The notes under the pieces: model-generated
Seen by the model: only the letters and a program-made list of their open reading frames with translations
Told to the model about the DNA's origin: nothing
Database searches by the model: none
Program-made: the position numbers and the translations under genes
IMG/VR virus record: IMGVR_UViG_3300025602_000002
Coordinates: 102,718 to 166,717 of that record
Length of the DNA: 64,000 nucleotides
Direction: 5' to 3' (one strand)
Source of the DNA: a virus
Lineage: Duplodnaviria > Heunggongvirae > Uroviricota > Caudoviricetes
In this document: positions 1-64,000 of the stretch, piece by piece
Numbering within the stretch: the stretch's first letter is position 1
How the letters are laid out: each line of letters begins with the position of its first letter

Positions 1-236
1 TCAGTTATACAGCATCTTCGCAGATAATCGAGTGCTCCTCCTATCTGACTGCACGTTATGGGCCAATTATTCCCACTTTCACTTTACTATGCGGCTTTAA
101 AGCAGTTTAGCTAGTTTATAGTGTTGCCTACAGGTTCACGGCCTCTGGAGATACCAGATATTTATTGGGGCTTGGCTCCTGTAGTACAGATCGCGTATCC
201 TCCGACACCTTAGTCATGGGATAGGTCTTTTCAAAG

Positions 237-321
237 TGACCAGAGAGGGGGTCGAACCCTCATGGGCATAAAGCCCGCGAAATTTTAAGTCTCGTGCGTA
301 TACCAACTCCGCCACCTGGCC
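237..321 (-). tRNA. tRNA-Leu(TAA)
   Basis: Minus-strand cloverleaf with a 7-bp acceptor stem (two G-U pairs), GAGGG/TTCGACC/CCCTC T-arm, anticodon loop CTTAAAA and a long variable arm GGGC-TTTAT-GCCC. Confidence 0.7.
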
Positions 322-602
322 GTTACTTAGTTTTATATTGTCGTTTAGTTTTTCTAAATCGTTTCCAATTTCTATCACGAATAAATGAGCCATTTTCCCA
401 ACCGCCATGGTATGGGCATCTGTCGCAATTAATATTTCTGCGGCTGAGCTCTTTTCTTTTATAGAGTATTTTGTATAGCCTATTAATAGTAGTCCATACA
501 AACTCTTCGTACATTTTGTGTTTCACTTTAACTTCTCCTATTTAAGGGTGTTAAAGTGCGATATATTCCTTTTTCATTTTAAATTTCTTTCGTTAATTAA
601 TA

Positions 603-1643
603 TTATGCCATTTTTCTAAATGGCTCCATTATAGGTACATTGTCTGCTAAAAACCATTCTAAAGTACCTACCGTATCTGCCCCTATTAAGAATCCGTGAT
701 TCTTTAAATTTATAGCAAATAGAGTAGCTAATGGTTTTGTTATTTTAAGAATTTCCTCTACCTCTCTAAGATCCCCGCATGGGTAATAATGTTCAGTACT
801 GCGTCCCTCTTTAAAAAAGGCATGCCCATGAATCATAAAATTAATTTTAGGAAGCTTTTTATATAATTCTAATTGAACCGGTGTATCTACAGAGGGTTTA
901 TTATCCCCAACATAGCCGTCATTAGTTACGTATACCATGTCTCCAGCTTCTAACTCAAGTTTACTAACGTTACGAGGGGAAACTAAACAACCGCTTTCAC
1001 TTCTTACAGATGGAAATGTAGACATACATCTAGTGCTACAGTTGCCAAAGTATCTATCGGAAGTTCCTTCCATTATATTTTTTGCATTTTCTCTTACTAA
1101 ATGCATAAATTCTTCAATTTCAGTATGTTTTGGTGTAGAAACTCTTTTTTGCTGACTATTCCAGTTATAAAATGTATGAATAGTATTAGCTAATGCTGAA
1201 GTATTACAAGTAGTTATCCAAATATTTCCTAAAGCGTCAATAAGACTAAAAGTTTTAAAATTAGGAGTATTTTCAATTGCAATTACTGCATTTGCCCGCA
1301 TTTTAAAAATTCGTTGAACAGCCTCAAAATATTTATGGTGGCCTGTTAGAGCTTTTTCTATTAACCTCTCTGTGCTTTCCGCCCTACGAACCACTTTAGA
1401 AACAATTAAGCAAGAACCTACTTTTTTTATTGGATACTGCTTAGTTACTGCATTAGAAATATTAGGCATCCAAATTGTAAGCCCGTCAACCTTTTCAGGT
1501 AAATCTTTGACATCTCCACCATTATAAACTGTAGGAACCTCAAAAAAGCGTGCTAATTTAATTATAATACTTGATTCTTTTTTTAAAGTTTTATCTCCAA
1601 AAATTGGTTCTTGCCAGTTGCCTCCTACTATTGTAGTTTTCAT
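603..1643 (-). CDS. Hypothetical protein, 346 aa
   Basis: Long ORF in the supplied track, TAA stop. No confident family assignment from sequence. Confidence 0.5.
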   Translation of the reverse strand: MKTTIVGGNWQEPIFGDKTLKKESSIIIKLARFFEVPTVYNGGDVKDLPEKVDGLTIWMPNISNAVTKQYPIKKVGSCLIVSKVVRRAESTERLIEKALTGHHKYFEAVQRIFKMRANAVIAIENTPNFKTFSLIDALGNIWITTCNTSALANTIHTFYNWNSQQKRVSTPKHTEIEEFMHLVRENAKNIMEGTSDRYFGNCSTRCMSTFPSVRSESGCLVSPRNVSKLELEAGDMVYVTNDGYVGDNKPSVDTPVQLELYKKLPKINFMIHGHAFFKEGRSTEHYYPCGDLREVEEILKITKPLATLFAINLKNHGFLIGADTVGTLEWFLADNVPIMEPFRKMA

Positions 1644-1666
1644 TTGTTTTCCTTTTCTTAAATTTG

Positions 1667-1741
1667 TGACCCCTGACGGATTTGAACCGCCGACACCCTG
1701 GATGTAAACCAGGTGCTCTGCCCAGACTGAGCTAAGGAGCC
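1667..1741 (-). tRNA. tRNA-Val(TAC)
   Basis: Acceptor GGCTCCT/AGGGGTC, D-arm GCTCAGTCTGGGCAGAGC, anticodon stem CCTGG/CCAGG with loop TTTACAT, T-loop TTCAAAT. Confidence 0.75.
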
Positions 1742-1745
1742 AAAG

Positions 1746-1792
1746 GGCGGGCTTTTCACCCGCTCGTCGAGGTATAGGCCCCGCTACACTTT
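1746..1792 (-). terminator. Possible rho-independent terminator after CDS 1795..2544
   Basis: GC hairpin GCGGG-TGAAAAG-CCCGC on the minus strand followed by CTTTGG. The T-run is weak. Confidence 0.3.
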
Positions 1793-1794
1793 CT

Positions 1795-2544
1795 TTAGAA
1801 TTCGACAGATAGTGCCAATATCTTAGACTCTCCGTCTTCGTATACTAAATAGGCGTTGCCGAATTTATAACCAATACCCCAAAGGGCTTCGTCATCCATT
1901 TCGCCATATAAACCTACCATATTACCCCACTGAAGTGAAGTAGTATACCAAAGAATCTCATCTTCAACGTATTCAAACTGAACTTTTTCAGTCATATTGA
2001 AAAATGAAGCTTCTGTATTAAAATCCCAAATAGGTTCTGCGCCGGGGGCGTTACTATCTGAATATCCTAACTGAAGCGTGTCTATTCCTAAAAGATCATT
2101 AAAGTTTGGAGCAATTCTCCAACAATAATTATCGTTGTTCTGATAGAAAATTCCAAAATCTCTATCTCCTACTAAAACTCCAGTTTGCACGTCGTGCATT
2201 CTAGGAGTAGAATAGAAGTTGCTTTGAGAAGGTCTATGTAAGGCCCAAGCATTTCCATAAGGAAGTGGTTGTAGTCCTACTGTAAACAATCCAAAACGGA
2301 TGTTGGCTTCTTCTACATTGACCAATTGACTCTCAATGTTGAGGCCCAGGTTCCAATTTTCGCCTTGAAGTTGGAATCCCAGATAGCCAAGATCGTTTGT
2401 TAGTGAATCGCTATCGCTAACATTTAAAAAGGTTTCAAAATCCCCACTAATAGTGATATCCTGCGAAACAGTAGTATCAAATGTAGGGAACTGGGCCATT
2501 GTAAATGTAAACAGCGTTACACATAGCAAAAGTATCTTTTTCAT
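1795..2544 (-). CDS. Putative secreted outer-membrane beta-barrel protein
   Basis: N-terminal signal peptide MKKILLLCVTLFTFTMA and an alternating hydrophobic C-terminus ending in a terminal Phe (...ILALSVEF), as in outer-membrane protein signatures. Confidence 0.45.
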   Translation of the reverse strand: MKKILLLCVTLFTFTMAQFPTFDTTVSQDITISGDFETFLNVSDSDSLTNDLGYLGFQLQGENWNLGLNIESQLVNVEEANIRFGLFTVGLQPLPYGNAWALHRPSQSNFYSTPRMHDVQTGVLVGDRDFGIFYQNNDNYCWRIAPNFNDLLGIDTLQLGYSDSNAPGAEPIWDFNTEASFFNMTEKVQFEYVEDEILWYTTSLQWGNMVGLYGEMDDEALWGIGYKFGNAYLVYEDGESKILALSVEF

Positions 2545-2588
2545 ATTTCTCCTTGTTTATTATTCTATTATCGTGACACATGTCACTG

Positions 2589-2672
2589 TACCTTCGGAGA
2601 GACTTGAACTCTCAAGATCTTTCAACCAACGGTGTCTAAGACCGCCGTGTATACCATTTCCACCACGAAGGC
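2589..2672 (-). tRNA. tRNA-Leu(TAG), class II
   Basis: Anticodon stem GCGGT/ACCGT with loop CTTAGAC, long variable arm, T-arm GAGAG/TTCAAGT/CTCTC. The 1-72 pair is G-T. Confidence 0.55.
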
Positions 2673-2676
2673 ATTG

Positions 2677-2752
2677 TGGCCGGGACAGGGCTCGAACCTG
2701 TAGCTGACAGGGATTTAGAGTCCCCCGCTCTATCCAATTGAGCTACCCAGCC
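2677..2752 (-). tRNA. Amber suppressor tRNA (anticodon CTA); amino-acid identity undetermined
   Basis: GGCTGGG TA GCTC AATTGGATA GAGC G GGGGA-CTCTAAA-TCCCT GTCAGCT ACAGG-TTCGAGC-CCTGT CCCGGCC A. Positions 34-36 of the 7-nt loop are CTA, with U33 and A37 present. The acceptor stem pairs with one G-U. Confidence 0.7.
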
Positions 2753-2757
2753 ACTAT

Positions 2758-3054
2758 TTATAAGGTTCTTAAGCTTTTAAATAATTTATTATTATTTTCA
2801 ACTGCAATAGCAGTTAGTTGCCCGTCTAAATCAGGCTCATAAAAAGAGGAATGACTAACATCCCGGGATGAAAGTTTGTATTGCCATTTTTCGAGCTCCT
2901 GTTCATCCCGAACTGCAAGATAAATGAGATAATCGTTATTCCATTCCTGTGTGTTGCCATTAAGTAAAATTTCTGCAACTGCATGCCCTCCTTGGACTGC
3001 TGCGTAAACTGGATCTAAATCCTTTCTACATAATATAAATAAAAAAGGGGACAT
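2758..3054 (-). CDS. Possible Pth2-like peptidyl-tRNA hydrolase
   Basis: 98 aa. The motif AAVQGGHAVAE resembles the Pth2 catalytic motif. The call is from memory only and is weak. Confidence 0.25.
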   Translation of the reverse strand: MSPFLFILCRKDLDPVYAAVQGGHAVAEILLNGNTQEWNNDYLIYLAVRDEQELEKWQYKLSSRDVSHSSFYEPDLDGQLTAIAVENNNKLFKSLRTL

Positions 3055-3056
3055 GA

Positions 3057-3335
3057 TTATGACCCCTCCTGAATTCTTTCGACGTATTCTTCTTTATATA
3101 ATGTTATTCTAGTTTCATTTGGGGGATTTTTGGTATGTCTCTCGATCTGCTCACGAGTGCGACCTCTAAGCTCACAGCGCGCAATATGCCTATGTCTAAA
3201 CTCTGTAGACTTTGTCTCAATATTACACTGTAATTGCCAATCTGATCCATTTCCTTTTCTTTCCTTTTTGAGATCTCTGATCCCCTTTCCTAAACTTTTT
3301 TGTTCTTCTTTAATTTCTAAAATTGTTTTGTTCAT
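3057..3335 (-). CDS. Hypothetical basic protein
   Basis: ORF of 92 aa, rich in Lys/Arg/Glu. Confidence 0.35.
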   Translation of the reverse strand: MNKTILEIKEEQKSLGKGIRDLKKERKGNGSDWQLQCNIETKSTEFRHRHIARCELRGRTREQIERHTKNPPNETRITLYKEEYVERIQEGS

Positions 3336-3517
3336 GTCTTCTCCTTGAAGTTTGTTACTTAGTTACTTGTATTTTTATGTAATCTAAGTTTCAAGGAGGA
3401 CCTCGCAAACAAATCTAGCTAAATTGCATTATGTAATTCTTCTTCATTTTTAAATATAACTATTAGTTTTGGTTAAATCAATTGTTTTCTTTATCTTTCG
3501 CCACCGCCTTAATATGT

Positions 3518-3590
3518 GGTCCAGGATGGAGTTGAACCATCAACCTCCCGGTTATCAGCCGGGTGCTCTAACCAATTGAGCTACCGGACC
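3518..3590 (-). tRNA. tRNA-Ile(GAT)
   Basis: Acceptor GGTCCGG/CCTGGACC, anticodon stem CCCGG/CCGGG with loop CTGATAA, T-loop TTCAACT. Confidence 0.75.
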
Positions 3591-3596
3591 AGTTTA

Positions 3597-3971
3597 TTAA
3601 GATGCATTTAATAATAAGTGTTGAACGTATCCAGCCTCTATAAAGTGATAAAGCGCTGCAAAAGCTGGTACTAAAAAAGCCACCCCTACAATATGTAAGA
3701 TTATTATGTATTTAGCTATTAAGATTATTGCTATTGCGGCAATAACTTTTAAACTAGCTGAAGTCAAACTTAACTGTTGACTATACTGTACCCCTGCGGT
3801 TTTATATGCGCTAATTGAGAGTAACCCTAACCCTGCAAATATAAAATTGCATACTATTATTTCCACAGAGGTAGTTAAGAGCCCTATTGCAAGAAAAATG
3901 CAATACCATAGAATCATAACGCTAAATCCGTTTTTTATTTGTATATTCCCTAATTGTATAAATGAGAACAT
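3597..3971 (-). CDS. Hypothetical membrane protein
   Basis: Several hydrophobic helices; directly downstream of tRNA-Ile. Confidence 0.4.
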   Translation of the reverse strand: MFSFIQLGNIQIKNGFSVMILWYCIFLAIGLLTTSVEIIVCNFIFAGLGLLSISAYKTAGVQYSQQLSLTSASLKVIAAIAIILIAKYIIILHIVGVAFLVPAFAALYHFIEAGYVQHLLLNAS

Positions 3972-3983
3972 ATTTTTCCTTTC

Positions 3984-4352
3984 TTATTTTTTATATTTTA
4001 TCCATTCCGCAAGCCATATATCTGCTCGAGAATGTATTTTTGGCCAAATAAGTCCCCTAACTTGCACAGGGATTATTTTGAGCTTGTTGAGACGTGTTTT
4101 AAACTGCGCTTTTTTGAAGGCCTCCGCAGCTTCTTTCGTAGGCAATAAATGCCAACCTGAAGTATATACCGTAGCATGACTTCCATCCTTTATTGGTTTC
4201 TGATCAGACTTTAGCCATTTATTAGGCTCTAAGTGTCTAGATCGGTTTGTTCCATGGAATAGTGTGCGTACTCCGCCCTTATACTCTTCCACAATTCTAT
4301 AATATATTGTCGTCGTTTTCAGTTGTCGAATATTAGGGCGATTGTCTTTCAT
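3984..4352 (-). CDS. Hypothetical protein
   Basis: ORF of 122 aa, TAA stop. Confidence 0.4.
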   Translation of the reverse strand: MKDNRPNIRQLKTTTIYYRIVEEYKGGVRTLFHGTNRSRHLEPNKWLKSDQKPIKDGSHATVYTSGWHLLPTKEAAEAFKKAQFKTRLNKLKIIPVQVRGLIWPKIHSRADIWLAEWIKYKK

Positions 4353-4720
4353 TAATTATTTTTGATTGTTATCGTTATTTTTGTATCTTTGGGAATTAGT
4401 TCCTTTCCTGGGCACCATCTCGGACTTGGTATATCTCCAAAAGTAGTAAAGCAGTTTTCGCCTCCAATTTTTGGAAAAGTTGTTACCTTACAGCAATACT
4501 GCATGTACTGTATTCCCTGCCCATTTGCAGTATATTCATGAGTATCTACCAAGTATTTACAACCGTTACAATACTGATCGTAGTTATCTATTTCCCAAAT
4601 GGTAGCTAAGTCATATCCTTTACTTTCACAGGTAGGGCAAGGAATTGGCCACGGTACTAAACCTTTAGCGTCATATTTACCCTTACCCTCGCACGTTTTA
4701 CAAACTATTTTTACTTTCAT
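4352..4720 (-). CDS. Cys-rich, probably zinc-binding, protein
   Basis: CxxC pairs: CKTCEGKG, CPTCESKG, CNGCKY. Confidence 0.4.
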   Translation of the reverse strand: MKVKIVCKTCEGKGKYDAKGLVPWPIPCPTCESKGYDLATIWEIDNYDQYCNGCKYLVDTHEYTANGQGIQYMQYCCKVTTFPKIGGENCFTTFGDIPSPRWCPGKELIPKDTKITITIKNN

Positions 4721-5271
4721 TAGCAGTTACCTATAAATCCACGATCCTCTTGTAAAGAATCATAAATATCGGGAATTAACCCCTTTTTAAATCTTTGTTC
4801 TTTCCGATGAGCTAATACTACATTTACGGCTGCTGCTAAATTAGTACAGTGGGCCGTGGGTAGTACCACAAATCGATGACAATGTTGTAATGTTTTCCAA
4901 TCCAGCCCACCATCTTCTGGGCCGAATACATACACTGCGTTTTCAGGATGTTCAAAATCAAATAACATTTCAGATCCAGGCCTTAATTCTATTGCTACCG
5001 GAACTGTGTCTTCGCTAAAATTTTTCAATGTATGTTTTAACGTATCAACTCTATGCATAGATACTTCTTTGTATCCCTTCATACGTTCTTCCCTTGGAAG
5101 TCTATATTTTTCTGTCCATTCATCTGGATGCTGCACTCTATGTCCAGTCCAATAAACTTGCTCTGCTCCCCAACATGACGCTGCCCTAACTGTAGCTCCA
5201 ACGTTAACTGCAAACTTTGGGTTTGTCAGCATTATTGCAGGAGATATACCTTTAATTCTTTTAGGCTTCAT
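4720..5271 (-). CDS. SpoU/TrmH-family (SPOUT) RNA 2'-O-methyltransferase-like
   Basis: Motifs AVYVFGPEDGGL and FVVLPT...NLAAAVNVVLA match the SPOUT motifs II and III. Confidence 0.45.
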   Translation of the reverse strand: MKPKRIKGISPAIMLTNPKFAVNVGATVRAASCWGAEQVYWTGHRVQHPDEWTEKYRLPREERMKGYKEVSMHRVDTLKHTLKNFSEDTVPVAIELRPGSEMLFDFEHPENAVYVFGPEDGGLDWKTLQHCHRFVVLPTAHCTNLAAAVNVVLAHRKEQRFKKGLIPDIYDSLQEDRGFIGNC

Positions 5272-5631
5272 TTATAGCTCCTTAAACTCTTCCACAAATT
5301 TTGCCCAGGTTCCTGCATGGTCTAATCTAATGGATATTACATTATCATTATATCCGCATTGTATATAAGTACTAGATATGGAATGTAGTGTATAAGCCAC
5401 TGCCATACAAGGGCCCGTGATATCCATATTAGCATACGGAGTCCCATGTAATATGCTAATTATGTCAGGATCTATTATTTGGGCATACTTATTAACATCG
5501 CATGAGTCGCGGAGTCCTGCCTGTACTATAGCTCCTCGTATTAGTGTTAGGGCTTCTATCTGCCAAGTTTTTTCTGAATAGGTAGGGACTACTGGGTTAG
5601 TATAATCTTTATATGTTTTAATTTGTATCAT
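5272..5631 (-). CDS. Hypothetical protein
   Basis: ORF of 119 aa. Confidence 0.35.
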   Translation of the reverse strand: MIQIKTYKDYTNPVVPTYSEKTWQIEALTLIRGAIVQAGLRDSCDVNKYAQIIDPDIISILHGTPYANMDITGPCMAVAYTLHSISSTYIQCGYNDNVISIRLDHAGTWAKFVEEFKEL

Positions 5632-5639
5632 TTTATTTT

Positions 5640-6330
5640 TTGGTTAAGTTATCAGTTATAAACTAAATCGCCGAATAGAAGGGATCTTGGGGCTCTATTC
5701 GACGACTCTTCTCCAGTATTGCTACTGGGTAAAGGTGTTTCAAGTTGTTCAGGTCGCTCACCGAGGATCTCATGAATGTTTGGCGTTAGTTCGATCGGTG
5801 ATCAACCCGATAGCGTAGGCCCTCTCAACAGATCGCTGTGTGCGATACATCCTCTGTTCCAATCGTACATCCTCTGTGCCCTCAAGGCAACTTGAAAGTT
5901 TAATTAATGTATATAAATAGTGTGCTGTTACGCCAAAGACAACTAGGAGGCACTCCTAGCTACAGCCCCCAATGCCTTTTCCCTGGAGGTAGATTTTATC
6001 CAACTGCTACGTCATGTTTAGAGCATGAGTTATCACTCTTTAAAAGATGGCTGCTTCTAAGCCTACTTCCTACTTATAATTTGGTCGCGAGTGTAGTTTA
6101 TTACACTACATTCCCTCTCTAACAAAGAGGTTCCTAGACTTAGACGAACTCGCGTTAATTGGTGGGGAAGTACAGGATCTTGCACCTGCGCTGATATGCA
6201 TCAGCATATATCCGGATAACTTCCCCTCTAGCAGTTAGGATAGGACTTAAACCTATATATGTTACTAATCGCCAGTGACTGTTCACGCCACCCGTTTTTC
6301 ACATGTCTTAGTCTATTTGGACGACCTAAC
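5640..6330. other. GC-rich structured noncoding region upstream of a tRNA cluster
   Basis: No ORF of 60 aa or more on the gene strand. GC content is visibly above the AT-rich coding regions. Stable hairpins such as CTAGGAG-GCA-CTCCTAG are present. Confidence 0.4.
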
Positions 6331-6333
6331 TAT

Positions 6334-6420
6334 TGGTTGCGGTGACAGGACTTTAACCTGTGTCCTCCCCCCTGCCTGGGGGGCGAGCTATTCTCTGCTC
6401 TACACCGCGCCTATTAGGTT
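6334..6420 (-). tRNA. Degenerate initiator-like tRNA element (pseudo-tRNA?)
   Basis: C1-A72 mismatch and a GCAACCA 3' end like the adjacent tRNA-fMet, with good D- and T-arms. The anticodon arm is CCCCC-CAGGCAG-GGGGG with A at position 33, so it is not a canonical decoding tRNA. Confidence 0.35.
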
Positions 6421-6467
6421 TATTGTACCTTATTAACTAATAGGATTATTGCCTTCCGACAATGAAT

Positions 6468-6545
6468 TGGTTGCGGGGGAGGGATTCGAACCCCCGACCT
6501 CAAGGTTATGAGCCTCGCAAGCTACCAGACTGCTATCACCCCGCG
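6468..6545 (-). tRNA. tRNA-fMet (initiator, CAT)
   Basis: Close match to the bacterial initiator: CGCGGGG...GGCTCATAACC...GGTTCGAATCC...CCCCGCAACCA, with the C1-A72 mismatch and an encoded CCA. Confidence 0.75.
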
Positions 6546-6614
6546 TTTGATTTTTAAATTGGTAGCTCTCAACCTCAGCTCATGAGGCCACGGTTTTGTG
6601 CACTGAGAGCCTTG

Positions 6615-6686
6615 TAGCGGGAGCGGGGATCGAACCCGCGTTGAAAGAGTTATGAGTCCTTTCCGGAAGCCAACATCCTTCCCGCG
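6615..6686 (-). tRNA. Atypical tRNA-like element with a CAT anticodon motif
   Basis: Perfect T-arm GCGGG-TTCGATC-CCCGC and a 6-of-7 acceptor stem, but the anticodon arm has a 9-nt loop ACTCATAAC. It may be a degenerate Met/Ile2-type tRNA. Confidence 0.3.
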
Positions 6687-6916
6687 TCTATTTCTTTTCC
6701 GGAGCATTTTCCAATGGACAACCTTTTAAAAGACCTCTATTTTTAAAGTCCGCCTTTTCTCCAAATTGTAACGTCCATTTATCCGGTTCTGACAGTTTGC
6801 TGATTAGAGGGCATCCAGTCCATTTAGGGCATTGGGAACAACTTCCCACCCTTATCATTTTTTGCATAACTGCTCCTTTATTTTGTATACTGGTTATATA
6901 CTTAAGTATAGTGGTT

Positions 6917-7300
6917 TTAATTCTCAAAATCAAATAAGAATTCTACATTATCTACTTCAATTAATTCTTTTAGTCTATTACAAATGATTTTTTCCCAGAT
7001 ACCGTACTTATTAGCCAACCCGCTTCCTAGTTTTGATATGAGGAATATGTTATCATGTTTGACTTGTATCATAGCTGTTAACATATCAAATTCGTTTTCA
7101 AAAACTGTTTTGTATTCTTCCGGATGGTAGTATGAGCTATCTTTATAATTAGGATACTTTTTTGTAATAAACCCAAGGACATTAGGGAGGTCTCTAAGCT
7201 CTGAAGCACCTTTTTTACCTTTTCGTAATAAATTATCTCCAAACACAAAAATGTGTGTGGGATTTTCTATTAGATATTCTTCTGTAATTATTCTTTCCAT
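6917..7300 (-). CDS. Hypothetical protein
   Basis: ORF of 127 aa immediately downstream of the NAD cluster. Confidence 0.4.
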   Translation of the reverse strand: MERIITEEYLIENPTHIFVFGDNLLRKGKKGASELRDLPNVLGFITKKYPNYKDSSYYHPEEYKTVFENEFDMLTAMIQVKHDNIFLISKLGSGLANKYGIWEKIICNRLKELIEVDNVEFLFDFEN

Positions 7301-7303
7301 AAT

Positions 7304-7840
7304 TTATTCTTTATATAGTTGATGTCCTATAATATAGCCAAAGATACTTCCGTCGAGTAATCTTCCAGCCAACTCATACTCAGCTTTACAAATGTGTTCT
7401 CTAACTTTACCGCTACTTGCGTGAGTATACTCTGAAATCTTTCCTAAATCAATCGACTCTATAGCTGCGCATTTTTTAATTTCATCAATATCCTGCCACT
7501 TATGAACTTCTAACCCAGTATCATCATCGCCTACATAAATTACAATATTCACATTATAATACATAATCTGTATATGATTAATTAAACTCATCATATACGT
7601 ATGGTTATAATGTAATATAAAGTTATTTGGGAAAGCTTTAGCACACATTGCTACTTTGTCGTTGTAATCGCTTTGAAGAGGTTGTTCTATTTTAAAGGGA
7701 TTAAATGACGGGCAAATAAGTAATAAATCTGAACTAGGGTATTCGGAGTTATATATTTTATTATTTAAGTATTCAACAGCTGCCATATGTCCCAAGTGAG
7801 GAGGATCAAATGACCCCCCGTATATGTGAATTGTTCTCAT
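7304..7840 (-). CDS. Nicotinamide/nicotinate mononucleotide adenylyltransferase
   Basis: N-terminal motif IYGGSFDPPHLGHM, the (H/T)xGH motif of this family. Confidence 0.75.
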   Translation of the reverse strand: MRTIHIYGGSFDPPHLGHMAAVEYLNNKIYNSEYPSSDLLLICPSFNPFKIEQPLQSDYNDKVAMCAKAFPNNFILHYNHTYMMSLINHIQIMYYNVNIVIYVGDDDTGLEVHKWQDIDEIKKCAAIESIDLGKISEYTHASSGKVREHICKAEYELAGRLLDGSIFGYIIGHQLYKE

Positions 7841-8433
7841 TATTTCATCCTTATATATTCGTAATTTGGAGATTCCATAAAAGATAATCCTGCTGCAAAT
7901 GACAGAAGTCTGCTTGAGATTTCTACTTTTTTTGCTTTTTCAGAGGCTATGAAACTAAGTAAATTATAACCATTAATTAAGATTATTTGGTCTATATCTT
8001 CAAAGTCTCCTAACGACTGTTGCTCTGGTAAGTAACTTCCTAAAGCTCCCATTACTAAATGAGTTGCTTCATCTGACATTCCTGCGGTATTGATGGCTGC
8101 AGGAAATACTCTACAAGCCCCGTCTACTTCATATCCAGTTTCCTCCAACAATTCTCTACGCATAGCGTCTTCTGGAGTTTCTCCCTCTTCTATCATACCT
8201 GCTGGAAATGACCAAATGTAGTTATCTAACGCAGGTCTCCACTCCTTAATTAGTAAGAATCTTCCAGAGCGGTCATGAAATACTCCCGCTACAGACTTTT
8301 GGTTTCCAATTCTTCTAACTATTTCCCAATCAGTAGTTTCTCCAGCTTCATTTTCTAGATTTAATGTTTCAGCTATTACATGTTGGGGCTCTATTAAAGC
8401 GTCTGATACAAATTTAATCTTAATTTTTGGCAT
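7840..8433 (-). CDS. Nudix hydrolase, possibly ADP-ribose pyrophosphatase
   Basis: Nudix box GMIEEGETPEDAMRRELLEETG. Confidence 0.75.
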   Translation of the reverse strand: MPKIKIKFVSDALIEPQHVIAETLNLENEAGETTDWEIVRRIGNQKSVAGVFHDRSGRFLLIKEWRPALDNYIWSFPAGMIEEGETPEDAMRRELLEETGYEVDGACRVFPAAINTAGMSDEATHLVMGALGSYLPEQQSLGDFEDIDQIILINGYNLLSFIASEKAKKVEISSRLLSFAAGLSFMESPNYEYIRMK

Positions 8434-9224
8434 TAGGCTATGTCCCTTAAAAAGCTTGGAATATTATCGCGTTTATGACGGCTATTGTTTATCATACTTT
8501 CGATATTATTCATAACTTCTACAGAAACCGGAGATGGTACATTTTCACAGTCCATAGTACTCCACCAAATCAAATAAGAATCTAGTTCTTGGTATGTAAA
8601 TCCAAATTCTTGTTCATCAGTTTGTCCTTCCCATAATCCCGCAGAAGCTACCGCATTTGCATATTCGTTAGGTAGCTCTAATTCTCTAGCTATTTCTCTA
8701 ACTTCAAATTTGTAAAACTCTAACAATGGTTCAAAATCTACTCCACCGTCTCCATATTTAGTAAAGTACCCTATTTCGTATTCAGACTTGTTAGTTGTTC
8801 CTATTACGAGGTTATTGGTACTATTTGCTAGCAGGTACAGTGCAGACATGCGGGCCCGGGCTTTCATATTCCCTTTTGTGAGGGTAGTTATTGCCTCTGT
8901 TTGGATATAAGTCATACCCTCTATCATGGCGTCTACAGAAGTGGTAATATCTATACAATTAAGGTTTAATTGGAGATGTTTTGCAAGAGCTAGTATATTA
9001 TCAGCTCCATGAAATAAATTAGATATTGAGGGAATAACTGTTTCATGGTAAGGCAGCCACACCGCCATAACCTTCTCTGGCCCTAAAGCTCTTTGAGCTA
9101 AAGCCGCAATTACTGCGGAGTCTACTCCTCCAGATAATCCTATGACTACCCCATCAGCACCTGCATCTTCTACTGTTCTTTTTATAAAATCTTGTAAGTC
9201 AATTATGTCTTGTCTAAGTTTCAT
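8433..9224 (-). CDS. nadE: NH3-dependent NAD+ synthetase
   Basis: PP-loop motif GLSGGVDSAV; length typical for NadE. Confidence 0.8.
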   Translation of the reverse strand: MKLRQDIIDLQDFIKRTVEDAGADGVVIGLSGGVDSAVIAALAQRALGPEKVMAVWLPYHETVIPSISNLFHGADNILALAKHLQLNLNCIDITTSVDAMIEGMTYIQTEAITTLTKGNMKARARMSALYLLANSTNNLVIGTTNKSEYEIGYFTKYGDGGVDFEPLLEFYKFEVREIARELELPNEYANAVASAGLWEGQTDEQEFGFTYQELDSYLIWWSTMDCENVPSPVSVEVMNNIESMINNSRHKRDNIPSFLRDIA

Positions 9225-9241
9225 CTGTTTTCCTTTTTAAA

Positions 9242-9640
9242 TTAAGCAAAGCAGTTGTTTAATATGGTAACCGCCCTGTGTATGTTGTTATCTATGTAAG
9301 CTATTCCTCCTGCAGCATTTACTAACTCTACAGTAGCTTTTAAACTTTTGAGCTGTCCTTTATCAAATCCATCAGGCCTAACGTGCAATATAGTTCGTTT
9401 GCCGTGGGTGTGTGCGCTATTTACAACTTCTGCTATGGAAAATACTCCTTGCATTTCTTTAGAAATAAGATAAAAATGTACATTACATTTATTGTCTTTT
9501 TCATCCATTTCTATTGCTTGGCACGCCTCTGTCCAGTCTTCCACATCTGGATTAAAGTAGTCTATAGTTAGTTGAGGAATTATTTGATTCCTCCAGGTTG
9601 TATGTGCGCAAGTGCCTCCTAAAAATACTCTGTTTATCAC
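9242..9640 (-). CDS. Hypothetical protein, possibly nucleoside 2-deoxyribosyltransferase-like fold
   Basis: 132 aa with an N-terminal MINRVFLGGT Rossmann-like start. Weak. Confidence 0.3.
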   Translation of the reverse strand: MINRVFLGGTCAHTTWRNQIIPQLTIDYFNPDVEDWTEACQAIEMDEKDNKCNVHFYLISKEMQGVFSIAEVVNSAHTHGKRTILHVRPDGFDKGQLKSLKATVELVNAAGGIAYIDNNIHRAVTILNNCFA

Positions 9641-9816
9641 TGTTCCTTTCCTTTTTTACTGTTTAAATCATCTTGGATATTGTTATAAGTTTTTAACAAT
9701 TTAGCTTTTTCTTTGGCTCGTTTTTGATCATCTCCAATAGCCCATAATTTTAGAAACCCAGTCCATGTGACTTGTGGTTTTTCTTTCTTTTCTTTCATTT
9801 ATCCTCTTTGTTATTA

Positions 9817-9905
9817 GTGGCTAGGACAGGACTCGAACCTGCATACGCACCATGCGTCCACTATATAGTATATCTACTGAAGTGTTACTGAGTCGAACAG
9901 CCTAC
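9817..9905 (-). tRNA. tRNA-like 3' half or degenerate tRNA
   Basis: Canonical T-arm GCAGG-TTCGAGT-CCTGT and an acceptor 3' strand CCTAGCC-A, but no complementary 5' acceptor strand could be found. An internal hairpin ACGCA-TGG-TGCGT is present. Confidence 0.25.
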
Positions 9906-9950
9906 TACGCGAAGATGTTTCCCAATTACATCACCTAACCATTTTTTTTG

Positions 9951-10023
9951 TGGGCCCTGCTGGACTCGAACCAGCATCCTACACATTATGAGTGTGTTGC
10001 TCAGCCAATTGAGCTAAAGGCCC
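9951..10023 (-). tRNA. tRNA-Met(CAT), elongator or Ile2-type
   Basis: Acceptor GGGCCTT/AGGGCCC, anticodon stem ACACA/TGTGT with loop CTCATAA, T-loop TTCGAGT. Confidence 0.75.
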
Positions 10024-10116
10024 TGGAGGAGAGGACAGGGATCGAACCTGCAGACCCCCTTGCGGGGGCGCACCGGTTTTCAAGACCGGCAGAATACCAT
10101 TCTCTTACACCTCTCC
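10024..10116 (-). tRNA. tRNA-Ser(TGA), class II
   Basis: Acceptor GGAGAGG/CCTCTCC, anticodon stem CCGGT/ACCGG with loop CTTGAAA, long variable arm GCGCCCCCGCAAGGGGGTC, encoded CCA. Confidence 0.7.
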
Positions 10117-10210
10117 GTAAAGAGCGACGCGATACTTTTTTCTGCAGTTATTATATTGCGCGCTCCCATCTCCTTCTGCTCTTACACGCAAGCGATGGCA
10201 GATGAGTCTG

Positions 10211-10282
10211 TGGCGAAAGATGGAATCGAACCACCGTCGCGTGGATCTTCAATCCACCGCTCTACCCCTGAGCTACCCCGCC
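10211..10282 (-). tRNA. tRNA-Phe(GAA)
   Basis: Anticodon stem GTGGA/TCCAC with loop TTGAAGA, T-loop TTCGATT. The acceptor stem has three G-U pairs. The 5' end overlaps the stop of CDS 10273..10776. Confidence 0.55.
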
Positions 10283-10776
10283 GGAGTATTTAATAATTTA
10301 ATTGCTTGTTCTACATGCTCATCTTGTAGACCTAAATCTGTTTTTGTTTGTACTAGTCGATCCATTAAATGCTCCATGTCTGAGTCATCGTCCAAAATTA
10401 TGAAGGAATCGGCTCTTTCGTGGTAATGTTCTTTAGAGAACTCAGGATCTGCGTCGTATTCGGCATTATGCTCATCAAGCCATTGTTGAATTTCTATGCC
10501 TCTTCTTTTATGTAGTCTTGGGGTACTCTTCCCTATTACGAAGGGTAAATTGAATCCCAAGGCAGCAAATAGATGTCTAAACATAAATGAATCACCATGA
10601 AGTCTCCAAGTTGAGGATACTACTATTTGTGCTCCAGTTGCGTCAATTATTTGCTTTAAGCGTTCTACTAGCGTTATGTCTGGAAGCCATACATTTCCTA
10701 ACTTTTCTTCATGTCGTTTATGTACCGACTCACGATTATTGAGTACGCCGTCGATATCTAAAAATATTACTTTCAA
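10273..10776 (-). CDS. HAD-superfamily phosphatase
   Basis: Motif I (V)IFLDIDGVLN. A TTG start is likely. The TAG stop lies within the 5' end of tRNA-Phe. Confidence 0.5.
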   Translation of the reverse strand: MKVIFLDIDGVLNNRESVHKRHEEKLGNVWLPDITLVERLKQIIDATGAQIVVSSTWRLHGDSFMFRHLFAALGFNLPFVIGKSTPRLHKRRGIEIQQWLDEHNAEYDADPEFSKEHYHERADSFIILDDDSDMEHLMDRLVQTKTDLGLQDEHVEQAIKLLNTPAG

Positions 10777-11133
10777 TTATTCAATTCCTTCTTCTTTTTT
10801 CCATTTCTGGTAACGTTCAACTCTTTCCAAATATATCTCATACTCGGCTCGAGTTCCGCCTTTGCACCCTCCGTGACCGTCTGATCTGATCTGCCAACCA
10901 ACAAAGGCATAATGATCCTTGCATTTAGCTTCATATTTCGCTAATTCGTCTTCTTCAATAGGAAAAAAGTCATAAATTTCTGTTAAACGTTTAAAGGTGT
11001 AGTTGTCATGAGCGTTTGCTCTTGTGCCGTCTGAATATTTTATAGGTTTATAGCTTCTATAGCAATTGTTTGATTCGTCTAATTCCCATATATAGGAATC
11101 GTCTGGCCTGACTATATATTTTGGATTTTTCAT
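10777..11133 (-). CDS. Hypothetical protein
   Basis: ORF of 118 aa, same frame as and adjacent to the HAD phosphatase. Confidence 0.4.
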   Translation of the reverse strand: MKNPKYIVRPDDSYIWELDESNNCYRSYKPIKYSDGTRANAHDNYTFKRLTEIYDFFPIEEDELAKYEAKCKDHYAFVGWQIRSDGHGGCKGGTRAEYEIYLERVERYQKWKKEEGIE

Positions 11134-11153
11134 TTTTTAGTTCCTAAGTTAAT

Positions 11154-11242
11154 TGGGGTGTCGGACGGGATTTGAACCCGCATGAGGAGCAACTCCAACT
11201 CGGGTCACAGCCGAGTGCATTACCAAATCTGCCACCGACAAC
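11154..11242 (-). tRNA. tRNA-His(GTG) with an encoded G-1 and a long variable arm
   Basis: Anticodon stem CTCGG/CCGAG with loop CTGTGAC. The extra 5' G pairs with discriminator C73, which is the His identity element. CCA is encoded. The 17-nt variable arm and a U1-C72 mismatch are unusual. Confidence 0.5.
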
Positions 11243-11243
11243 G

Positions 11244-11327
11244 GGCTGATGGTAGGATTCGAACCTACGTGGACTTTCGTCACCTGATTACAAATCAGGA
11301 CCTTTCGACCGCTCAGGTAACACCAGC
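11244..11327 (-). tRNA. tRNA with anticodon TGT (Thr-like) and class-II-like long variable arm
   Basis: Acceptor GCTGGTG/CATCAGC, anticodon stem CCTGA/TCAGG with loop TTTGTAA, T-arm GTAGG-TTCGAAT-CCTAC. The architecture is atypical. Confidence 0.45.
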
Positions 11328-11337
11328 TCTATTTAAA

Positions 11338-11362
11338 AGTGGGGACGCTTGGCCCCCACGTA
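11338..11362 (-). terminator. Rho-independent terminator downstream of the NAMPT gene
   Basis: Hairpin GTGGGG-ACGCTTG-GCCCCCAC followed on the minus strand by TTTTAAATAG. Confidence 0.5.
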
Positions 11363-11363
11363 T

Positions 11364-12509
11364 TTAAACCTTTAATATTTGTTTACATAACGCAATCTCG
11401 TCTGGATCGCCTGTATGTTTTCCCGGGGAATCTGACAACTTAATAGCTGGTTCCCATACATCATTTAATTTAACAGCGTTAATTTTGATTACCATATTCA
11501 ATGGTGTAACGTCTGTATCATTAGTGAAGTTGGTACCAATTCCGTAAGCCGTTTTAATGTGCTTATTCACTTCTTTTTCGATGTGTACCGCTTTTTCGAG
11601 ATTTAAACTGTCTGAAAAGATTATTAATTTACTTTTCGGATCAATGTTTAAATGCTCATAGTGGTTAATAATTTTGTTAGCAAACACAAGCGGGTCCCCA
11701 CTGTCTTGCCTCACACCGTCAAATAGTTTAGAATACTTCATGGCAAATTCTTTAAGAAAAACGTCTGTAGTAAAGGTATCTGGTAAAGCTGTTCCCAGAC
11801 TTCCTTGAAACACTTCTACCCATTTCTCTAATACCATAGTAGTTGCCATCTTGTAACCGTATAGGCGTGATAAGACCATATATACTTCGTGAGCTTGTGT
11901 ACCTGTTGGGGTTAAATTATATTTTTTGGCAAAATGAACATTAGAGGTTCCTACCAATCCATGCTTTAAAATATTAAGAGTTTTATCATGTACGTCATAA
12001 GAGTGCCTTCGTCTAGTTCCGAAGTCGGCTACGCTTAAATGATTATCGTGTATAATTCTCAATTTTTCTATATTCTGTTTTTCTAACTCATACAGCGGGC
12101 TTAATTCCCCATTAGACATCTCTGAAATAATAGCCATAATAGGTACTTCCCACAGTATAGTCCTATACCAGGGACCTCTAATACATATCTCAAATTGATG
12201 TTGTTTACCGGGTTCATAAATTACTTCTACTTCAGAAGAGTCATACGCATACCCTTTTAAAAAGTCCCTATACACGGGAGTGAAATAATAACATTTCTTT
12301 TTTAAAAAAGTTGCTTCTGAATCAGTTAACCGTAGTGATCCCATTGCGTTAATATTGCTTATCAATTTTGTAGCAAACGAGTCACTAAACTCAACTGGAG
12401 TTCTCAATATCCACTTGTATTCTACTTCCAGGTTTGGAAATTGCTGACAAACAAACATTTGTTGTGTAAATTTATATATGTCGTTATCTAAAATTGAATT
12501 AATTAACAT
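11364..12509 (-). CDS. nadV: Nicotinamide phosphoribosyltransferase (NAMPT/NadV-like)
   Basis: 381 aa, consistent with NadV homologs (call from family-level resemblance, no specific motif cited). Part of the NAD salvage cluster. Confidence 0.8.
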   Translation of the reverse strand: MLINSILDNDIYKFTQQMFVCQQFPNLEVEYKWILRTPVEFSDSFATKLISNINAMGSLRLTDSEATFLKKKCYYFTPVYRDFLKGYAYDSSEVEVIYEPGKQHQFEICIRGPWYRTILWEVPIMAIISEMSNGELSPLYELEKQNIEKLRIIHDNHLSVADFGTRRRHSYDVHDKTLNILKHGLVGTSNVHFAKKYNLTPTGTQAHEVYMVLSRLYGYKMATTMVLEKWVEVFQGSLGTALPDTFTTDVFLKEFAMKYSKLFDGVRQDSGDPLVFANKIINHYEHLNIDPKSKLIIFSDSLNLEKAVHIEKEVNKHIKTAYGIGTNFTNDTDVTPLNMVIKINAVKLNDVWEPAIKLSDSPGKHTGDPDEIALCKQILKV

Positions 12510-12802
12510 TATTTGGTATCCTTTCCAGAGTGTATTGTACGTAATACGGTTAGGCTGGAAGAACCGTCAACCACCTCTATTATACAACGCTCGATAGCAT
12601 AGTCTTTCAATAAAAAGTGTCTTTCTGCTATCTTTCTCCAACCGTAGTTATCGTATCCTTGAACGTCTATTTTAGTGGGACTAACTTTAGTTATTGCCCA
12701 CCTACGTTGTGTCCAGTATGACGGAATGTGGTCTTCGCCAGTACTAGCTCGTACCGTTATAACGTCATCTACTTTTAATTTAAACATCTGTTTCCTCTCC
12801 AT
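12509..12802 (-). CDS. Hypothetical protein
   Basis: ORF of 97 aa; its stop overlaps the nadV start (ATGA overlap). Confidence 0.4.
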   Translation of the reverse strand: MERKQMFKLKVDDVITVRASTGEDHIPSYWTQRRWAITKVSPTKIDVQGYDNYGWRKIAERHFLLKDYAIERCIIEVVDGSSSLTVLRTIHSGKDTK

Positions 12803-12940
12803 TAAGTTTATCGAGTTTTCTACAAATTTGTAATAGAAGTATATCTGTAAGGGTTAGTCTGCCATTTCCAAATTTGGTTTCCAAAATAAGTTGTAAATCC
12901 TCATCTATGGTAGCTTCTAAAGGTAGTATAACCTCACTCA

Positions 12941-13276
12941 TTAATAAACCTTCTCGAGTATTTCCCAACGTGCCTCGGGAATATTAATTACTTGAACTAT
13001 TTCGCCATTGACAAAAAAAGTTAGTTTGTTGTCACCTATTGACACACGATCCGCTAAGTATTCTTTGTCATATTTAATATTATAAGCTTTGTCATAAACT
13101 GTAAGAGTATAGGTAGTTCTAGAATCATTTCCATAACCTAATTCTGTTTTCGTACCATTCGCATCTATAACACCAGAATTAAAAAGCTTTGGTATTGCCA
13201 CTGAGCCTATAATCCCTGCAATTACTAGAACAATAATTAGTTCTATTATTGTAAATCCTTTTTTACTTCCATTCAT
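12941..13276 (-). CDS. Type IV pilin-like (prepilin N-terminus) protein
   Basis: N-terminus MNGSKKGFTIIELIIVLVIAGIIGSVAIP matches the class III signal (G|FTLIE). Confidence 0.4.
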   Translation of the reverse strand: MNGSKKGFTIIELIIVLVIAGIIGSVAIPKLFNSGVIDANGTKTELGYGNDSRTTYTLTVYDKAYNIKYDKEYLADRVSIGDNKLTFFVNGEIVQVINIPEARWEILEKVY

Positions 13277-13724
13277 TTTCTTTTAGTTCCTTTCTTACTT
13301 TCATTAATGCTTTTCCTAAAAGGTTTGTACCTTTACCATTTTTTCCGATGCCCCATATTGCGTCGTTCCATTCAGCCGCGTCTTCTATTAATTCTGCATC
13401 TTGTGTACATAGTAAAATCTTTTTGTAAAGATCTATTTTGAATTTTTCTCTTAAGCACATAACCATAATGTCATATTTTACTTCTTCCCAATCTGGGCGA
13501 AGATTTACTTTATTACCCGCACGTTTAGATTTGCCAGGGGTTTTTAACTGTGCTATTTCTTTACGTATTGTGTTATTAAATGTTTTATGTGCTTGAAACG
13601 CATGCTCTACTGTTGGATATTCAATACCTTCTATAGTAATAGGGGAATGTGCAAAATTAGAAAAATATTGATCATAGCCTGATGGCTTCTTTGCGGAGAA
13701 AATTATTTGGTTTGTGTTTTTCAT
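13263..13724 (-). CDS. NADAR-domain (YbiA-like) protein
   Basis: Motif FSNFAHSPITIEGIEYPTVEHAFQAHKT resembles the NADAR/DUF1768 core. Confidence 0.45.
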   Translation of the reverse strand: MKNTNQIIFSAKKPSGYDQYFSNFAHSPITIEGIEYPTVEHAFQAHKTFNNTIRKEIAQLKTPGKSKRAGNKVNLRPDWEEVKYDIMVMCLREKFKIDLYKKILLCTQDAELIEDAAEWNDAIWGIGKNGKGTNLLGKALMKVRKELKENEWK

Positions 13725-13754
13725 TTGTTAGTTTGATTTTTATTATTTAAAAGT

Positions 13755-13838
13755 GTGGGCAGAGAAGGATTCGAACCTCCGAACCCCGTAGGGACCAGAT
13801 CTACAATCTGGCGCTTTTGACCGCTCGGCCAGCTGCCC
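13755..13838 (-). tRNA. tRNA-Tyr(GTA), class II
   Basis: Anticodon stem CCAGA/TCTGG with loop TTGTAGA, variable stem CCC/GGG, T-loop TTCGAAT, acceptor GGGCAGC/TCTGCCC. Confidence 0.65.
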
Positions 13839-13845
13839 AACTTAA

Positions 13846-14553
13846 TTATCGTTCTCTTCCATGGTAGTCGTTCGGATATAAATCTTCTGATAAGTCTGAT
13901 TGCCAGTACTCATGCGTATTTACATCCATGATAGTAAGTTTTCCTTCCCAACCTGATCCGGTGTCTAACATCCATAGATTGGAAATATTTAAAGGTTTAT
14001 CCGTTCCAAACATTCCTGTAGTTGTATGCCCAACGAATACCTCTTTATAATCTTTAAATTCACGCTTTTGAGTTACGTAAATTTTTGCCACTTCAATGAT
14101 GTGACGATTCCAATACAAATTATACGGATCCTGATCCCGGATAGGGACCTTTTGATCGAATCCTCCGTGTACGTAGATTTTGTTCTCATCATCGATGTGG
14201 TAAAATACTGTTTTGTTACGTAGATAATGTAGGTGCTTAGTTCTCCATTCTAGTGGGGCTGACACGTAGCTGGCAATTGTAGCCATACCACCTTGTCTAG
14301 TCCACAATGAGGGAGTTTGTCCATATTCTAACCACCCAAGTAGCCATACGTCGTGATTACCTATAACCTATATTAAATTCTTAATCTTTAAAAGTTCTTC
14401 GAAACACTTTGCCGTATCTGGCCACCCGTCATTTATATCGCCAAGAAAGACTAATGTATCCTCCTCATAATTGAAGTTAGAACGTTCGAAACATTGGAGC
14501 ATGCCCTGGTAATTACCATGTACGTCTCCCAGTACAAATATTTTATTTTTCAT
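13846..14553 (-). CDS. Calcineurin-like Ser/Thr phosphatase (PPP family) interrupted by one in-frame TAG at 14368-14370
   Basis: Track ORFs 14368..14553 and 13846..14307 share a frame. The translation reads ...GDVHGN...GDINDGW...KIKNLI-TAG-VIGNHDVWLLGWLEYG...HGGF. The PPP phosphoesterase motifs continue straight across the stop. Confidence 0.6.
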
Positions 14554-14789
14554 CCTTCATCCTTTGTAATGTGGTTTATACAGGCAGCTATTCTACTATC
14601 CTGGTAAAATGGATCCATTGCTGTAGCTCTAATCTCTTCTGCTACTTCCGGATAAAGTATATAAAGTGCATTAAAAATACATTGCCCACGTCTCCAGAGG
14701 GGGTTGTTTAGTCCCATTTTATTTGTTGTTTGAAAGAGGGTTTTCATTTCCTCTTGAGTTAATTTATTCATTACCAACGTCTCCCGCAC
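14550..14789 (-). CDS. Hypothetical protein
   Basis: 79 aa; its TGA stop overlaps the ATG of the phosphatase (ATGA overlap). Confidence 0.4.
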   Translation of the reverse strand: MRETLVMNKLTQEEMKTLFQTTNKMGLNNPLWRRGQCIFNALYILYPEVAEEIRATAMDPFYQDSRIAACINHITKDEG

Positions 14790-15019
14790 TCACACTCCCA
14801 GCGTCCTTTATAAACTTTGGTTGCTAATAGTCCGCAACTATGGCATGTCATTTTTGGGGCTATACGGGTATTTATTCCGAATAGTACTCCTTTTAAAAAG
14901 GTGTCAATTACTTGGAAAAGCCCGGTAGTAATTTTATCTTTAGTTTCTTGTTTCATAATTATTTCTCTTTTTTTTCTGTAGCACGAGTGGGCGTCGAACC
15001 CACCTTCCCAGGTTTCCAA
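14771..15019 (-). CDS. Small zinc-ribbon protein
   Basis: CHSCG...CECGRRW. Confidence 0.35.
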   Translation of the reverse strand: METWEGGFDAHSCYRKKREIIMKQETKDKITTGLFQVIDTFLKGVLFGINTRIAPKMTCHSCGLLATKVYKGRWECECGRRW

Positions 15020-15051
15020 AACCCAAGAGCCTCGCCCCCGGTCACCGCACT
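14979..15051 (-). tRNA. tRNA-like element, possibly Pro(TGG)
   Basis: T-arm GTGGG-TTCGACG-CCCAC. The acceptor stem AGTGCGG/TCGTGCT needs three G-U pairs. The anticodon region TGGGT-TTTGGAA-ACCTG is poorly paired. Confidence 0.3.
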
Positions 15052-15063
15052 AAACCTATTTAG

Positions 15064-15300
15064 CTACCTAACTTTCCTAGCTACCGCTATTATTTCATGT
15101 ACAAATACATCTCCCAATTCATAGCTGCCATAAGTATAGGGAGACTTAACTCCGCAAAACCATCTAGCGCCTTCTTTGTTATCATCTATTTGCCATTTTT
15201 TTAAAACTTTCCATTCCCAAGACTGATCTAAAGTTCTCCATATTTCATATGGGTTGTCAAGAGGTCTGGTCTTTCCACATAAATTCTTCTGTCTTGTCAT
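15064..15300 (-). CDS. Hypothetical protein
   Basis: Track ORF trimmed to the internal Met (MTRQKN...) because the upstream part overlaps tRNA-Glu. TAG stop. Confidence 0.35.
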   Translation of the reverse strand: MTRQKNLCGKTRPLDNPYEIWRTLDQSWEWKVLKKWQIDDNKEGARWFCGVKSPYTYGSYELGDVFVHEIIAVARKVR

Positions 15301-15326
15301 TTTATTTTTCTGGTTTGTTACCTTCG

Positions 15327-15398
15327 TAGCGCATAGGAGAATCGAACTCCTGTACCCAGACTGAAAACCTGGTGTCCTAGCCATTAGACGAATGCGCC
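15327..15398 (-). tRNA. tRNA-Glu(TTC)
   Basis: Acceptor GGCGCAT/ATGCGCT, anticodon stem CCAGG/TCTGG with loop TTTTCAG, T-arm AGGAG-TTCGATT-CTCCT. Confidence 0.55.
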
Positions 15399-15410
15399 GT
15401 TATTAATGAG

Positions 15411-15484
15411 TGGAGAAGAGGGGATTTGAACCCCTGACCCTCTGCGTGCAAAGCAGTTGCTCTCCCAGACTGAGCTACAACCCC
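15411..15484 (-). tRNA. tRNA-Ala(TGC)
   Basis: GCTTTGCACGCAG anticodon arm and canonical D-arm as in bacterial tRNA-Ala. The G3-U70 identity pair is present. There are T-T mismatches at positions 5-68 and 6-67. Confidence 0.6.
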
Positions 15485-15490
15485 ATTAAT

Positions 15491-15727
15491 TTATTCTGTT
15501 TGTTCTGTTGCTTGTTTTTCTTCTTCTGCCATGACTACTTCTGATTCGGCCCATGAAAGTATTAAAAGATACCACACGATTCCACAAATGGCATAACAAG
15601 CTAGTCCATATGTTTTTGCCCATCCGGCTTTCTTTGTATACTTTGGCATTAGCGACATTACTAGGAACATAGTTCCAAGCCCAAATATAATTCCCACTGG
15701 TATGAGAAGTACTATAATTCCCATCAT
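15491..15727 (-). CDS. Small membrane protein
   Basis: Two transmembrane helices. Confidence 0.4.
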   Translation of the reverse strand: MMGIIVLLIPVGIIFGLGTMFLVMSLMPKYTKKAGWAKTYGLACYAICGIVWYLLILSWAESEVVMAEEEKQATEQTE

Positions 15728-15752
15728 AACGTTGTCCTTTCTTTTTATTTCG

Positions 15753-15825
15753 CAGAGCGCACGGGGATCGAACCCGCAGTCTCCGGCGTGACAGGCCGGC
15801 GTGTTACCATTAACACTTCCACCCT
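15753..15825 (-). tRNA. tRNA-Asp(GTC)-like
   Basis: Anticodon stem CCGGC/GCCGG with loop CTGTCAC, T-arm GCGGG-TTCGATC-CCCGT and discriminator G as in tRNA-Asp. The 5' strand GGGTGGA does not pair with the 3' strand GCGCTCT, so it may be a pseudogene or I may have misplaced an end. Confidence 0.4.
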
Positions 15826-15834
15826 ATAAATTAG

Positions 15835-15906
15835 AGCCTAGGGAAGGAGTTGAACCTCCATTTCTCTTAGCGGACTAAGAGCGTCTTACCATTAGACGAC
15901 CACGGC
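15835..15906 (-). tRNA. tRNA-like element with an 18-nt anticodon arm (possible 8-nt anticodon loop)
   Basis: D-arm CGTC-TAATGGTAA-GACG and T-arm GGAGG-TTCAACT-CCTTC. The anticodon arm CTCTT-AGTCCGCT-AAGAG is one nt longer than canonical. The acceptor stem has two central mismatches. Confidence 0.35.
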
Positions 15907-15908
15907 GT

Positions 15909-15981
15909 TGGTTGGGGGTGTGGGATTTGAACCCACATTCGCCTGCCTCTGCAGACGTCCTTTACGTTGGATGAGCCCCCA
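15909..15981 (-). tRNA. tRNA-like element with encoded CCA and a tetraloop in place of the anticodon loop
   Basis: Perfect T-arm GTGGG-TTCAAAT-CCCAC and an ACCCCCA-A-CCA 3' end. The central arm is TCTGC-AGAG-GCAGG with only a 4-nt loop. Confidence 0.3.
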
Positions 15982-16018
15982 TTAATTTTTTCTCTCTATG
16001 TCAAAAAACTAGAATCTT

Positions 16019-16258
16019 CTATAGAAGGTTCTTTTGTTTTAAAATACGATTTACATGTAGTTTTGTAATTACAGGCTGTTTATTTTGACTAGCCATATGT
16101 AACGCAATTTTAACCTCTTTACCTTTGTGCCCTGGTTTGCTTGTTGCAAATTTTACAATTCGTCTTGCTATGTTCATTTCCCGTGTTTCACGCCCCAGGT
16201 ATCGTTGGCATTTTATTTTGTCTCTACCCTGTTTGTTAGAGTTTGATTTTTGTGACAT
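16019..16258 (-). CDS. Small basic protein
   Basis: 79 aa, rich in Lys/Arg. Confidence 0.35.
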   Translation of the reverse strand: MSQKSNSNKQGRDKIKCQRYLGRETREMNIARRIVKFATSKPGHKGKEVKIALHMASQNKQPVITKLHVNRILKQKNLL

Positions 16259-16267
16259 TAGCTTTCC

Positions 16268-16663
16268 TTATTTTTTAAATCTTTTTTCCAATTGTTTATA
16301 AAGCTCAAAATCGTCTTTTTCTTTCTTATTCTTCCGTCTTGTCGCGTTTCGCTTTCTAGTTATTTCAGATTTTTTTGCTCTATCTTTTAATACATTCGTT
16401 CTAATAGTAAATTCCTCATCCGTCTCTTTTCGACTCACGCTAACCTCTAATTCGTCGAGCTCTATCCTATCGTCCCACGAGTTGAACTGGCTACAAACTG
16501 CGGTAAACCTCACATCTGGGTTGTCTACCCCTGTCTGTTGTCTAGAAAGAGCTATGATGTGCCTTAGTACCTCTTGTACGTCTTCAAGTTTTCCTTCTAG
16601 ATCATCATAATCATACGGGTGTGCTATTATTATTTTAACTGTTTTCTTTTCATAACTTGCCAT
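16268..16663 (-). CDS. Hypothetical protein
   Basis: 131 aa with a basic C-terminal tail. Confidence 0.4.
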   Translation of the reverse strand: MASYEKKTVKIIIAHPYDYDDLEGKLEDVQEVLRHIIALSRQQTGVDNPDVRFTAVCSQFNSWDDRIELDELEVSVSRKETDEEFTIRTNVLKDRAKKSEITRKRNATRRKNKKEKDDFELYKQLEKRFKK

Positions 16664-16685
16664 TGTTTTTTATTGGTTTTATTTG

Positions 16686-16756
16686 AGCAACTAGAGAGAA
16701 TCGAACTCTCATCGTCTGAGTGGAAGTCAGAAGTCTTACCGTTGGACCATAGCCGC
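16686..16756 (-). tRNA. tRNA-Gly(TCC)
   Basis: Acceptor GCGGCTA/TAGTTGC, anticodon stem TCTGA/TCAGA with loop CTTCCAC, T-arm GAGAG-TTCGATT-CTCTC. Confidence 0.65.
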
Positions 16757-17083
16757 TTTAATTGGTAAAGCTGTGACAATTTCATTAGTTTTCTTATCAT
16801 ATACTACTTTGTATCTAATGCTATTTTGCTCAATAATCATAACTAACCTGTGTCCTACTTTTTCTAGAACGCTTACTCCTTGGTCGTTATACTCGTTCCT
16901 AATTCTATTCAATAATTCTTTTCTTAGCTTTTTGGTCAACGTAATATCATAACGCTCTTCAAATCTTTTTACAGCGTGTTGTCGTTGATTGTGTTTATAA
17001 CTCATGTTGCCCTTTCTATTTATTTGAGCAGCTAGACGGATTTGAACCGACATTCCAACCATGGCAAGGTTGTGTCCTACCAT
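16757..17083 (-). CDS. Hypothetical protein
   Basis: Track ORF 16736..17083 trimmed because its end overlaps tRNA-Gly. Confidence 0.35.
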
Positions 17084-17097
17084 TAGACGATAGCCGC
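17027..17097 (-). tRNA. tRNA-Gly(GCC)
   Basis: Acceptor GCGGCTA/TAGCTGC, anticodon stem CAACC/GGTTG with loop TTGCCAT, T-loop TTCAAAT. Confidence 0.65.
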
Positions 17098-17098
17098 A

Positions 17099-17776
17099 TT
17101 ACCAAGAAACTTTTCTTATTTTTAATAGAAAATCATTTACTAATTTTGAGTTAGCTTCTTTTTTTGTAGACTTATTAAACGCGTCTTCTAGTTTTTCTTC
17201 CCAAGAGCTACAAGTTTTTATAACCTCTGGTATAGTAGATTCGCCTTCCTTATATTTTCTGCAAAGAATGCCTACTTCTGTATCAGCTATTCTGGCTGTA
17301 AAATCGCCAGTTTGTAATAGTTCGTATCCATTATATAACATTCTTAACCAGGCCGCTGATGATTTTCTTTTTCTAATGGTATCTAATTCTACATTTCCAT
17401 TACTAAGGGCTTCATCATTTTCTAAAAGCTTTTTGCGTTGCGATTGAGCATAACCCCTGTACGAGTGGAAAACTAATTTAGAACTCCAAACGTCTGGAAA
17501 TAGACTTCTTAACTCTTCACACCAGTTCTCGTTTTCTGTAGTAAATGTCGCTTTAAAAGTTTCCAGAATTGTAGGATTACTTCTTAATGCGAAATGTAGA
17601 AATCTAGCTAATTCCCAGGTATCTGCTGGATCCTTTGGATCGCTGGGCTGGTGCTCTGGTAAAGCTAAAATATTTGAAGTAGTCTCAATAAATACAGTTT
17701 TATAATCGAAATCACTTATAGGAGTATCTAACCCATGCAATCTACTTCCTACTAACGCTCTCATTAATAATCTCAT
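17099..17776 (-). CDS. Pol-beta-superfamily nucleotidyltransferase
   Basis: GS-x-D-x-D motif GSRLHGLDTPISDFDY near the N-terminus. Confidence 0.45.
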   Translation of the reverse strand: MRLLMRALVGSRLHGLDTPISDFDYKTVFIETTSNILALPEHQPSDPKDPADTWELARFLHFALRSNPTILETFKATFTTENENWCEELRSLFPDVWSSKLVFHSYRGYAQSQRKKLLENDEALSNGNVELDTIRKRKSSAAWLRMLYNGYELLQTGDFTARIADTEVGILCRKYKEGESTIPEVIKTCSSWEEKLEDAFNKSTKKEANSKLVNDFLLKIRKVSW

Positions 17777-17804
17777 TTATAATTCCCTATTGTTAATAAT
17801 TGTT

Positions 17805-17836
17805 AAAAAAAAGACCCAGCGAGTGATCGCCGGGCC
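17805..17836 (-). terminator. Rho-independent terminator
   Basis: Hairpin CCCGGCGA-TCAC-TCGCTGGG followed on the minus strand by an 8-T run. Confidence 0.5.
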
Positions 17837-17901
17837 TAATTTCAAAGATATAAAGCGGTTAAGCTTTATAATGTCTTTTATTGACGATCTACATAGAAGC
17901 G

Positions 17902-18288
17902 CTAGCCTTCGCTAACTGTGAACTCCTGTGGAGTGAATTTCCCTTTTACAGGTATGGCGATGGTTAAAACACCACGAACTAGCGAACTAGTTAATTTTCC
18001 ATAATTAAAATGTTCACCGTTCTGTAATGGAAATTCGTTATAGAAACCTTTACAGAAAGTTCCTTTACCAATCTCTTTATCCGGTCCAGCTGTCACTAAC
18101 AGGCGGTCATGAGTTGAAGGCGAATTGCCGAACGCAGTTCCAGCCTTAGCTATTCTAATTTTAATGTTAGAAGCCTGATAACCTGGTACTAATAGCTCAA
18201 CCATTACGTTTGGCTCGTTCCAGTACAGTACGAAGTCTACTGCATCATATTTTTTATCGTCACTTAATTTTGAGTATAAATTGCTCAT
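17902..18288 (-). CDS. Hypothetical protein
   Basis: 128 aa, TAG stop. Confidence 0.4.
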   Translation of the reverse strand: MSNLYSKLSDDKKYDAVDFVLYWNEPNVMVELLVPGYQASNIKIRIAKAGTAFGNSPSTHDRLLVTAGPDKEIGKGTFCKGFYNEFPLQNGEHFNYGKLTSSLVRGVLTIAIPVKGKFTPQEFTVSEG

Positions 18289-18300
18289 TTGTTGTCTTGA

Positions 18301-19992
18301 TTATTTCATTTTTAGTTGATACATCCGATTCATTTCATAGAACCGAACAATATTGCCCTCGTGGGCCAGTGTCATCGACGACTTGATGGCAGAGTCTTTG
18401 TAGACCTGCACATCACTTGAAGCCTTAGCGCGAAACATTTCTAAAGCGCCATCTTCATGTATACTTATAGTTAATCCGTTAGGTAGGCAGATAAAATTCA
18501 ACATATTATCTGCGTCCTTCAAGATTCTTATATCATATTTTTTGAAATTTTCATCGAATACGATAATAAATTTATCATACTTGCTGCCTGATTGTCCTAT
18601 TATCATACAAACCCTGTCTCGGCATTTTGCATCAATTATCTTGTACTTATCTAGTTCAGGAATTGCTACAATTGCACATTTGTTGGGTGCGTATGGTAAA
18701 TATAAATGAGTTTTACCTAAAATACTAGAACATAATACTCCATCTAACATTTCTGTAGAATTATTGAATATTTCCCAAGTATTTAAAATATAAAACGTAG
18801 GCTTTGAGCCGGTATCTAATACATCTATTTCAAAAAATCTATCCTTGTTTACGCCATATAGCCTATTTTCGTATATCATAGTTTTTTCAACCTTAATATT
18901 TGTACTATGATAAGGAGATTGGCTATCTTCCAATGATCTGTATACTAAAGATTCATCCTTAGTTTTCACAAGAAACGTCTTTTGAGACATACTGTGTGAA
19001 AAAACCTTGGAGGTGGTATCTTTAATATAACTATTATTGTTATATATGACAACATCTTTTTTGGTATATATTATATACTGTCTACCAAAATAAGTGCAGT
19101 CAATTATGTCGCCAGGATAATCGTTTAATTGTTGTATTGTAAAATATTTGCTTCCGGTGTGTGTTGTTATTATAGGAGTTATTGGAAGTATAATGTACTG
19201 CCCTTTCATGTCTGGAGGAGTACTTCTATAACCATTTTCAAATACTTCTTTAAACCAATCATAATAACTCTTAGGTATATTTGTAAAGTCCCTTACTGCG
19301 CCCGGAACACGCGTTTCAGGGTTAAAGATTGATACGTTTGCTCTCATACGTTCTTCTAATGTAGCTCGTTTAAAGTGAGAATTCTTTCCCTTATATGGGT
19401 GAATTCCTATAAACAGTTGACAAGCTATTACAGCGAAGGAAAACCAATCTGAAATTTCTGTGAATTCTGTAGCATGCCAATCTCTAATAGAGGGCATAAT
19501 TACTGTAGCTGGATAATTAGGAGTTTGCCATGAGTTTACATCTATACAATAAGCAGTAGTATGCTTTCTAGTTTCTATTAAATAATTTAATTCGTTACCA
19601 TCGACCATTATTATGTCATGATCGTGCACATGACTAATTGTATCCTTAATATTTGTAACTAATTTAGTAACGGTATCGTTATTTAAATTGTTTCTATTAA
19701 GATACGCAGATGTAAACATTCTTGGTAATGGAATAGACTGAGGTACAGTCTGCATCATAAATCCTATTAACGTGTTTTTTGTAGTGTAAATTAAATTCTC
19801 AGGTTTTATAATGGTATTCTTAGTAAGAACTGACAGTTCCCTAATTTTTTCTTCAGGTATCATAGTTTTTGGGTCATGAAATATTTTATAAGCTCTTCCA
19901 CCTTTTACATATACTTTACCCTCTCCACCTTGAGCTACAAAATTAGAGTCTAATAATGATACTTGCCCCTTTCCTTGTACTAAAACCTTCAT
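18301..19992 (-). CDS. Ser/Thr protein kinase-like protein
   Basis: Glycine-rich loop with an invariant Lys (AQGGEGKVYVKGGRAYKIF) and a catalytic-loop-like segment HDIIMVDGNELN. Confidence 0.5.
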   Translation of the reverse strand: MKVLVQGKGQVSLLDSNFVAQGGEGKVYVKGGRAYKIFHDPKTMIPEEKIRELSVLTKNTIIKPENLIYTTKNTLIGFMMQTVPQSIPLPRMFTSAYLNRNNLNNDTVTKLVTNIKDTISHVHDHDIIMVDGNELNYLIETRKHTTAYCIDVNSWQTPNYPATVIMPSIRDWHATEFTEISDWFSFAVIACQLFIGIHPYKGKNSHFKRATLEERMRANVSIFNPETRVPGAVRDFTNIPKSYYDWFKEVFENGYRSTPPDMKGQYIILPITPIITTHTGSKYFTIQQLNDYPGDIIDCTYFGRQYIIYTKKDVVIYNNNSYIKDTTSKVFSHSMSQKTFLVKTKDESLVYRSLEDSQSPYHSTNIKVEKTMIYENRLYGVNKDRFFEIDVLDTGSKPTFYILNTWEIFNNSTEMLDGVLCSSILGKTHLYLPYAPNKCAIVAIPELDKYKIIDAKCRDRVCMIIGQSGSKYDKFIIVFDENFKKYDIRILKDADNMLNFICLPNGLTISIHEDGALEMFRAKASSDVQVYKDSAIKSSMTLAHEGNIVRFYEMNRMYQLKMK

Positions 19993-20768
19993 AATATTAT
20001 TCCAGCAATTCCAATATCGTCTGCGTTAGTAATATAATTTCTATTCCAGGTTTTCTTAAGAAACCTTAGTTTTCTTACAGCGAATGCTCCTGCGGCACTT
20101 GGGAAATGAGTGATGATATCATCAATCACTACTCTCTCTCCAGTATCCCTATCTATTACTTGGTCTATACCATCAGTAGTTAAAATTACCGAAGCTATCG
20201 GGTAATCAGGCTGAAATATAAAGGGCATTCCAGTTTCTAATGCTACATTGGTAGGATCCTCGTCACCATCATTCATGTGAACAACTGTTTGTCCTTTGTC
20301 CTTTAAACACTCTTTGTATTCTTCCTGATCTTTTCGAGTAATGTTATACGCAGGATAGTATGGAGTATTATGAGGTGATTGAATATCTATATGAAGCGGT
20401 CCTTCTTTTGAATCTAAGAAACAATGTCCATCTCCGGCCATAAGAATATAAAAGCTTTGTTTTTCTTTATTATAGATAGCTACCAACACAGTTGACAGCA
20501 GCATACGGCGGTCCAGGCCTTGGACATCAGTATAACCTTTACATAATTGAAGTTGCCACTCTAATTTTTGACGAGTCAGCTCTCCAAATTCTCTAATGGC
20601 TTGTTCTACACTATGGGCTATTAATCTAGCTCCAAAATCTGTGTGAGGAGCGCTTGAACACCCATCACATACAATAATATAAGCTATCTCATCTGTTTCC
20701 CCATGAAGTGTATAATCTTCACAAACCCGATGAGTGGCCCCTTGAATAAAATGTGAATCTATGTTCAT
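19989..20768 (-). CDS. PP2C-family Ser/Thr phosphatase-like protein
   Basis: GATHRVCEDY...IVCDGCSS...DDIGIAGIIL resemble PP2C motifs. The TGA stop overlaps the kinase ATG. Confidence 0.45.
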   Translation of the reverse strand: MNIDSHFIQGATHRVCEDYTLHGETDEIAYIIVCDGCSSAPHTDFGARLIAHSVEQAIREFGELTRQKLEWQLQLCKGYTDVQGLDRRMLLSTVLVAIYNKEKQSFYILMAGDGHCFLDSKEGPLHIDIQSPHNTPYYPAYNITRKDQEEYKECLKDKGQTVVHMNDGDEDPTNVALETGMPFIFQPDYPIASVILTTDGIDQVIDRDTGERVVIDDIITHFPSAAGAFAVRKLRFLKKTWNRNYITNADDIGIAGIIL

Positions 20769-20797
20769 AGTTTTCCTTTTAATAAGAACGAACGTAA

Positions 20798-20865
20798 CAG
20801 CGCGGATTGGATTCGAACCAATGTCTAGGGTATCCCCTAACTCTACCCTGCTGAGATACCGCCCC
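20798..20865 (-). tRNA. Short tRNA-like element (about 68 nt) with a tetraloop central arm
   Basis: T-arm ATTGG-TTCGAAT-CCAAT and a 6-of-7 acceptor stem. The central arm is TAGGG-GATA-CCCTA. Confidence 0.25.
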
Positions 20866-20896
20866 GTTACGCCGTTTCTTACGTACGTTTTGTAAG

Positions 20897-21661
20897 TTAG
20901 AATTTCATACTAGCTTGAGCAGAAGGTCCGCCAGTGCCAAGTGAATGGCTCTGTGAACTAATGCTTTGGCTAATGAAATTCCCTAATTTTGCAAGAGTTT
21001 TAGCATTTGCATTGCCCGCATCAATATATTGCGTGAGGTCTGCATCATCTTTAAACTCTTTTAATAGTTGTGAAACCCTAGAGCCCCAACCATGGTTGCC
21101 GTCTGTGCCTATCCCGATTAATACGGAAATTAAAGATTCAATTGATTCTTCGGCACGTTTAATGGAGTGTATTCTGTCCTTTACATTAGTGGCTGTCATA
21201 GTCGAAGAATTATCATCTCCGTCTGTAATAACATACACGGCAGCATTTACACTGTATTCCTGGTCCGCTAGGGATTTACCATACTGTTCAATTGATCCGA
21301 TCATATCATAAGTGGCATCAAACAGGTTAGTAGCTGCGTCAGGTACTAATTTCCCTGAATACTCACTTAAATCTATATCGTTTACAGGCTTAAATCCATG
21401 GATTTCCAAAATATCAGTCTGACTATTAAACAGTGTTACCCTAACAAGTAGATTTTCAGAACGTGCAGACATTTTACATGCCCCCACTATTTCTTCAATC
21501 ATCTTTTGTAACATAGTTTCATAACCGCCCACTGATCCGGTAATGTCAACGACTATACCTACTAAGGTATATTCGGAGGCTTCTAGTTCATCTAAGCCTA
21601 TTGCTGAAAACTTAAAATTTCCAGCTCCTAATAAGTCCACACTTTGCATGGTATCTACCAT
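20897..21661 (-). CDS. von Willebrand factor A (vWA) domain protein
   Basis: MIDAS motif DITGSVGG in the N-terminal region. Confidence 0.55.
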   Translation of the reverse strand: MVDTMQSVDLLGAGNFKFSAIGLDELEASEYTLVGIVVDITGSVGGYETMLQKMIEEIVGACKMSARSENLLVRVTLFNSQTDILEIHGFKPVNDIDLSEYSGKLVPDAATNLFDATYDMIGSIEQYGKSLADQEYSVNAAVYVITDGDDNSSTMTATNVKDRIHSIKRAEESIESLISVLIGIGTDGNHGWGSRVSQLLKEFKDDADLTQYIDAGNANAKTLAKLGNFISQSISSQSHSLGTGGPSAQASMKF

Positions 21662-21691
21662 TGATAATCTCCTTTATCTTTGTGTGTTTGT

Positions 21692-22555
21692 TTATTTCAA
21701 AAAGTCTTCAGCTTTACAGATCTGCATACCGCGTGAAACCATTTCCGTTACAAAGTCGGTACCCAATTTCTCAAACCCAGTAACATTTGAAGAAGTGTCT
21801 TCAAGCAGTACTAGTTTTTTGATATTCTCTTCTCCGAAGTTGTCTGCAATATCTTTAACTGTATTAGCTACACAGTGTGATAGAGCCTGACCTGAAAGGG
21901 CAATTATGTCTGCGTCTTTTAAAAGTTTTAAAAGAGTGACGTTTAACTGCGTAGTAGGATCTTCATCGTCAGGTACATCAGCAATAACGCCAGAGTAATG
22001 TTCTGTCCAAGGGTTGTGTCCTTTTGTAACATAGTTTATTCTGCGTTTTCTGCTTTCTTCCCAGGCTTCAAGTTCTGCGTTTACAACATCTACTACATTG
22101 TGGCCCCATGTGCCCACTTTACAATGTGGTGGCCATATACACAGAAGGTATCTGTCGTTGTCTTGGAGAGCTTGCAGGTAAGCTCTGGCTCTTGGAATTC
22201 GATCTGGGCTAGTCGGTGTCCAAACTGATCCGTTTAAGTCGTCTAGACTTATAAGTGTAAACGGGCCCGGATGTTCTCCAGCACTATTCATCCAAAATAA
22301 TGGATGCGAAATATCCAACAATTGGTGGGTATCTAGCGTCACGTGGATCCCAGTAATTTTACCTCTTAAGCGGTTAAGCACCATAGCTAACCTCTCAGAG
22401 TCCTCATAAGCCCCCGGTACCGGTAATTCTGGTTCTGGAAGTCGTAATCCTATATCCGCCAAATTTATGCCGGCTTTTTGAAGTAAGACTAAATCATTGT
22501 TTCGATCCATAAAAGAGTTTTGTGGATCAATTATTAAGAAGTGCAATTTTTGCAT
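21692..22555 (-). CDS. Isochorismatase-family hydrolase, possibly a nicotinamidase
   Basis: N-terminal LIIDPQNSF and a catalytic-Cys context ALSHCVANTV. Confidence 0.45.
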   Translation of the reverse strand: MQKLHFLIIDPQNSFMDRNNDLVLLQKAGINLADIGLRLPEPELPVPGAYEDSERLAMVLNRLRGKITGIHVTLDTHQLLDISHPLFWMNSAGEHPGPFTLISLDDLNGSVWTPTSPDRIPRARAYLQALQDNDRYLLCIWPPHCKVGTWGHNVVDVVNAELEAWEESRKRRINYVTKGHNPWTEHYSGVIADVPDDEDPTTQLNVTLLKLLKDADIIALSGQALSHCVANTVKDIADNFGEENIKKLVLLEDTSSNVTGFEKLGTDFVTEMVSRGMQICKAEDFLK

Positions 22556-22609
22556 TTTGTTTTTTTTCCTTTTCTAACTTGTATGTTATTATTTCGTCAG
22601 TTTATTAAT

Positions 22610-23524
22610 TTAGAAGTTTCCGTAGTTTACTTGGAAACATTGTAGACCTAAGTCTTTACGCCATAGACCAACTACTTGGTCTCTATCATCAAACACGCAA
22701 AATACGTTGTATTTATCTTTAACGTGTTCATCATAAAGTTTGCGTTTAAGAATTGAATCTCTTATATTATGCTCAAACAATGGTCTCATGAACATCTTCC
22801 AATGAGGAAACGGAAGGTTTGCTTTCAAAAACTGTCTAGTTTCTGAAAGGTATTTTTCCGATCTTCCAGATAAAAAGATTATTTGGTATCCCTGTTTGTC
22901 CATAACGTGAAGAATTTCCCCCAAAATCGCATTGTAAGTATCGTTCTCACAAGTAGAGGCGTCATAAGGGTTACGGCCTTTAAGGAATGCCATCGTGCCG
23001 TCTAAGTCACAAATGATTGCCTTAGGTAAGCCGTCTACCAACTCAACCGTGCCTGGAGGCTCAGGATAGTCGTGAGGCTCATCTTTCTTTAGAAACCTAC
23101 TGTACATATCATAAATAACTTTAGAGCCTACATGGGCCGATCCTGTACGTAATGCGTCTCGATCAATGGCATCAAATACATCTGTAGGGAATTCTCTAAC
23201 CACAACTAATACGTCGTGCTTAACTTCCCGTAAAATGTTATAGTCCGCCACTATTTTTCTAATATGCTCCTCATTTGAGCTGTGTAAGTTTGTATCATCT
23301 ACGAATACTGATCTTCCGGCATCTAAGTATCTAAAGATTAAAGAGTCTCTAATTGCTTTAATTATTTTCTCATTTCCTTTAGAGTATACTCCACCATCAA
23401 CCATGCTTCGTAGACTATCCCTATTTACACGTTTGTATGTATCTGGCATTTTATCCATCATATCTACGGCATACGAAGTCTTACCGCTTGCGGGTAACCC
23501 CCGTAGTATTATTACTTGTCTCAT
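22610..23524 (-). CDS. pseT: Polynucleotide 5'-kinase / 3'-phosphatase (T4 Pnk-like)
   Basis: Walker A GLPASGKTSYA and a C-terminal HAD motif IICDLDGTM. Confidence 0.8.
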   Translation of the reverse strand: MRQVIILRGLPASGKTSYAVDMMDKMPDTYKRVNRDSLRSMVDGGVYSKGNEKIIKAIRDSLIFRYLDAGRSVFVDDTNLHSSNEEHIRKIVADYNILREVKHDVLVVVREFPTDVFDAIDRDALRTGSAHVGSKVIYDMYSRFLKKDEPHDYPEPPGTVELVDGLPKAIICDLDGTMAFLKGRNPYDASTCENDTYNAILGEILHVMDKQGYQIIFLSGRSEKYLSETRQFLKANLPFPHWKMFMRPLFEHNIRDSILKRKLYDEHVKDKYNVFCVFDDRDQVVGLWRKDLGLQCFQVNYGNF

Positions 23525-23548
23525 TTTGTATTTCCTTTTATTTATGGC

Positions 23549-23932
23549 TTAGTCTCTATCCCATAACTTTATAGAACTCTCCGCCGTACTCTGGGCGTGT
23601 TTGTACTCAACGTCAGAGTATTGGTATAAAGATGCTTTCCACATATCTTTATTTCGTGCAAATTGTTCAAGATGCTCGGGAGCTATCACTTCTGTTATTG
23701 ACAAACAGTTTCCAGCTGATTCACCTAACTGTGAACTATGTACGCGAGTATTTACATACAAAGTGTCAGAGTCAAAGTCTAACCAGTCGAAAGAGCGCCC
23801 CTCACCCTTTGGAATGAATTTAGTATTTTTGAGTTGGCATATCTCTAACACTGAAGGCTCATATAACCCAGGAAGCACCATTAATACTATATCGCCATCT
23901 TTCAGTGTTTTTAAAAGCTGGTTACTTTTCAT
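23549..23932 (-). CDS. Hypothetical protein
   Basis: 127 aa, between Pnk and the RNA ligase. Confidence 0.4.
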   Translation of the reverse strand: MKSNQLLKTLKDGDIVLMVLPGLYEPSVLEICQLKNTKFIPKGEGRSFDWLDFDSDTLYVNTRVHSSQLGESAGNCLSITEVIAPEHLEQFARNKDMWKASLYQYSDVEYKHAQSTAESSIKLWDRD

Positions 23933-24997
23933 TTATTCTCCAAACTTAATTAAGAAGTCAGGGTTAATTACTTTAAAACTAAAGCTACCATCTCTCGCTC
24001 TAATCACAATTCCCTCTCTTGGGATATCAGGATTTAGAAGGCTTGGGCCTTTAGAAAGCTCTACTAATTCGTCTACTGTATGGTTTAACACCATCTTTGG
24101 ATTAAGGACAGGTACAGTATTAAATATTCTATCTAACCCTCGTACGCGAACTTCCCCCTCAGTTGTGTAGTCCCCAAATATAAGATTTAGAAAGCTCTCA
24201 ATACTTCCAAAGCCACCATCTTGTATAGTAAAAGCGTTAAACATTTTTACTTCTGTAGCAGACAATTTGTATTTATTTTTCTGAATCCCTGGCCCCAGTA
24301 ATTCTCCTTGGAAAATTACATTTATACCAAGTTTAGACATTTTCTCTTCTGCGTCAATATCTCTAGCGACTTTCCAGAAAGAATTTTTGTCATTCTCTAT
24401 TAGGTCAAGCTTCCGACTGCATACTCCGAAAGGTGTTGCTTTTCGGTAGTTAGGTGCATAATAAAAGGTAGATGACGATCCATCTAATTTCTCTGTTATG
24501 TAGCACTCTGTTCCTGCCCATTCTTTTATTTCATCTACAAGATTCTGTACACGTTCTTCATCCGTCTTAGGAATCCAGGAAGGTCTGTGGCCTTTAATCT
24601 GGCCACTTAAGCATGCTGGAATGGGTGCTTCATATTTTACTACTTTCAAAAGTTCACTTACGTCTGTTCCCACTTCGGGGCCATCGGCGAGCTCTTCGAA
24701 AGTATCTAATGGCATGGCTAGCCCTTGACTAATTTGCTTACGCAATTTTATAGTTCGTAAGCGATAACCTCTTGTGCCGTCATCTATTGTTTTGACACCG
24801 TTTTTCTTTAAGAATTCAAACGGCTCTATTTCTGGCAACAAAGAGTCCACTTCAAAGTAGACGCATTTATCACCTATTTGAAATTCCCCCTTCTTAACTA
24901 CTAGATGCCAGCCTTTTACAGTTGCTTTTTCAATTACATCTGCTCCAGAGATAGGCTCTAAATTAGCTATGAGTTGGATTGTTGCTAAATGTCTCAT
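23933..24997 (-). CDS. ATP-dependent RNA ligase
   Basis: Nucleotidyltransferase motif I ITEKLDGSS (KxDG); 354 aa; sits next to the Pnk gene. Confidence 0.65.
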   Translation of the reverse strand: MRHLATIQLIANLEPISGADVIEKATVKGWHLVVKKGEFQIGDKCVYFEVDSLLPEIEPFEFLKKNGVKTIDDGTRGYRLRTIKLRKQISQGLAMPLDTFEELADGPEVGTDVSELLKVVKYEAPIPACLSGQIKGHRPSWIPKTDEERVQNLVDEIKEWAGTECYITEKLDGSSSTFYYAPNYRKATPFGVCSRKLDLIENDKNSFWKVARDIDAEEKMSKLGINVIFQGELLGPGIQKNKYKLSATEVKMFNAFTIQDGGFGSIESFLNLIFGDYTTEGEVRVRGLDRIFNTVPVLNPKMVLNHTVDELVELSKGPSLLNPDIPREGIVIRARDGSFSFKVINPDFLIKFGE

Positions 24998-24998
24998 T

Positions 24999-25520
24999 TT
25001 ATAATTTCCATTCTTGTTTTAAAAAGTTTATTCTGGCTGTTATACTTTTATAATATTGCCAACCTGCTGGAGACTCCCAGCGATTGCCCGCCCTGTAGGA
25101 TCTTACAGTTTTGGACCAGCTACCATTATGTCTCTCATTCTTCCAATAGGTTAGTTCAGTTATTGCTTCTCTACAACTAAGTATGTGACTATCTATGAGC
25201 CATTGGGCCACTACATTCCTATTAAAGGGTGTGTCCTCTATCTCATCTCTATGTCTACTCATATATGTGTTGATATTGATATGGTGAGCTCCTGCGGAAG
25301 GGTCTTGCAAATTTACAAGGTATTTACCTCCTGCAGATTCTTGCCACTCAATAGCAGCTAATGTCCACCCTAAATCAAAGGGCACCCCATATTCATAGGA
25401 TGCCCGTATTGATTCTTGTTGATGGCTTGTTAAAGCTTTCCATTCCTCAGGTAAGGCTCCAACGCATAAACATATATTTGTGAGTAGTATTAGTAAATAT
25501 CTAATCGAGCCAACTTGCAA
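24999..25520 (-). CDS. Hypothetical secreted protein, possibly lytic transglycosylase-like
   Basis: Signal-peptide-like N-terminus. The EWQESAGG motif weakly resembles an SLT domain. Confidence 0.25.
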   Translation of the reverse strand: MQVGSIRYLLILLTNICLCVGALPEEWKALTSHQQESIRASYEYGVPFDLGWTLAAIEWQESAGGKYLVNLQDPSAGAHHININTYMSRHRDEIEDTPFNRNVVAQWLIDSHILSCREAITELTYWKNERHNGSWSKTVRSYRAGNRWESPAGWQYYKSITARINFLKQEWKL

Positions 25521-25701
25521 TTGCAGCTATACCGCCTACAGCTAAAAATAATAAGACGAAGCCAAGCCACAGCGGGGCAGTTATCCACCACCAACTCCAT
25601 GTAATGACTCCAACTAACTTTAGGACAAGTAATACTATAAATAGTATGAATCCGGGATTTTTCATTTTTTCTCCGTTTGTTTTGGTTTTAAATATTTCCA
25701 A
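25501..25701 (-). CDS. Small membrane protein
   Basis: Two transmembrane helices, TAG stop. Confidence 0.35.
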   Translation of the reverse strand: MEIFKTKTNGEKMKNPGFILFIVLLVLKLVGVITWSWWWITAPLWLGFVLLFLAVGGIAAIASWLD

Positions 25702-26735
25702 ATTAAGGGCTTTATGTTTTTCCCTTGTAACATTGTAAATACTAAAGAAATTATTTGTTTATTTCCAATATTTATGACTTTTTCTGCTACTGCTTTGGAA
25801 GTTCGTTTTTTCATATCAATTGATTCTGGGAAACTAGTTATAAGGTGCATGTATTGTTTACAAGCAGTGTTTGCTAATATCACATAATTCTCTCTAAAGT
25901 TATCTATAGAGGTATGAAGCCATTTATAGTATTCATCTGGTACAATATCAATTAACTCTTGTATATCTAATTCTGGATCTGATAAGTATTTCCATACCGT
26001 TTTATCATTGCAAAGCTGCAATATACGGTGATGTCTTACATACCAGTCAAATTTTACTTTAACTCTGAACCCGTTATCATATGCTAACACAAATCCTTCT
26101 TTGTTTTCTTGATTTGGTACATTATATAACTCACTTACATCGCAATCATGTTCATATAGCTCTGTTCTTGGTATACAAGTAGTAACAGCGTGCAACCCTA
26201 TCTCTCTGCCAGTAAACGTATCGCGTACTGCCAATAGCCTTAGGTCGCTCTCTGGGTAGGTGATACAGGTCATCCCCCCTTTCTTAAGAGTAGGTGTTAA
26301 GAACTCATAGCAGTATGTGAAGTCCTCCCTTATAGTAAGGTCAGGGTATTTTTCTTCTAAGACTACATTGGCCTCTGTAATATATTCATTATCAAAAGAG
26401 CCTCTTGTAGATTTAATTAAATGCCCCCTCCACATAACCATTATAAATAGACATCCGTCTAGTTTATTAAAAATGCTGTAGTGGTCATCTGGGAGCTCGA
26501 TACCTAGTCCTTCTAATTCTGTATAGTTGAAAAATTTTCTAAAAGGGTTGGCTACTACAGTTCCATATTCATCTAGTATAAGACCCCTACATCTAGTAGT
26601 GGTATCGTTCCAATTTCGAGCATACTGTGTGGCATGGGTATAATTATATATCCAAAGTGGAAACTCTGGATGTTTTCTTCGCTTTACCCACCCTTCCTTT
26701 ATTTGGGTTTCTAAAACTGTTAGGACTGTATTCAT
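25662..26735 (-). CDS. Second RNA ligase (Rnl2-like family)
   Basis: KxDG motif FNKLDGCLFIM; 357 aa. Confidence 0.5.
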   Translation of the reverse strand: MNTVLTVLETQIKEGWVKRRKHPEFPLWIYNYTHATQYARNWNDTTTRCRGLILDEYGTVVANPFRKFFNYTELEGLGIELPDDHYSIFNKLDGCLFIMVMWRGHLIKSTRGSFDNEYITEANVVLEEKYPDLTIREDFTYCYEFLTPTLKKGGMTCITYPESDLRLLAVRDTFTGREIGLHAVTTCIPRTELYEHDCDVSELYNVPNQENKEGFVLAYDNGFRVKVKFDWYVRHHRILQLCNDKTVWKYLSDPELDIQELIDIVPDEYYKWLHTSIDNFRENYVILANTACKQYMHLITSFPESIDMKKRTSKAVAEKVINIGNKQIISLVFTMLQGKNIKPLIWKYLKPKQTEKK

Positions 26736-26738
26736 TAT

Positions 26739-27755
26739 TTACCTTTTTGTTTTAAAGCCTATATTATGAGAAGAAATTGCTACTTCAGACGTAGCTACCT
26801 CTTGCCTTAGTTTATTAATTCTGTCTATTGATACTTTATAATCTGTATCTAACATTATGACGCTTACTATGAGTTCTTTAATATGTGCGAAAGACCAGTT
26901 ATTAGTATCTTTTACCCAAGTATTTAATTCTTTACCCTTTAAACTACTCTTTAATTGTAAATATTTTTTACGAGTAATTTCATCTGGGTAATCCTGGTGC
27001 ATAACCCTGTCAAACCTCGAAGGTCTATTTTTTAAAGATGTAGGAAGCCGTTCTGGATAAGCAGTTGTAGCTAAAAATACAACATTATTTATTACTCCTA
27101 TTCCATCTAGTAAATCCAGAATCTTTGCTTCAGCTACTGGATCCATTATAATTCTGTCAATGTCTTCAATTATAACAAGTATGGGCCTATTCCCCTCAAT
27201 ATCTCTTATTCTAGTAATACCTTCTGATACTACAAAAGAGCTATCAAATACTAAATATCCTTTTTGAATACAATTTGACATTACTATTTTCATTGTACTA
27301 TTTTTTCCTGAGCCGTCTCCACCATAAATTAGAATTCCTCTTTTATGGCTTTCTCCCCAAGCTTTATAAGCTGATCCAAGTTTCCAAAATTTTCCTAATT
27401 CTAATAATATTTCTTCAGCTATTGAATTACTAAATAAAATTAGGTCCGAGGCTTCTAGCTCAATATTTAAGAACTCTACGGCGGCTCCTCTAGATTCTAA
27501 TACTTCATAATACCCTGCTGGTAAAATTTTTACAAAAGCTGAAGCTGGTAAAAAAGTTCCTTGTTCATTGGTTAAATATCCAGAGGTTACGTTTTCAAGA
27601 TTTAGGTTTTTATCTTCGGGGAGTAGGGCGCTATTCTGGCTATCTTCGGATAAAAAAGTTTCAGGTTCACTATTATTATATAATTCTGAACTTGTAATCT
27701 CTTTTTTCCTAAATTTATCAATTTGTTTTTTATCTACTTCTATTTTGCTAGTCAT
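26739..27755 (-). CDS. AAA-type ATPase
   Basis: Walker A ILIYGGDGSGKNST and a Walker-B-like hhhhDD segment ILVIIEDID. Confidence 0.5.
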   Translation of the reverse strand: MTSKIEVDKKQIDKFRKKEITSSELYNNSEPETFLSEDSQNSALLPEDKNLNLENVTSGYLTNEQGTFLPASAFVKILPAGYYEVLESRGAAVEFLNIELEASDLILFSNSIAEEILLELGKFWKLGSAYKAWGESHKRGILIYGGDGSGKNSTMKIVMSNCIQKGYLVFDSSFVVSEGITRIRDIEGNRPILVIIEDIDRIIMDPVAEAKILDLLDGIGVINNVVFLATTAYPERLPTSLKNRPSRFDRVMHQDYPDEITRKKYLQLKSSLKGKELNTWVKDTNNWSFAHIKELIVSVIMLDTDYKVSIDRINKLRQEVATSEVAISSHNIGFKTKR

Positions 27756-27765
27756 AAATCTCCAT

Positions 27766-27800
27766 AAAGAAAAACGGGGCCGAAACCCCGTTTATATATT
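27766..27800. terminator. Bidirectional rho-independent terminator
   Basis: Hairpin ACGGGG-CCGAAA-CCCCGT flanked by an A-run and a T-run. It lies immediately 3' of CDS 27799..28650 on the minus strand. Confidence 0.65.
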
Positions 27801-28650
27801 AATATCTAGTTGTACACGCTGGACAACATATCCAGGTAGACTTTTTTCGTCTAAGTCCACATTTTTGGCAATAACGTTTCTCTAAATCATTTACCGTAAT
27901 AGGTTTTAATGACATAGGTAATAATTTATAGGTTACTACATGAGAGGGAGTATGCTCAAATTTTTGATAGCTTCTTCCGAACTTTTGTTCTGAATGACTA
28001 CCTTGTTTAATTCTACCCGTCTCTTTCATAGGCGCGCTTGCAAAGCATGCGGTTGTAAGTACTTCGCCACTATCTTCTATCATACCCATAGCCATTTGAG
28101 GCTCTGCTGGATTTGAGCATCTTGTGCCCCTAGCGCTATACATACTTGGCGCTGACATGCCGCTAATTCCCGTGAATTCGCCAGCAAGGTCGGTCCACCA
28201 AGTATTATCGTTGGTTAGTATATCACCTTCCCATGTAAACGGTCTTGGGTAGACATTAGGATTAGTGTATGGGCTACAGTATTTATGCTCGATAGGAAAT
28301 GACTCTCGATAAAACTCTATCTCTAGTAATCCGTTCTCGGCTATAGCTTTGTCTATTTCCTCAGTATCTTCTACGTTATATGTTGAAAATTCAAACTTTC
28401 GATCTACTTCGATATGTCGTTCCAGAAAATAATGCTGTCCAGGGTCAAGCACAAGCCCGCCATTGGAAATATATTTTCCATTAAGTTTTATCCTCAATTT
28501 ACAGGAAGAAGTTTCTAAGTTAGTAAGTTCGATTTCAAATTCGTCTTTATCATTTAAGTAATAAGTTGCTTCTATGCCATTCCAGACATCTAATTGGCTA
28601 TATACTTTTAAACGATTCTTTTGAATTGTAAGGTTGGTTTTTATATTCAT
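27799..28650 (-). CDS. Hypothetical protein with a C-terminal zinc ribbon
   Basis: 283 aa; C-terminal CQKCG...CCPACTTRY. Confidence 0.45.
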   Translation of the reverse strand: MNIKTNLTIQKNRLKVYSQLDVWNGIEATYYLNDKDEFEIELTNLETSSCKLRIKLNGKYISNGGLVLDPGQHYFLERHIEVDRKFEFSTYNVEDTEEIDKAIAENGLLEIEFYRESFPIEHKYCSPYTNPNVYPRPFTWEGDILTNDNTWWTDLAGEFTGISGMSAPSMYSARGTRCSNPAEPQMAMGMIEDSGEVLTTACFASAPMKETGRIKQGSHSEQKFGRSYQKFEHTPSHVVTYKLLPMSLKPITVNDLEKRYCQKCGLRRKKSTWICCPACTTRY

Positions 28651-28786
28651 TATTGTTACCTTGTGTTTACGTCAAATTTGTGTGGAATTGCCACACTCAA
28701 ATGCCACATATTTAATATGACACTCTGATACAATTATCAGGTCTCTTAAATATAACTATTATTTTTAATATAACCAACTATTATAT

Positions 28787-29068
28787 TTATAGCGTAAGCA
28801 TGTCTCCATGCCCACTATCTAGTTTGATACTAGTGCACCCTGCGTTGGGCATACCAAAATCGTCTAGTGGTTCAAATCCGTCGTATTCTCCGCAAATATA
28901 TCCGGTGTAATATAATATATCATCATCGTCATACATTTCGAATTTTCTGCCGAATTCTGTAATTTCTTCTTCGGAATATACAGCCCCTCCTGGGCCTAAT
29001 GTTCCTAATTCATCTTTTAAACTTTCAAGATGGCTTTCGGTTATAATCCAAGCATAAGCTCTACTCAT
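28787..29068 (-). CDS. Hypothetical acidic protein
   Basis: ORF of 93 aa. Confidence 0.35.
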   Translation of the reverse strand: MSRAYAWIITESHLESLKDELGTLGPGGAVYSEEEITEFGRKFEMYDDDDILYYTGYICGEYDGFEPLDDFGMPNAGCTSIKLDSGHGDMLTL

Positions 29069-29081
29069 AGTAGTTTATTGG

Positions 29082-29438
29082 TTAATTAAATAAATATCTC
29101 GGTATTATTATTAAGATAGCTGTAATTACCCAAAGAATCCCAGTACCCATAAATCCGGCTAACATACTTATTAACGCAGTTCCAAAAGTTATTATTATTA
29201 GTTCTTTAGAAGTGCAAAAATTTTCAGTAAATTTTAACATCTCTGTTGACTTGGTATTTATATCTATAGCAGAAGAATCGTCCGTCGTCGCTAACTTTAC
29301 TATATGTATAATAACTAATGTTATTAACGCTATAGTAGTTAAAGTTATGAAAAAGAATATTAGTCCCTCTATGTGAAGTAAGAACATTATTGCAGGTATT
29401 AGTAGTAATAATGTCTTCTTATATTTCATATTAATCAT
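29082..29438 (-). CDS. Membrane protein
   Basis: Three or four transmembrane helices. Confidence 0.4.
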   Translation of the reverse strand: MINMKYKKTLLLLIPAIMFLLHIEGLIFFFITLTTIALITLVIIHIVKLATTDDSSAIDINTKSTEMLKFTENFCTSKELIIITFGTALISMLAGFMGTGILWVITAILIIIPRYLFN

Positions 29439-29784
29439 CTTCTGTTTCCTTTTGTTTTTGTTTTTGTACTAGTTTACATACAGCTTCGTATTTTTTAGGC
29501 TCTTCTTTAGCCTCACTATAGTTACTATAAACTCTTTCCATTTCTTCTTTTATTTCTTGTGCAGTTTGAATGTTGTTGAGAATTTTAATAGGGCCGTCAT
29601 GCTCAATTCGAATTGAACCGATACAAGGTTCACCCCAACCTTCATCCATATGTTCTTGATCTAGTTCAGCTAATTTTTCACTTTCCATTAATTGTGGATA
29701 AGCACTTCCATCCCCACCGTTTTGTACACTGTACCATATTTTAGTTATCATTATTGTTTTTTTTTGATTTAGTTTAGTTGACAT
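29431..29784 (-). CDS. Hypothetical protein
   Basis: ORF of 117 aa. Confidence 0.35.
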   Translation of the reverse strand: MSTKLNQKKTIMITKIWYSVQNGGDGSAYPQLMESEKLAELDQEHMDEGWGEPCIGSIRIEHDGPIKILNNIQTAQEIKEEMERVYSNYSEAKEEPKKYEAVCKLVQKQKQKETEDD

Positions 29785-30073
29785 GCTCTCTAGTATTTAG
29801 AATAGCTTTTACATGTTTAACGAAGGCTTCCCAATCATCACTTAACTTCTTTAAAGCCTTAGCTTCTTCATCTGTTACATTTTTATAACTCGATGTAACA
29901 ACTCCATCCTTGTCTTCATACCATAGAACTTCGCATCTGAATTCGCAACAGTAAAACATACAAGTTTTTCGTAGCTTATTTCGAATCGATTTATAGTAAG
30001 ATAGTAGGCGTTTAGTATTCAATTTGTGCAGCTGTTTATCAGTCAGTATATTAATTTCGTCTTGTAATTCCAT
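29774..30073 (-). CDS. Hypothetical protein
   Basis: ORF of 99 aa. Confidence 0.35.
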   Translation of the reverse strand: MELQDEINILTDKQLHKLNTKRLLSYYKSIRNKLRKTCMFYCCEFRCEVLWYEDKDGVVTSSYKNVTDEEAKALKKLSDDWEAFVKHVKAILNTREHVN

Positions 30074-30092
30074 AGGTTTCCTTTTTTGATTG

Positions 30093-30165
30093 CTGTAACG
30101 ACGAGACTCGAACTCGCAACCACTGCATTAACAGTGCAGCGCTCCACCAATTGAGCTACGTTACA
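30093..30165 (-). tRNA. tRNA-Asn(GTT)
   Basis: Perfect acceptor TGTAACG/CGTTACA, D-arm GCTC-AATTGGTG-GAGC, anticodon stem CTGCA/TGCAG with loop CTGTTAA, T-arm GCGAG-TTCGAGT-CTCGT. Confidence 0.75.
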
Positions 30166-30176
30166 GATTTAATTTA

Positions 30177-30428
30177 TTAGGTCATTTTTGGATAATCAAT
30201 GGAAGAGGCGTGATACTTACCAGCTAAAACATCCAGTTTTTCCATTTCAAAGCTTACTTTTAATACTTGATGAACTGGATAATAACTCATAATTCCATTT
30301 TCAACGTTACGCCATCCTTCTGTTATTATTCTATGTGCATGCTCTCGAGCCACTGCTGAATCACTTACTTCATACTTGAATACTCTTCCGTCTTGCATAT
30401 ACACATTTATTGTAATTGACTTTTTCAT
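30177..30428 (-). CDS. Hypothetical protein
   Basis: ORF of 83 aa, downstream of tRNA-Asn. Confidence 0.35.
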   Translation of the reverse strand: MKKSITINVYMQDGRVFKYEVSDSAVAREHAHRIITEGWRNVENGIMSYYPVHQVLKVSFEMEKLDVLAGKYHASSIDYPKMT

Positions 30429-30657
30429 TTTATCTTTTATTGGTTGATTTTGCTAAATAAGCCTCTTCATCTTCTTTCCAGTTTCCTGTAAGCTCTGGAT
30501 AAATTTCAAAAAACATTCCTGAATTTAATAGTTTATCATAACCTTCTCGAAGATTATCCATTAACTCTTCATATCTTTTGGCAACAGCGTCATCTACTGT
30601 ATGCTCATGATTATAAACAATTATTTTTTTTCATTTGGTTCCTTTTTAATGGGGGCG

Positions 30658-30728
30658 TGAAGGCGGTAGGAATCGAACCTACGTCGGCGGCTTAAAGGGC
30701 CGCTGCTAAACCACTCAGCTACGCCTCC
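30658..30728 (-). tRNA. tRNA-Lys(TTT)-like
   Basis: Acceptor GGAGGCG/CGCCTTC, anticodon stem GCGGC/GCCGC with loop CCTTTAA (C at position 33), T-arm GTAGG-TTCGATT-CCTAC. Confidence 0.45.
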
Positions 30729-30814
30729 ACAGTTTTTATATTATGAGTGTTAATATTAATAGTAGTGCTACAAAATGTAGGAACTGGTCAAAACCTATAG
30801 TATTAAACATAAAC

Positions 30815-31129
30815 CTAATTTTGTTTAAAGCAAATGCTTTTTTTTACTATTCTACTAGTAACAGCGTCTATCCATAAATGTGACATAAATAATAAAGACC
30901 AGCATAGCGCTGCATTTCCTAATGAAATAGTTATTATTGTGCCAAGAGAGGGCGCTAGCATTATAAACGCCGTCAATACAGTGGCATATACTACACAATG
31001 TAAAATTAGAATGCCCCAGTGTTCATGTTTTTTTGAAGCCATTTCCTGTGTTTGAAACAAGAAATCTGCTACCCAATGAACTAGCAATACAACTAGTATT
31101 ATGTGAACTGTAAATGTTGTAGTTAACAT
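30815..31129 (-). CDS. Membrane protein
   Basis: Four predicted transmembrane helices. Confidence 0.4.
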   Translation of the reverse strand: MLTTTFTVHIILVVLLVHWVADFLFQTQEMASKKHEHWGILILHCVVYATVLTAFIMLAPSLGTIITISLGNAALCWSLLFMSHLWIDAVTSRIVKKSICFKQN

Positions 31130-31410
31130 TAGCAGCCTTTATAGTGGGAATCGTAACGTTCTATAAACGCGGCTAACCACCCTGCTAATAAAAGGCAGCC
31201 CGCTATCGTAATAGGAGTACTAGGTAGTATAATTCCTCCAGCTATTACAAATACTCCTGTCAAGAAGTTCAGTAGTAATCTTAATGCTCCGAAAAATTTA
31301 AAATTCATTTTGTGTTCCTTATTATTTTTATTAATTAAAATACTTATCGTAAGTATTGAGGGATGAGTCGGATTCGAACCGACACAGTCCAGGGTTGCAG
31401 CCTGTCGCAT
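31129..31410 (-). CDS. Small membrane protein
   Basis: Two transmembrane helices. The N-terminal part of the ORF overlaps tRNA-Cys and the true start is probably internal. Confidence 0.3.
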   Translation of the reverse strand: MRQAATLDCVGSNPTHPSILTISILINKNNKEHKMNFKFFGALRLLLNFLTGVFVIAGGIILPSTPITIAGCLLLAGWLAAFIERYDSHYKGC

Positions 31411-31433
31411 TAACCAATTTTGCTTACCATCCC
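31359..31433 (-). tRNA. tRNA-Cys(GCA)
   Basis: Acceptor GGGATGG/TCATCCC, anticodon loop CTGCAAC, T-arm GTCGG-TTCGAAT-CCGAC. Confidence 0.5.
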
Positions 31434-31450
31434 TAATTTTTTATCTAAAA

Positions 31451-31484
31451 AGAAAGAGGGCGGATATTGCACCGCTCTCTTTCT
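31451..31484 (-). terminator. Rho-independent terminator after hflC
   Basis: 12-bp stem AGAAAGAGGGCGG/CCGCTCTCTTTCT with one mismatch and loop ATATTGCA, followed on the minus strand by a T-run. Confidence 0.6.
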
Positions 31485-31510
31485 AATCTTTTAAATGTGG
31501 CTTCTAGTAT

Positions 31511-32470
31511 CTATTCAAACAATACTTTTAAGACACCATTTCTGCTGGTCATCATTATGTTGGTCGACGGTGTTACCGCTTTCTCCAACGTTTCCAACGA
31601 TTTCACAAAATTATAAAAGTCTGGATCTGCGCCATAAGCTTCTGCGTAGATCTTGGTAGCTGTTGCATCAGCTGTACCTTTAATCATCTCAGACTCATTA
31701 TAAGCCTCAGACATTAGATTTTTTATTTTGTTATTTCGTCTTCCAGCTAATTCCTGTCTCTCTTTCTGCCCCTGGGCGCGATATTTCTGAGCAATTCGTG
31801 ACTGCTCTGAAACCATTCTATCCTGTATCTTTTTCTTGACTACATTGGTAAAATTTACCCGTTTCAGCTGAACGTCTATAATTTCGATTCCTAATTTACG
31901 TTCGGCTAGTTTTGATTGAGCCATTGCCAGGATTTTAGCCACAATTTCGTCTCGGATTCCTGGTTGCATGAAGCTGGACTCGGTGCCCTGATCTTCAGTA
32001 TTTGTATCTGAGGTTTCCTGCGAACGTAACACCATCTCCCGATTACTAGACCGTACAATTTGAGACATTACATGCTCAGCAATTATGTCACGTGAGCTAC
32101 CATCTATTACATCATCAATTCGAGATTGTGCCTGGTTTTCACGACCACCTACAGCTTTATGATATTCCTGAGGATCACTAATTCTCCATCTGGCAAATAC
32201 ATCAATAAAGACATATTTATTATCTTTTGTAGGTAATTCTTCGGCATCCCCATCCCATTCCAGAATACGTTTGTCATAAACATGCTTATTCTGAATGTAA
32301 GGAATCTTCAGGTGAACCCCTGCGTCAGTAATCGCTTCGCCGCGAATTTTACCAAACTGAGTAATCACCACTTGTTCTTTTTCATCGATAACGTATAAAC
32401 CGCTAAAGAATCCAAAAAGCAGGAACATAAAGAGGAATATGAAAGCCCCTTTTTTAACTGTCAATTCCAT
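31511..32470 (-). CDS. hflC: HflC-like SPFH/band-7 protein
   Basis: N-terminal transmembrane helix followed by an SPFH domain; paired with the upstream HflK-like gene. Confidence 0.65.
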   Translation of the reverse strand: MELTVKKGAFIFLFMFLLFGFFSGLYVIDEKEQVVITQFGKIRGEAITDAGVHLKIPYIQNKHVYDKRILEWDGDAEELPTKDNKYVFIDVFARWRISDPQEYHKAVGGRENQAQSRIDDVIDGSSRDIIAEHVMSQIVRSSNREMVLRSQETSDTNTEDQGTESSFMQPGIRDEIVAKILAMAQSKLAERKLGIEIIDVQLKRVNFTNVVKKKIQDRMVSEQSRIAQKYRAQGQKERQELAGRRNNKIKNLMSEAYNESEMIKGTADATATKIYAEAYGADPDFYNFVKSLETLEKAVTPSTNIMMTSRNGVLKVLFE

Positions 32471-32472
32471 AA

Positions 32473-33396
32473 CTAGTTGCCTCCCAAATTAAAGTGTGGT
32501 AGTGCTGAAATGTTTTCATCAATAAACCAAACGTTTTCTGCTGTCGGTAGAATTTTCTGCATTGTTTCAAAATATAAACGGTCCTTAGTTACCTTAGGAT
32601 TTACTTTATACTCATTATATACTGCAGTAAACCAAGCTGTGTTACCTTTAGCTTCGTTAACTCTTTCGATAGCATAACCATTTGCTTCCTCAACCAGTCT
32701 TGCCGCTTCACCTTCAGTTTCTGTTACCTGCTTGGTGTAGTCTTCCCTGGCCTCATTAATAGTAGTCTCCTGCGTTTGCTCAGCAGAATTTACTTCTTTA
32801 AAGGCAGCCTGAACTAGCGGAGGTGGATCAACAGTTTTCAACTGAACCAACTCTACGATAATGCCGCATTCATATAATGTTAGCATATCCTGCAGGTGAG
32901 TCTTGGCCGTATTGGCTATAGCTACACGATCTTTTTGTAATACTTCATAGAAGGAGCGATCCCCTACCATTAAACGCATTACACTTTCCGAACCGTCTCG
33001 CAAGAGCTCTTCAGGGTTTCTAGTGGCAAACAAATACTGATAAGGATCATTAATCTTATATTGTACAACCCATTGTAGGTACACAATATTTAAATCCCCT
33101 GTCAGCATTTCTGATTCTTCGACGAATCCGCTTTTGTTGTAGTTGGTATTTTTACCAGCAGATACAGTTCTAAATCCAAATTCGGCTTTATATTCATACT
33201 CAGTTCTCACTTTGTATGCTTCATCAATCCCGAACGGAATCTTAAATTGTAGTCCTCCAACAGCGGTAGTACTATTGTACTTCCCCAAACGGAGCACGAC
33301 TGCTTGTTCATTAGCGTCTAGCGTGTATGCAGCTGAGAATGTACCCCAGAGCACTACAACGACTATAGCTATTAAAATGCCTAGCGCTTTGTTCAT
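32473..33396 (-). CDS. hflK: HflK-like SPFH/band-7 protein
   Basis: N-terminal transmembrane helix plus SPFH domain, with a coiled-coil C-terminus. Confidence 0.65.
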   Translation of the reverse strand: MNKALGILIAIVVVVLWGTFSAAYTLDANEQAVVLRLGKYNSTTAVGGLQFKIPFGIDEAYKVRTEYEYKAEFGFRTVSAGKNTNYNKSGFVEESEMLTGDLNIVYLQWVVQYKINDPYQYLFATRNPEELLRDGSESVMRLMVGDRSFYEVLQKDRVAIANTAKTHLQDMLTLYECGIIVELVQLKTVDPPPLVQAAFKEVNSAEQTQETTINEAREDYTKQVTETEGEAARLVEEANGYAIERVNEAKGNTAWFTAVYNEYKVNPKVTKDRLYFETMQKILPTAENVWFIDENISALPHFNLGGN

Positions 33397-33399
33397 GCG

Positions 33400-33591
33400 T
33401 TATCCTTTTTCTTTTGTTATGGCGTCTTTGAGGCTAGCGATTTGTTCTTTCAGGCGGTTGCCTAATTGTAAATCCCCTAGTTCTCTTGTTAATTTATTTA
33501 CTTTACGAACCTCTTTTGGTACTAAAGCATAATATAACATTATGACTATCAGTAGTCCAATAATCCCTCGTAAAAATAGTAATCCGAACAT
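33400..33591 (-). CDS. Small membrane protein
   Basis: 63 aa with one transmembrane helix; in an operon with hflKC. Confidence 0.35.
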   Translation of the reverse strand: MFGLLFLRGIIGLLIVIMLYYALVPKEVRKVNKLTRELGDLQLGNRLKEQIASLKDAITKEKG

Positions 33592-33599
33592 GTATGTTA

Positions 33600-34127
33600 C
33601 TACTCCTTATCTAAATATCCCGGAAGGTTATAAGTCTTTATTAATTTTAGAAACGCTTCCAAATTACCCATAGCGTCATCGATAGAGCTATGTGTATGAG
33701 GAGTATCTCTCAGGTGTTTGAAGTTTTCAAAAGGAGTTTGAACCAACCCTTTAAAAAGACTTCCTAGGTTTGCACTTGAGTGCCCAAAGGGATTTATCCC
33801 TAAGTACTTATGACAGTAATAATTTATGAACTGCCAATCATGCCCATTGTTATCAGATATAAACATCGGCCTTCCTTTTGAAGTTTCTTTTACAAACTCT
33901 GCTAAAGTTTTTATAGCTTCTTCAGGATCTCCGTATCCAAGAGTTTCTTCCCTAGTTACCCCTATCTTTTCTAAAGCTTCAGGTTTCCATAGGTTAGTAA
34001 TAGGCCTTAGGCGCTCGTGGACGGACTCGTCCTTCGCTTCCGTGACCCTTATTGCTGCAAACTCTACCATAGAGAATATTCCAGGGCATTCCCCGTCAGA
34101 CTCTATGTCTATCATGAAATAACTCAT
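33600..34127 (-). CDS. DEDD-family 3'-5' exonuclease
   Basis: Exo I motif MIDIESDG and Exo III motif HSSIDDAMG. Confidence 0.6.
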   Translation of the reverse strand: MSYFMIDIESDGECPGIFSMVEFAAIRVTEAKDESVHERLRPITNLWKPEALEKIGVTREETLGYGDPEEAIKTLAEFVKETSKGRPMFISDNNGHDWQFINYYCHKYLGINPFGHSSANLGSLFKGLVQTPFENFKHLRDTPHTHSSIDDAMGNLEAFLKLIKTYNLPGYLDKE

Positions 34128-34133
34128 ACTACA

Positions 34134-36913
34134 CTACTCCTTGTATTTTAACGTGTCTACTTCGTCTGGAATCCACCAATCGTAGTAATATTCATTATCA
34201 AACTGAACGTGATTGACCCACAAGTTGTACTCGCGTGCAGCCATCTCCGAACTGTTTTCCATTTTATGATGAACTAGGTCTCTAGATATCCATATACTGG
34301 CAAATAAACAGAATACTGCTATTAACTCCCAATATATAGCTTCTGTTTTCCATCTTGGTAATCCAATTGCTTGAAAATACCACGGTACTAAAAAACATAT
34401 AACTAGAAATCCTACTATCCATGATAACATCTTAACCTCCTTCCATTTTTCTTAATTCTTTAAAGCTTCGCCTTTAATTATTTGTTCTATAATCATTCCA
34501 GAATATTCTTCATCCTGATTTACAACCCAATAATTAGGTGCTGCTTCTCTTCCTGTTTTCTCTCTATATTTTTGTATTTTTATTATTATTGCCTGCAGAA
34601 CTAAGCGTTCATCAGGCTCTAGACCTTTGTCAATATCTTCAGTTTTCAGTATTAGGAATAAGTTGTCTTTTATGTTTACTGTACTCATCGGTCTAGATGG
34701 TTAGTTGTTTTATGCTTCTGCCTCTATTCCTGAGCTGGCAGTTGCTCGTTCGATACTAATTGTATCTATTGCTTCTCCGTCGTCTAAAGCTATAGCAGCC
34801 CTTACTAACGACTCAAGTTCGTACATGGTTACCGGTAAACAGGCTCCCAATCGATCTTCTTGATTTTTATGATGCACTACTTTTAATAAGTTTTGCATTA
34901 ACTTCATGTTATCTCCTTTTTCTTATACCTTATTTATTGTTATATTTTTGGCGTTCGCTGTTAGCTAATGCCGAGTATCTACTGGCATAATCCATTGAAA
35001 GTTTTTCAGATACGAAACTAGCCATATTTAAATGTTGAGAAAAGGAAACCATCTCTTCTCCAGGAGTAAACCAGAAAACTCTAACTTCTAAGATACCGTC
35101 TGCATTTTTTCTAAGAGAAAGCTCTACTCTATCTGCCTTTGTAAGTTTAAGAATTTGTTGAAGAGGCTTTATGTCGTTCATAATTTTACATCTCTCAGGT
35201 TTTGTCGTAAGATATCTCCTAAAACTACAACATAGTAAATAGTAGTATCCTCAAATAATATTTTAGTGTTTATCCACTTGCGAGTTACATAACTAGAGGC
35301 ATCTTCTTTATAAGTAGCATAAGATACCCCCATGTAGAACATCACCTCATCGAACTCTACCGGGATAGTGCCGGGTTCTAACTTCATAAGGACTTCTCCA
35401 CATTTAGGGAGAAATTCTACCTTATATTCTAAGATTTCACCTTTTACTATTTTTCTTAATATTTCAGCATTAGTATAGATCATTAGGGTTTTGTTCATTC
35501 GTTTTACAAAAGTCATTGGGGTGCTCATTCGGAACGGATCCCTCCCATTTTGAAAAAGTCTACATTACTTAACCCGGTAAATTTGAAAGAATCTCTGTCT
35601 TTTTTCGAGTATTTATCGCAGACATAATGTTCCATTTCATCAACAAACTGGTTAAAATCCATTTTGTTGAAATAGTTTATAGTATCAATAGCTTCTTTTA
35701 ATTCGTGAAAGTTATGTTTTATTTTTCTTATTGCACACCCGCCTTTAGTTGTGCGAACTATTTCAGTATTCATGAGTTCTCCCCTTTTGCTTATTATATG
35801 GTTCTTTCAAGTAAAAAAAATCACCTAATTCTGAACATTTTCCTTTTTCTGATTCGGTATAGCAGCATGTCCTATGATATTTATGTTTTTGATATTTCGT
35901 ATGACACACACATTCACAGCTTTCCCATTTTTCTTTTGGTTCTGGTATCTTATCCACCAACCATACCACGAAAGGAGTTTCCCAATAAAAATTACCAGAT
36001 TCTCCGGCTTCATATTGAGCTCTTACATTTTCCTCTCTCAAATACTGTTCCATTAGTTTTGTTAATTTCATTCTTTCTCCTTCGGCTTAATAGACTCAGC
36101 AAGCCTCTTGCCTAGATCTGTAGCGCATCTAACTATGTCGTTAGCCATAATATCTAAATACTGTTGAGTATAATTCTCAGGAATATTAAAACAGAATGAT
36201 TCGTCCTCTTCGTTAACAAAGGATATTGTACCTTCATATCTATCATGTCGTTTATGTTCTTTCTTTTCCCAACCATATCCTTGTTTAAACCTGATACTTA
36301 TATTATCAAGTTTCCAATTATTTTCCATTATTTCTCCTTATTTAGGGTTTAATAGCAACATACAAATCTAAGGCTTTATATATTATTTCGCCTTCTTGTA
36401 AATTCGCCCTCACCTTTTCTTCAATATTGCCCCACTCCATAAGATTTTTATAATTGTATCTTTTGTCATGAAAGAAATTAATACTTTTTAGCAAATCTTT
36501 TTCAATCTGTGTTAAATCATTTTTCATTTAGTCTCCTCCAGTTTCTCTGGTATACTGTTCATATAGGCAATCTAATTCACCTGCTGAAAACTCACAATCT
36601 AACTGAGTTGTCGGTCCATAATGACTTAGATGCCCTTCTTCTATTAACCATTCTATGAAGTCTTCCATTGTTGTTAGGTCCCCTTGATAAAATATGTTTC
36701 TTTGTGCCAATATGGGCTTTCTTTTACAACACTTCGATTTTTTTGTTTCTTAAAACATTTTTCACATACCCTGTGCTTTTTTGTAGCCATTCCAAAAGTC
36801 CAATAGATCCAGCTATGCCAGCAAAACCACTTTTTTCGTTGCTTAGTATGTAAAATTAGGTCGAGCTCTTCTCTAGTTAGTCTGTAACTTGTTGGGGTGA
36901 AATCAATTACCAT
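34134..36913 (-). other. Run of 11 small minus-strand ORFs (60-124 aa) of unknown function
   Basis: Track ORFs 34134..34430, 34452..34688, 34710..34907, 34930..35181, 35178..35528, 35525..35773, 35763..36071 (Cys/His-rich), 36068..36328, 36342..36527, 36528..36710 and 36674..36913. They are tightly packed, several with ATGA or TAAATG junctions. Confidence 0.4.
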
Positions 36914-37049
36914 ACTATGCTCCTTTATAATAGTTTTTCATCTGTTTATCCATTTTCTGTAGGGTCGTGTATAATTATTGAGTTTCCTTCACTCTTTGTT
37001 TCAACTACCATTCCTACACTTAATTCTAATTTCATTTCTTTTTCACTCC

Positions 37050-37769
37050 TTAATTATTTTCTATTAAATATACATGTTTTTCAATGTAATCTTTACCCCT
37101 AGCTGAGGCAAACACTGGGATATTCATATCTGGGTGGTTATTGTCTATACAGTACCCTTGTCGTCTTAAACTAGAGAAGTCATCAAAATTAATTCCTATC
37201 TTTTTGGATAGAAGATGTTTTATATTCTCAACACTTCTCATGTGAAGTTCTTTCTGAGAGAAATGCTCTCTTCCTACCATCTGGACAGCGTTGCGTATAG
37301 CATCTTGTTGTCTCCAGATATAATAGTTTGTCACTTCATCTTTTGCCAAATTAAAAGCTCTAGCATCAAACTGCACTTTTTCGCCAGTTATTGAATAAAA
37401 GTTAGTGCTTACGATAGCTGCTGTAATTGATACTATTTTCTGTATGGAATTATTGAACCACGACTGTGTGTTATGAGTTTTATAATCCGTTAATAAAAAA
37501 CTGATCTCATCAGATTGACCATAGCAAAACTTTGTTGACTGCATATCTTCCATAGAAGCCCTAGCAGTTTCCATCATATTTGCAGAGAATCCGGTAGACC
37601 ATCCTCTTCCATATAATTTTCTTGTAAGAGTGTGAAACGCTCTACCGTCTACTCTTATTATTACTGGCATTCTTTTGTGAAGCTTGTATTTATAGGTAGC
37701 TTCATAATCTTTCATACGATCACCTAGTGGGGTTCCGTCTCCCATATTATTTAGTCTCCTCTTTTTCAT
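37050..37769 (-). CDS. tRNA-His guanylyltransferase (Thg1)-like protein
   Basis: Thg1 signature motifs IIRVDGRAFH, YGQSDEISF and WRQQDAIRNA. Confidence 0.8.
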   Translation of the reverse strand: MKKRRLNNMGDGTPLGDRMKDYEATYKYKLHKRMPVIIRVDGRAFHTLTRKLYGRGWSTGFSANMMETARASMEDMQSTKFCYGQSDEISFLLTDYKTHNTQSWFNNSIQKIVSITAAIVSTNFYSITGEKVQFDARAFNLAKDEVTNYYIWRQQDAIRNAVQMVGREHFSQKELHMRSVENIKHLLSKKIGINFDDFSSLRRQGYCIDNNHPDMNIPVFASARGKDYIEKHVYLIENN

Positions 37770-37956
37770 CTACGAACTTTACTTGAAAGTTTTTTCCTTC
37801 TACTTGTTTAGTGTGTTCATCACATACATAAAGGAAGCCTATTAAGTGGTTATCTTTATTACGATGCCCCACCATGTGGATGTCCTTTCTAGTTGAAGAG
37901 CATATACAACAACATAGAATATAATCTTTTCCGCTGTTGTTTCCTACTTTACTCAT
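37747..37956 (-). CDS. Small Cys-rich protein
   Basis: 69 aa; CCCICSS...C. Confidence 0.3.
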   Translation of the reverse strand: MSKVGNNSGKDYILCCCICSSTRKDIHMVGHRNKDNHLIGFLYVCDEHTKQVEGKNFQVKFVDEKEETK

Positions 37957-37997
37957 TGTTTTTCATTGTTGTTTTCCTTTTTAGTTAAAAATAGAAA

Positions 37998-38024
37998 GAG
38001 GCGCACAGAATTATCTGGCGCCCC
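37998..38024 (-). terminator. Rho-independent terminator
   Basis: Hairpin GGCGC-ACAGAATTATCTG-GCGCC followed on the minus strand by a T-rich tract. Confidence 0.45.
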
Positions 38025-38032
38025 TAATTATT

Positions 38033-38656
38033 CTATAGTAATCCTTGTCTTTCTGCGATTGCTATAAGTGTTTCATTTGGTACTTTACGATTTCCTATAC
38101 TCAATCCTGTGTCTTCAAAGACTATTACGTCGCCGTCAAGGAATATTAATGGAGTTGTTTTAACATCTAACACTCTGGAACAGAAGCCAGCTCTAAACAA
38201 ATGACCTCCCTCTAATCCCGATTGTAATAACACATCCATGGCGTTTATACCGCGGTAATAACGTGGACCCGACACCTCACATACCGTTGTAACAGTTTCT
38301 ATATATTCGTCCATGTATCCATGCCAACTACGCCATTCTTTATCCGCATGAATACGTGCGAAATCGCCTTCTCTGAAAGCTACTCCATGAGGAGCTTCTG
38401 CTTTTATTCCATTTTGATTAAATAATCCCTGTAGTCCTGAATCAAGTTGTACTCCATATATAGTAATATTTTGGTCCTGGGGATTAATTGCTGAATCCAT
38501 AATTATTCCCAAGTCACCATTAGCTCCTACTGAGTGGTATTCCTGGTATTTATCGAGACCAAGTTTTCTCGCCATTTCTTCATAGCCACTATATTGTTGC
38601 CCAACGTGGGTTATAGACACTAAAGTATTTTTAGGGATTATATTATAGTCAATCAT
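38033..38656 (-). CDS. Paralog family A member 1
   Basis: Shares the C-terminal ...ERQGLL motif and internal similarity with 38657..39064 and 39094..39732. Confidence 0.45.
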   Translation of the reverse strand: MIDYNIIPKNTLVSITHVGQQYSGYEEMARKLGLDKYQEYHSVGANGDLGIIMDSAINPQDQNITIYGVQLDSGLQGLFNQNGIKAEAPHGVAFREGDFARIHADKEWRSWHGYMDEYIETVTTVCEVSGPRYYRGINAMDVLLQSGLEGGHLFRAGFCSRVLDVKTTPLIFLDGDVIVFEDTGLSIGNRKVPNETLIAIAERQGLL

Positions 38657-39064
38657 TTACAGTAAGCCTTGTCGTTCTAGTACAATTTTAATAGTATCAT
38701 TATCGATACATTGGCATCCTACCTGGATATCATCCTCACTAAAGACTACTTCATGTTCACCTATATACAAGGTTTCCTCTTCTATTTCTTCTGGCTCCAC
38801 TCTCATAAGAACGAAGAAAGGATATGAATTACCGTCTGATAACTCTATTCCTGTGTTAGAGTTTTTGCCTAGATTTGTTATTTTAAGGATATGCTCCTCT
38901 TCAACAGCCTCGGTCATCTCATGGATCCAGCTGTCTCCCCAACCCATTTCACCATCTTCAGCTGTTCTAACAACTTTAATAGATTCTCCTACTTCGAAGT
39001 CAGTGGCCTCGCTTAAAGTCATGTAGGCCATACTTAGTTTTGCGCTTGTTTCGCTATTGTTCAT
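38657..39064 (-). CDS. Paralog family A member 2
   Basis: RTAEDGEMGWGDSW and a C-terminal LERQGLL. Confidence 0.45.
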   Translation of the reverse strand: MNNSETSAKLSMAYMTLSEATDFEVGESIKVVRTAEDGEMGWGDSWIHEMTEAVEEEHILKITNLGKNSNTGIELSDGNSYPFFVLMRVEPEEIEEETLYIGEHEVVFSEDDIQVGCQCIDNDTIKIVLERQGLL

Positions 39065-39093
39065 TGTTTGTTTCCTTTATTTTAAAAGATTTA

Positions 39094-39732
39094 TTAGTTT
39101 CTGGCAATGATGCCTTGTTTTTTGGCAACAGTTAATAATTGATCGTTGGATATAGTTAGGTTTCCAACCCTTACATACTCTTTGTGGAAGTGCATAATAG
39201 ATCCATCAAAGACTAGGGCTACGTCTTCCACAAACTCTAAAACAAACCAAGGTACCCAGTACGGGTTATCTCCCTCTAGGTCTTCAATTTCATAACTATT
39301 GTGATCTTTATTAGTAATTCTATATAAATCGCCAACATCACAATCGTCTAATTCTTCAGGCCACTCCTCTGCCCATCCATATTCATCTTCTTCTGCAGTT
39401 CTGACTAATTTTACTAAATTGCCTGTTTTCAGCTCACACTTTGCGTGGTATTCCTCAAAAATTCCATATAATGAGTTAGTGTTTGTATCTGGTTCTAGTA
39501 CAAACCATGGATACCATCTAGTTCCGGCTGGTGTATCTAACATAATTCCCTGTCTAGGGTCTACAGCTGTTACTGTATAAATATGGTCCACTGTACTGTT
39601 CATGTCCGTTGTCCAAACACAGCCGTACCCCATTTCGCCAGTTTTAGCCGTTCTAATGACTCTTACTTTATCCCTGACTCTAATATTGCAGTTTTCAGTA
39701 AATCGTCTATATAATTCTCGTTCGTTAGTCAT
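39094..39732 (-). CDS. Paralog family A member 3 (internally duplicated)
   Basis: Two copies of the RTA(K/E)xGEMGYG / YGWAEEW module and a C-terminal KKQGII motif. Confidence 0.45.
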   Translation of the reverse strand: MTNERELYRRFTENCNIRVRDKVRVIRTAKTGEMGYGCVWTTDMNSTVDHIYTVTAVDPRQGIMLDTPAGTRWYPWFVLEPDTNTNSLYGIFEEYHAKCELKTGNLVKLVRTAEEDEYGWAEEWPEELDDCDVGDLYRITNKDHNSYEIEDLEGDNPYWVPWFVLEFVEDVALVFDGSIMHFHKEYVRVGNLTISNDQLLTVAKKQGIIARN

Positions 39733-39894
39733 TTGACTTTTCCTTATTTTTATTGTTTATAATAAATGTTGTTTATGTTTGATGTCATATATACTTATGG
39801 CTGTGTTTCGCGCTTCGGCGGTGGAAGATCCATAGGTAATACACATTTTTGGTTAGAGACGGTTCCTCGGTTCCTAGACCCAGACTCCGTCAGG

Positions 39895-39934
39895 TTGATA
39901 GCTTGATAGCTTGATAGCTTGATAGCTTGATAGC
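39895..39934. repeat. Tandem repeat (TTGATAGC) x5
   Basis: Five perfect 8-bp units directly abutting the stop of CDS 39935..40897. Confidence 0.8.
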
Positions 39935-40897
39935 TTAGTCAGAAAATAGTTTAGATTCGCCATAGTTGTTATACGTATTATCTATACTGTCATTATGGTC
40001 ATAGTAGTCATCAGCTGGCATTCCAACTGTTTTAATAAAAGCTTCAGATAGCTCAGCATGTGTAGGTATTTTAGGGTTTACTTCTAATGACCATAAGGGA
40101 TATGACCACTTTACTAAACTTTCATCTGCAAATATACTACGTTTGTCGGTAATGTCGAGATTAGGTTTTAACCATACACGAGCATTATGTATATCTACGC
40201 GATCTACAATAGCAAATCTACCAATTGCTTCATCCATATTAGGAATCCAACAAGCTTTAGCTCCCAAATATTCATCTGGCACTTTAGTAACTATCTTTAC
40301 TGAGTCACCAGCGTGTATATAAGACTCTAATAATATTGAGTAAGCTTCTTTTATAGAAAGGTCTTGAAGTACGGCGCCAAATACGCTATCTTCCTCTTTA
40401 CGTACGTCTTCTGCAATTACTTCAGAAATTAACTTAGGAACTAATAAAGAAGTATAATTATTACTACTGCAGACGCTGGTAGTTTCTTCTAATTCTATCT
40501 TCTTTAAGCACCATATAGGGAAATAGCATTTAACTGCTGCTAATATTGTTTCAGTTGTATGTGTAAATATGCCTCTTTCGGAATACCAAATTGGATCTTC
40601 GCATAAAGTTACGCCATTCACGTAGGAACGTCTGTGCCCGAAAGGAGCGTTTGATAGTGTTTCAGGCGAGTCTATTATATGTATACCTTCAACTATAAAT
40701 CTATGCCCTATTGTTACATCCATTTCTGGTATCCAGTCCGTTGACCAGCCTAGCTTTTTACTAATGTCGCTAGTGTCTGAGGGGCTGTTGATTGTGTATG
40801 GATTTAGGACTTCTACTATATCTCCTGGCTTTAGATACGAACTTTGTAAAGTTTCATAAGCCTTTCTTAATATGATATTTTTGGGGGTGTTATTCAT
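39935..40897 (-). CDS. Paralog family A' member (YPLWSL motif)
   Basis: 320 aa; shares the YPLWSL and IGH(R/V)FIV motifs with 40979..41575. Confidence 0.45.
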   Translation of the reverse strand: MNNTPKNIILRKAYETLQSSYLKPGDIVEVLNPYTINSPSDTSDISKKLGWSTDWIPEMDVTIGHRFIVEGIHIIDSPETLSNAPFGHRRSYVNGVTLCEDPIWYSERGIFTHTTETILAAVKCYFPIWCLKKIELEETTSVCSSNNYTSLLVPKLISEVIAEDVRKEEDSVFGAVLQDLSIKEAYSILLESYIHAGDSVKIVTKVPDEYLGAKACWIPNMDEAIGRFAIVDRVDIHNARVWLKPNLDITDKRSIFADESLVKWSYPLWSLEVNPKIPTHAELSEAFIKTVGMPADDYYDHNDSIDNTYNNYGESKLFSD

Positions 40898-40978
40898 ATT
40901 TGTGTTTCCTTTAATATGTTAAGTTAGTGTGTTGAATTAATATTGTTTATTATTCTGAAAGTATAATTTACTATATGT

Positions 40979-41575
40979 TTAAGTAAAGAGAGAAGGGGTT
41001 ACCTCATATCCTTGTGATGGCTTGTTTAATGGTCCATCTTCTGGATAAGTGCAAGATACATCAGCTGGCTTTGGAGGAGCCAAGGTGCCATCTTTGTCAA
41101 CAACAAAATTTAAGTCTATATATTCAATTGATTGTCTCATTTGTATGCTTACATTTATAGAATCTATTTGTTCTATCATATTTTTATCTAATGTTGTACT
41201 TAGATTTCTACGAATTTCATTACTTACAGCTTTGAGTACATCTGGGTTTTTTGGATACATTGGATGTGGAGGTACTATCTTTTGTAGACTCCATAGCGGG
41301 TATAGATAGTTACTAGCGTAGTCAATTGCTTCGTACTCCTCAGTATCTACGGTATCTTTTAATATAATACTATATTTTGGATGCATCTTAAGAGATATAC
41401 CGCTATATTCTAATTTGTTTACGATAAATACATGACCTATTGCTGGGTGCATATAGTATTCCCAGGAATATGGGTTCCCTGCAAAGTGGCGTGATGTTCG
41501 GTGAGTAACTAGTACTACATCACCGGTTTTTAAATAGGAGTTATATAATGAAGTATATTCGGACGTGTGTGTCAT
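40979..41575 (-). CDS. Paralog family A' member
   Basis: Track ORF 40979..41806 trimmed to the internal Met (MTHTSEY...) because the N-terminal 77 residues are a low-complexity read-through of the iteron region. Confidence 0.4.
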   Translation of the reverse strand: MTHTSEYTSLYNSYLKTGDVVLVTHRTSRHFAGNPYSWEYYMHPAIGHVFIVNKLEYSGISLKMHPKYSIILKDTVDTEEYEAIDYASNYLYPLWSLQKIVPPHPMYPKNPDVLKAVSNEIRRNLSTTLDKNMIEQIDSINVSIQMRQSIEYIDLNFVVDKDGTLAPPKPADVSCTYPEDGPLNKPSQGYEVTPSLFT

Positions 41576-41654
41576 TTTAGTGAGTTCCTGGTTAATTTTG
41601 ATTGTAATTTTTGTAATAATTTGTGTGTTTTGGGACAATTTATTGGTAAAAAGA

Positions 41655-41975
41655 GCGCAAAAGTGGTCAAAAGGTGGTTGAAAGTGGTAAGCAATTGGTC
41701 GAAAGTGGTAACGAAAGTGCTCAAAGTGGTAAAGAAAAGTGTAGTTTTGGTAAGACCTATATGTTGTGTAATGGGTATATAGCTTGTGTACGATATAGTT
41801 CTGCACAACATATGGGTAACCTATATAGCTGCTTGCTCTATCTAAAATAGAAATACACTGGCTTTTTTTGATGGTTTTTTTACCACTTTTGATGTTTTGC
41901 TTACCAGTTTGGGGCGTTCGCTTACCACTTTAGGGGGGTTGGCTTACCAGTTTGGGGGTTTTGCTTACCAGTGCC
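41655..41975. repeat. Iteron-like dyad: about 6 direct copies of AAAGTGGTAA (41655-41755), then 5 inverted copies TTACCA(C/G)TTT (41875-41975), around a 120-bp spacer
   Basis: Read directly from the sequence. The opposite orientation of the two arrays suggests a protein-binding origin or regulatory region. Confidence 0.6.
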
Positions 41976-41999
41976 ATTTTGGTCGAAATTGGGTGTAAG

Positions 42000-42660
42000 T
42001 ATAGGTAAATAATAAAGATAAGAGAAAAGTATAAAAAATCCAAACTACACTTTTGAATCCATTACTACACCATTACTACACATAGTAAAAAAATATATGT
42101 ATATATAATAACAATAACTTATTTGGTCTAAACTACGATTACTACGATTACTACGCTTTCTGGAAGGAGAGACACGTCAGCAAATATTTATAAATTGTCG
42201 ATCTCTTTTTTTTCTGATTAAGGACCCTCTAGTTTTGGCCTAAAAGTGTAGTAATGTAGTTTAGTATTGATAAGTGTATGTAAATAAAGAATATATCCAA
42301 ACTACACTTTTGAAAATAGGTGTAGTAACGTGTAGTAATGAAATTGGTAATTGCTATAAATGCTTAAAAATACTGATGTTATAGATAAAAAAAAGTGTAG
42401 TTTAGAATTTGGAAATATTTCCTTAATTAGGATACGCTTGTCTTTTTAGTATATAAATGATGGTGTAAGTGATGGTGTAAATGGTGTTCCGTGCAGGCTA
42501 CAAGCCTACTTTTTCCTAAAGTTAATTACAAGCGGTTTGCTAGCAACCAACTTGTGTTCTCCTTAGTACGCATTATTGATATATATGCTAACGGAACATT
42601 CAGGAAGTTTAATGGCCTTTCGAGAAGAAAAAGATAGCACGGCCAATTACGGCCAATTAT
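42000..42660. repeat. Repeat-rich AT-rich intergenic region
   Basis: An 18-bp exact direct repeat CCAAACTACACTTTTGAA at about 42039 and 42296. Inverted copies AAAAGTGTAGT at about 42252 and 42400. Tandem ATTACTACG x3 at about 42128. GATGGTGTAA x2 at about 42458. GGCCAATTA(C/T) x2 at 42641. Confidence 0.55.
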
Positions 42661-42682
42661 TCTTCTTCAGGATGTAGTAGTA

Positions 42683-43504
42683 TTATTTGGTTGTGGTGTC
42701 TGCTTTTGATACTAAATCTTCAGCACAAGGTACATAGACTGACTCATAAGTTACTGAATCTTGTTTGTTAGCTATGTGAGCTAACCCACGCCAGGCTGCT
42801 TCAGGTAAGTTCATACATCCTAGTTTTCTGATGGTACCGTTTTCTCTGTATCTTATGTTGTATCCGAAAAGCCTTTGAGGTTTTGGGTCTTGTAGGTGTT
42901 TGTAGTTGAACCCTGGATAGAAGAATGTGCTCTTACCCGGAATTAGGTGAGTCTCGTTCTCATACTCATCGCTGTAGTTTTTTAAGGAGTGTATTCGAAA
43001 TATTGGCTCTAAATAAGAGTCCAGAGCGCTATCGATTATTACACATAGCTCGTCATTTCCAACATTTCCAGGTATTTGAACAATATCACCTTCACAAGGA
43101 GTTGTAACTTTTGAGGGGTTGTATAGCTTTCTTATAAGATCTTTAGAAAACATAATTGATCGAGCATCTGTAGCAGAATATACTATAAATGCACCTTTCA
43201 ACATTGCAAACACAAAGTCTTTAGAGCTGAACAACACTTTAGGTACTAACTCTCTGGGGTAGTATATATTAAAGGCTGAGTGAGATAATTTAGCTCCTGA
43301 GCTATATAGTAATAGATGAGGAGTGTCTACAGATACGCTGTCTTGTTGCATTACTGTTACAACATTATTATTGATATCAGTACATATTCGTAGATGACCT
43401 ATTAACTCGTCAATGCTTTGCTGACTAGACATAAGATAATAGAGCCTTGACATATAGTCTTCTACTGCTAGATTAGCTATTTGGGGATGGTCTTTGAGAT
43501 TCAT
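42683..43504 (-). CDS. Paralog family B member 1
   Basis: Shares the NLIRKI, PCEGD and RLFGY motifs with the next two genes. Confidence 0.45.
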   Translation of the reverse strand: MNLKDHPQIANLAVEDYMSRLYYLMSSQQSIDELIGHLRICTDINNNVVTVMQQDSVSVDTPHLLLYSSGAKLSHSAFNIYYPRELVPKVLFSSKDFVFAMLKGAFIVYSATDARSIMFSKDLIRKLYNPSKVTTPCEGDIVQIPGNVGNDELCVIIDSALDSYLEPIFRIHSLKNYSDEYENETHLIPGKSTFFYPGFNYKHLQDPKPQRLFGYNIRYRENGTIRKLGCMNLPEAAWRGLAHIANKQDSVTYESVYVPCAEDLVSKADTTTK

Positions 43505-43505
43505 G

Positions 43506-44222
43506 TTATCCTTTCATTGCGTTTTTTAGAAGTAAGTCCCATAATTTGGGGTCAATATCTTGGCAACCTACATTTGATATAGCATTTCTTTCTTTATTGT
43601 AAGTTGTACAATTACTACCAAATAGAAATTTGGGAGTAGGGTCTTGTAAAAACTCACAATCTAATAGGTCTGTGTACTCTATGCCTATTTCATAATCATC
43701 TACTATTCTAGTACATCTCATCATTAGTTTATTACCCGCTATGCAGGCGTCCAAGATCATAACCATCTCACCAGTTTTAGTTCTTACTACGTCACCTTCA
43801 CAGGGTTGGTTGGTGTGGTCGCTTCGTCGTATTTTTCTAATGAGGTTTTTTGTAAATACCCAGATTTCATCTCCGTGTAGTAATAAGTAGGCTTCTCCTA
43901 TGTCGGCAACAATATAATCGTTTGTTCCATCCTTATCATAAATAATGTTAGGTATGAGGTGTTCAGGGTATGTGTAAGTTTTTAGCTTTTTGATGGGCGC
44001 GAGGTCCCCTATATGAGTTGAGTGCCAGGTTCTATAAGGCAGTTGTTGATTCATAGGGAAGCCGGGTTTAGAGAACCACATAAACACAGCACCCTCCTGA
44101 GTTCGCTGTATTGAGATGTCTTTAAGTTTAAAAGTGTTGTATCCGCTCAGAACTTCGTCATATAAATGCAGATAAGCTTGTACTAAGGATAGATGATATT
44201 TGTTAATAATATGTTGTAGCAT
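43506..44222 (-). CDS. Paralog family B member 2
   Basis: KNLIRKI...PCEGDVV...FLFG motifs. Confidence 0.45.
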   Translation of the reverse strand: MLQHIINKYHLSLVQAYLHLYDEVLSGYNTFKLKDISIQRTQEGAVFMWFSKPGFPMNQQLPYRTWHSTHIGDLAPIKKLKTYTYPEHLIPNIIYDKDGTNDYIVADIGEAYLLLHGDEIWVFTKNLIRKIRRSDHTNQPCEGDVVRTKTGEMVMILDACIAGNKLMMRCTRIVDDYEIGIEYTDLLDCEFLQDPTPKFLFGSNCTTYNKERNAISNVGCQDIDPKLWDLLLKNAMKG

Positions 44223-44243
44223 ATTTATTCCTTTTTTAATAGT

Positions 44244-44930
44244 TTAAAAATAATCGTTGTTGGCGGATTCAAGTAACACGTCCCACAAGGATTTAGTGAT
44301 CCTATGACATCCAATTTGAACAATCCGGGACTGAGAACCCTCATTAGTAAATCTGGCGTGATACCCGAACAATCGAGGTGGTCTTTTGGTTTGTAAAAAT
44401 TCACAAGAATTTACAAAGCTCATAGATACCTCACGATCGTAGCCCCGAGTGGTGGCTATAGAATAATTGAAAAGATTATTATTTTCTTGAAGAGTTACAT
44501 AATTTATAGTATGTGGGGTATCTTCAAATAATATAACATCACCTTCGCAGGGTACCAGTACTTTAGTAGGAAGGCCTATCTTACGTATCAAGTTTTTGGA
44601 AATATATATATAATCGGAAAGTTCATGATGATACACTAAAAAATGATTTCTAAAAGCTGCGTAAATTGCTGTACCACTTTTACTTAACACTGTAGGCTTT
44701 AATTCTTCTGGAAACTCATAATGGTGAATCGTTTTGGTAGGAGGTAAGCCTGTATAGCTACGAGAATAAGCTGTGTATTTTCCTGTAGACAACACATACC
44801 CTATCGAAACATCGCCGAATATAGTTCTCTGTATAATAACTGGAGTATGTATGTCCCCCATTCTATGTTGCAGGGACATATATTCTTTAGCAAGTTCATA
44901 TGTTAATTTGTCTGTAATAGTTTTAAGCAT
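44244..44930 (-). CDS. Paralog family B member 3
   Basis: KNLIRKI...PCEGDVI...RLFGY motifs. Confidence 0.45.
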   Translation of the reverse strand: MLKTITDKLTYELAKEYMSLQHRMGDIHTPVIIQRTIFGDVSIGYVLSTGKYTAYSRSYTGLPPTKTIHHYEFPEELKPTVLSKSGTAIYAAFRNHFLVYHHELSDYIYISKNLIRKIGLPTKVLVPCEGDVILFEDTPHTINYVTLQENNNLFNYSIATTRGYDREVSMSFVNSCEFLQTKRPPRLFGYHARFTNEGSQSRIVQIGCHRITKSLWDVLLESANNDYF

Positions 44931-44949
44931 TACTGCTCCTTTTTATTTG

Positions 44950-45135
44950 TTAATTAGTTTCGATAAGATATTTAGCAAAATCAGATAAGCTTACGTCTTT
45001 AGGTAATTGTTTCATGTATTTAGAGATAATAACTTTTAGTTCTAGTTCTTTGTTTGATTTTGTAGAACGTAAGGCTTTATTAATTTTGAACACAACCTCT
45101 TTATCGAAGAGATTGTTTAAATCGAATTTAGTCAA
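44950..45135 (-). CDS. Hypothetical small protein
   Basis: 61 aa; first gene downstream of a promoter-like repeat. Confidence 0.3.
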   Translation of the reverse strand: MTKFDLNNLFDKEVVFKINKALRSTKSNKELELKVIISKYMKQLPKDVSLSDFAKYLIETN

Positions 45136-45214
45136 TGATGGGTCTCCTGTGTATTCCAGTATTCTTATACCGGTATTTATTAAATAATGTTATAGGGTTA
45201 AATATTGTCATAGG

Positions 45215-45246
45215 TCTTATACCTACAAATTTAAGGTAAAAAAAAG
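45215..45246 (-). promoter_or_regulatory. Promoter-like conserved repeat, copy 1 (variant)
   Basis: TCTTATACC...TTTAAGGTAAAAAAAAG. On the minus strand this reads TTTTTTTACCTTAAA...GGTATAAGA, upstream of CDS 44950..45135. Confidence 0.4.
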
Positions 45247-45820
45247 AATACGCTTGTAAGATGGCACAGAGTGCACGGGCGTAAGGCCAATTTTTCAGGT
45301 GGCTTTCCTGGTATTCTTTTTATGGAAGATGAGAGTGGCTGAGGGGTAAACTCTTCTTCCGAGGGATGCAACTCCCTTTGCGAGACTTATTAATCCCCGC
45401 ACCACCTACGTTAAGTAGGAAGCCCTATCTTAAATTCTTTTCCAAATTGAAGGCTCTAGCCTTGCAACTCCTTCGGATAGACACCCAACGTTTTTATTAC
45501 GTCTTTGGCCCAGTTTTATGAAGTTTGTACTTTTCCTGAGAATACAGTTAGTACGGTATATCTTTAAAGGGATCATTTCAATTCCCCTCGTTTCCACGCA
45601 GACTTACGTCGTCGTAATACACCAATCACAGCTCCAGGTATGGAGCCAGGTCTTTCCACTTACATTAACTCTACAATTTCACGACTATCTTAGCTGCCGC
45701 CAAGCTTAACCGCTTCCTTATAAATACTGCTGCAACCCTTGCGAGGCGCAGAGCTCGACGTTATACAGGCCGATATTAGTGATCTTTTATTATAAGCAGC
45801 CAGGAATCTAATTGCTTTCA
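45240..45820. other. Structured GC-richer noncoding region at the strand switch
   Basis: No ORF of 60 aa or more on either strand except a short spurious one. Hairpins such as GAGGGA-TGCAAC-TCCCTT are present. It lies next to the tRNA-like element at 45824-45894. Confidence 0.35.
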
Positions 45821-45823
45821 TTA

Positions 45824-45894
45824 TAAATGACGAGAATCGAACTCGTGATCTACGGATTAATATTCCGTTGCTCTACCAACTGAGCTACATTATG
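45824..45894 (-). tRNA. tRNA-like element with an ATATTAA anticodon loop (positions 34-36 = ATT)
   Basis: Canonical D-arm GCTC-AGTTGGTA-GAGC and T-arm ACGAG-TTCGATT-CTCGT, with anticodon stem ACGGA/TCCGT. The acceptor strands pair poorly. Probably a pseudogene or unusual tRNA. Confidence 0.3.
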
Positions 45895-46428
45895 GTTTTT
45901 CTGTGATTGGGAGGACGCGTTCCCGGTTGTGGTTACGTAGTTTTCAGCCACATAATGCCACTCGCCCTCGTAAGTCATTAGCCATGACAGCCTCCGATCC
46001 TTCATCATAGTAGTTGTCTCTTCTTGACTTAGAAGCCAATGAAGGCCTCAATATCTTGATCCCGACAAACTATATAATTGATAACCCGCTTGACAGACAG
46101 GATATCTTGCGATTACTATACAGACATTTCTGCCTACCCCTCAGGGGATACGTATCTCGACCTTCACGCCTCGCAGTTAGCCTGGAGTGTTGGACTATTT
46201 TTTACAAGATAAATAGAAGTTCGCAGTGTATAAATGTTTGCACTCCCGAAGGAGAACAACGCAATGCCAGGTATAATTTCACAGACCCGACTGCTTTTAG
46301 TCCCATTGCTGGGGTTATCTTTAACTGGATGTCATACCACCCAGGTGCTAATTAAGGCTAAGCCTTGATTGCGAAATTCTTATACCAGAAAATATTGTTT
46401 TTTAAAAGACATTGGGTTATATTCAAGT

Positions 46429-47928
46429 ATGGAAAGAAATTATGAAGTATTTAGAGCTAGGGTAGTTTCAGTAGAGAGTCCTGATGTAAACGCCCTAGAT
46501 AAAAAAGACATATATATTCAGGCAATAGATGAGACAGATCCTGAGAAGACGTATTTGGCGTTACCTCCGATATTTATACCAACTTCTGCATTTGGGTCGG
46601 GAGTAGTATCAGTGCCTCCTGAAAATCAGGAGTGTTTGGTGGCCTTGGACAAATGAAATAATGTTGCACAGATTCTTACTTATATCCCCTCAGGACTATC
46701 TTCGGCCTTCGGCGGTTTATCTGCAGAAGCTGTACCAGAGGGGGGAGTGTTATTAAAAATAGGTGGAAAGAACAAAACTAACTTCCTAATGGCTCCAGAT
46801 GGATTCTTTAGTTGGTTTTCTAACGCCTTCGCTGAAATAACTTTGGATGGAGCTTATAAGAAACTAAATATTACAACTAAACGATATGAAAGACGAAGCG
46901 CAACTAATTTTGTTAGAGACTCATATCATCCTAAGAAATCTGCAGGAATAGATAAAGGAGCTACATCACATTTAGAAGTATATTCAAAGTTTGATGATAC
47001 TACTGGGTATCTTGACCATATCTCAGAAAACACTGAGACTCACCGCAGTATTCCTTTCAAGCACCAATTCACAGATCAAACTATTATAAAGTCTGGATAC
47101 ATACCTCATGTTAAGAATTTAAAAGGCACGCCTTATTCCCATTTGTATCAATTAGAGACTAGACAAGCTACTGGAGGTTCTAAACAGAAGAATACCTATA
47201 CTAAGTTACATCTAGGGTATCAAGGGGCTACAGATCTATTTGATATAGGAGAAGAACACCCGGCAGGTTCTTTATTTCATTGGGTATTTAAACGAGCAGT
47301 AACAAATAATAATAGCTCAATGATAAATAGATTTGGGAAATTAGAGTCCGGGAGTTTAGCGGGAGAGTTATATAGACATCAAATATATGATGGAACTTTT
47401 GATGCTACAGCCTGGAAAGCTGGGCAAGGTTACGATTATACTTTTATCAACACCGGAATTAAACAGCAATATGTAAGTAGTTTTGGCAAGTTAAACACGG
47501 GTAGAATATGAGGAAGACACATCCATCAGCTAGAAACCACAACTAATGGTAAAATGTATACTAAAGAGTTTGGCGGTACAGATATATTAAAGACAACAGT
47601 GCAGTCCGGGGATGTTGCAACTCCAGAGTTGAAATTGACAAAGACGTTAAATAATGAGGCATACACTGTTAAACTGAATCTAGGAGATACTACTCTTACT
47701 ATAACTTTGGATAGCAGCGGAATAACTCTTGACGTGCCTGAAGGTAAAAATGTGTATCTCGGAGGCTCAGAGGGTCAGACGTTAGTTACTAAAGAGTTTG
47801 TTACAGAATTATACGCGGGACATACACATGGTACAGGAGTGGGACCTTCGTCACCTCCAATAATTCAGCCAAGTATTTATGATCCTTTGGATGAGAATAT
47901 TTATACTGTGAAGACTTTATCAGAATAA
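46429..47928 (+). CDS. Structural (baseplate/tail-spike-like?) protein with in-frame TGA codons at 46654-46656 and 47509-47511
   Basis: Track ORFs 46369..46656, 46747..47511 and 47554..47928 are in one frame with no TAA or TAG. Coding-like composition continues through both TGA codons. The frame ends at TAA 47926. An ATG at 46429 follows a weak RBS. Confidence 0.55.
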
Positions 47929-48477
47929 TGTTAAGTGAAACTAATTTAAAGACTGAGCTAATCGCGGAGTTTTATAAGTATTATTATTTAGAAGGCGATA
48001 ACCGAATAGCTTATACAGTTGATGAAAAAAGCATCAGGTTAGGGGAGATTATTAGTGAATATATGAGCGAGGCTGTAGTAGGAGTTACTGGAATCACTAC
48101 AAACTTTTCTAATGTAGAAATAACTATACCCGAATGACCAGAGGTTGATGTATCTTTAACTTTTATATCTAACCCATTGGCGGAGATTTCAGGGTCTAGA
48201 GGTATATCTGATGAAGATTTACTAGCGGAAGCTACTACATTAGTACCTACAGCAGTAGGATTTATAACTTATACTCCTGTAGGACCAATAATACCCTTTA
48301 TAACACCCACATGAGGTAGCAGCAATGCAGAGTTAATAGCCCAAACTGTGGAGATCTTTTGTGAAGACTTGGCAACTAGTATCCATAACTATGTAAAACA
48401 AATAAAGTTTCAAATGACAGGAACGTCGGCAAGTGGTGTAGTACTTACAGTAGTATGGACTATAACGTAGATAATAC
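47928..48477 (+). CDS. Hypothetical structural protein with in-frame TGA at 48135-48137 and 48313-48315
   Basis: The frame of track ORF 47928..48137 stays open for 58 more codons, then TGA, then 54 codons, then TAG at 48475. Confidence 0.5.
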
Positions 48478-48550
48478 TTGACTAAAAACCTAAGCTTAGT
48501 TATATTGAAATGTTAGAAGAAACAAAGTTAGTGATTAATTGGAGATAATA

Positions 48551-50728
48551 ATGGACAACTTATTTATAAAGAACTCTTTTACTAAAACAGCGTCATACTC
48601 AGTGGATATGGACGCAACGAAGTGGGTTAGAAATGTAATTACGTATTTTTACGAACAATATCCGTTCGCTCAAAATCAGCCTGCAGTGGTTCAGTGGAAG
48701 AAAAAAGATAGTACAAAGGGATATGCGGTAGGGGTATTAAAGATATCCGGGGCATCCATACCAGTAGTAATCAAAGATTGGAAATTATCTCCTTTAGACA
48801 TAGTTATGGCAGGTGGAAGAACTTTACCACTTAATACTGAGGTGTTAAGAACTATGTTAACTTCGCCAGGAGCATTTGTAGGAGTAGCGTCGTCTCCTCC
48901 TAAATCAGGACTGGACATGTTCTCACAATTACAGTATTCTCCTGATGGGAGTATAAACAATTCAGCTAGCGAGTCTAGTTCACAAGAACGACCTGCTAAA
49001 ATAGCTTCATTTATTGACAAAATTGAGCATATAGACAAAAAAGCCGTTGTTGAAATACTAAATACTGTTAAAAACAACCCAGAAATCCATAATAACTTCA
49101 AAAAGACCGGAAGATTAGACGTTTTAGACAAACTAGCGTCAAAAACAGAGAGTCAAGAAGAAATCGTGGATTCTTTCATTAGGGACCTTGATATAGATAG
49201 ACAGTTAGTTATTAAAGACTCTTTAGGTAATCACACAGTTAAACAAGCTAATTCTAACATAGATTTTGTATGAGAACTCCCTATTAAGGCTTCAGAAGCT
49301 GAAGAATTTGAGATATTAACTGCTTCAAGTTTCCAAGAAAAGACTGCTGAGTCTGTAGATGCTAATTGCTACAAGATTTGGGACACTGATAGACACCTTA
49401 TGGTAACATCGGACAAAGATTATCATGATTTTAGTAGAAATGATGTGAAAACGGCTGAAGCATTTACTTTAGAAGAAGACCAACCACAAGTTGGTGATCT
49501 TGGCGTTTGAAAATTTGGAGAATCAGTCTCTGAACCTTTTGAAGTACTAGGAATGGACAAAGTATCGTCATATTCTTCAAATCTTTATAAACTAGACGGA
49601 GGTCCAGGGTATCTTAGCATCAGTAAGAATAAAGATTGGGTTATTTTAGAGAAATTAGGACAAAAGTCTTCAGAAAATGTAGAAATAGACGGAGATTTTC
49701 CTAAAATAGGAGATTTCGGAGCGTGAGTTATGCCTGATGGCAGTGCCACTAAGCCTTTTGAGATTAGAGAACTATTACAAGACTTAGAAGCTTCTAGCAA
49801 TAAACAAGTACAAGTAGCAGGTTGGGATGGATTGCAGAAGATTGCGTATTACCTGACTGAAATGCCTGTTAAGAGTCTGATGGACTCAGAGAATGGCGGA
49901 AAGTTACTACCTAAAGAAGCAAAGTTTGTTAAATTAGGCAAAGAATTAAGAAAAGTTTCTGAAGTTAGCGAGGATAATCAAGATACCCCATTAAAAGTTA
50001 CAGGATGGGCCGGAAGAGAAAAAGTATCTTATTACATCGACAACACAACTACTTCTGAAGCAAAATATGTAGAAAAAGAATCTAGTTGGTATTTATCTAA
50101 GGACGTGAGCTTCATTAAGCTAGGATCATACTTACAAAATGAAATACCACATACTGTTAAAGTAAATAAACACACAGTTGGAAAAGACTCTGTAGGCCTT
50201 TATTACTTAAAAGGTGCAGAGTTCTCTAAATATGCAGAAAACAGCCATGAATTACGTGATTTAAGCCTCTCAGAGGCAGAATGATCATTAATTCATTGTG
50301 GAGCAACCAAGACTGATATAAATAAGGCGGCAATGTTGCTGAAAGGCACTGAAATGCTAATTGCTTGTCCAATTGAAGCTCCTATACCTCCAAAAGTGTT
50401 TATTGATAAAATAGCAGAAACTTATGAAGATAGTACTAATGACATAGAGATGTTAAAAGTAGACTTAGTAAAAGAGGCTGCGGTTTTATCTGATAAAAGC
50501 ACTGTAGATGCTGTATTGTCTCTTGGAGCTATCAACAAACAGAATATTATAGAATACATAGCTCTATTACCTCAATATGAGATGATTATGAGTGAATTAG
50601 CCAAAATGCTGCTTATGACTAGGTTAGGTATGAGGCATCTTCCGGAGGAAGCCGTAAAGAACGCCATGGATTCAGTAACTAAAATAGTACTGTTGCTTAT
50701 GGGCGTTAACAAACTGTACTCTAATTAG
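48551..50728 (+). CDS. Large structural protein (about 725 aa) with in-frame TGA at 49271, 49508, 49724 and 50282
   Basis: Track ORFs 48539..49273, 49730..50284 and 50333..50728 share one frame. The 456-nt segment between the first two is open except for TGA. The ATG at 48551 follows a GGAG RBS. The gene ends at TAG 50726. Confidence 0.55.
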
Positions 50729-50736
50729 GAGATACT

Positions 50737-51153
50737 ATGAGATCTTTAGGGGATATGGCGCGACAGATGACTTCATTGCAGAAATTAGTGGTTAGCCAGA
50801 ATGATCAAGAAGGCGTAGACGAGGTTGTATATGAAAAGGCGTACGAGTCTACTGCAGGGGCAGATTCTATAGGGCGAAGTATTTATAACGAAGAAGATGG
50901 ATCAGTAATGATATTATCTTTGCCAGAAGGAACAGAGTTTCCACCACATACTCACGAAAATCCAATAGTAGAGTATGGAATCATATTAAAGGGGAGTATA
51001 AGAATTACACAAGAAGGAGTAGATGACGTAATCTATTCTTATCAAGACTGCGTAATTCTTAAAGATGAGGTTATGCATTCTGGAGTAGCTTTAGAAGATA
51101 CGAAGATAATCGCAATAACAATCCCACAAGAGTTAGGATACCCTGGAGCTTAG
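50737..51153 (+). CDS. Cupin-like small protein
   Basis: The ATG is preceded by AGGAG. The HTHENPIVEYGIILKGSIRI beta-strand motif resembles a cupin fold. Confidence 0.4.
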   Translation: MRSLGDMARQMTSLQKLVVSQNDQEGVDEVVYEKAYESTAGADSIGRSIYNEEDGSVMILSLPEGTEFPPHTHENPIVEYGIILKGSIRITQEGVDDVIYSYQDCVILKDEVMHSGVALEDTKIIAITIPQELGYPGA

Positions 51154-51182
51154 TCTCCACATTATAAAATAGGAATATTAGA

Positions 51183-51650
51183 ATGACTGATAAAAAAGGA
51201 CCAATGAGCTGAGAAGAGTTTTTCGTTAAAATCGGAGACAAAGTGGATGAGCATGAAAAGACGTTAGTGACTTTTACTAACGGTAAGTTTAAATCATTAG
51301 AAGATAATGTAGATACTTTAAAAGAGACAGTTGGGGGCATTAAGAATGATATGTCTGAGATTAAAAGAAGACTTCTAGATCCTGAAACCGGCGTAATTCA
51401 CAAAATGAATGAAGCTACGGTATATGTAGGCAAATTACAGAAAGAAGAAACGTTAGACCAGATCAAATTAGTCAAAAAAGCTAATACGAACGTTTCACGG
51501 TTATTCTGGCTAGTTATGACATTTGTTATAGGCTCTTTCTTATCTCAGGTCATACCAGACACTTGGTATCCATATTCAGATAAATATACACCAAAAATAG
51601 AAAATGTTCAGCCTGAACCAGTGATAATACCTGATACTATCGCTAATTAA
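51183..51650 (+). CDS. Hypothetical protein with in-frame TGA at codon 10 (51210-51212) and a C-terminal transmembrane helix
   Basis: ATG 51183 has an AGGAA RBS. It reads MTDKKGPMS-TGA-EEFFVKIGDKVDEHEK... and continues into track ORF 51243..51650. Confidence 0.45.
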
Positions 51651-51772
51651 TATTTGTATAATACCTAGAATCTAACTATATTAAAGAAAGGGGGTAATTC
51701 CAATGATAATACACTGGGGTCTCTCTATAAAAGACAATTTGAAGAATAAAGTATTAAATCAGTATAAAAATA

Positions 51773-52105
51773 ATGCACAATTCGCCTCTCTCGATTACAA
51801 AAGCAGCTGCAATACAGTTAGAAACTAAGAAAATTAGCTTAAATCACCCAAAATCCCACATATTAAACATAAAGTTGGCGCCAAATTACGAAACTGAGAT
51901 GGCACACTTCGATTTTACATATAAAGACATAAAAGATATTAAAAATATAGTGTATGATGATGACTATGCACACACCATGGATTCGGAAACTGCTATGTAT
52001 CTTCTTGGCAGTACATTAGATTATAAGGATAATAGACTTATATTCGATCATATGGAGCTAGATGGCTTAAATAACTTTAATAATATTGATAATAATAGCA
52101 ATTAA
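51773..52105 (+). CDS. Hypothetical protein
   Basis: 110 aa, TAA stop; last gene of the plus-strand block. Confidence 0.4.
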   Translation: MHNSPLSITKAAAIQLETKKISLNHPKSHILNIKLAPNYETEMAHFDFTYKDIKDIKNIVYDDDYAHTMDSETAMYLLGSTLDYKDNRLIFDHMELDGLNNFNNIDNNSN

Positions 52106-52106
52106 T

Positions 52107-52130
52107 AGCTTTTTAAGGTAAAAAGAAGAG
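52107..52130. promoter_or_regulatory. Partial copy of the conserved repeat (TTTTTAAGGTAAAAAGAAG)
   Basis: Matches the 3' half of the repeat only; it sits at the junction of the plus and minus blocks. Confidence 0.25.
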
Positions 52131-52176
52131 CTTTCACTCTCCTTTTGTGCAACTGACGTGTTACACAACGTAATTA

Positions 52177-52383
52177 CTAATCGATAGCAGATTCTTCCAA
52201 GGATGGAAGGTCTGTATTGCGATTATCATAGGCTCGTAATCCAAATGCCCCAGCTGCAACACTTAGGACTACTAATCCAGTGTTTTTCACTGCGGGTTTT
52301 GAGGCAACGGCTTTAATACCATTAACTGCTTTACGAAAATAACCTACTTCTGGGGTCTCAACGACCTTAAGTTCATCAGACAT
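52177..52383 (-). CDS. Small hypothetical protein
   Basis: 68 aa with one hydrophobic helix. Confidence 0.3.
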   Translation of the reverse strand: MSDELKVVETPEVGYFRKAVNGIKAVASKPAVKNTGLVVLSVAAGAFGLRAYDNRNTDLPSLEESAID

Positions 52384-52672
52384 GTTATGTCTCCTTTTAC
52401 GTTATTTAGTTGTTTAATTAACGCCAGACATGGATTTTTCTCATTGTATCCTCTGGCGCATCATTCTTATACCCTATTTGGGGCCAAAATAGCCCATTTT
52501 TGACTAATATGAGCATCATACACTTAATTATTAACGTTTTAAACTCGATCTTGCGGATTAAGGTTCCATATCATGCCCCCTATCCAAATGCACAGAATAA
52601 AACTAAATTGAAGGGTTTAAAATTTTTCCTATATGAGATTTTTTATTTTAAAATTTTTTAATTTATTTTTTT

Positions 52673-53104
52673 TTATTTTAAAACTTTTTCCCCAGATTTC
52701 AACATTTTTTCCCGGTGCTTATGGCAGGCCCATACTTCTTTTAAGTCACTTCTCTTAAGAGTCACGGTATTTATAATATCCCAACCATAGCCCTGAATAG
52801 CTACTTCAAGCCTAATCCGTAAGATTTTAGGCCCATAGGTTCCATGTAGGCGCATACGGGTTAAAATTCCTTCGGGAGATAATGTATAGGTATCCGTGCC
52901 CCCAGGCCATGCTAAACCTATCTTAATTCTCCCAAAAGGTGAATATTTCAATTTATCAAGCACTTGTTTTAAAACTGAGTATTTATATATATGACAACCA
53001 ACCCTTAATCCTTCATGATGCGGTACAATATTCCTATTAATAACCTCATGATCGAGCGCTCCTATGCGTTCCTTGACTTTCCAAGGCCATTTATCATTCA
53101 TCAC
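52673..53104 (-). CDS. Paralog family C member 1
   Basis: Shares VGC...SVL..L...PFG...R.R....GP.KI(L/V)RIR...W...........FKR..LK..W with three adjacent genes and with 58228..58653. Confidence 0.45.
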   Translation of the reverse strand: MMNDKWPWKVKERIGALDHEVINRNIVPHHEGLRVGCHIYKYSVLKQVLDKLKYSPFGRIKIGLAWPGGTDTYTLSPEGILTRMRLHGTYGPKILRIRLEVAIQGYGWDIINTVTLKRSDLKEVWACHKHREKMLKSGEKVLK

Positions 53105-53502
53105 AACTTCTCCATAATAGCTACTATACTCCGGTTATAAGCCCACATGTCCTTTAAAACTTTCCTTTTAAAATAGACGGTGTTTACAGGCCACCAAGAA
53201 CCTTGCCAGCTGATCCCTTCAACAGCGACCCTTACAATTTTAGGCCCAAACCGAACATTTAATCGAGCGTTATATAGAACATTTTCGGAAAAATCATAAA
53301 GTTTTAAATCAACAACATCTTCTATAGCAAGCCTAAATTCCCCAAACGGTAAATATCTCATTGAGGAAACTATTTTATCCAAAATACTTATGCCGAAACA
53401 TAGGCAACCTACCTTTACAACCTCAGTATCTACGATAATACCTCTAGTAACCTGCATACTCTTTAACTGTTCATCTGCAGTCCATTTATATTCTTGCATC
53501 AT
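53101..53502 (-). CDS. Paralog family C member 2
   Basis: Same motif set; 4-nt overlap with its neighbours. Confidence 0.45.
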   Translation of the reverse strand: MMQEYKWTADEQLKSMQVTRGIIVDTEVVKVGCLCFGISILDKIVSSMRYLPFGEFRLAIEDVVDLKLYDFSENVLYNARLNVRFGPKIVRVAVEGISWQGSWWPVNTVYFKRKVLKDMWAYNRSIVAIMEKL

Positions 53503-54002
53503 AAAATTGTCTCCTTATCTTTTTGTAAATCCTCTTTGATATTATTAGCGGTTAACGTATCAGCTTTTAGCTGAAGCTTTGCAGCTTCCCGCTCTCTAAC
53601 CAATAACTCTCTCCATAACTCTCTAAGATCTGATTTTTTAAATACAAGATCCTGCAAAACTATGTCGTAGTTTATACCCCAGCCAGTAGTAACAATAATT
53701 TTTCTTATTCTTACCTTCCTAAGACCCCAACTCATTTTTAGAAGTGTGGCACTAACTCCAGGACTCGGGGTTTCACGGGTGCTAAGCCCAAAAATGCCAC
53801 CACGATCGCGTATATACAAATCACCTCGGCCAAATGGCCACATAACTTTTCTTAGGGCGAGTTCTAATACAGACTTGTGAAAATTATTACAGCCTATATT
53901 TACAAGCATACCGTGTTTTTCAGACTCCCATAACCTTATACCTAGCTTATGGGGTAGGCGGCTATTATAGTATTCTGCGTGTCTCATATTAACGCCTTCC
54001 AT
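53499..54002 (-). CDS. Paralog family C member 3
   Basis: Same motif set. Confidence 0.45.
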   Translation of the reverse strand: MEGVNMRHAEYYNSRLPHKLGIRLWESEKHGMLVNIGCNNFHKSVLELALRKVMWPFGRGDLYIRDRGGIFGLSTRETPSPGVSATLLKMSWGLRKVRIRKIIVTTGWGINYDIVLQDLVFKKSDLRELWRELLVREREAAKLQLKADTLTANNIKEDLQKDKETIL

Positions 54003-54370
54003 GCTTTTTTTAGGTCTGATTTATAGAATACAAGATCTTCTATCACAGAAGCTTCTGAAAATCCCCAACCTTGATAAATCTTTTGTATTCTTAGTTTTCT
54101 AGGACTATAACTAACCTTTAAATATGCACGATGTGGAGCTGTGTTAACGCCTTCTACGTAAAAAATATCCGTATGGACTATTTCTATAGAGAACTTACCA
54201 AATAGCCCTTTAGAACGATGTATTATCTTTTCCAATAACTCTACCCCATACCTTTCACATCCTACTTTTAAATAAGATCCGCCACCCGCGTCGGTAAACC
54301 GCATAGAGTATACACTATAGTGAGCACACACGCTTCGACGGGCTTTCTTGTGCGGACGGGTCTCAAACAT
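53984..54370 (-). CDS. Paralog family C member 4
   Basis: Same motif set. Confidence 0.45.
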   Translation of the reverse strand: MFETRPHKKARRSVCAHYSVYSMRFTDAGGGSYLKVGCERYGVELLEKIIHRSKGLFGKFSIEIVHTDIFYVEGVNTAPHRAYLKVSYSPRKLRIQKIYQGWGFSEASVIEDLVFYKSDLKKAWKALI

Positions 54371-54435
54371 AACTTCTTACTCCTCGGCTGATATGCGACA
54401 TCTTGTTGCCTCCAATAATTTGAGTTTTCTTTTAA

Positions 54436-54906
54436 TTAGTAAATATTATTAGTAGATAAAACTTGTTTTATTTCTATACATTTTTGCATTTTTCCTATTA
54501 ACATAAGAGCCTTACCCATCTCTGTGAGTAGTTCTTCATATATCATATTAGTATGAAATCTAAATAACTGTCCACCAAGTCCTTCAAATTCTAGACTTTT
54601 CCAGGTTGATCCGCTACCTTCGAAAGGAAATGGGTCCCTTGTTACGGGCCCTAATCCTAATGCAGTCCCAATTGACCTAATAGAATCAATATTTACGGTC
54701 ATATAAGAGTCCTTGTTACCGTTCGTATTGGCCGGTATTGCGTCATAATGGGCCCAGTATCGCTGTTGTTGGGCAAAGGTCATGTTACACCCCTCCCAAT
54801 CTTCTATACCCAAGTTTTTATCGAGGTCCCACTGCTCTTGGGAACTTAGTTCAAAATAATTTTTAGGTCTTTTGAAGGACTCTTTGTACATTTGAAATTC
54901 AGTCAT
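54436..54906 (-). CDS. Hypothetical protein
   Basis: ORF of 156 aa. Confidence 0.4.
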   Translation of the reverse strand: MTEFQMYKESFKRPKNYFELSSQEQWDLDKNLGIEDWEGCNMTFAQQQRYWAHYDAIPANTNGNKDSYMTVNIDSIRSIGTALGLGPVTRDPFPFEGSGSTWKSLEFEGLGGQLFRFHTNMIYEELLTEMGKALMLIGKMQKCIEIKQVLSTNNIY

Positions 54907-55172
54907 TATAAGTCTCCTATATATGTGTTGCCATCAGGCAAATCTTCTAGTAATTTTGGAAATCTTCCCATTTTATATAAATAGGAGTCATCTTCATCTG
55001 TAACTTCGTCAACGGTAATATCTTTTACTTTAAAATTGAAGCCTTCTGCTACTTTCATTAAATATAACCTAGAATCACCATCGCCAAGGGTATGTCCCTC
55101 GTCATGAAGCTCTCCATTAATATAGATACCTTCCCAATTCCCACTACCAGAGGTTAATATTAGTACTTGCAT
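54906..55172 (-). CDS. Hypothetical protein
   Basis: ORF of 88 aa. Confidence 0.35.
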   Translation of the reverse strand: MQVLILTSGSGNWEGIYINGELHDEGHTLGDGDSRLYLMKVAEGFNFKVKDITVDEVTDEDDSYLYKMGRFPKLLEDLPDGNTYIGDL

Positions 55173-55577
55173 TTATTTCCTAAGCCCTTTAAGTTCATCT
55201 ATAATTCCTACAAACTCGCGCCCTTCTGCAAAGTTAGCTTCACCGGCAGCCAACCCTCTTAAAACTTCATCTTTAGTTGCAAGTCTGAAAAGGCCGCTAC
55301 TGTTTAAGTGTTCTGCAAATTTAGCTCTAGGATGAACTGCAGCAACCATACCATCAGACATGGATATTAAACAGTAATCGCCTCGGCCACTAATGGCCAC
55401 GTCGTCGTCATCTTCTTTACGATTTTTTATTGCAAGGTAGTCTACATGCCAGCCTATTTTGTATAACATACTAGTAATACTTCTGTTATCGTCAAGAGTT
55501 ACTCTATCTGTATGCACAATATACAGCCCACCAGTAATATCGGCAGTCTCCCATATTGTTTTTATATATTGTCTCAT
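55173..55577 (-). CDS. Hypothetical protein
   Basis: ORF of 134 aa. Confidence 0.4.
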   Translation of the reverse strand: MRQYIKTIWETADITGGLYIVHTDRVTLDDNRSITSMLYKIGWHVDYLAIKNRKEDDDDVAISGRGDYCLISMSDGMVAAVHPRAKFAEHLNSSGLFRLATKDEVLRGLAAGEANFAEGREFVGIIDELKGLRK

Positions 55578-55612
55578 TATTTTTCTCCCATAATCATTTA
55601 TATTTTAAAAGC

Positions 55613-55891
55613 CTACGGGACCTGTGTTATAGTAACAGTGCCGAAAAACTCTACGAAAGTTGTATGATCCCATACGTTTGTTATTAACCCATTTGTATAT
55701 ACTGTGCCGCCAAGTTCTTCCCCATAACTATAGTGTATACACATACCCAAAAGCTCCTTATTGCTGGTGTTGGCACAGCGAACCACTACCACTATATCAC
55801 TGTGTATTCCGAGGTAGTACCTACCCTGGATAAATATCTTCTCTCTAGGGGTCGGCAGAACTGTATCTACCGTAGTAACTATTGTTGACAT
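55613..55891 (-). CDS. Hypothetical protein
   Basis: ORF of 92 aa. Confidence 0.35.
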   Translation of the reverse strand: MSTIVTTVDTVLPTPREKIFIQGRYYLGIHSDIVVVVRCANTSNKELLGMCIHYSYGEELGGTVYTNGLITNVWDHTTFVEFFGTVTITQVP

Positions 55892-56067
55892 TTTTCTTTC
55901 TCCTTATCTTTTAACACCCACTTTAGTATACCTATTTCGGACTCTAAGCCCAGCTGTATAAGTGCTAGTGGTGCATTTGCAAATACGGTAGCCGCTGGAT
56001 ACCCCAACCTTTCATCCCCTTTAAGCTCTTTTAACTTATCCTGGATCTCTTTTTTTGTTTTCATAGT

Positions 56068-56406
56068 CTACTCCTTGATCAATAATGGTAATTTCAACAA
56101 TTCCGCCAAACACCAATCAGAGCGTTCATAGTTATGCCCCTCAGCCTGGATAGCCCAAGCATGTACTTGAGTTCTACCGTGAGTGAACTTATACACACTG
56201 TCGTAATCAGGGAACCTGTCAAAGAGCCAATCATTAACTGCGTGTCTATCGTTCCCAACTAACGTATGGAACAAGAGGTGTTCACTTATATAATTACAAA
56301 TTCCCCAAGTATTTCCAAGAGAATGCTTAGGTTTTAATCTAAACACCTTTTCTGCATCAAGAAGCATGTCCCTAATAACTATCAATAATCTTTGCGATGG
56401 TTCCAT
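56068..56406 (-). CDS. Hypothetical protein
   Basis: ORF of 112 aa. Confidence 0.4.
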   Translation of the reverse strand: MEPSQRLLIVIRDMLLDAEKVFRLKPKHSLGNTWGICNYISEHLLFHTLVGNDRHAVNDWLFDRFPDYDSVYKFTHGRTQVHAWAIQAEGHNYERSDWCLAELLKLPLLIKE

Positions 56407-56408
56407 AA

Positions 56409-56603
56409 TTAATCCTCCTCACAACAAGGTTCATGAGGAAGTATACAATCTGTAACTCTATTGTACGAGCTTGTTATAGGTATCCCTCCAGCCCTAATAC
56501 AGGCGTCTATAGCTTGTTGCTTGACGACCCAAATCCTATCAGCCTCTTTACAACCAATAAATACAAATATACTCATTAGAAGTAATATCTTTATTTTTTT
56601 CAT
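56409..56603 (-). CDS. Small lipoprotein
   Basis: Signal peptide with a lipobox: MKKIKILLLMSIFVFIGC. Confidence 0.45.
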   Translation of the reverse strand: MKKIKILLLMSIFVFIGCKEADRIWVVKQQAIDACIRAGGIPITSSYNRVTDCILPHEPCCEED

Positions 56604-56626
56604 TACTATTCCTTTATTTAAGTCTT

Positions 56627-56929
56627 TTAATATCCACCTAGTTTTTTACCCGTTTTGTGCGACTCTACGGCAATCTCATCTTCTATAAGTATGAGGCTAT
56701 CGTCTAGCGCAGATCTTGCTGCAGCTATTATATCATTCAACAGCTCTGCAGAACTCTTTCGATTATATGAATGAACTACCTTCCCATCTGTGTCGTAAAA
56801 CACTACCCTATATGTATCATCCTTTATTTTCCAAGATGCAGCTTCAAGTTTGGTATATTGTTCTTTTAATTTTTCTAGTTTTGTCATTGTTTTTCCAATT
56901 CTATAACTAATTCGTTTAAAGATCCCCAA
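56627..56929 (-). CDS. Hypothetical protein
   Basis: ORF of 100 aa. Confidence 0.35.
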   Translation of the reverse strand: MGIFKRISYRIGKTMTKLEKLKEQYTKLEAASWKIKDDTYRVVFYDTDGKVVHSYNRKSSAELLNDIIAAARSALDDSLILIEDEIAVESHKTGKKLGGY

Positions 56930-57486
56930 ATATTCATTAACATTCGGTTCATTTCTGTGTCTACTTCTATAGTTTTCTCATTAACAACATTACACGTAGA
57001 ACTCAAACGATCAGAAATTATAGGATATTCTTTTATATACATATTAAAACGGCGTTTACTATGAGACCCACTAAATACCATGTTAGCAAATCGATCACAT
57101 AATTTTACATATAAAGACATTTTACTAATTATGTCTGTCTGCTCTAAAGCTACATATACTGATTCTTTTCTTTTAGCTCTATTGTATCCTGGAGAATCTG
57201 ATACGTTTCTTACTATTTGCGCTGCAGTTTCGCCAAACTCTTTTAATAACTGTTCATAAGTTATCTCAGAGTCCTCAATAACATCATGTAATATACAACC
57301 TAGCATTATATACCTTCGGAGATCGCTAGCAGTTTGCGTATACGCCGGTATAAAATTAGATTCAGCAACTATAACCACCTGTTTTAAATGAAATTTATAA
57401 GGGTATATGTCATAGCTTTGCCCACGATGAGCAGCTTCCGCAACCATCCAGGCGCGCTCATATATAGGAATTTCTTTCGGATACAT
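56884..57486 (-). CDS. HD-domain phosphohydrolase
   Basis: An H...HD motif (LGCILHDVIEDS), consistent with the HD metal-binding residues. Confidence 0.5.
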   Translation of the reverse strand: MYPKEIPIYERAWMVAEAAHRGQSYDIYPYKFHLKQVVIVAESNFIPAYTQTASDLRRYIMLGCILHDVIEDSEITYEQLLKEFGETAAQIVRNVSDSPGYNRAKRKESVYVALEQTDIISKMSLYVKLCDRFANMVFSGSHSKRRFNMYIKEYPIISDRLSSTCNVVNEKTIEVDTEMNRMLMNIWGSLNELVIELEKQ

Positions 57487-57515
57487 TTTATTTTTCTCCT
57501 AATTGTTATCGAACA

Positions 57516-57764
57516 TTATAGATCTTCTACTTCTTCTACTTTTACAGTTACCCTAATCACTAACCTTTTACAGTTCTTATCAACAGGGTTTAACCTGGTA
57601 TGCCTATAACCACGTTTTATTTGGTCCTTTGCGGTATTGAAAATACCACCGGCATGCTCTCTTAGTGTTAAATTTCCATAATCATACACCATTTCTTGTA
57701 ATCCCAACTCTACGGGGGCGGAAAGTGTCCTACTTTTTATAGTGTCTTTACTCATGACACCCAC
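57516..57764 (-). CDS. Hypothetical protein
   Basis: ORF of 82 aa. Confidence 0.35.
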   Translation of the reverse strand: MGVMSKDTIKSRTLSAPVELGLQEMVYDYGNLTLREHAGGIFNTAKDQIKRGYRHTRLNPVDKNCKRLVIRVTVKVEEVEDL

Positions 57765-58005
57765 TCTCTACTTCAAAATAACCTATTTCGCCAAAGGGCT
57801 GCTCTCCCATTTCAGGGGTCCACGTTCCCAAATGCCCTATGCAAGGTTCGTCTAACGGCTCGTTTAAAGACGGGTGTGAATCGTCGTCAAAACATTCACG
57901 ACAAAACCCGGCAATTATTTGGTCTTCACCACGACAAACATGCCCACTAAAACAAGTAGCGTCTTCTTTAAGGCAGGTTATACATTTTGCGGTTGCTAAT
58001 GACAT
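57748..58005 (-). CDS. Cys-rich small protein
   Basis: CITC...C...C..C pattern. Confidence 0.35.
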   Translation of the reverse strand: MSLATAKCITCLKEDATCFSGHVCRGEDQIIAGFCRECFDDDSHPSLNEPLDEPCIGHLGTWTPEMGEQPFGEIGYFEVESGCHE

Positions 58006-58227
58006 TTTTCTTCCTTTTTGCTATTCATCATAATTATTCGTTAACTTCAACTGGGTGGATACTAACAGGTCCATCATCGATAACTTCTTGCTTAGTCATA
58101 CCTACCATCCCCCAAGGGATGTCATAAGAATAGACACTCATTACCCACCAGTCTCAAGCCTTAATAGTCATATTTATTTTTCGGCTATCCTCTAGCGTGT
58201 TTACCAATTTCACCACTTCTCCACATT

Positions 58228-58653
58228 TTATAGAGGCCAAGTACTCTCGTGAGTTTCTATAGCTTTTTTCATTTCTTTAAAAACTTTTCTTTTAAAATGA
58301 AAGTTTTCTTGAGTAACCCAACTAGGGTATGTGTGCCATTGGCACTTAGTTTGTAATAATATGTATACATTTACAAACCCATAACGAACTTTAAGCCTAG
58401 TTTCTCTTTCAGGTATAGACACATATCGTTTTTTATAGAAGTAATGCCCATTGCAGTCTCTCTTTATGAATACATTAAACCACCCAAAAGGGTATCTTCT
58501 TAGTTTGCTAATAACCTTCATTAGCACAGATTTATTAAATCTTCTACAACCTATGGCTACTCCGTCAGCATAAAGATTAATTCGACGTGAGTCTTCCATT
58601 AATCCCCGATCTACAGCTTCCCATTTATCTGATATCAAGTATACAAAATTCAT
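58228..58653 (-). CDS. Paralog family C member 5 (dispersed copy)
   Basis: IGCRRFNKSVLMKVISKLRRYPFG...FKRKVFKEMKK matches the family at 52673-54370. Confidence 0.45.
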   Translation of the reverse strand: MNFVYLISDKWEAVDRGLMEDSRRINLYADGVAIGCRRFNKSVLMKVISKLRRYPFGWFNVFIKRDCNGHYFYKKRYVSIPERETRLKVRYGFVNVYILLQTKCQWHTYPSWVTQENFHFKRKVFKEMKKAIETHESTWPL

Positions 58654-58654
58654 A

Positions 58655-59197
58655 TTATTTTCCCTCTATTATTTGCTCACTTACATTACTTTTTACCCGT
58701 CTTCGGCGAGCACTAATCTCCGCAGGAGTCAGTCTCTTACGGTTAGGGTTTTTCCATTCCGGATTCGGCGCGCTATTACAGCTTAAAAACTGTATAATAT
58801 CTAACCACTCGTTTGGGTGAAAGCCGGCTTTGTCGTCCAGATATATGTCAAAATAAGGCTTGTTTTCATAATAGCCAAAGTCCTCGTATGAACGTACTTC
58901 TGGATTTTCGTTTATATAATCAAACTTAATATGGTGCCCTTCCAATATCTTTAGGTATTCTAGTATTTGATCAGGATAAGAAGAAGTATATAATATTAAT
59001 CTAGTATCGTCACGTAAAGTAAGCATCTGCAAACAGGTACATGCGAATTTATTAACAAAATTCAACTCTAACTTATCTAAATCATAATTAGGATGGCAAA
59101 TCACTCCATGAATATCAATCATCCAGTAACTTTCATACCAATGATATAGCATTTGCTTCTCATGTTGTCGGGCAAGTACATCAATTATTTTACCCAT
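58655..59197 (-). CDS. Hypothetical protein, possibly HAD-like
   Basis: 180 aa; N-terminal MIDIHGVICH with an acidic motif. Weak. Confidence 0.35.
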   Translation of the reverse strand: MGKIIDVLARQHEKQMLYHWYESYWMIDIHGVICHPNYDLDKLELNFVNKFACTCLQMLTLRDDTRLILYTSSYPDQILEYLKILEGHHIKFDYINENPEVRSYEDFGYYENKPYFDIYLDDKAGFHPNEWLDIIQFLSCNSAPNPEWKNPNRKRLTPAEISARRRRVKSNVSEQIIEGK

Positions 59198-59336
59198 CAG
59201 CTATACTCCTCAAAGCCTGCTTCTCAAGCTCTCTGGAGATGTTTCCGATCGTTTCTGCATCTTGTGTATTCATCGATCATTCCTTTTTTTTAATTTAAAA
59301 AGAACGGCATTATACCGTTCTCTTTGTAGTTATTAA

Positions 59337-59771
59337 TCAGTTTTTTTCATCCTGAGCAGCTTCAAAGATAAGCACTATATCGTCACTTACTAAAAGAGAT
59401 ACTATATCATAGTAAGGATTATATCCCCCTATGAATACATTATCTTTATAATAAATCCAAGCGCCTCTATCAGCATCCCAGTGAATCGTATCAAACTCGA
59501 AGAGATCCACTGTGTCATTTAAACGATCACGTACTATTAATATATGCTCTCCCTCAAAATAATGCCCATCTTCCAAGTCTACGAATATTGTAGCATATGA
59601 AGATTGGGTTTCAACGACGGTTGGATCGAAGGAAGTATAACTAACTGTATAGCTATAAAACGGACCAACTGTTACGCTTTGAGGGTGTATTCTATCTTTA
59701 GCCTGTACTTGGCAACCTATTCCAATGATTATTATTAAATCAAATAGGGCAACCTTTATTAAGTTTTTCAT
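59337..59771 (-). CDS. Secreted protein or lipoprotein
   Basis: Signal peptide MKNLIKVALFDLIIIIGIGCQVQA. Confidence 0.4.
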   Translation of the reverse strand: MKNLIKVALFDLIIIIGIGCQVQAKDRIHPQSVTVGPFYSYTVSYTSFDPTVVETQSSYATIFVDLEDGHYFEGEHILIVRDRLNDTVDLFEFDTIHWDADRGAWIYYKDNVFIGGYNPYYDIVSLLVSDDIVLIFEAAQDEKN

Positions 59772-59809
59772 AATAGTTTCCTTTCATAATTTATGATTGA
59801 CTTGTATCT

Positions 59810-59843
59810 ATACTTCTTATACCCTTTTTAAGGTAAAAAAAAG
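59810..59843 (-). promoter_or_regulatory. Promoter-like conserved repeat, copy 3
   Basis: CTATACTTCTTATACCCTTTTTAAGGTAAAAAAAAG, 40 bp upstream of the minus-strand CDS 59337..59771. Confidence 0.45.
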
Positions 59844-60118
59844 AGTATATATTTAAGTTAAAAAAGCAGCTATATCCGTTAGGATACAATCATATACGCT
59901 ACTTTTTTTATAAGACCTTCTACAGCTTCGACCTTCTGTTTTCAGCTTGTGCGTTTTGTTAGGAGGAACGCTTCCTTTTTCAAAATTTAATTATTTTACG
60001 CAAGCTCCTATTTCTTTGAAGAAGGACTTGTATGGCGAGATAATAATCCAATAATTTTAGTTTTTCAAGATTGCTAATTGCCATGATATACCTTTCGTTA
60101 TTTTAGTTATTGTTTGCT

Positions 60119-60152
60119 CTATTATTCTTATACCCTTTTTAAGGTAAAAAAA
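60119..60152 (-). promoter_or_regulatory. Promoter-like conserved repeat, copy 4
   Basis: TTCTTATACCCTTTTTAAGGTAAAAAAATAC. No ORF of 60 aa or more lies immediately downstream on the minus strand, so a small gene or ncRNA may be present. Confidence 0.4.
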
Positions 60153-60410
60153 TACACCTCCCCCGGAGGGGAGGGTACAACTCTTTCTTTTATCTCAGGA
60201 ACAGGAATTAACCTTGCCCCTGGACTGGAAATACAAATGACCTCTACAGCCTTTGTACTTACCGTTTTTGATATCTTGTTTCTGGTTCTTATTCTGTAGC
60301 TGGCGTAAAAAGCTTCTACGGCGAGCAACAGCTTCTGGGGATAAGACGTCAAACGCCTCATTATTTTGAGCAGCCATAATCTTCCTTTCATTTTTAGTTT
60401 ATGTTTAACT

Positions 60411-60445
60411 CTAGTATTCTTATACCCATTTTAAGATAAAAAAAG
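60411..60445 (-). promoter_or_regulatory. Promoter-like conserved repeat, copy 5
   Basis: TTCTTATACCCATTTTAAGATAAAAAAAG, upstream of the minus-strand ORFs 60195..60377 and 60128..60391. Confidence 0.4.
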
Positions 60446-60524
60446 AACTAGCGGGTTGTTACACTAGCTCTTTTTTATAGTTTCTCACTTTATGCTACTG
60501 CATAAGCGGTTCCGCAGTAGAAAA

Positions 60525-60776
60525 TTAAAGATTGTGCACTTCAAATTGATAATGACCTGGAATCGGTTTGACTCCTATAGTCACATCAATAGCGAAATCT
60601 CGAGCATCTTGCCATCGATCATTTTCTGTTATACCCTCATAATTCCATACAACTACGTATACTCTCCAGGCTGCCTTATGAGCGCATATATCCTGTCCCA
60701 CATTAGGGACGTGATTGGTGGAAAAGGTTAGATTCGTTTTCGAAGAATCGTCAAAAGCTATTCGCATCCTAACCAT
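60525..60776 (-). CDS. Hypothetical protein
   Basis: ORF of 83 aa. Confidence 0.3.
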   Translation of the reverse strand: MVRMRIAFDDSSKTNLTFSTNHVPNVGQDICAHKAAWRVYVVVWNYEGITENDRWQDARDFAIDVTIGVKPIPGHYQFEVHNL

Positions 60777-60788
60777 AATTTTATCTCC

Positions 60789-60974
60789 TTACCATAGGTT
60801 ATCTTTGCTTCGAAACCATTTACAACTGCTAATACAATTAACAGATTGTAAACAGCGTTTTAAACTGCAGTTATACCAGTAGCATTTTTTACACGGCTTT
60901 TCAAAATAGCCAGCGTATAAAACACTACCAGCAACTACACAACATCCAATGACTAGAGCAATAACTCCTGTCAT
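60789..60974 (-). CDS. Small membrane protein
   Basis: 61 aa with one transmembrane helix. Confidence 0.3.
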   Translation of the reverse strand: MTGVIALVIGCCVVAGSVLYAGYFEKPCKKCYWYNCSLKRCLQSVNCISSCKWFRSKDNLW

Positions 60975-61073
60975 TTTTTACGACTCCTATTGGAGTTCCA
61001 GGCATAAACCCATTTCCATCCGTGATAGCCAATGAAGACTATCCACACAATGATTACAATAGTTACTAGCATC

Positions 61074-61331
61074 CTACTTTCTCCACCAGATACTAAATGC
61101 GCGTTCCCAATCTTCGAGAACATCAGCTGTATCCTTTCCATGTACAACCCAAACTCCAATACCAGCTATCACTAGTAATACTACGATAGCTCCTATTAGT
61201 CCGAAAATGAGCCATAACACAGAGAAGGCTATCTTAAGTACAAAGATTACAAAGTAACCAATGAGCAAGAGTACCAACCCTATGACTATTCTGGCCATAA
61301 ACGGCGCTTCATATAATGATTTAAAATCCAT
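61074..61331 (-). CDS. Membrane protein
   Basis: Two long transmembrane helices. Confidence 0.35.
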   Translation of the reverse strand: MDFKSLYEAPFMARIVIGLVLLLIGYFVIFVLKIAFSVLWLIFGLIGAIVVLLVIAGIGVWVVHGKDTADVLEDWERAFSIWWRK

Positions 61332-61352
61332 TATTTTCCTTTTTGTTATTTA

Positions 61353-61835
61353 TTAAAATTTATCTCTATCCTCTACGCGGTCAGCACACTTACAATCCTC
61401 AATACAATGCTCATCAGCTTCATAAGGTACTTCCATATCCAAATCGGGCAGTAGTTTCTTAGTGGCGGCCTCAGGATTAGTTAAATACAGAGTCAAATTT
61501 TCTATAAAGTCAGTCAAGTCTGAAAATACTAAAAGTTGACAACCTACATGTACGATAACTCCATTATTTACTCTTTCTATCCTAATATCGTGAATTTGGT
61601 ACCCTTCTTTACCAACACCCCAATAGCTATGCGACCCTCCAATTTCTTCCCTATCTAATATTAAGAAATTATATTTGGGAGGAAACTTAGCGCTATAGAA
61701 ATAGCCGTTGTCGTCTAACCAAAGTACCACCTCGTTTGCAACATTATTAATGGTGTCTAGTAGCAGCGGACCCGTAAAGGTATGCATGATATACCCATTT
61801 TTTGCGTGACTAATAATTATTTTATTTTTGTCCAT
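61353..61835 (-). CDS. Hypothetical protein
   Basis: ORF of 160 aa. Confidence 0.4.
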   Translation of the reverse strand: MDKNKIIISHAKNGYIMHTFTGPLLLDTINNVANEVVLWLDDNGYFYSAKFPPKYNFLILDREEIGGSHSYWGVGKEGYQIHDIRIERVNNGVIVHVGCQLLVFSDLTDFIENLTLYLTNPEAATKKLLPDLDMEVPYEADEHCIEDCKCADRVEDRDKF

Positions 61836-62011
61836 TAGCCTTCCTCATTTACAAATGTTGCAAAATTTTGATCGCACGGAGGCAGACCTTCGGCCTCACA
61901 CCAATTTTCAAAGTCATTATAAAATGCTAAAAGCTCCTCAAAATCGAAGCACGATAACACATCTTTTATTATCTCTGTATCCATATTCTCTCTATTTCTC
62001 CATTTCTTATA

Positions 62012-62515
62012 TTATTTGTTAAACCACACTACATGGCTAAAATCTGTTCTCACATTATCAGGTACATCACTAGGGTAAATGTGTATATCCGAAGCCCGGG
62101 TCGAAGTAGCATACACGCCATCTCCATCAGAATCAAGAAATCCCCCACATTCACAATTTCCAATAAAATCGTCTAAAGAAAAAAGATCTCCAAACGTAGG
62201 CACATAATCTTCGTCTTGAAATACGCTCAAGTATTGCTTTTCAGCTTCTGATACCGGGTATTTAATTGCAAGTATTCGACCCTCTAACCATAGGTTCTTT
62301 GGAGTCGGAGGTAGCACTGAATGATATACAAGAGTATCTACTTCGTCGGTGATGTAGACAACTTCAACGGATATCAATTGACTATTTACGGGCTCTTTAT
62401 AACTGCTAAGCCCTTGGTTGAGCACTCCAGTAAAAATTGCTACCATAATGGATACGACAAATACTATAGCTATGGCATATCTCTTTTTAGTGAATTGTGA
62501 TTTTGTGTGTAACAT
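62012..62515 (-). CDS. Membrane-anchored protein
   Basis: N-terminal transmembrane helix; 167 aa. Confidence 0.4.
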   Translation of the reverse strand: MLHTKSQFTKKRYAIAIVFVVSIMVAIFTGVLNQGLSSYKEPVNSQLISVEVVYITDEVDTLVYHSVLPPTPKNLWLEGRILAIKYPVSEAEKQYLSVFQDEDYVPTFGDLFSLDDFIGNCECGGFLDSDGDGVYATSTRASDIHIYPSDVPDNVRTDFSHVVWFNK

Positions 62516-62533
62516 TATTTTCCTTTTCTTTTA

Positions 62534-62920
62534 TTAATTGTAAAATTTTTGTACTAATTCATCAAGCTCACTACGAGCTAAACTAAATGTAAGAATCACA
62601 TCCTTACAAGGTTTATAGCTATTAGTGCTATTTTTCTTTAATTTCATAGTTTGTGTTAATTGAATTACAATGCTTCCATCCCTTAGATACTGTGCCTGAA
62701 GATTTCCGGAGACTATAGTATCACCAAAACCTCTAGACATTAGCCAGAATCTCAAATCAGGATTAAAGTGCACAGGAACAATGTGAATATGGTCAGGATT
62801 ACCTGTTAAAATCTTTAACACTACTTCTTTAAAAGCTCTAGTGCTTATATCAATGTATGGACGCGTGTCCATCCTTAAGAATTGCCCATTATCTATCCAA
62901 GCGACCCAGCGAGCTATCAT
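62534..62920 (-). CDS. Hypothetical protein
   Basis: ORF of 128 aa. Confidence 0.4.
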   Translation of the reverse strand: MIARWVAWIDNGQFLRMDTRPYIDISTRAFKEVVLKILTGNPDHIHIVPVHFNPDLRFWLMSRGFGDTIVSGNLQAQYLRDGSIVIQLTQTMKLKKNSTNSYKPCKDVILTFSLARSELDELVQKFYN

Positions 62921-62955
62921 ATGCTTCCTTTCATTTAATTAGTTTGGTATTGAAA

Positions 62956-63300
62956 TTACTTGCTCAGCAAAAATTCCATTAGTTGTTTATACTTCTTTTG
63001 TATATTAGTGTCTTTATCAACGGCAAAACGTATGTTATGATGAACACAAGTAACAGCCGTATTTGCTAAATTGGCAAGCGCCTGCATAGCATATATAACG
63101 TCTATAATTCCCCCAGAATAACTCTTACTTATTTGAACAGGTATCACTGTAGAAGCAGTGTATATTTCTTTATTAAGTATTATATCACGTTGAATTAAGG
63201 CTTTTTTAATGGCCAGTTTATTAGCTTCAATTTCTTTAGCTCTTGTCTCTAATTTACGTTCGTACCAGTATTCCAATTCCCACATCGGCTTCCATGACAT
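62956..63300 (-). CDS. Hypothetical protein
   Basis: 114 aa; downstream of a promoter-like repeat. Confidence 0.4.
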   Translation of the reverse strand: MSWKPMWELEYWYERKLETRAKEIEANKLAIKKALIQRDIILNKEIYTASTVIPVQISKSYSGGIIDVIYAMQALANLANTAVTCVHHNIRFAVDKDTNIQKKYKQLMEFLLSK

Positions 63301-63342
63301 ACTACTGACTCCTTTCTATTATTTATAAATATTGATTGTCTT

Positions 63343-63378
63343 CTATACTTCTTATACCCTTTTTAAGGTAAAAAAAGG
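63343..63378 (-). promoter_or_regulatory. Promoter-like conserved repeat, copy 6
   Basis: CTTCTATACTTCTTATACCCTTTTTAAGGTAAAAAAAGGAG, 40 bp upstream of CDS 62956..63300. It shares the extended CTATACTTCTTATACCC with copy 3. Confidence 0.45.
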
Positions 63379-63380
63379 AG

Positions 63381-63965
63381 CTACCCTTTTTCCGAACAAA
63401 ACTTAGTTTCATAAGCTAGTATCGCTCTCATTATTAACCATTCATAATATCCACATTTATCTTCACCAGAGGACTGTGTGCCGTCTGGAAGACTTTTTTG
63501 TTTAGCTCCTAACGCTAATGGGGACGAATTATTAGAATTACCTTTCATAATAATAACTACACTTTTCGGGAATAACTCTTCAAGCTTACTACGTAAGCGG
63601 GGGGATATGTCTCCCCTAGAGTATTTATTCTCACCAACTATTATATACTTCGGCTGTAGGTTATAGTTATTATACCATCCAGGAACGTGGTGTTCCATAG
63701 GGGTATCAACTAAATGTTCCGGCCGAACTATGTTTTTTCTGGGAGTTTCATACTGCAGTATTCCGTGACGTATTACCTCTTCAGGATCAAATAAAAAGAC
63801 TATCGGACGTAAAAGGTCTGCCTGTTTCTCAAACTTATATGACTTGAGATAATTCCATGCAGCATTAACTACGACACTTGCGAACTTAGTAGTTCGTGAT
63901 AGCCATATATTGGTCCAACAATCGGTGCCCTTAAAGCCAACCTTTTCATCTTCTTTAGTAATCAT
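63381..63965 (-). CDS. Hypothetical protein
   Basis: ORF of 194 aa running toward the window edge. Confidence 0.4.
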   Translation of the reverse strand: MITKEDEKVGFKGTDCWTNIWLSRTTKFASVVVNAAWNYLKSYKFEKQADLLRPIVFLFDPEEVIRHGILQYETPRKNIVRPEHLVDTPMEHHVPGWYNNYNLQPKYIIVGENKYSRGDISPRLRSKLEELFPKSVVIIMKGNSNNSSPLALGAKQKSLPDGTQSSGEDKCGYYEWLIMRAILAYETKFCSEKG

Positions 63966-64000
63966 AAGATTTCTAAATTGTCCGAAAAGTGTACAAGCTA

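Follow-up and report, generated by a model that had tools for sequence, protein, structure and literature searches.

A 64,000-nucleotide stretch of viral DNA, referred to here at its full length as the window, encodes a Thg1-like protein (TLP) and, on the same strand, a tRNA-His whose gene already specifies G-1. This combination raises the question of what the phage uses the enzyme for. An earlier note on this DNA had argued that G-1 addition is not needed for a tRNA-His that encodes its own G-1, and that the TLP instead repairs tRNA 5' ends beside the 3'-end and nick-repair enzymes of the phage.

Identity and setting of the window protein

The mechanical open reading frame (ORF) spans 37050..37769 on the minus strand (239 aa) and contains the three Thg1 motifs that had been recognized before, namely IIRVDGRAFH (residues 37–46), YGQSDEISF (residues 83–91) and WRQQDAIRNA (residues 152–161). 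A profile search with PF04446 (Thg1) matched the ORF with an E-value of 6.1e-23 and 81.6 bits against a cutoff of 29.2, covering profile positions 2–126 of 130, and PHROG 4717, 'tRNA-His guanylyltransferase', matched it with an E-value of 8e-68; among NCBIfam models, none matched the TLP. The match is far beyond chance and not superficial, and membership of the ORF product in the Thg1 family was confirmed at the sequence level. The ORF exists within the limits given by the earlier note, but its N-terminal start at 37769 is probably wrong. Translation most likely begins at the second ATG, at position 37745, giving a coding sequence of 231 aa (37050..37745, minus strand), because a Shine–Dalgarno sequence (AGGAG, 37756..37760, by sequence reading) lies 10 nt 5' of this ATG, the stop codon of the upstream ORF is at 37749..37747, a database protein identical to the TLP (P0001) has 231 aa, and the aligned TLP homologues are mostly about 226–235 aa long.

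The best solved-structure match was BtTLP, the Thg1-like protein of Bacillus thuringiensis sv. israelensis (PDB 4KGK/4KGM; for 4KGK, E-value of 4.9e-43, 150.6 bits, 40% identity across 200 aa). The ORF was thus nearer to BtTLP than to an archaeal TLP (5AXK, 47 bits) or eukaryotic Thg1 (3WBZ, 3OTB and 7CV1, about 28 bits), which answers the comparison of TLP clades suggested previously. Residue roles were taken from Hyde et al. 2013 (PMC3701042) and transferred through the ORF–BtTLP alignment, with residues numbered on the 239-aa ORF. E12, R28, D30, S74, D75, E76, R131, R147 and N154 of BtTLP correspond to E23, R39, D41, S86, D87, E88, R137, R153 and N160 of the window protein, and all of these were invariant across an alignment of 28 relatives. 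The R39-V-D41 segment (37647..37655, minus strand) contains the NTP-binding arginine and the first metal-binding carboxylate, and S86-D87-E88 (37506..37514, minus strand) contains the second and third conserved carboxylates. The three active-site carboxylates (D41, D87 and E88, equivalent to D29, D76 and E77 of hTHG1) are therefore present, as is the NTP-binding and activation set (E23, R39, S86, R137, R153 and N160). Judged by these residues, the window protein is apparently a working 3'-5' RNA polymerase. It resembles BtTLP in all catalytic and NTP-binding residues, in the WRQQDA..N motif and in length (231 aa versus a 245-residue PDB chain).

R153 and N160 lie in WRQQDAIRNA (37287..37316, minus strand), the TLP-type counterpart of WRQVDCHINNLYN in Candida Thg1. 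Since the window protein has WRQQDAIRNAV where Candida Thg1 reads WRQVDCHINNLYN, we classify it by sequence as a bacterial-type TLP of the BtTLP clade. The HINNLYN segment, a marker of eukaryotic tRNA-His-specific enzymes, was absent from the window protein in the alignment to Candida Thg1. The window protein thus shares the fold family and the carboxylates with eukaryotic Thg1 (yeast, human and Candida; 3OTB and 3WBZ), but the low similarity and the missing HINNLYN segment ruled out a true Thg1, that is, a tRNA-His guanylyltransferase sensu stricto. Eukaryotic Thg1 adds a non-templated G-1 opposite A73 and chooses tRNA-His via its GUG anticodon (PMC11404450; Rao et al.), and neither property is expected of the window protein.

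NCBI lists the identical protein as hypothetical and assigns it to a 'Candidatus Scalindua' MAG. It was encountered on 47 contigs, the longest of them 211.7 kb, and in 80 collection blocks, and this recurrence, together with the intact catalytic residues, ruled out an inactive or degenerate gene. The ENA copies of the gene come from marine metagenomes. Nearly all genes of the window lie on one strand, many of them are ORFans, and T4-like RNA repair genes and an NAD-salvage cluster are present, while PhoH, UDG and thioredoxin are encoded in the flank. These features make a marine jumbo phage the probable source of the window; since the ORFs tested yielded no virion gene, we regard this as a strong inference. 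GenBank's phage collection does not contain this phage, and a megablast search of 36000..39000 against GenBank phages returned no match. No close relative of the TLP turned up in IMG/VR, where the best was about 52% identical; the best phage TLP match was about 40% identical, and the best database match 54–55%. Pfam and PHROG scans of the genes adjacent to the TLP gene and of the ORFs tested at 46–64 kb gave no informative matches, and the TLP gene is thus flanked by ORFans.

BtTLP and the RNA-repair genes near viral TLPs

The origin of BtTLP itself bears on the function of its phage homologues. Residues 4–208 of BtTLP are 100% identical to a coding sequence on pBTHD789-2 (NC_018509, 140973..141710), a replicon described as pBtic235, an inducible circular jumbo prophage-plasmid with 17 tRNAs (PMC6199540; PMC9700832). 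ARAGORN placed these 17 tRNAs at 155169..158192, 13–17 kb 3' of the BtTLP gene and on the same strand, and found no tRNA-His among them. BtTLP is also 78–80% identical to the TLPs of virulent Bacillus myophages. No publication linking pBtic235 to a guanylyltransferase was found in the searchable literature. Because BtTLP resides on a jumbo prophage, its published biochemistry is in effect that of a jumbo-phage TLP, and because pBtic235 lacks tRNA-His, this replicon at least keeps its TLP for something other than maturing a phage tRNA-His. BtTLP favors 5'-truncated tRNAs of any identity by 5–160 fold, with no bias for G or tRNA-His (PMC3061083). pBtic235 and the window are alike in combining a TLP with a tRNA array on the same strand (about 14 kb downstream in pBtic235). 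They differ in that one is a Bacillus prophage and the other a marine metagenome phage, in that the former has no tRNA-His whereas the latter has one with an aberrant 5' end, and in that BtTLP is neighbored by genes such as a GIY-YIG nuclease and LigA whereas the window TLP is neighbored by ORFans.

The window also encodes the RNA-repair enzymes that the earlier note had placed beside the TLP, all on the TLP strand. A T4-type polynucleotide kinase-phosphatase (Pnkp, 22610..23524, minus strand) was recognized by PF25109 HAD_PNKP (E-value of 3e-42) and an AAA_33 P-loop kinase domain. It is followed by a DraRnl (DRB0094)-type ATP-dependent RNA ligase with an N-terminal OB fold (23933..24997, minus strand), which matched PF21189 and PF09414 as well as TIGR02306 (E-value of 1.7e-58, 198 bits against a cutoff of 151), and by a distant T4 Rnl1-like RNA ligase (25662..26735, minus strand), which matched PF09511 (E-value of 1.3e-11, 45 bits against a cutoff of 28) and scored 71.9 bits with TIGR02308, under the NCBIfam cutoff. 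The T4-type gene pair for break repair, a bifunctional kinase-phosphatase and an ATP-dependent RNA ligase, is thus present. In addition to the enzymes noted before, we found an RlaP-family Pol-beta nucleotidyltransferase, which is RNA-ligase-associated (17099..17776, minus strand; PF10127, E-value of 8e-22), and an RNase T/DEDD-type 3'-5' exonuclease (33600..34127, minus strand; PF00929, precomputed on the identical gene in the viral locus L001), which would belong to the same repair set. A tblastn search for a CCA-adding enzyme within the window found none. The repair genes lie 10–20 kb from the TLP gene, with the Pnkp/ligase set 13–14 kb away; this distance, with the ORFan flanks, counts against a general repair function of the TLP.

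The genes behind the idea that these enzymes give the phage tRNA repair at both ends are present, but the concept was already in print. For jumbo phages, Iyer, Anantharaman, Krishnan, Burroughs and Aravind (2021; PMC7824862) proposed that Pnkp and RNA ligases seal breaks, RlaP and CCA-adding enzymes replace missing nucleotides, and Thg1 restores the 5' ones. The window fits the same proposed division of labor except for the CCA-adding enzyme, which is part of their toolkit. They described Thg1 as 'only sporadically present', whereas by a rough, pattern-based count at least 598 IMG/VR stretches encode a TLP.

Homologues of the window TLP are found in 164 GenBank phage records, most of them already annotated as tRNA-His guanylyltransferase. 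These genes and PHROG 4717 (Bacillus Bastillevirinae, XacN1, CcrColossus, 201phi2-1, Lak phages and others) belong to the same family, the window protein being 26–42% identical to the full-length phage homologues; the phages are typically large and carry tRNA and RNA repair genes, as the window does, but none is a close relative. We clustered the ORFs within 6 kb of the TLP at 159 viral loci. The recurrent neighbors were an NAD-dependent DNA ligase (21 loci), a metallophosphoesterase (20 loci), RlaP (17 + 14 loci), a YonO/RdRP-like polymerase (17 loci), a CCA-adding enzyme (16 loci) and a kinase-HD protein (15 loci). At 49 of the 159 loci, representing 22 of the 56 TLP clades, at least one of four RNA-end-processing families (metallophosphoesterase, RlaP, CCA-adding enzyme or kinase-HD protein) was present and always shared the strand of the TLP, these being raw frequencies with no background control. 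RlaP, for example, is directly 3' of the TLP at locus L015; Aeromonas phage 4L372D has a CCA enzyme 1 kb from its TLP, and XacN1 an RNA ligase at a distance of 4 kb. Over 10 kb around viral TLPs, the frequency of repair-gene neighbors was flat, showing no decay with distance; the association is regional, not operonic. This flatness and the want of a proper background control count against general repair. tRNA genes occurred within 10 kb of the TLP at 49 of the 159 loci (33/80 and 16/79 in the two parts of the set), and a tRNA-His at only seven.

From this evidence, we consider the window TLP somewhat more probably than otherwise a general enzyme of tRNA 5'-end repair and quality control, for which restoration of G-1 would be a special case. 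This reading is favored because the protein belongs with BtTLP, which prefers truncated tRNAs of any identity, because phage TLPs are often found near RNA-end-repair genes and tRNA arrays and seldom near a tRNA-His, and because BtTLP sits on a jumbo prophage with 17 tRNAs and no tRNA-His. By analogy with BtTLP, the window TLP would use ATP or GTP to activate the 5'-monophosphate of a tRNA and would then extend that end by 3'-to-5' addition of nucleotides, with the 3' strand of the acceptor stem (72, 73 and on) as the Watson–Crick template. As substrates it would take tRNAs of host or phage that are short of 5' nucleotides, with tRNA-His, on which G-1 would be restored opposite C73, as the special case, and it would act beside Pnkp, the two RNA ligases, RlaP and the 23–24 phage tRNAs, although not from one operon. 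We infer that the protein is active on such substrates and that 5'-truncated tRNAs arise during infection. Nearly all assayed TLPs repair diverse tRNAs (PMC11404450); no measurement of the activity of any virulent-phage TLP was found in the searchable literature. TLPs can also be tRNA-His-specific, as DdiTLP2 is (PMC11404450), and sequence alone cannot separate the two kinds, which counts against general repair. The weakest link is the source of the truncated tRNAs, for which no generating process was found in the literature as far as titles and abstracts reveal: those on antiphage nucleases concern cleavage of the anticodon arm or the 3' tail, and none was found on a nuclease that truncates tRNA 5' ends.

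A tRNA-His with an aberrant 5' end

The tRNA array of the window (236..31433, minus strand) comprises 23 ARAGORN tRNA genes, all on the TLP strand, and one further tRNA was found by Rfam alone. CCA is encoded in only four of the 23 and missing from the other 19. The tRNA-His(GUG) gene (11154..11242, minus strand) was detected by both ARAGORN (11154..11241, minus strand; 88 nt) and the Rfam tRNA model (47.7 bits), and, as the earlier note had stated, it encodes G-1 (11242) opposite C73 (11157), along with CCA. That description had overlooked a U1·C72 mismatch, a 17-nt variable arm with a GGAG/CUCC stem, and the abutting tRNA-Thr(UGU) gene (11243..11327, minus strand; 85 nt, with an extra variable arm). 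G-1 is the sole nucleotide separating tRNA-Thr from tRNA-His, and the two would, from their arrangement, form a dimeric precursor.

The canonical bacterial tRNA-His has an acceptor stem of 8 bp with G-1:C73 atop G1:C72; the phage tRNA-His departs from it with U·C at 1:72, the only non-initiator 1:72 mismatch across the 23 tRNAs of the window. Two independent assemblies of different samples agree at every base of the tRNA-His region, and hence U1·C72 is not an assembly error. The retrievable copies of the phage are all near-identical and thus carry no covariation information on the mismatch. Searches for relatives of this tRNA-His with exact and degenerate patterns found none in metagenome_contigs or genome_contigs, and its 18-nt D-arm pattern matched in IMG/VR the clade of locus L023, besides chance matches within coding sequence. 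By nearest-neighbor energies, the cloverleaf with G-1 and U1 unpaired reached −25.9 kcal/mol, and closing G-1:C73 above the mismatch gave −25.3 kcal/mol, a cost of 0.6 kcal/mol; in the minimum free energy (MFE) fold, both G-1 and U1 are unpaired. A hypothetical G1 version reached −32.0 kcal/mol, being 6.1 kcal/mol more stable.

The G-1:C73 pair normally directs bacterial RNase P to keep G-1. With the U1·C72 mismatch beneath it, this pair is predicted not to be stabilizing in the phage tRNA-His, and RNase P might fail to retain the encoded G-1. tRNA-His genes of other TLP-bearing phages vary at positions −1 and 73: those of L002, L003 and XacN1 encode G-1, G1:C72, C73 and CCA, those of L023, L038 and L039 form a clean cloverleaf in which U stands at −1 and C at 73, and those of L024 and L027 have U at −1 and U73. 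According to Rao et al., an encoded G-1 does not rule out G-1 addition by a TLP, and BtTLP is able to add G-1 opposite C73. Therefore, although G-1 is indeed encoded in the window, the argument that its addition is not needed is weakened by the mismatch, by the statement of Rao et al. and by the tRNA-His genes with U at −1 in two other TLP clades. 5'-end repair is still the best-supported reading of the window TLP, but the encoded G-1 was an insufficient argument for it.

The same observations raise the possibility that the TLP is dedicated to tRNA-His, adding or restoring a C73-templated G-1 on the phage or host tRNA after the U1·C72 mismatch has let RNase P cut at +1, with loss of the encoded G-1, or has frayed the 5' end. 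The singular mismatch, its identity in both assemblies, the unpaired 5' end in the predicted fold and the genes with U at −1 are in line with this idea, as are the ability of BtTLP to add G-1 and the tRNA-His of L002, which begins 11 nt past the TLP stop codon. We nevertheless regard it as unlikely, because tRNA-His is so rarely found near viral TLPs, L002, L003 and XacN1 encode a normal G-1:C73 pair, pBtic235 has BtTLP and no tRNA-His, the kinetic preference of BtTLP is for truncated tRNAs (PMC3061083), and the window protein is without the HINNLYN segment of Candida Thg1. Moreover, TLPs are carried in 20 Caulobacter/Brevundimonas phage records although the tRNA-His of C. crescentus is without G-1 (PMC3064791), an observation that counts for general repair.

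A substrate other than tRNA, such as the 5' ends of other structured RNAs or of duplexes, or a function outside translation, appears improbable. DdiTLP4 and AcaTLP2 bind and extend generic RNA duplexes no less well than tRNAs, or better, and their substrates may include RNAs other than tRNA (PMC11404450), and the nearest conserved neighbors of viral TLPs often belong to DNA metabolism, as with the NAD-dependent DNA ligase in our survey and the GIY-YIG nuclease, LigA and DnaE beside BtTLP on pBtic235. BtTLP, however, binds RNA duplexes weakly (KD of 7–12 uM; PMC11404450), and the association with tRNA arrays and RNA-end repair is at least equally frequent.

The phage tRNA-His also resembles an editing substrate of the amoebozoan mitochondrial enzymes. 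In vivo, TLP roles can be either general or His-specific, with DdiTLP3 performing mitochondrial tRNA 5'-editing and DdiTLP2 adding G-1 to mitochondrial tRNA-His (PMC11404450); these are eukaryotic organellar systems, whereas the phage tRNAs carry no editing signature. Specifically, 163 distinct tRNAs near viral TLPs showed no excess of mismatches at acceptor pairs 1–3, the counts at positions 1–7 being 2, 2, 1, 3, 1, 3 and 2. It is thus very improbable that G-1 and U1 are removed and that the TLP rebuilds G1:C72 and G-1:C73 as DdiTLP3 would: the mismatch exists, the G1 version is the more stable and TLPs do precisely such repair in Dictyostelium mitochondria (PMC11404450), but the mismatch occurs in one window tRNA alone, no 5' trimming nuclease was identified, and the tRNA-His may just tolerate the mismatch.

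More broadly, the phage tRNA-His could be made with a defective 5' end and become a good HisRS substrate only once the TLP rebuilds it, either by re-adding G-1 after an RNase P cut at +1 or by replacing U1 with G1 and then adding G-1 on the C72/C73 template. We consider this improbable; if true, it would be the first instance of a bacterial virus relying on a TLP to mature or 5'-edit a tRNA, and the contigs of the L023 clade, whose tRNA-His is without an encoded G-1, would be further examples.

Bearing on the TLP family

Phage genes of this kind and their assignment to 5' repair are already known: 201phi2-1 was included in a Thg1 analysis in 2010 (PMC2904730), the PHROG exists, and the role was assigned by Iyer et al. 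2021. What the present analysis adds is the aberrant tRNA-His as a candidate substrate, the variety at −1 and 73 among the tRNA-His genes of phages with a TLP, and the finding that the prototype, BtTLP, is itself phage-borne. The window gene itself gains a confident TLP annotation, amid phage tRNAs, RNA ligases, Pnkp, RlaP and NAD-salvage genes.

In species-representative genomes, TLPs were found in 168 stretches among 185,579 genomes, again by a rough pattern-based count, and many of these lie on MAG contigs of 100–260 kb. Set beside the number of IMG/VR stretches and the location of BtTLP on pBtic235, this suggests that the bacterial-type TLP clade is largely phage-borne. If so, the natural substrates of 5' repair should be sought in phage infection, including possible host defenses that target tRNA, rather than in bacterial housekeeping, and the aberrant phage tRNA-His offers one concrete candidate for such a substrate.

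tRNA genes and metabolic genes of the window

The tRNA-His gene of the window is paired with a tRNA-Thr gene (11154..11327, minus strand; 88 nt and 85 nt, respectively), and the sole nucleotide between them is G-1, the extra 5' nucleotide of tRNA-His. Both tRNAs carry long class-II-like variable arms, which are unusual for these identities. Several further tRNA genes of the minus strand stand out. An amber-suppressor-type tRNA with the anticodon CUA (2676..2752) follows tRNA-Leu(UAG) at a distance of 3 nt, and TAG is still in use as the stop codon of 6 of the 39 large ORFs. Two initiator-like tRNAs have C1·A72 and an encoded CCA (6334..6409 and 6468..6545); the former has an odd anticodon loop, CAGGCAG, with A at position 33, and scores below the Rfam gathering score. 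In a tRNA-like gene at 15834..15906, the anticodon loop is 6 nt long and the acceptor stem contains two mismatches. A tRNA detected by Rfam only (45822..45893; 58.7 bits) has the loop AUAUUAA and an acceptor stem that pairs poorly.

tRNA genes are also interleaved with an NAD salvage and synthesis cluster (7304..14307, minus strand), whose members are NMNAT-like, NUDIX, NadE, nucleoside deoxyribosyltransferase-like, HAD, NAPRTase and NADAR proteins, and they surround a SpoU-type RNA 2'-O-methyltransferase gene (4720..5271, minus strand). The same strand encodes two SPFH/Band 7 proteins in tandem (31511..33396) and has a pair of overlapping genes (18301..20768), one for a protein of 563 aa that weakly matches protein kinases and the other for a PP2C-type phosphatase.

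Surroundings of the TLP gene

Three adjacent ORFs directly upstream of the TLP gene (38033..38656, 38657..39064 and 39094..39732, minus strand) have similar C-terminal tails (ERQGLL, KKQGII) and may be paralogs. The two that were scanned against PHROG, 38033..38656 and 39094..39732, gave no match. The adjoining ORF 39935..40897 (minus strand) has a different end. The near-identical ENA scaffold contains ~100 extra bases (L001:5166-5265) at window ~42458..42480 and is 100% identical elsewhere. At that site the two BLAST segments share 23 bp, and together these features suggest a repeat-mediated indel between populations.

Among the IMG/VR loci (L002-L174), recurrent TLP neighbors include a YonO/RdRP-like polymerase (17 loci) and an NAD-dependent DNA ligase (21 loci). 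At one viral locus, L015, the TLP gene is followed 5 nt later by an RlaP gene.

BtTLP and tRNA-His genes of other TLP-encoding elements

The gene for BtTLP (PDB 4KGK), the prototype "bacterial" TLP, is located at NC_018509.1 140973..141710 (loci L256, L258 and L259). This replicon, pBtic235/pBTHD789-2, is a jumbo prophage-plasmid of 235 kb that is inducible. TLPs of virulent Bacillus myophages are 78–80% identical to BtTLP. No link between BtTLP and pBtic235 was found in the searchable literature. The 17 tRNAs of pBtic235 (155169..158192) do not include tRNA-His.

In a tRNA array of the viral contig L002 (10001-10765), a tRNA-His gene that itself encodes G-1, C73 and CCA begins 11 nt beyond the stop codon of the TLP gene. 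We also found tRNA-His genes with U at -1 on five TLP-encoding viral contigs, namely L023 (19183-19255), L038 and L039, and L024 (13713-13786) and L027. The tRNA-His genes of one clade of contigs (L023, L038 and L039) combine C73 with a perfect stem; those of the other clade (L024 and L027) show U73 together with two U·U mismatches. With U at -1, G-1 is thus not encoded in the tRNA-His genes of these TLP-bearing viruses.

Follow-up and report, generated by a model that had tools for sequence, protein, structure and literature searches.

About twenty phased GTRGTAA sites in one intergenic region of an uncultured phage: tentatively a replication origin, possibly a control region

Inverted arrays of short protein-binding sites are known from the SV40 core origin, the papillomavirus E1 sites, and the type I iterons of phage P4 ori/crr, where two helicases are loaded head to head. 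Partition centromeres such as R1 parC, pSK41 parC, and pBtoxis tubC have two clusters of ~10–11-bp or 20-bp iterons on one helix face, upstream of an operon. Phages also build multi-site nucleoprotein complexes between divergent promoters, as in the phi29 p4/p6 early-late switch (~200–300 bp, few p4 sites), and curved, phased DNA ahead of a promoter is a classical means of activation. The phage satellite PLE contains a 2.7-kb non-coding region with four repeat types, among them the RepA iteron, on which replication depends (PMC7145576). Repeat Region 3 of T5, the putative injection stop signal, is an untranslated stretch of ~1.1–1.2 kb with nine DRD copies, inverted repeats, and palindromes; it carries paired DnaA boxes and adjoins the pre-early genes, within the terminal repeat (bioRxiv 10.1101/866236).

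A 64-kb stretch of phage DNA (64,000 nucleotides; hereafter the window) was analyzed together with two flanking loci. No other non-coding gap in ~84 kb of contiguous phage sequence is as large as positions 41576–42682 of the window, and no other kilobase there is as dense in repeats; the genome is tightly packed. The repeated-9-mer excess of this 1.1-kb region is 102, compared to 17.2 ± 5.4 (maximum 37) in 500 dinucleotide shuffles and 43 in the runner-up unrelated 1.1-kb tile within the window; every tile in the two flanking loci (~20 kb beyond the window) has a value of 43 or less. Both the motifs of the region and its repeat density occur only here within the ~84 kb examined. A sequence-only reading of this DNA had described a 1.1-kb repeat-rich intergenic region, which proved to be real, and all of the repeats that it listed were found, with minor corrections. 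Neither code 11 nor recoding of TAG or TGA gave a convincing open reading frame (ORF) in 41576–42682, and the gene caller of the source placed no gene there. One ORF with a GTG start (40979–41806) runs through the left repeat array and encodes YHF-type heptads, which we take for an artefact of the 21-bp (7-codon) period. We rejected it as a gene: the ribosome-binding site (RBS) sits ahead of the ATG at 41575, which is also the start chosen by the gene caller, and the mirror array is outside all genes.

Every repeat family of the region has the heptamer core GTRGTAA in common, and 12 of the 36 copies in the window fall inside the 1.1 kb, which is 1.7% of the window length. Motif copies, ~20 in all, are arranged in three blocks of alternating orientation: a forward block with four copies at a 21-bp period (41660–41734), a reverse block with ~10 copies, the first five at a 21–22-bp period (41878–42156), and a second forward block with three to four copies (42242–42340). 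The first forward block is an iteron array on the + strand (hereafter the left array) in which four copies of AAAGTGGTAA(GC) follow one another every 21 bp exactly (TRF period 21, score 79). Copies of AAAGTGGTAA start at 41660 (one mismatch), 41681, 41702, and 41723. About six direct copies had been counted previously; the four at 21 bp stand, and the remainder are degenerate half-period copies inside the array (41670 AAAGGTGGTT, 41691 CAATTGGTCG, and 41712 GAAAGTGCTC). A single copy of a second motif, AAAAGTGTAGTTTTG (41735–41749, + strand), abuts this array. On the − strand, the right array (41878–41974) has five copies of AAA(G/C)TGGTAAGC with a spacing of 21/21/22/21 bp (TRF period 21, 4.8 copies, score 107) and spacers that are G-rich on the + strand. 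Its 10-mer, which reads TTACCA(C/G)TTT on the + strand, starts at 41880, 41901, 41922, and 41944, and a degenerate fifth copy (GCACTGGTAAGC, 41963–41974) completes the five inverted copies that the sequence-only reading had named. Allowing up to one mismatch, the 10-mer occurs 21 times in the window compared to 8.6 ± 2.9 times in shuffles, and 8 of the 21 occurrences lie within 300 bp.

Copies in both arrays sit two helical turns apart (21/22 bp), and the A/T-tracts are phased at 10.5 bp, with 41571–41675 ranking first in the window for this property and the right array ranking second. When the two opposed arms were compared, 32 of 40 motif columns matched, but only 10 of 35 spacer columns did, as in random sequence. 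Arms that are complementary in the motif columns and random in the spacers indicate that what is selected is a short recognition sequence kept at constant phase, not base pairing; together with the A/T-tract phasing, this motif-only symmetry points to protein-binding sites over an RNA hairpin. The earlier proposal of a single motif of the protein-binding type in both orientations thus draws support from similarity limited to the motif (10–12 bp), two-turn spacing, and A/T-tract phasing, and the region is probably a protein-binding platform.

The gap between the arrays is 147 bp long (41733–41879), not 120 bp as first estimated, and at 63–70% AT, compared to ~63% in the window, it is not AT-rich. 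The arrays do not flank an AT-rich tract as had been claimed; the tract lies to the right of both, in an AT-rich stretch at 41980–42130. Within it, 42072–42131 is 80% AT and is a candidate unwinding element, ranking fifth among the least stable 60-mers of the 64 kb (−60.8 kcal/mol, compared to a mean of −75.3 ± 5.1). This tract lies ~100 bp beyond the right array and is matched in instability by four other sites in the window. The gap itself contains a hairpin or palindrome at 41755–41817 with arms ACCTATATGTTGTGTA and TGCACAACATATGGGT, a stem of ~14–16 bp (41755–41770 and 41802–41817), and a loop of 31–35 nt (DNA fold −14 kcal/mol, z −2.4). Its center at 41786 is offset by 20 bp from the symmetry center of the arrays at 41806. 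Direct repeats of TATATAGCT occur at 41776, within this hairpin, and at 41822, just past it. An 8-nt resemblance of the hairpin (TATGTTGT) to Escherichia coli Ter sites is expected by chance and was discarded.

To the right of the opposed arrays is a second nested dyad. Its left arm (42024–42160, − strand) carries AAAAGTGTAGTTTGG, two copies each of GTGTAGTAATG and CGTAGTAAT, and CGTAGTTTAG; its center (42161–42240) holds the only GATC in the region (42200); and its right arm (42241–42421, mostly + strand) carries AAAAGTGTAGTAATG, GTGTAGTAAC, GTGTAGTAATG, and AAAAGTGTAGTTTAG, with one − strand copy at 42297–42311. Several features reported from the sequence alone were recovered here and farther right, namely an exact 18-bp direct repeat (CCAAACTACACTTTTGAA) at 42040 and 42297, 257 bp apart, AAAAGTGTAGT in inverted orientation, and three short tandem repeats: ACTACGATT ×2.7 (42132–42155), the 12-bp TAAATGATGGTG ×2.5 (42454–42483), and ACGGCCAATT ×2.1 (42639–42659). 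The 12-bp repeat occupies the same place as a scaffold gap in another assembly of this phage. A weak terminator-like hairpin followed by a T-run (42495–42516, + strand) and an imperfect palindrome, ACAAGCGGTTTGCTAGCAACCAACTTGT (42528–42555), lie between the last two of these repeats. A terminator-like hairpin with two copies of ACGGCCAATT and a T-rich tail (42630–42655, − strand) is located 28 nt past the stop of the upstream gene (42683). Spo0A motifs, parS motifs, and GATC clusters were absent from the region. The same was true of DnaA boxes (TTWTNCACA) and IHF sites (WATCAANNNNTTR), which is weak evidence.

Two tandem paralog families do lie on either side of the region, as the sequence-only reading had stated. 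Predicted isoelectric points are 4.1–5.6 for the left family and 6.1, 6.1, and 8.3 for the right family, and such acidic to near-neutral proteins are poor candidates for the binding protein. The flanking proteins were rejected as binders on these grounds and because searches of Pfam, PHROGs, and PDB sequences were empty; AlphaFold models of flanking proteins (pLDDT 46 and 41) were too poor to use. The best Pfam match for the downstream genes is SH3_15, which is weak (E 0.005), and the first gene downstream encodes an acidic SH3-like ORFan. The leader of this gene (41576–41659, − strand), the presumed promoter region, has T/A-tracts phased at ~10.5 bp and an AGGA RBS 8 nt before the ATG (41575), and neither a sigma-70-type match nor the phage's own GGGTATAAGAA promoter class was found in it. 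Neighboring genes have RNA-repair, NAD, and tRNA functions. Among ~100 ORFs in the window (Pfam and PHROGs) and the precomputed Pfam marks of the flanking loci, there was no initiator, helicase, primase, or HTH gene. The phage has at least 24 tRNA genes, and a covariance-model search with Rfam identified a GOLLD RNA 3 kb from the region.

We compared the locus with 50,697 phage records and 72,556 plasmids by megablast and blastn and found no match. Scans of IMG/VR with three neighboring proteins and tblastn against phages also returned no match, and a profile of the right-hand paralog family, searched against 5.8 billion proteins, matched nothing but the genes of the phage itself. Remote homologs of the left family (P0011 and P0017) are lone small SH3-like genes in other phages, without an adjoining repeat-rich gap. 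No second copy of the locus was found in the ~84 kb or in three public collections. Two or three motif copies at 21-bp spacing were found at 10 loci in IMG/VR, 7 in JGI metagenomes, and 7 in GTDB genomes, but all such loci are unrelated tandem or coding repeats, and none belongs to this phage. The idea of a widespread AAAGTGGTAA iteron family was dropped as a coincidence, given how common 21-bp tandem repeats are. The region is identical in a second sample (L019), which leaves no micro-diversity to use, and contigs of several samples read straight through it, which indicates that it is not an obvious genome end.

Strand asymmetry, which the sequence-only reading had proposed as a check, gave no support for an origin. 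Coding-strand GC skew is +0.12 at 0–38 kb (genes on the − strand), +0.12 at 46–52 kb (+ strand), and +0.19 at 52–64 kb (− strand). The sign and size are alike on both sides regardless of gene strand, indicating that skew follows transcription, and a test for a flip, which was not seen here, therefore has low power. The cumulative curve has a local minimum near 40 kb, produced by the G-rich right array and by paralog genes of unusual composition, and at the right end of the window it has sunk lower still, to −6.16. This shows that the dip at the region is compositional and not replicative. GC skew was accordingly rejected as origin evidence, the local minimum being a by-product of outlier paralog genes.

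Among the functions considered, the one that we favor, tentatively, for the approximately twenty phased GTRGTAA sites is a replication origin. In the model that we propose, a single sequence-specific DNA-binding protein, or a small set of paralogs, would read GTRGTAA at ~20 sites and wrap the intrinsically curved DNA into a large nucleoprotein complex. An initiator would polymerize on the two opposed 21-bp-period arrays (41660–41734 and 41878–41974), the nearby easily melted tract (42072–42131) would open, and the mirror orientation of the arms would allow two replicative helicases to be loaded head to head. Confinement of the motif to one locus in ~84 kb speaks more for a single-copy cis site than for a general promoter element.

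A transcription-control region is a possible but doubtful alternative. The arrays would then be operator or upstream-activating sites for a phage regulator, and the downstream − strand unit would start from 41575. Since the upstream operon terminates at 42655–42640, the promoter of this long unit must lie in the gap, and the absence of the common GGGTATAAGAA promoter cassette from the region means that a different, factor-dependent promoter would be needed. Only 85 bp separate the end of the left array from the ATG downstream of it, a distance that counts against an origin and that an operator fits equally well; a terminator-like hairpin behind the upstream gene and phased curved DNA at the arrays are also consistent with control. 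Seen from its outer flank, each array consists of TTACCAsTTT ×N and then a −35-like hexamer (TTGACC, − strand, 41672–41667; TTGGTC, + strand, 41979–41984), and the control reading suggests a divergent promoter pair, of which the rightward one possibly makes a ~0.5-kb non-coding transcript that ends at the hairpin at 42495. However, no promoter consensus was found beside either array, a rightward promoter would have no + strand gene to serve, and no regulator gene was found nearby. Approximately 20 sites over 800 bp are also far above known phage operators, and the motif is present at no other promoter in the ~84 kb. Another single-copy cis site is an unlikely explanation, whether a partition centromere of the parC/tubC type, a terminase/pac site or terminal-repeat boundary, or a T5-like injection-stop or DNA-transfer checkpoint. 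Uniqueness of the locus in ~84 kb argues for such a site, as do the two phased 10–11-bp or 21-bp iteron clusters on curved DNA, which resemble those of R1 parC, pSK41 parC, and pBtoxis tubC. Against it, ParA, ParM, ParR, TubZ, TubR, and terminase were not found in the window or flanking loci (with the downstream genes searched to E 1); the iterons are present, but no par operon was found for them to autoregulate, and an acidic SH3-like ORFan is next downstream. T5-like pairs of DnaA boxes and similarity to any phage record are likewise lacking, and the contigs of several samples pass through the region.

The repeats could also act as RNA or have no function, and both seem improbable. For a structured non-coding RNA or long hairpin RNA, the dyads at 41640–41990 and 42010–42520 fold as long nested hairpins on either strand (for 42010–42520, z −4.3 on the + strand and −5.6 on the − strand), and the phage already carries the large GOLLD RNA nearby as well as its many tRNA genes. 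Any inverted repeat yields such z-scores, however, and the arms are complementary only in the motif columns, with random spacers. The GC content of 33% is below the coding average, unlike that of the GC-enriched GOLLD locus, and no promoter was found. A search of 41400–42800 against Rfam 15 at E ≤ 1, in the same mode that found GOLLD, gave a spurious lncRNA fragment outside the region as its only match. Non-functional or selfish DNA, either remnants of tandem-repeat expansion or a miniature element with inverted subterminal repeats like Tn7 or Mu ends, inserted between fast-evolving paralog clusters, would explain why right-array units are 77% alike across the full 21 bp, as is expected after tandem duplication, and would suit neighbors that are paralog families of ORFans with atypical composition; the scaffold of another sample was also broken at a tandem repeat here. 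Yet spacers that are random while motif and phase are kept indicate selection, and the sequence is identical in an independent sample. The locus is single-copy with no second copy in any collection, transposase families are absent from the Pfam and PHROGs scans, no target-site duplication was found, and the 147 bp between the arrays is at odds with Tn7 or Mu ends. Finally, there is a small chance that the region is an orphan cis element, in which one GTRGTAA-reading protein would coat a tripartite platform (four forward, ~10 reverse, and three to four forward sites in two nested dyads) that works either as an origin of a new kind or as a checkpoint in DNA handling (injection stop, segregation, or anchoring), without sequence or protein relatives among described systems. 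Such an element may have a functional tie to the flanking fast-evolving acidic paralog clusters.

In huge uncultured phages, replication origins and other cis-acting sites are essentially unmapped, and this region provides a sharply defined, testable candidate, with ~20 phased copies of one word in one place in at least 84 kb. If it is an origin, with read depth peaking here, it would be among the first sequence-defined origins in such phages, and the GTRGTAA word would be a handle for identifying the initiator protein. If it is instead a control region, it would mark the main switch of the ~40-kb block of tRNA, RNA-repair, and NAD genes downstream.

Each of the described systems shares part of this organization. 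Like the phi29 p4/p6 switch, in which protein bound at several helically periodic sites wraps the DNA between promoters, the region probably binds protein at many phased sites, but it extends over ~800 bp with ~20 sites and no promoters were found. Phased clusters precede an operon start as at parC and tubC, and a protein-DNA superhelix would form on curved DNA. However, the repeats of those systems are all direct and belong to operons for ParR/ParM or TubR/TubZ, whereas this region has inverted clusters followed by acidic SH3-like ORFans. The likeness to T5 Repeat Region 3 consists of an untranslated region of ~1 kb dense in nested direct and inverted repeats and palindromes, in a large, lytic, tRNA-rich phage in the case of T5, with a function that is inferred and not proven in both cases. 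Paired DnaA/DnaA* boxes in the inverted repeats, a terminal-repeat site, and conservation among relatives set T5 apart, as does the lack of sequence similarity, and no protein tested relates this phage to T5. Short words in mirror orientation about a central segment, with AT-rich DNA flanking, are shared with SV40, papillomavirus E1, and P4, although the arrays here are much longer (four to five sites at 21 bp), the spacer is 147 bp, and no SF3 or primase-helicase gene was found in the sequence scanned. Compared to iteron origins (lambda ori, P1 oriR/incA, pSC101, R6K, RK2, and PLE), the region has no Rep or cognate initiator gene in the ~±40 kb scanned, no DnaA or IHF sites (weak evidence, as above), no strand-asymmetry switch in a low-power test, an AT-rich tract that is neither between nor immediately abutting the arrays, and no sequence similarity to known origins. 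It shares several features with those origins: arrays of three or more direct repeats at a ~17–22-bp period (four at 21 bp and five at 21/21/22/21 bp), helical phasing, intrinsic curvature, clusters in both orientations, an AT-rich tract nearby that is a candidate unwinding element, and a long non-coding region with several repeat types.

No other gene-free gap in the window is as large as the region (41576–42682), which is bounded by the stop codon of one minus-strand gene (42683) and the start ATG of the following minus-strand gene (41575). The source's gene caller places no gene in it, and no credible open reading frame (ORF) was found there under any stop-codon reassignment. Repeated 9-mers are in marked excess (102 vs 17 ± 5 in shuffles), and all other 1.1-kb tiles from the window and two flanking loci (~20 kb beyond it) score 43 or less. 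The left array consists of AAAGTGGTAA copies on the plus strand that start at 41660, 41681, 41702, and 41723 in exact 21-bp steps, with degenerate half-period copies interspersed between them. The right array has five copies on the opposite strand, at 41880, 41901, 41922, and 41944 and a degenerate fifth at 41963–41974 (spacing 21/21/22/21 bp). The opposed arrays of the sequence-only reading are thus real, but the gap between them is 147 bp rather than 120 bp. This gap contains a hairpin (stem of ~14–16 bp) and is not AT-rich; the AT-rich tract that the arrays were said to flank lies to the right of both. All remaining repeats listed earlier are present. A 100-N scaffold gap in another assembly of the same phage (L001, 11048–11147) coincides exactly with the 12-bp tandem repeat TAAATGATGGTG (window 42454–42483), which suggests assembler ambiguity or copy-number variation.

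The heptamer GTRGTAA is common to the repeat families AAAGTGGTAA, GTGTAGTAATG, and CGTAGTAAT, and AAAAGTGTAGTTTGG has the variant GTAGTTT. This 1.1-kb region contains 12 of the window's 36 exact GTRGTAA copies and has ~20 sites when near-variants are counted. Sites are arranged in three blocks of alternating orientation, forward (41660–41749), reverse (41878–42158), and mostly forward (42242–42405), and therefore form two large imperfect dyads: one centered at 41806 and built from the two 21-bp arrays, the other centered near 42200–42220 and built from 9–11-bp tandem copies. Complementarity between the opposed arrays extends to 32 of 40 motif columns and only 10 of 35 spacer columns. What the arms retain is neither base pairing nor the trace of a recent inverted duplication but a short word kept at constant helical phase. 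Nowhere in the window is 10.5-bp A/T-tract periodicity stronger than at 41571–41675 and 41861–41965, so intrinsic curvature is predicted at these two positions. Taken together, the motif, phase, blocks, and predicted curvature make it likely that the region is a multi-site protein-binding platform.

As noted earlier, two tandem paralog families flank the region, and both consist of ORFans. The left family (38033–41575) comprises five genes encoding acidic SH3-like repeats (pI 4.1–5.6), and the right family (42683–44930) has three with a common NLIRK...PCEGD motif and no homologs among 5.8 billion proteins. [quoted passage not shown] Structure models of the flanking proteins are of low quality (pLDDT 46 and 41). 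No relatives of the locus or its flanking genes were identified in any collection searched, and the sequence is identical in the only second sample with the region. A gap between two left-family genes contains a perfect 8-bp tandem repeat, TTGATAGC (5.2 copies, 39895–39936), and two copies of CGGTTCCT (39860–39875). The window's other 1-kb 'non-coding' gap (44931–46368), 3 kb from the region, is the locus of a giant ornate noncoding RNA, as indicated by a match to GOLLD (Rfam RF02032; cryo-EM study, PMC12286853) at 45533–45970 on the minus strand. The match covers the full model (1–416), scores 124.8 bits against a gathering score of 150 (E = 4e-34), and has a tRNA nested within it (45822–45893). 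A ~35-bp cassette, TTTTTTTACCTTAAAAAGGGTATAAGAAKTATAG, recurs on the minus strand at 52464, 59814, 60125, 60417, and 63349, with weaker copies at 45162 and 45214 and ~11 near-copies across the whole locus L021, which overlaps the window's right end. It often directly follows a hairpin, precedes clusters of small ORFs, and probably represents the chief promoter class of the phage; none occurs in 41576–42682. The window's least stable 60-mer is in a tandem repeat (52616–52691) that is very rich in AT and has a period of 30 bp (15 bp). This repeat sits in a plus-to-minus strand-switch gap (52384–52672) and extends slightly into the gene that follows.

The source is an uncultured large phage with strong Shine-Dalgarno sites. 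The window encodes 24 or more tRNA genes, almost all of them on the minus strand, together with an RNA-repair set (two RNA ligases, PNKP, Thg1, and RlaP), genes for NAD salvage, a kinase/PP2C pair, and numerous ORFans. One protein of 563 aa shares 34% identity with proteins from two metagenomic phages (485–595 kb), and the phage collection contained no closer relatives. Many public assemblies contain the exact sequence (74 index blocks), including contigs >200 kb and ENA ERZ23491642 scaffold_55 (138,951 bp). The standard genetic code fits best and gives the best ORF structure, despite a tRNA of the amber-suppressor type with anticodon CTA (2676–2752, minus strand; 'Pyl' according to ARAGORN). 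An extra tRNA-like match (20798–20865, minus strand; 37.6 bits) in the gap at 20769–20896 was unreported by ARAGORN. Inside the tRNA cluster, in the gap at 5632–6333, a 59-nt stretch (6019–6077, minus strand) matches positions 1089–1152 of the bacterial 23S rRNA model (34.5 bits, E = 8e-7), which we take to be the GTPase-associated center/L11-binding region; this stretch could be a mimic of an rRNA fragment.

The single most likely role of the region, which we put forward tentatively, is a replication origin. Phased iterons in mirror arms point to this role, as do the motifs, which were found nowhere else in ~84 kb, and, as a candidate unwinding element, a stretch of 80% AT (42072–42131) that is among the window's five least stable 60-mers. 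The proposed GC-skew check found no flip at the region: coding-strand skew has the same sign in the minus-strand genes to the left (+0.12), the plus-strand block (+0.12), and the minus-strand genes to the right (+0.19), and skew therefore tracks transcription. A cumulative-skew dip near 40 kb is caused by the eight flanking paralog genes (third-position skew −0.18 to −0.25) and the G-rich right array, and the curve is lower still at the window end. No initiator, helicase, primase, partition, terminase, or helix-turn-helix families were identified in ~100 scanned ORFs and precomputed marks of the neighboring 20 kb, and the region has no DnaA boxes or IHF sites. Ranking close behind an origin, and by itself somewhat doubtful, is control of the downstream operon's transcription. 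The recurrent cassette (TTTTTTTACCTTAAAAAGGGTATAAGAA...) supplies the upstream operon with promoters at ~45.2 kb, and a terminator-like hairpin (42655–42640) ends that operon, so the downstream unit would need a promoter inside the gap, where neither the cassette nor sigma-70-type sites are present. The left array ends 85 bp from the downstream ATG, and reading either array outward leads to a −35-like hexamer at its end (TTGACC and TTGGTC), which would fit divergent, factor-dependent promoters. However, ~20 sites in 800 bp is far above the usage of known operators, and to the right there is no gene that a second promoter could drive.

Fold z-scores of −4 to −6 on both strands could indicate a structured RNA, but any inverted repeat gives such values; the noncomplementary spacer columns (10/35), the low GC of the region, and an empty Rfam search of it argue against this reading. 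That the region arose as mobile or neutral DNA is unlikely, given that word and phase are kept while spacers are randomized and that the locus is single-copy in ~84 kb. The architecture is of a general kind already known, the iteron-type cis element, and has no sequence relatives. Its anatomy also resembles that of partition centromeres, but no par operon is downstream of the region, and that of the T5 injection-stop region, whose DnaA-box pairs and link to a genome end were not found here. As precedent for a replication origin, the satellite PLE likewise has a long noncoding region with several repeat types, one of which is a RepA iteron needed for replication (PMC7145576).

Follow-up and report, generated by a model that had tools for sequence, protein, structure and literature searches.

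Rightward genes of a marine jumbo phage appear to read TGA as tryptophan, with leftward genes in the standard code

A marine jumbo phage with a genome of at least 212 kb appears to use two genetic codes: its rightward transcription units are best read in code 4, where TGA encodes tryptophan (Trp), and its leftward genes in the standard code. We put the probability of this reading at roughly 0.8. The analysis covered a 64-kb stretch of the genome (the window) and ~19 kb of flanking sequence (~9.4 kb on each side; 83 kb in all); genome G+C content is 37%. The rightward units comprise a block of putative tail-spike and possible lysis genes, which spans 46.2-52.1 kb, together with at least two others in the flanks. 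From the standard-code leftward genes we infer that the host also uses this code, and the rightward genes are presumably expressed late. The host would then terminate at UGA, and the rightward, presumably late, genes could not be completed until the phage had altered how UGA is read. The opal codons would thereby serve as a timing lock for the tail and lysis functions, a likely logic that has been put forward for other recoded phages.

In-frame TGA codons in the rightward block

An earlier note on this DNA reported that plus-strand genes in the block are crossed by in-frame TGA codons, never by TAA or TAG, and frame-wise stop-codon maps confirm this. Between 46.2 and 51.7 kb, only TGA interrupts the plus-strand frames: at 46654 and 47509 in frame 0 (46231-47926), at 48135 and 48312 in frame 2 (47892-48468), and at 49271, 49508, 49724 and 50282 in frame 1 (48536-50726). 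Frame 0 also contains TGA 46366, and a further stretch of frame 2 (51165-51648) has TGA 51210 as its only stop; these two codons may lie upstream of the true starts. Neither TAA, TAG nor a frameshift occurs inside any of the four frames. Most coordinates in the earlier note stand, the exceptions being a site listed at 48313 that should read 48312, and a second gene that ends at 48470 (TAG at 48468) rather than 48477.

Several measures indicate that the TGA-containing frames are coding throughout. TGA makes up 27% of off-frame stops in the rightward genes, so nine in-frame stops that are all TGA (probability ~8e-6) are more than chance would give. The ratio of internal TGA to TGG is 11:14 in plus-strand genes versus at most 1:279 in minus-strand genes (Fisher p = 1e-12). 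In a codon-usage scan, the coding signal was strong to either side of 46654, 47509, 48135 (scores of 12.5 upstream and 14.0 downstream), 49271, 49508, 49724 and 50282; on the minus strand, no TGA without other stops nearby had such a two-sided signal. Re-predicting genes with TGA as a sense codon, a check proposed in the earlier note, reduced the calls in the block from 13 to 6 and raised its coding fraction from 83% to 95.5%. Over the whole window, the gain in coding density was slight (83.0% to 83.6%). Of the six rightward genes, three terminate at TAA, three at TAG and none at TGA. With Trp at the TGA positions, the predicted peptides that span the sites include IDFVWELPIK, IGDFGAWVMPDGSATKPFEIR and DLSLSEAEWSLIHCGATK.

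Leftward genes and the strand partition

The ~150 leftward genes in the 83 kb contain no credible in-frame TGA, and TGA sometimes serves as their stop codon. By our own calls, minus-strand genes in the window end in TAA (72), TAG (18) or TGA (15) and use TGG for Trp 279 times, in agreement with the earlier view that TGA is an ordinary stop, never a sense codon, on this strand. Calling minus-strand genes under code 4 does yield "internal" TGAs, which lie at the extreme ends of ORFs as false upstream extensions or as the real stop. Two calls depart from this, both of them short and low-scoring: one is inside the GOLLD-type RNA described below and the other is a 68-codon ORF at 58034-58240. Where a leftward gene ends in TGA, the next stop follows at a median of 9 codons downstream. 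The leftward genes include a tRNA island and functions in NAD salvage and RNA repair, together with a kinase, phosphatases and many small genes.

The earlier note suggested that recoding was confined to one transcriptional module. This proved too narrow, as two further rightward blocks in the flanks carry in-frame TGA: one on the left that includes PhoH, and one on the right with a gene for a 578-aa protein and its neighbors. Across the 83 kb, the strand partition of in-frame TGA is absolute.

The residue encoded by TGA

Homologs of the joined proteins (697-730 aa for w3, and ~480-690 aa) align straight across the TGA sites; those of w3 (P0001-P0007) cover 95-100% of the joined protein. Thus, full-length homologs span the positions at which the earlier note had allowed for genuine gene boundaries. 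Homologs have Trp at all four w3 sites: it is nearly invariant at 49271 and 50282, and either Trp or Phe is present at 49508 and 49724. The w1 site at 47509 aligns in a 42-member alignment to Tyr (18 members), Trp (6) and Phe (4), the closest members having Trp. The other w1 site, 46654, falls in a variable loop in which Gly is the commonest residue (13/41). In PhoH, the TGA site aligns to the Phe of a GFLPG motif. Because Trp or another aromatic residue occupies five of the six TGA sites that can be aligned to homologs, the sixth being the variable loop, alignment identifies TGA as Trp (code 4) rather than Gly or selenocysteine (Sec), and this answers the question of Trp or Gly raised in the earlier note. 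In a syntenic relative, L001, the same genes are intact, with no TGA and only TGG.

Genes of the rightward block

Coordinates of the rightward genes are listed in Table 1, with those of three leftward features discussed below.

Table 1. Features of the window, in window coordinates
Feature	Coordinates	Strand	Details
tRNA, anticodon CUA, amber suppressor type	2676..2752	-	ARAGORN; Rfam tRNA 58.9 bits
Lambda-phosphatase/ApaH-like metallophosphatase gene	13846..14553	-	One in-frame TAG, 14368-14370
GOLLD-type large non-coding RNA	45533..45970	-	Rfam RF02032, 124.8 bits (below the curated cut-off of 150 bits), E = 4.6e-34, model 1-416
w1, putative central-spike-like tail protein	46369..47928	+	~520 aa (554 aa from ATG 46264); TGA 46654, 47509
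w2	47928..48470	+	180 aa; TGA 48135, 48312; start overlaps w1 stop (ATAATG)
w3, conserved phage protein	48551..50728	+	725 aa; TGA 49271, 49508, 49724, 50282
w4, cupin-domain protein	50737..51153	+	138 aa; Pfam Cupin_2, E = 3.8e-7; ends TAG
w5, coiled-coil protein with C-terminal membrane helix	51183..51650	+	135-155 aa
w6, final gene of the block	51773..52105	+	110 aa; no Trp codons

The start of w1 was previously placed at 46429, which is probably too short: because homology to relatives (F-x-KDI) begins upstream of this position, TTG 46369 or ATG 46264 is the more likely start. The sole start with a strong AAGGAG site is 46264, and its use would require read-through of TGA 46366. The joined w1 protein is 30% identical over 540 aa to an intact 583-aa protein of L001, in an alignment that spans both TGAs. 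Genes next to the L001 counterpart include one matching Pfam CIS_spike_tip (E = 1.7e-15), with a tail-fiber gene downstream of it. Part of the w1 family shares a C-terminal H-x-H-P-T...GPPSPP motif. Synteny with the contractile-injection spike-tip gene in L001 and the HxH C-terminal motif go part of the way towards establishing w1 as a spike protein. Pfam searches with 42 w1-family members gave no informative domain.

The w3 protein consists of an N-terminal domain, repeated small beta domains with a GDxGxW motif and a helical C-terminus, and a GGAG ribosome-binding site precedes its ATG at 48551. An AF2 model of the w3 homolog P0002 (pLDDT 75.7) has a single credible match in BFVD, to an uncharacterized Caudovirales protein (E = 1.3e-27); a Foldseek search of this model against PDB returned nothing at E <= 0.001. 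The earlier note suggested searching structural profiles with the joined products of 46429..47928 and 48551..50728, and searches of PHROGs and Pfam with joined w1, w2 and w3 gave no match. Comparing w1- and w3-family profiles with PDB sequences gave nothing meaningful, and there was no match to GenBank phages by blastn and tblastn or in an IMG/VR scan with w3 peptides.

Codon counts show neither TGA nor TGG inside w4. w5 is weakly similar to XhlA-type "hemolysin" lysis-associated proteins (phrog_937, E = 9.5e-4). TGA 51210 lies inside w5 only if translation starts at ATG 51183 or 51204; it may precede the real start, because the alternative GTG 51243 has a GGAG site. w6 is 32% identical to a 115-aa protein at the syntenic position in L001. 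Judged from sequence similarity, the L001 spike-tip and tail-fiber genes and the XhlA-like match are compatible with a late module. The earlier description of a "structural-gene block" is only partly supported: it may fit the spike-like w1, given its synteny and HxH motif, but w3 could be assigned no function, w4 is a cupin, and PhoH, although recoded, is not structural. Neither PhoH nor the cupin, which is unrecoded, belongs to the classical late genes.

Alternative explanations

In public annotation, the same contig is represented by nothing longer than fragments of 36-240 aa, as would be expected if the rightward block consisted of decaying or defective pseudogenes, or if it reflected an assembly or sequencing artifact. 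This is hardly credible, since the interruptions are exclusively TGA, with no TAA, TAG or frameshift, the TGA positions align to Trp, and the codon-usage signal is strong throughout. Moreover, the TGA-ended fragment 46789-47511 recurs as an identical gene call in 63 blocks of public assemblies, and the sequence also occurs in an independent marine assembly; assembly error, which the earlier note had named as a way in which its reading could fail, therefore does not account for the data. It is similarly far-fetched that TGA encodes glycine (code 25) or Sec. While the prevalence of Gly at 46654 and an Rfam tRNA-Sec-like match at 10028-10116 would be consistent with these readings, homologs have Trp or another aromatic residue at the five other sites. 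The tRNA at 10028-10116 has anticodon UGA, reads UCA and is tRNA-Ser, and was rejected as a decoder. Furthermore, ten sites in five genes without a common downstream hairpin do not resemble the pattern for Sec.

Two other explanations accept that the genes are functional. In one, code 4 is the host's own (UGA = Trp, with no RF2), there is no phage-driven switch, and the contrast between strands stems from differing gene histories or from mutation bias. In its favor, the 83 kb yielded no UGA decoder encoded by the phage, and read-through of leftward TGA ends would be tolerable given the short distance to the next stop. However, organisms with code 4 normally prefer TGA for Trp, whereas the leftward genes have 279 TGG codons and no credible internal TGA despite a G+C content of 37%, and 15 of them end in TGA, several in ATGA overlaps. 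In relatives, the counterparts of the recoded genes have TGG alone, and the phage tRNA-Trp is of a standard-code type (85% identical to that of E. coli). We consider a code-4 host quite unlikely. In the other explanation, which we regard as very unlikely, the TGAs are leaky stops that throttle expression through low read-through by near-cognate tRNA-Trp, without reassignment. In its favor, CCA is the anticodon of the one Trp tRNA that was found, and each virion requires just a few copies of a spike protein. Nevertheless, bacterial UGA leakiness amounts to a few percent read-through per site, so that the four TGAs of w3 would reduce its yield to ~1e-6, and the two or three of w1 to 1e-3 to 1e-4. 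The sites also fall at conserved Trp positions rather than domain boundaries and lack a common 3' context, the next bases being T, A, G, C, G, G, A, G, T and G. On balance, we favor reassignment of UGA to Trp in the rightward genes of a phage whose host presumably uses the standard code.

Search for a UGA decoder

The earlier note expected the recoding to be driven by a suppressor tRNA, but what the scan of the 83 kb found instead was tRNA(CUA), the sole tRNA in this sequence that reads a stop codon and wrong for TGA, and an ordinary tRNA-Trp(CCA). None of the ~35 tRNA-type genes in the window and its ~19-kb flanks, which cover all 20 amino acids, has anticodon UCA (ARAGORN; Rfam with relaxed thresholds). 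Running ARAGORN with introns allowed or lowered thresholds added only degenerate tRNA-like elements, none of them UCA. To look for a UCA tRNA beyond the flanks, genome contigs were scanned for further sequence of the phage, which found nothing, and a metagenome scan returned two short same-strain contigs only. By Pfam labels, neither RF1 nor TrpRS is encoded in the 83 kb. The phage tRNA-Trp has a wild-type U11:G24 pair, and a Hirsh-type tRNA-Trp was rejected as the decoder on this basis.

The decoder would most likely be a tRNA(UCA) or another factor encoded in the ~60% of the genome outside the examined 83 kb. Failing such a factor, the phage tRNA-Trp(CCA) might read UGA after modification of its anticodon or disabling of RF2. 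We give an outside chance to a scheme in which the meaning of UGA is switched without a UCA tRNA: late in infection, tRNA-Trp(CCA) would read UGA, with C34 modified or edited or RF2 termination disabled, UAG would be tolerated via tRNA(CUA), and UAA would be the sole unconditional stop. Three candidates from the tRNA island might bring this about: a SpoU-family methyltransferase (4720-5271), a kinase/PP2C pair (18.3-20.8 kb) and an RNA that mimics the GTPase-associated center of 23S rRNA (6019-6077). If this scheme is true, two stop codons would be suppressed, in a time-resolved manner, in one virus.

Comparison with known recoding systems

Phage recoding biased toward late and lysis genes is already known, and this phage adds a case. 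The account by Borges et al. reportedly appeared later in Nat Microbiol (2022). In that study (10.1101/2021.08.26.457843), stop-codon recoding was biased to late and lysis genes, and the gut code-4 phages of the "Agate" and "Jade" clades resemble the phage studied here in several respects: Trp stands opposite their in-frame TGA codons in alignments, their close relatives keep to the standard code, and often no cognate suppressor tRNA can be detected. In those gut phages, TGA builds up in structural and lysis genes and is missing from early and replication genes, a bias to which the strand partition in our phage may correspond. UCA suppressor tRNAs are frequent but not universal, being present in 35% of published code-4 phages. 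The Agate and Jade phages come from animal and human guts, whereas ours is a marine jumbo phage. Its recoding is sparse by comparison (~10 codons in 6 kb; a gain of 0.6 points in window coding density), with a strict strand partition over three separate blocks, and the codon read by its own suppressor tRNA is TAG instead of TGA. The RF1/TrpRS "code-change operon" of Jade phages was not seen in the 83 kb.

Code-15 crAss-like and Lak phages, which read TAG as Gln (PMC9523058), likewise have a phage tRNA(CUA) and at least one gene with in-frame TAG. In our phage, TAG is mostly still a stop, and the single internal TAG aligns to Tyr rather than Gln. Mycoplasma and Spiroplasma and their phages also use UGA for Trp beside UGG, but in their case TGA is used genome-wide, a tRNA-Trp(UCA) is present and RF2 is absent, whereas here most genes avoid TGA and some end with it. 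UGA can be read by tRNA-Trp(CCA) in the Hirsh suppressor (G24A) and, through C34-to-U editing, in trypanosome mitochondria. The likeness is that a CCA tRNA-Trp is the only Trp tRNA found beside genes that need UGA as Trp; the phage tRNA differs from the Hirsh suppressor in keeping U11:G24, and an editing or modification enzyme was not identified in the examined sequence.

Two genetic codes in one viral genome, split by direction of transcription, make a clean and checkable case. Seen in 59-75 blocks of public assemblies, the phage is abundant in marine metagenomes, so that metatranscriptomes and metaproteomes already at hand could test both the timing lock and the inserted residue. Public gene calls fragment the tail-spike-like protein, the 725-aa w3 and PhoH. 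Screens that look for a 10% gain in coding density would miss this genome because its recoding is so sparse, and outside gut viromes the frequency of such partial recoding is probably underestimated. A tRNA-rich region without a cognate suppressor sharpens the question of how UGA is reassigned in the majority of code-4 phages, in which a UCA tRNA is not detectable.

An in-frame TAG and a GOLLD-type RNA

Internal TAG is limited to one gene, the leftward metallophosphatase; elsewhere TAG is the stop codon, closing 18 leftward genes and three of the six rightward ones. The joined 235-aa phosphatase aligns to PDB 1g5b (residues 4-211) across the TAG, and homologs have Tyr (13/19) or Phe (4) at this position. 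Public gene calls contain only the 153-aa downstream fragment, on 33 contigs. Wider recoding of TAG was considered and rejected, as the other in-frame TAG junctions are ordinary gene boundaries; at TAG 34136, for example, an RNase T-like gene starts two codons later.

The GOLLD-type RNA is transcribed divergently from the recoded block. It contains a tRNA-Asn-like element at 45822-45893 (58.7 bits with the tRNA model), whose anticodon, AUU, led us to reject it as a TGA decoder. The presence of a tRNA in the linker is a described feature of GOLLD RNAs (PMC12286853).

TGA interrupts the rightward frames as a sense codon

In the window (37% G+C), the leftward (minus-strand) genes are densely packed, and there is a single rightward block at 46.2-52.1 kb. 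Stop-codon maps show four long rightward frames in which TGA is the only interrupting stop, with no TAA or TAG inside any of them, in agreement with the proposal of an earlier note that in-frame TGA acts here as a sense codon. If TGA is read as sense, the fragments merge into ORFs of 565, 226 (180 from ATG), 730 and 161 codons. Re-prediction, which that note had named as a check, supported the proposal: our own codon-usage gene caller predicts 13 genes with 83% coding in the block under the standard code (code 11), and 6 genes with 95.5% coding under a TGA-sense code; the coding density of the whole window rises from 83.0% to only 83.6%. Minor corrections apply to the coordinates in the earlier note: the TGA placed at 48313 lies at 48312, and a gene end given as 48477 is at 48470.

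Features of the window and its flanks (positions are those of the window unless a locus is named)
Feature	Position	Strand	Detail
In-frame TGA, frame of w1 (spike-like)	46366, 46654, 47509	+	stop-codon map
In-frame TGA, frame of w2	48135, 48312	+	stop-codon map
In-frame TGA, frame of w3 (conserved)	49271, 49508, 49724, 50282	+	stop-codon map
In-frame TGA, frame of w5 (XhlA-like)	51210	+	stop-codon map
Second rightward block	right-flank locus L004, 1-3126, 6.2-9.3 kb right of position 64000; also L126	- in locus	in-frame TGAs
PhoH, third recoded rightward block	left-flank locus L003, ~20088-20810, ~8.5-9.2 kb left of position 1	- in locus = window +	split by TGA
Lambda-phosphatase/ApaH-like metallophosphatase	13846-14553	-	one in-frame TAG at 14368-14370
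tRNA(CUA), amber-suppressor type	2676-2752	-	well formed; G1-C72, A73, 7-nt variable loop
tRNA-like genes with non-standard anticodon loops (6 or 8 nt) and a weak tRNA-Met-like element	15834-15906, 15909-15981, 20797-20866, 6614-6686	all -
GOLLD-type large RNA	45533-45970	-	Rfam 124.8 bits, E = 4.6e-34, just below Rfam cut-off
Copy of L11-binding GTPase-associated centre of bacterial 23S rRNA (helices 43-44), 59 nt	6019-6077	-	Rfam LSU model

The start of w1 at 46429 is probably too short, since similarity to relatives begins upstream of this position. Whether TGA 46366 and TGA 51210 fall within genes depends on the start used, since alternative starts with good ribosome-binding sites exist. 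The sole strong Shine-Dalgarno site upstream of w1 (AAGGAG, 9 nt, ATG) belongs to an ORF at 46264-46368 (+) that carries a lipoprotein-type signal (LLGLSLTGC) and ends at TGA 46366, in the same frame as w1. With TGA as Trp (code 4), this ORF would join the lipoprotein signal to the spike-like protein; under code 11, it encodes a 34-aa peptide. No such extension is present in the relatives of w1.

The TGA-only pattern exceeds chance. TGA makes up 27% of the off-frame stops of rightward genes, and given this share, the probability that nine in-frame stops are all TGA is ~8e-6. A scan for stop codons flanked on either side by strongly coding sequence, with any other stop more than 40 codons away, picked seven TGAs of the block and no TGA elsewhere in the window free of neighbouring stops; the minus-strand TAA and TAG codons that it picked are ordinary boundaries of same-frame neighbours, with the single exception of the metallophosphatase TAG. 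The ratio of internal TGA to TGG is 11:14 in rightward genes and does not exceed 1:279 in leftward ones (Fisher p = 1e-12).

In-frame TGA is predicted to encode tryptophan

Evidence on the decoded residue came from alignments of the joined proteins with homologues, which match across the TGA positions. The joined 725-aa w3 protein (48551-50728) has full-length homologues of 697-730 aa (coverage 95-100%, identity 30-39%). Sites 49271 and 50282 fall in nearly invariant Trp columns, and sites 49508 and 49724 in repeated GDxGxW motifs, with Trp in the closest relatives and Phe in others. Joined w1 aligned over 540 residues with an intact 583-aa protein of L001, a contig from a syntenic relative. 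In a 42-member alignment, TGA 47509 occupies an aromatic column (Y 18, W 6, F 4; W in the closest members), and TGA 46654 lies in a variable loop that is uninformative either way. Between the residues that the earlier note had put forward, Trp and Gly, these alignments indicate Trp (genetic code 4); they exclude both Gly (code 25) and selenocysteine.

Gene order in L001 is the same, with a w1 homologue, two small genes (one matching Pfam CIS_spike_tip, E = 1.7e-15), a w3 homologue and a tail-fibre protein further downstream. The syntenic L001 genes contain no in-frame TGA and use TGG as the only Trp codon, and recoding is thus a derived trait of this phage lineage.

Recoding follows the direction of transcription

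Exact matches of window proteins located the window on ENA contig HAWL17-1 scaffold_55 (138,951 bp) and on a contig of 211,738 bp, and yielded flanks of ~9.4 kb on each side. In the left flank, PhoH, a recoded non-structural gene, is cut by one TGA into pieces of 102 and 133 aa in public calls; the joined protein aligned end to end with PhoH structure 3B85 (E = 9e-34), with the TGA at the Phe position of the conserved GFLPG motif. In the right flank, a 578-aa Gly/Ala/Lys-rich ORF runs on through two TGAs for ~100 codons more (context 'GAALGA-TGA-SGTKW...NY-TGA-AVNPE'), two adjoining ORFs also have an internal TGA, and a 114-aa protein carries a Mito_carr label. Recoding is therefore not confined to one module, contrary to the earlier suggestion. 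The strand specificity itself holds over the 83 kb of window and flanks, where ~150 leftward genes are intact under the standard code. TGA is a normal stop in these genes, ending 15 of the 105 genes that our own caller placed on the minus strand of the window; their 'internal' TGAs under code 4 are artefacts at extreme ORF ends, except in two short calls with low scores.

The rightward genes include the spike-like w1 (so called because of its synteny and the HxH motif at its C-terminus), the conserved 725-aa w3 without known function, a cupin and an XhlA-like membrane protein (weak match) in the window, and PhoH and a Gly/Ala-rich 683-aa protein in the flanks. Their content, together with precedent, suggests that they are late genes. 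Leftward genes encompass a tRNA island, an AAA ATPase, SPFH proteins, many small ORFs, a weak kinase match beside a PP2C, and a full NAD salvage pathway (NAPRTase, NadE, NMNAT, Nudix). They also include a dense RNA-repair and translation-related set at 11-45 kb (-), with Rnl1- and Rnl2-type RNA ligases, PNKP, a Thg1-like protein, RlaP, an RNase T-like exonuclease, NADAR and a SpoU methylase.

The GOLLD-type RNA adjoins the start of the recoded block in divergent orientation, and its linker holds a tRNA-Asn-like element (anticodon AUU) with an imperfect acceptor stem; GOLLD RNAs with linker tRNAs and lysis-associated expression have been described (PMC12286853). A tmRNA (tag GRPAVKLAA; Rfam 85.3 bits) lies beside the tRNA island just outside the window (L003 17093-17466, ~5.5 kb left). 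A phage tmRNA may be relevant to a genome in which translation of late mRNAs would be held up at UGA before the code is switched.

Candidate decoders

The window holds 23 tRNA genes called by ARAGORN and two further tRNA-like matches from Rfam. In the window and flanks (83 kb, ~40% of the genome), neither ARAGORN (standard, intron and low-threshold modes) nor Rfam (gathering and relaxed thresholds) detected a tRNA whose anticodon is UCA, and the suppressor tRNA that the earlier note had taken to drive recoding is thus unproven. Such an absence is typical of code-4 phages, only 35% of which carry a UCA tRNA according to published surveys. The Pfam labels of called genes in the window and flanks include no RF1, RF2 or TrpRS. 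A tRNA-Trp(CCA) lies on the other strand ~0.6 kb upstream of the second rightward block. It shares 85% identity with E. coli tRNA-Trp; its U11:G24 pair is wild type, and it is therefore not a Hirsh-type opal suppressor. None of the tRNA-like genes with non-standard loops has UCA, and one loop reads GGGG, as in +1 frameshift suppressors.

The tRNA(CUA) and the in-frame TAG of the metallophosphatase gene suggest that amber suppression operates in this phage. The TAG has the GDxxDG motif on one side and the GNHD motif on the other; the joined protein aligned with lambda phosphatase across the TAG, and homologues have Tyr (13/19) or Phe (4/19) at this position. Public calls contain solely the downstream 153-aa fragment, on 33 contigs, indicating that the interruption is population-wide. 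General reassignment of TAG is rejected, since TAG still terminates three of the six rightward genes and 18 leftward genes.

Alternative explanations and known systems

In-frame TGA recoding is confirmed as an observation. The TGA-ended fragment 46789-47511 is called with exactly the same sequence in 63 blocks of public assemblies, and 2.2 kb of flank recurs at 100% identity in an independent assembly of marine origin, so that assembly error is ruled out as the source of the TGAs. This reproducibility, the TGA-only pattern and the Trp alignment exclude the possibility that the recoded genes are pseudogenes or artefacts. A host that itself uses code 4 is unlikely, given that the leftward genes hold 279 TGG with no credible internal TGA, and that TGA serves as a stop in them. 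The proposal that the TGAs are leaky read-through sites acting as a throttle fails on arithmetic, since four sites in one gene would yield almost nothing, and no sequence context is common to the sites. What stands of the earlier interpretation is TGA as a sense codon that follows the direction of transcription; the alignments made here show it to stand for Trp.

The public gene calls consulted for the phage genome follow code 11, and they split the recoded genes into fragments of 36-240 aa. In NCBI, one copy sits in a 'Candidatus Scalindua sp.' MAG bin (HOG49_12940), a placement that is probably a binning artefact for a phage contig.

Phage stop-codon recoding is already known. The pattern here matches that reported by Borges et al. 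(bioRxiv 10.1101/2021.08.26.457843), who found that close relatives of recoded phages keep the standard code and suggested that recoding controls late-gene translation; a 2026 jumbo-phage survey describes the same recoding in general terms (PMC13037316). Four points set the phage studied here apart: it comes from a marine setting, its recoding is so sparse that density-based screens would miss it, its strand partition is absolute across three blocks, and its on-board suppressor (CUA) is mismatched with the recoded UGA. The main interest lies in the decoding mechanism of UGA and its testability in an abundant phage.

An rRNA-like element

The rRNA-like element lies within a non-coding stretch (~5300-6330) and matches positions 1089-1152 of the Rfam LSU model (29-34 bits, E = 4e-7 to 8e-7). 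Helix 43 equals the rRNA consensus exactly, and helix 44 retains only 4 bp, capped by a GAUA loop. An 18-mer of the element, GGCTTAGAAGCAGCCATC, was located in at least 117 viral contigs of IMG/VR. Among the matches listed, none continues into real 23S sequence, and all have the frame ggRNgtN-[18-mer]-NNNtaaRgagt. At all 12 loci checked, the element belongs to a tRNA island, frequently with a tRNA 20-30 nt upstream of it. The element is covered by no Rfam family, and a literature search gave no description of it; these findings suggest a phage rRNA mimic that is widespread and, apparently, not yet catalogued. About 750 nt downstream of the element in the window lies a gene for a SpoU-family methyltransferase (4720-5271).
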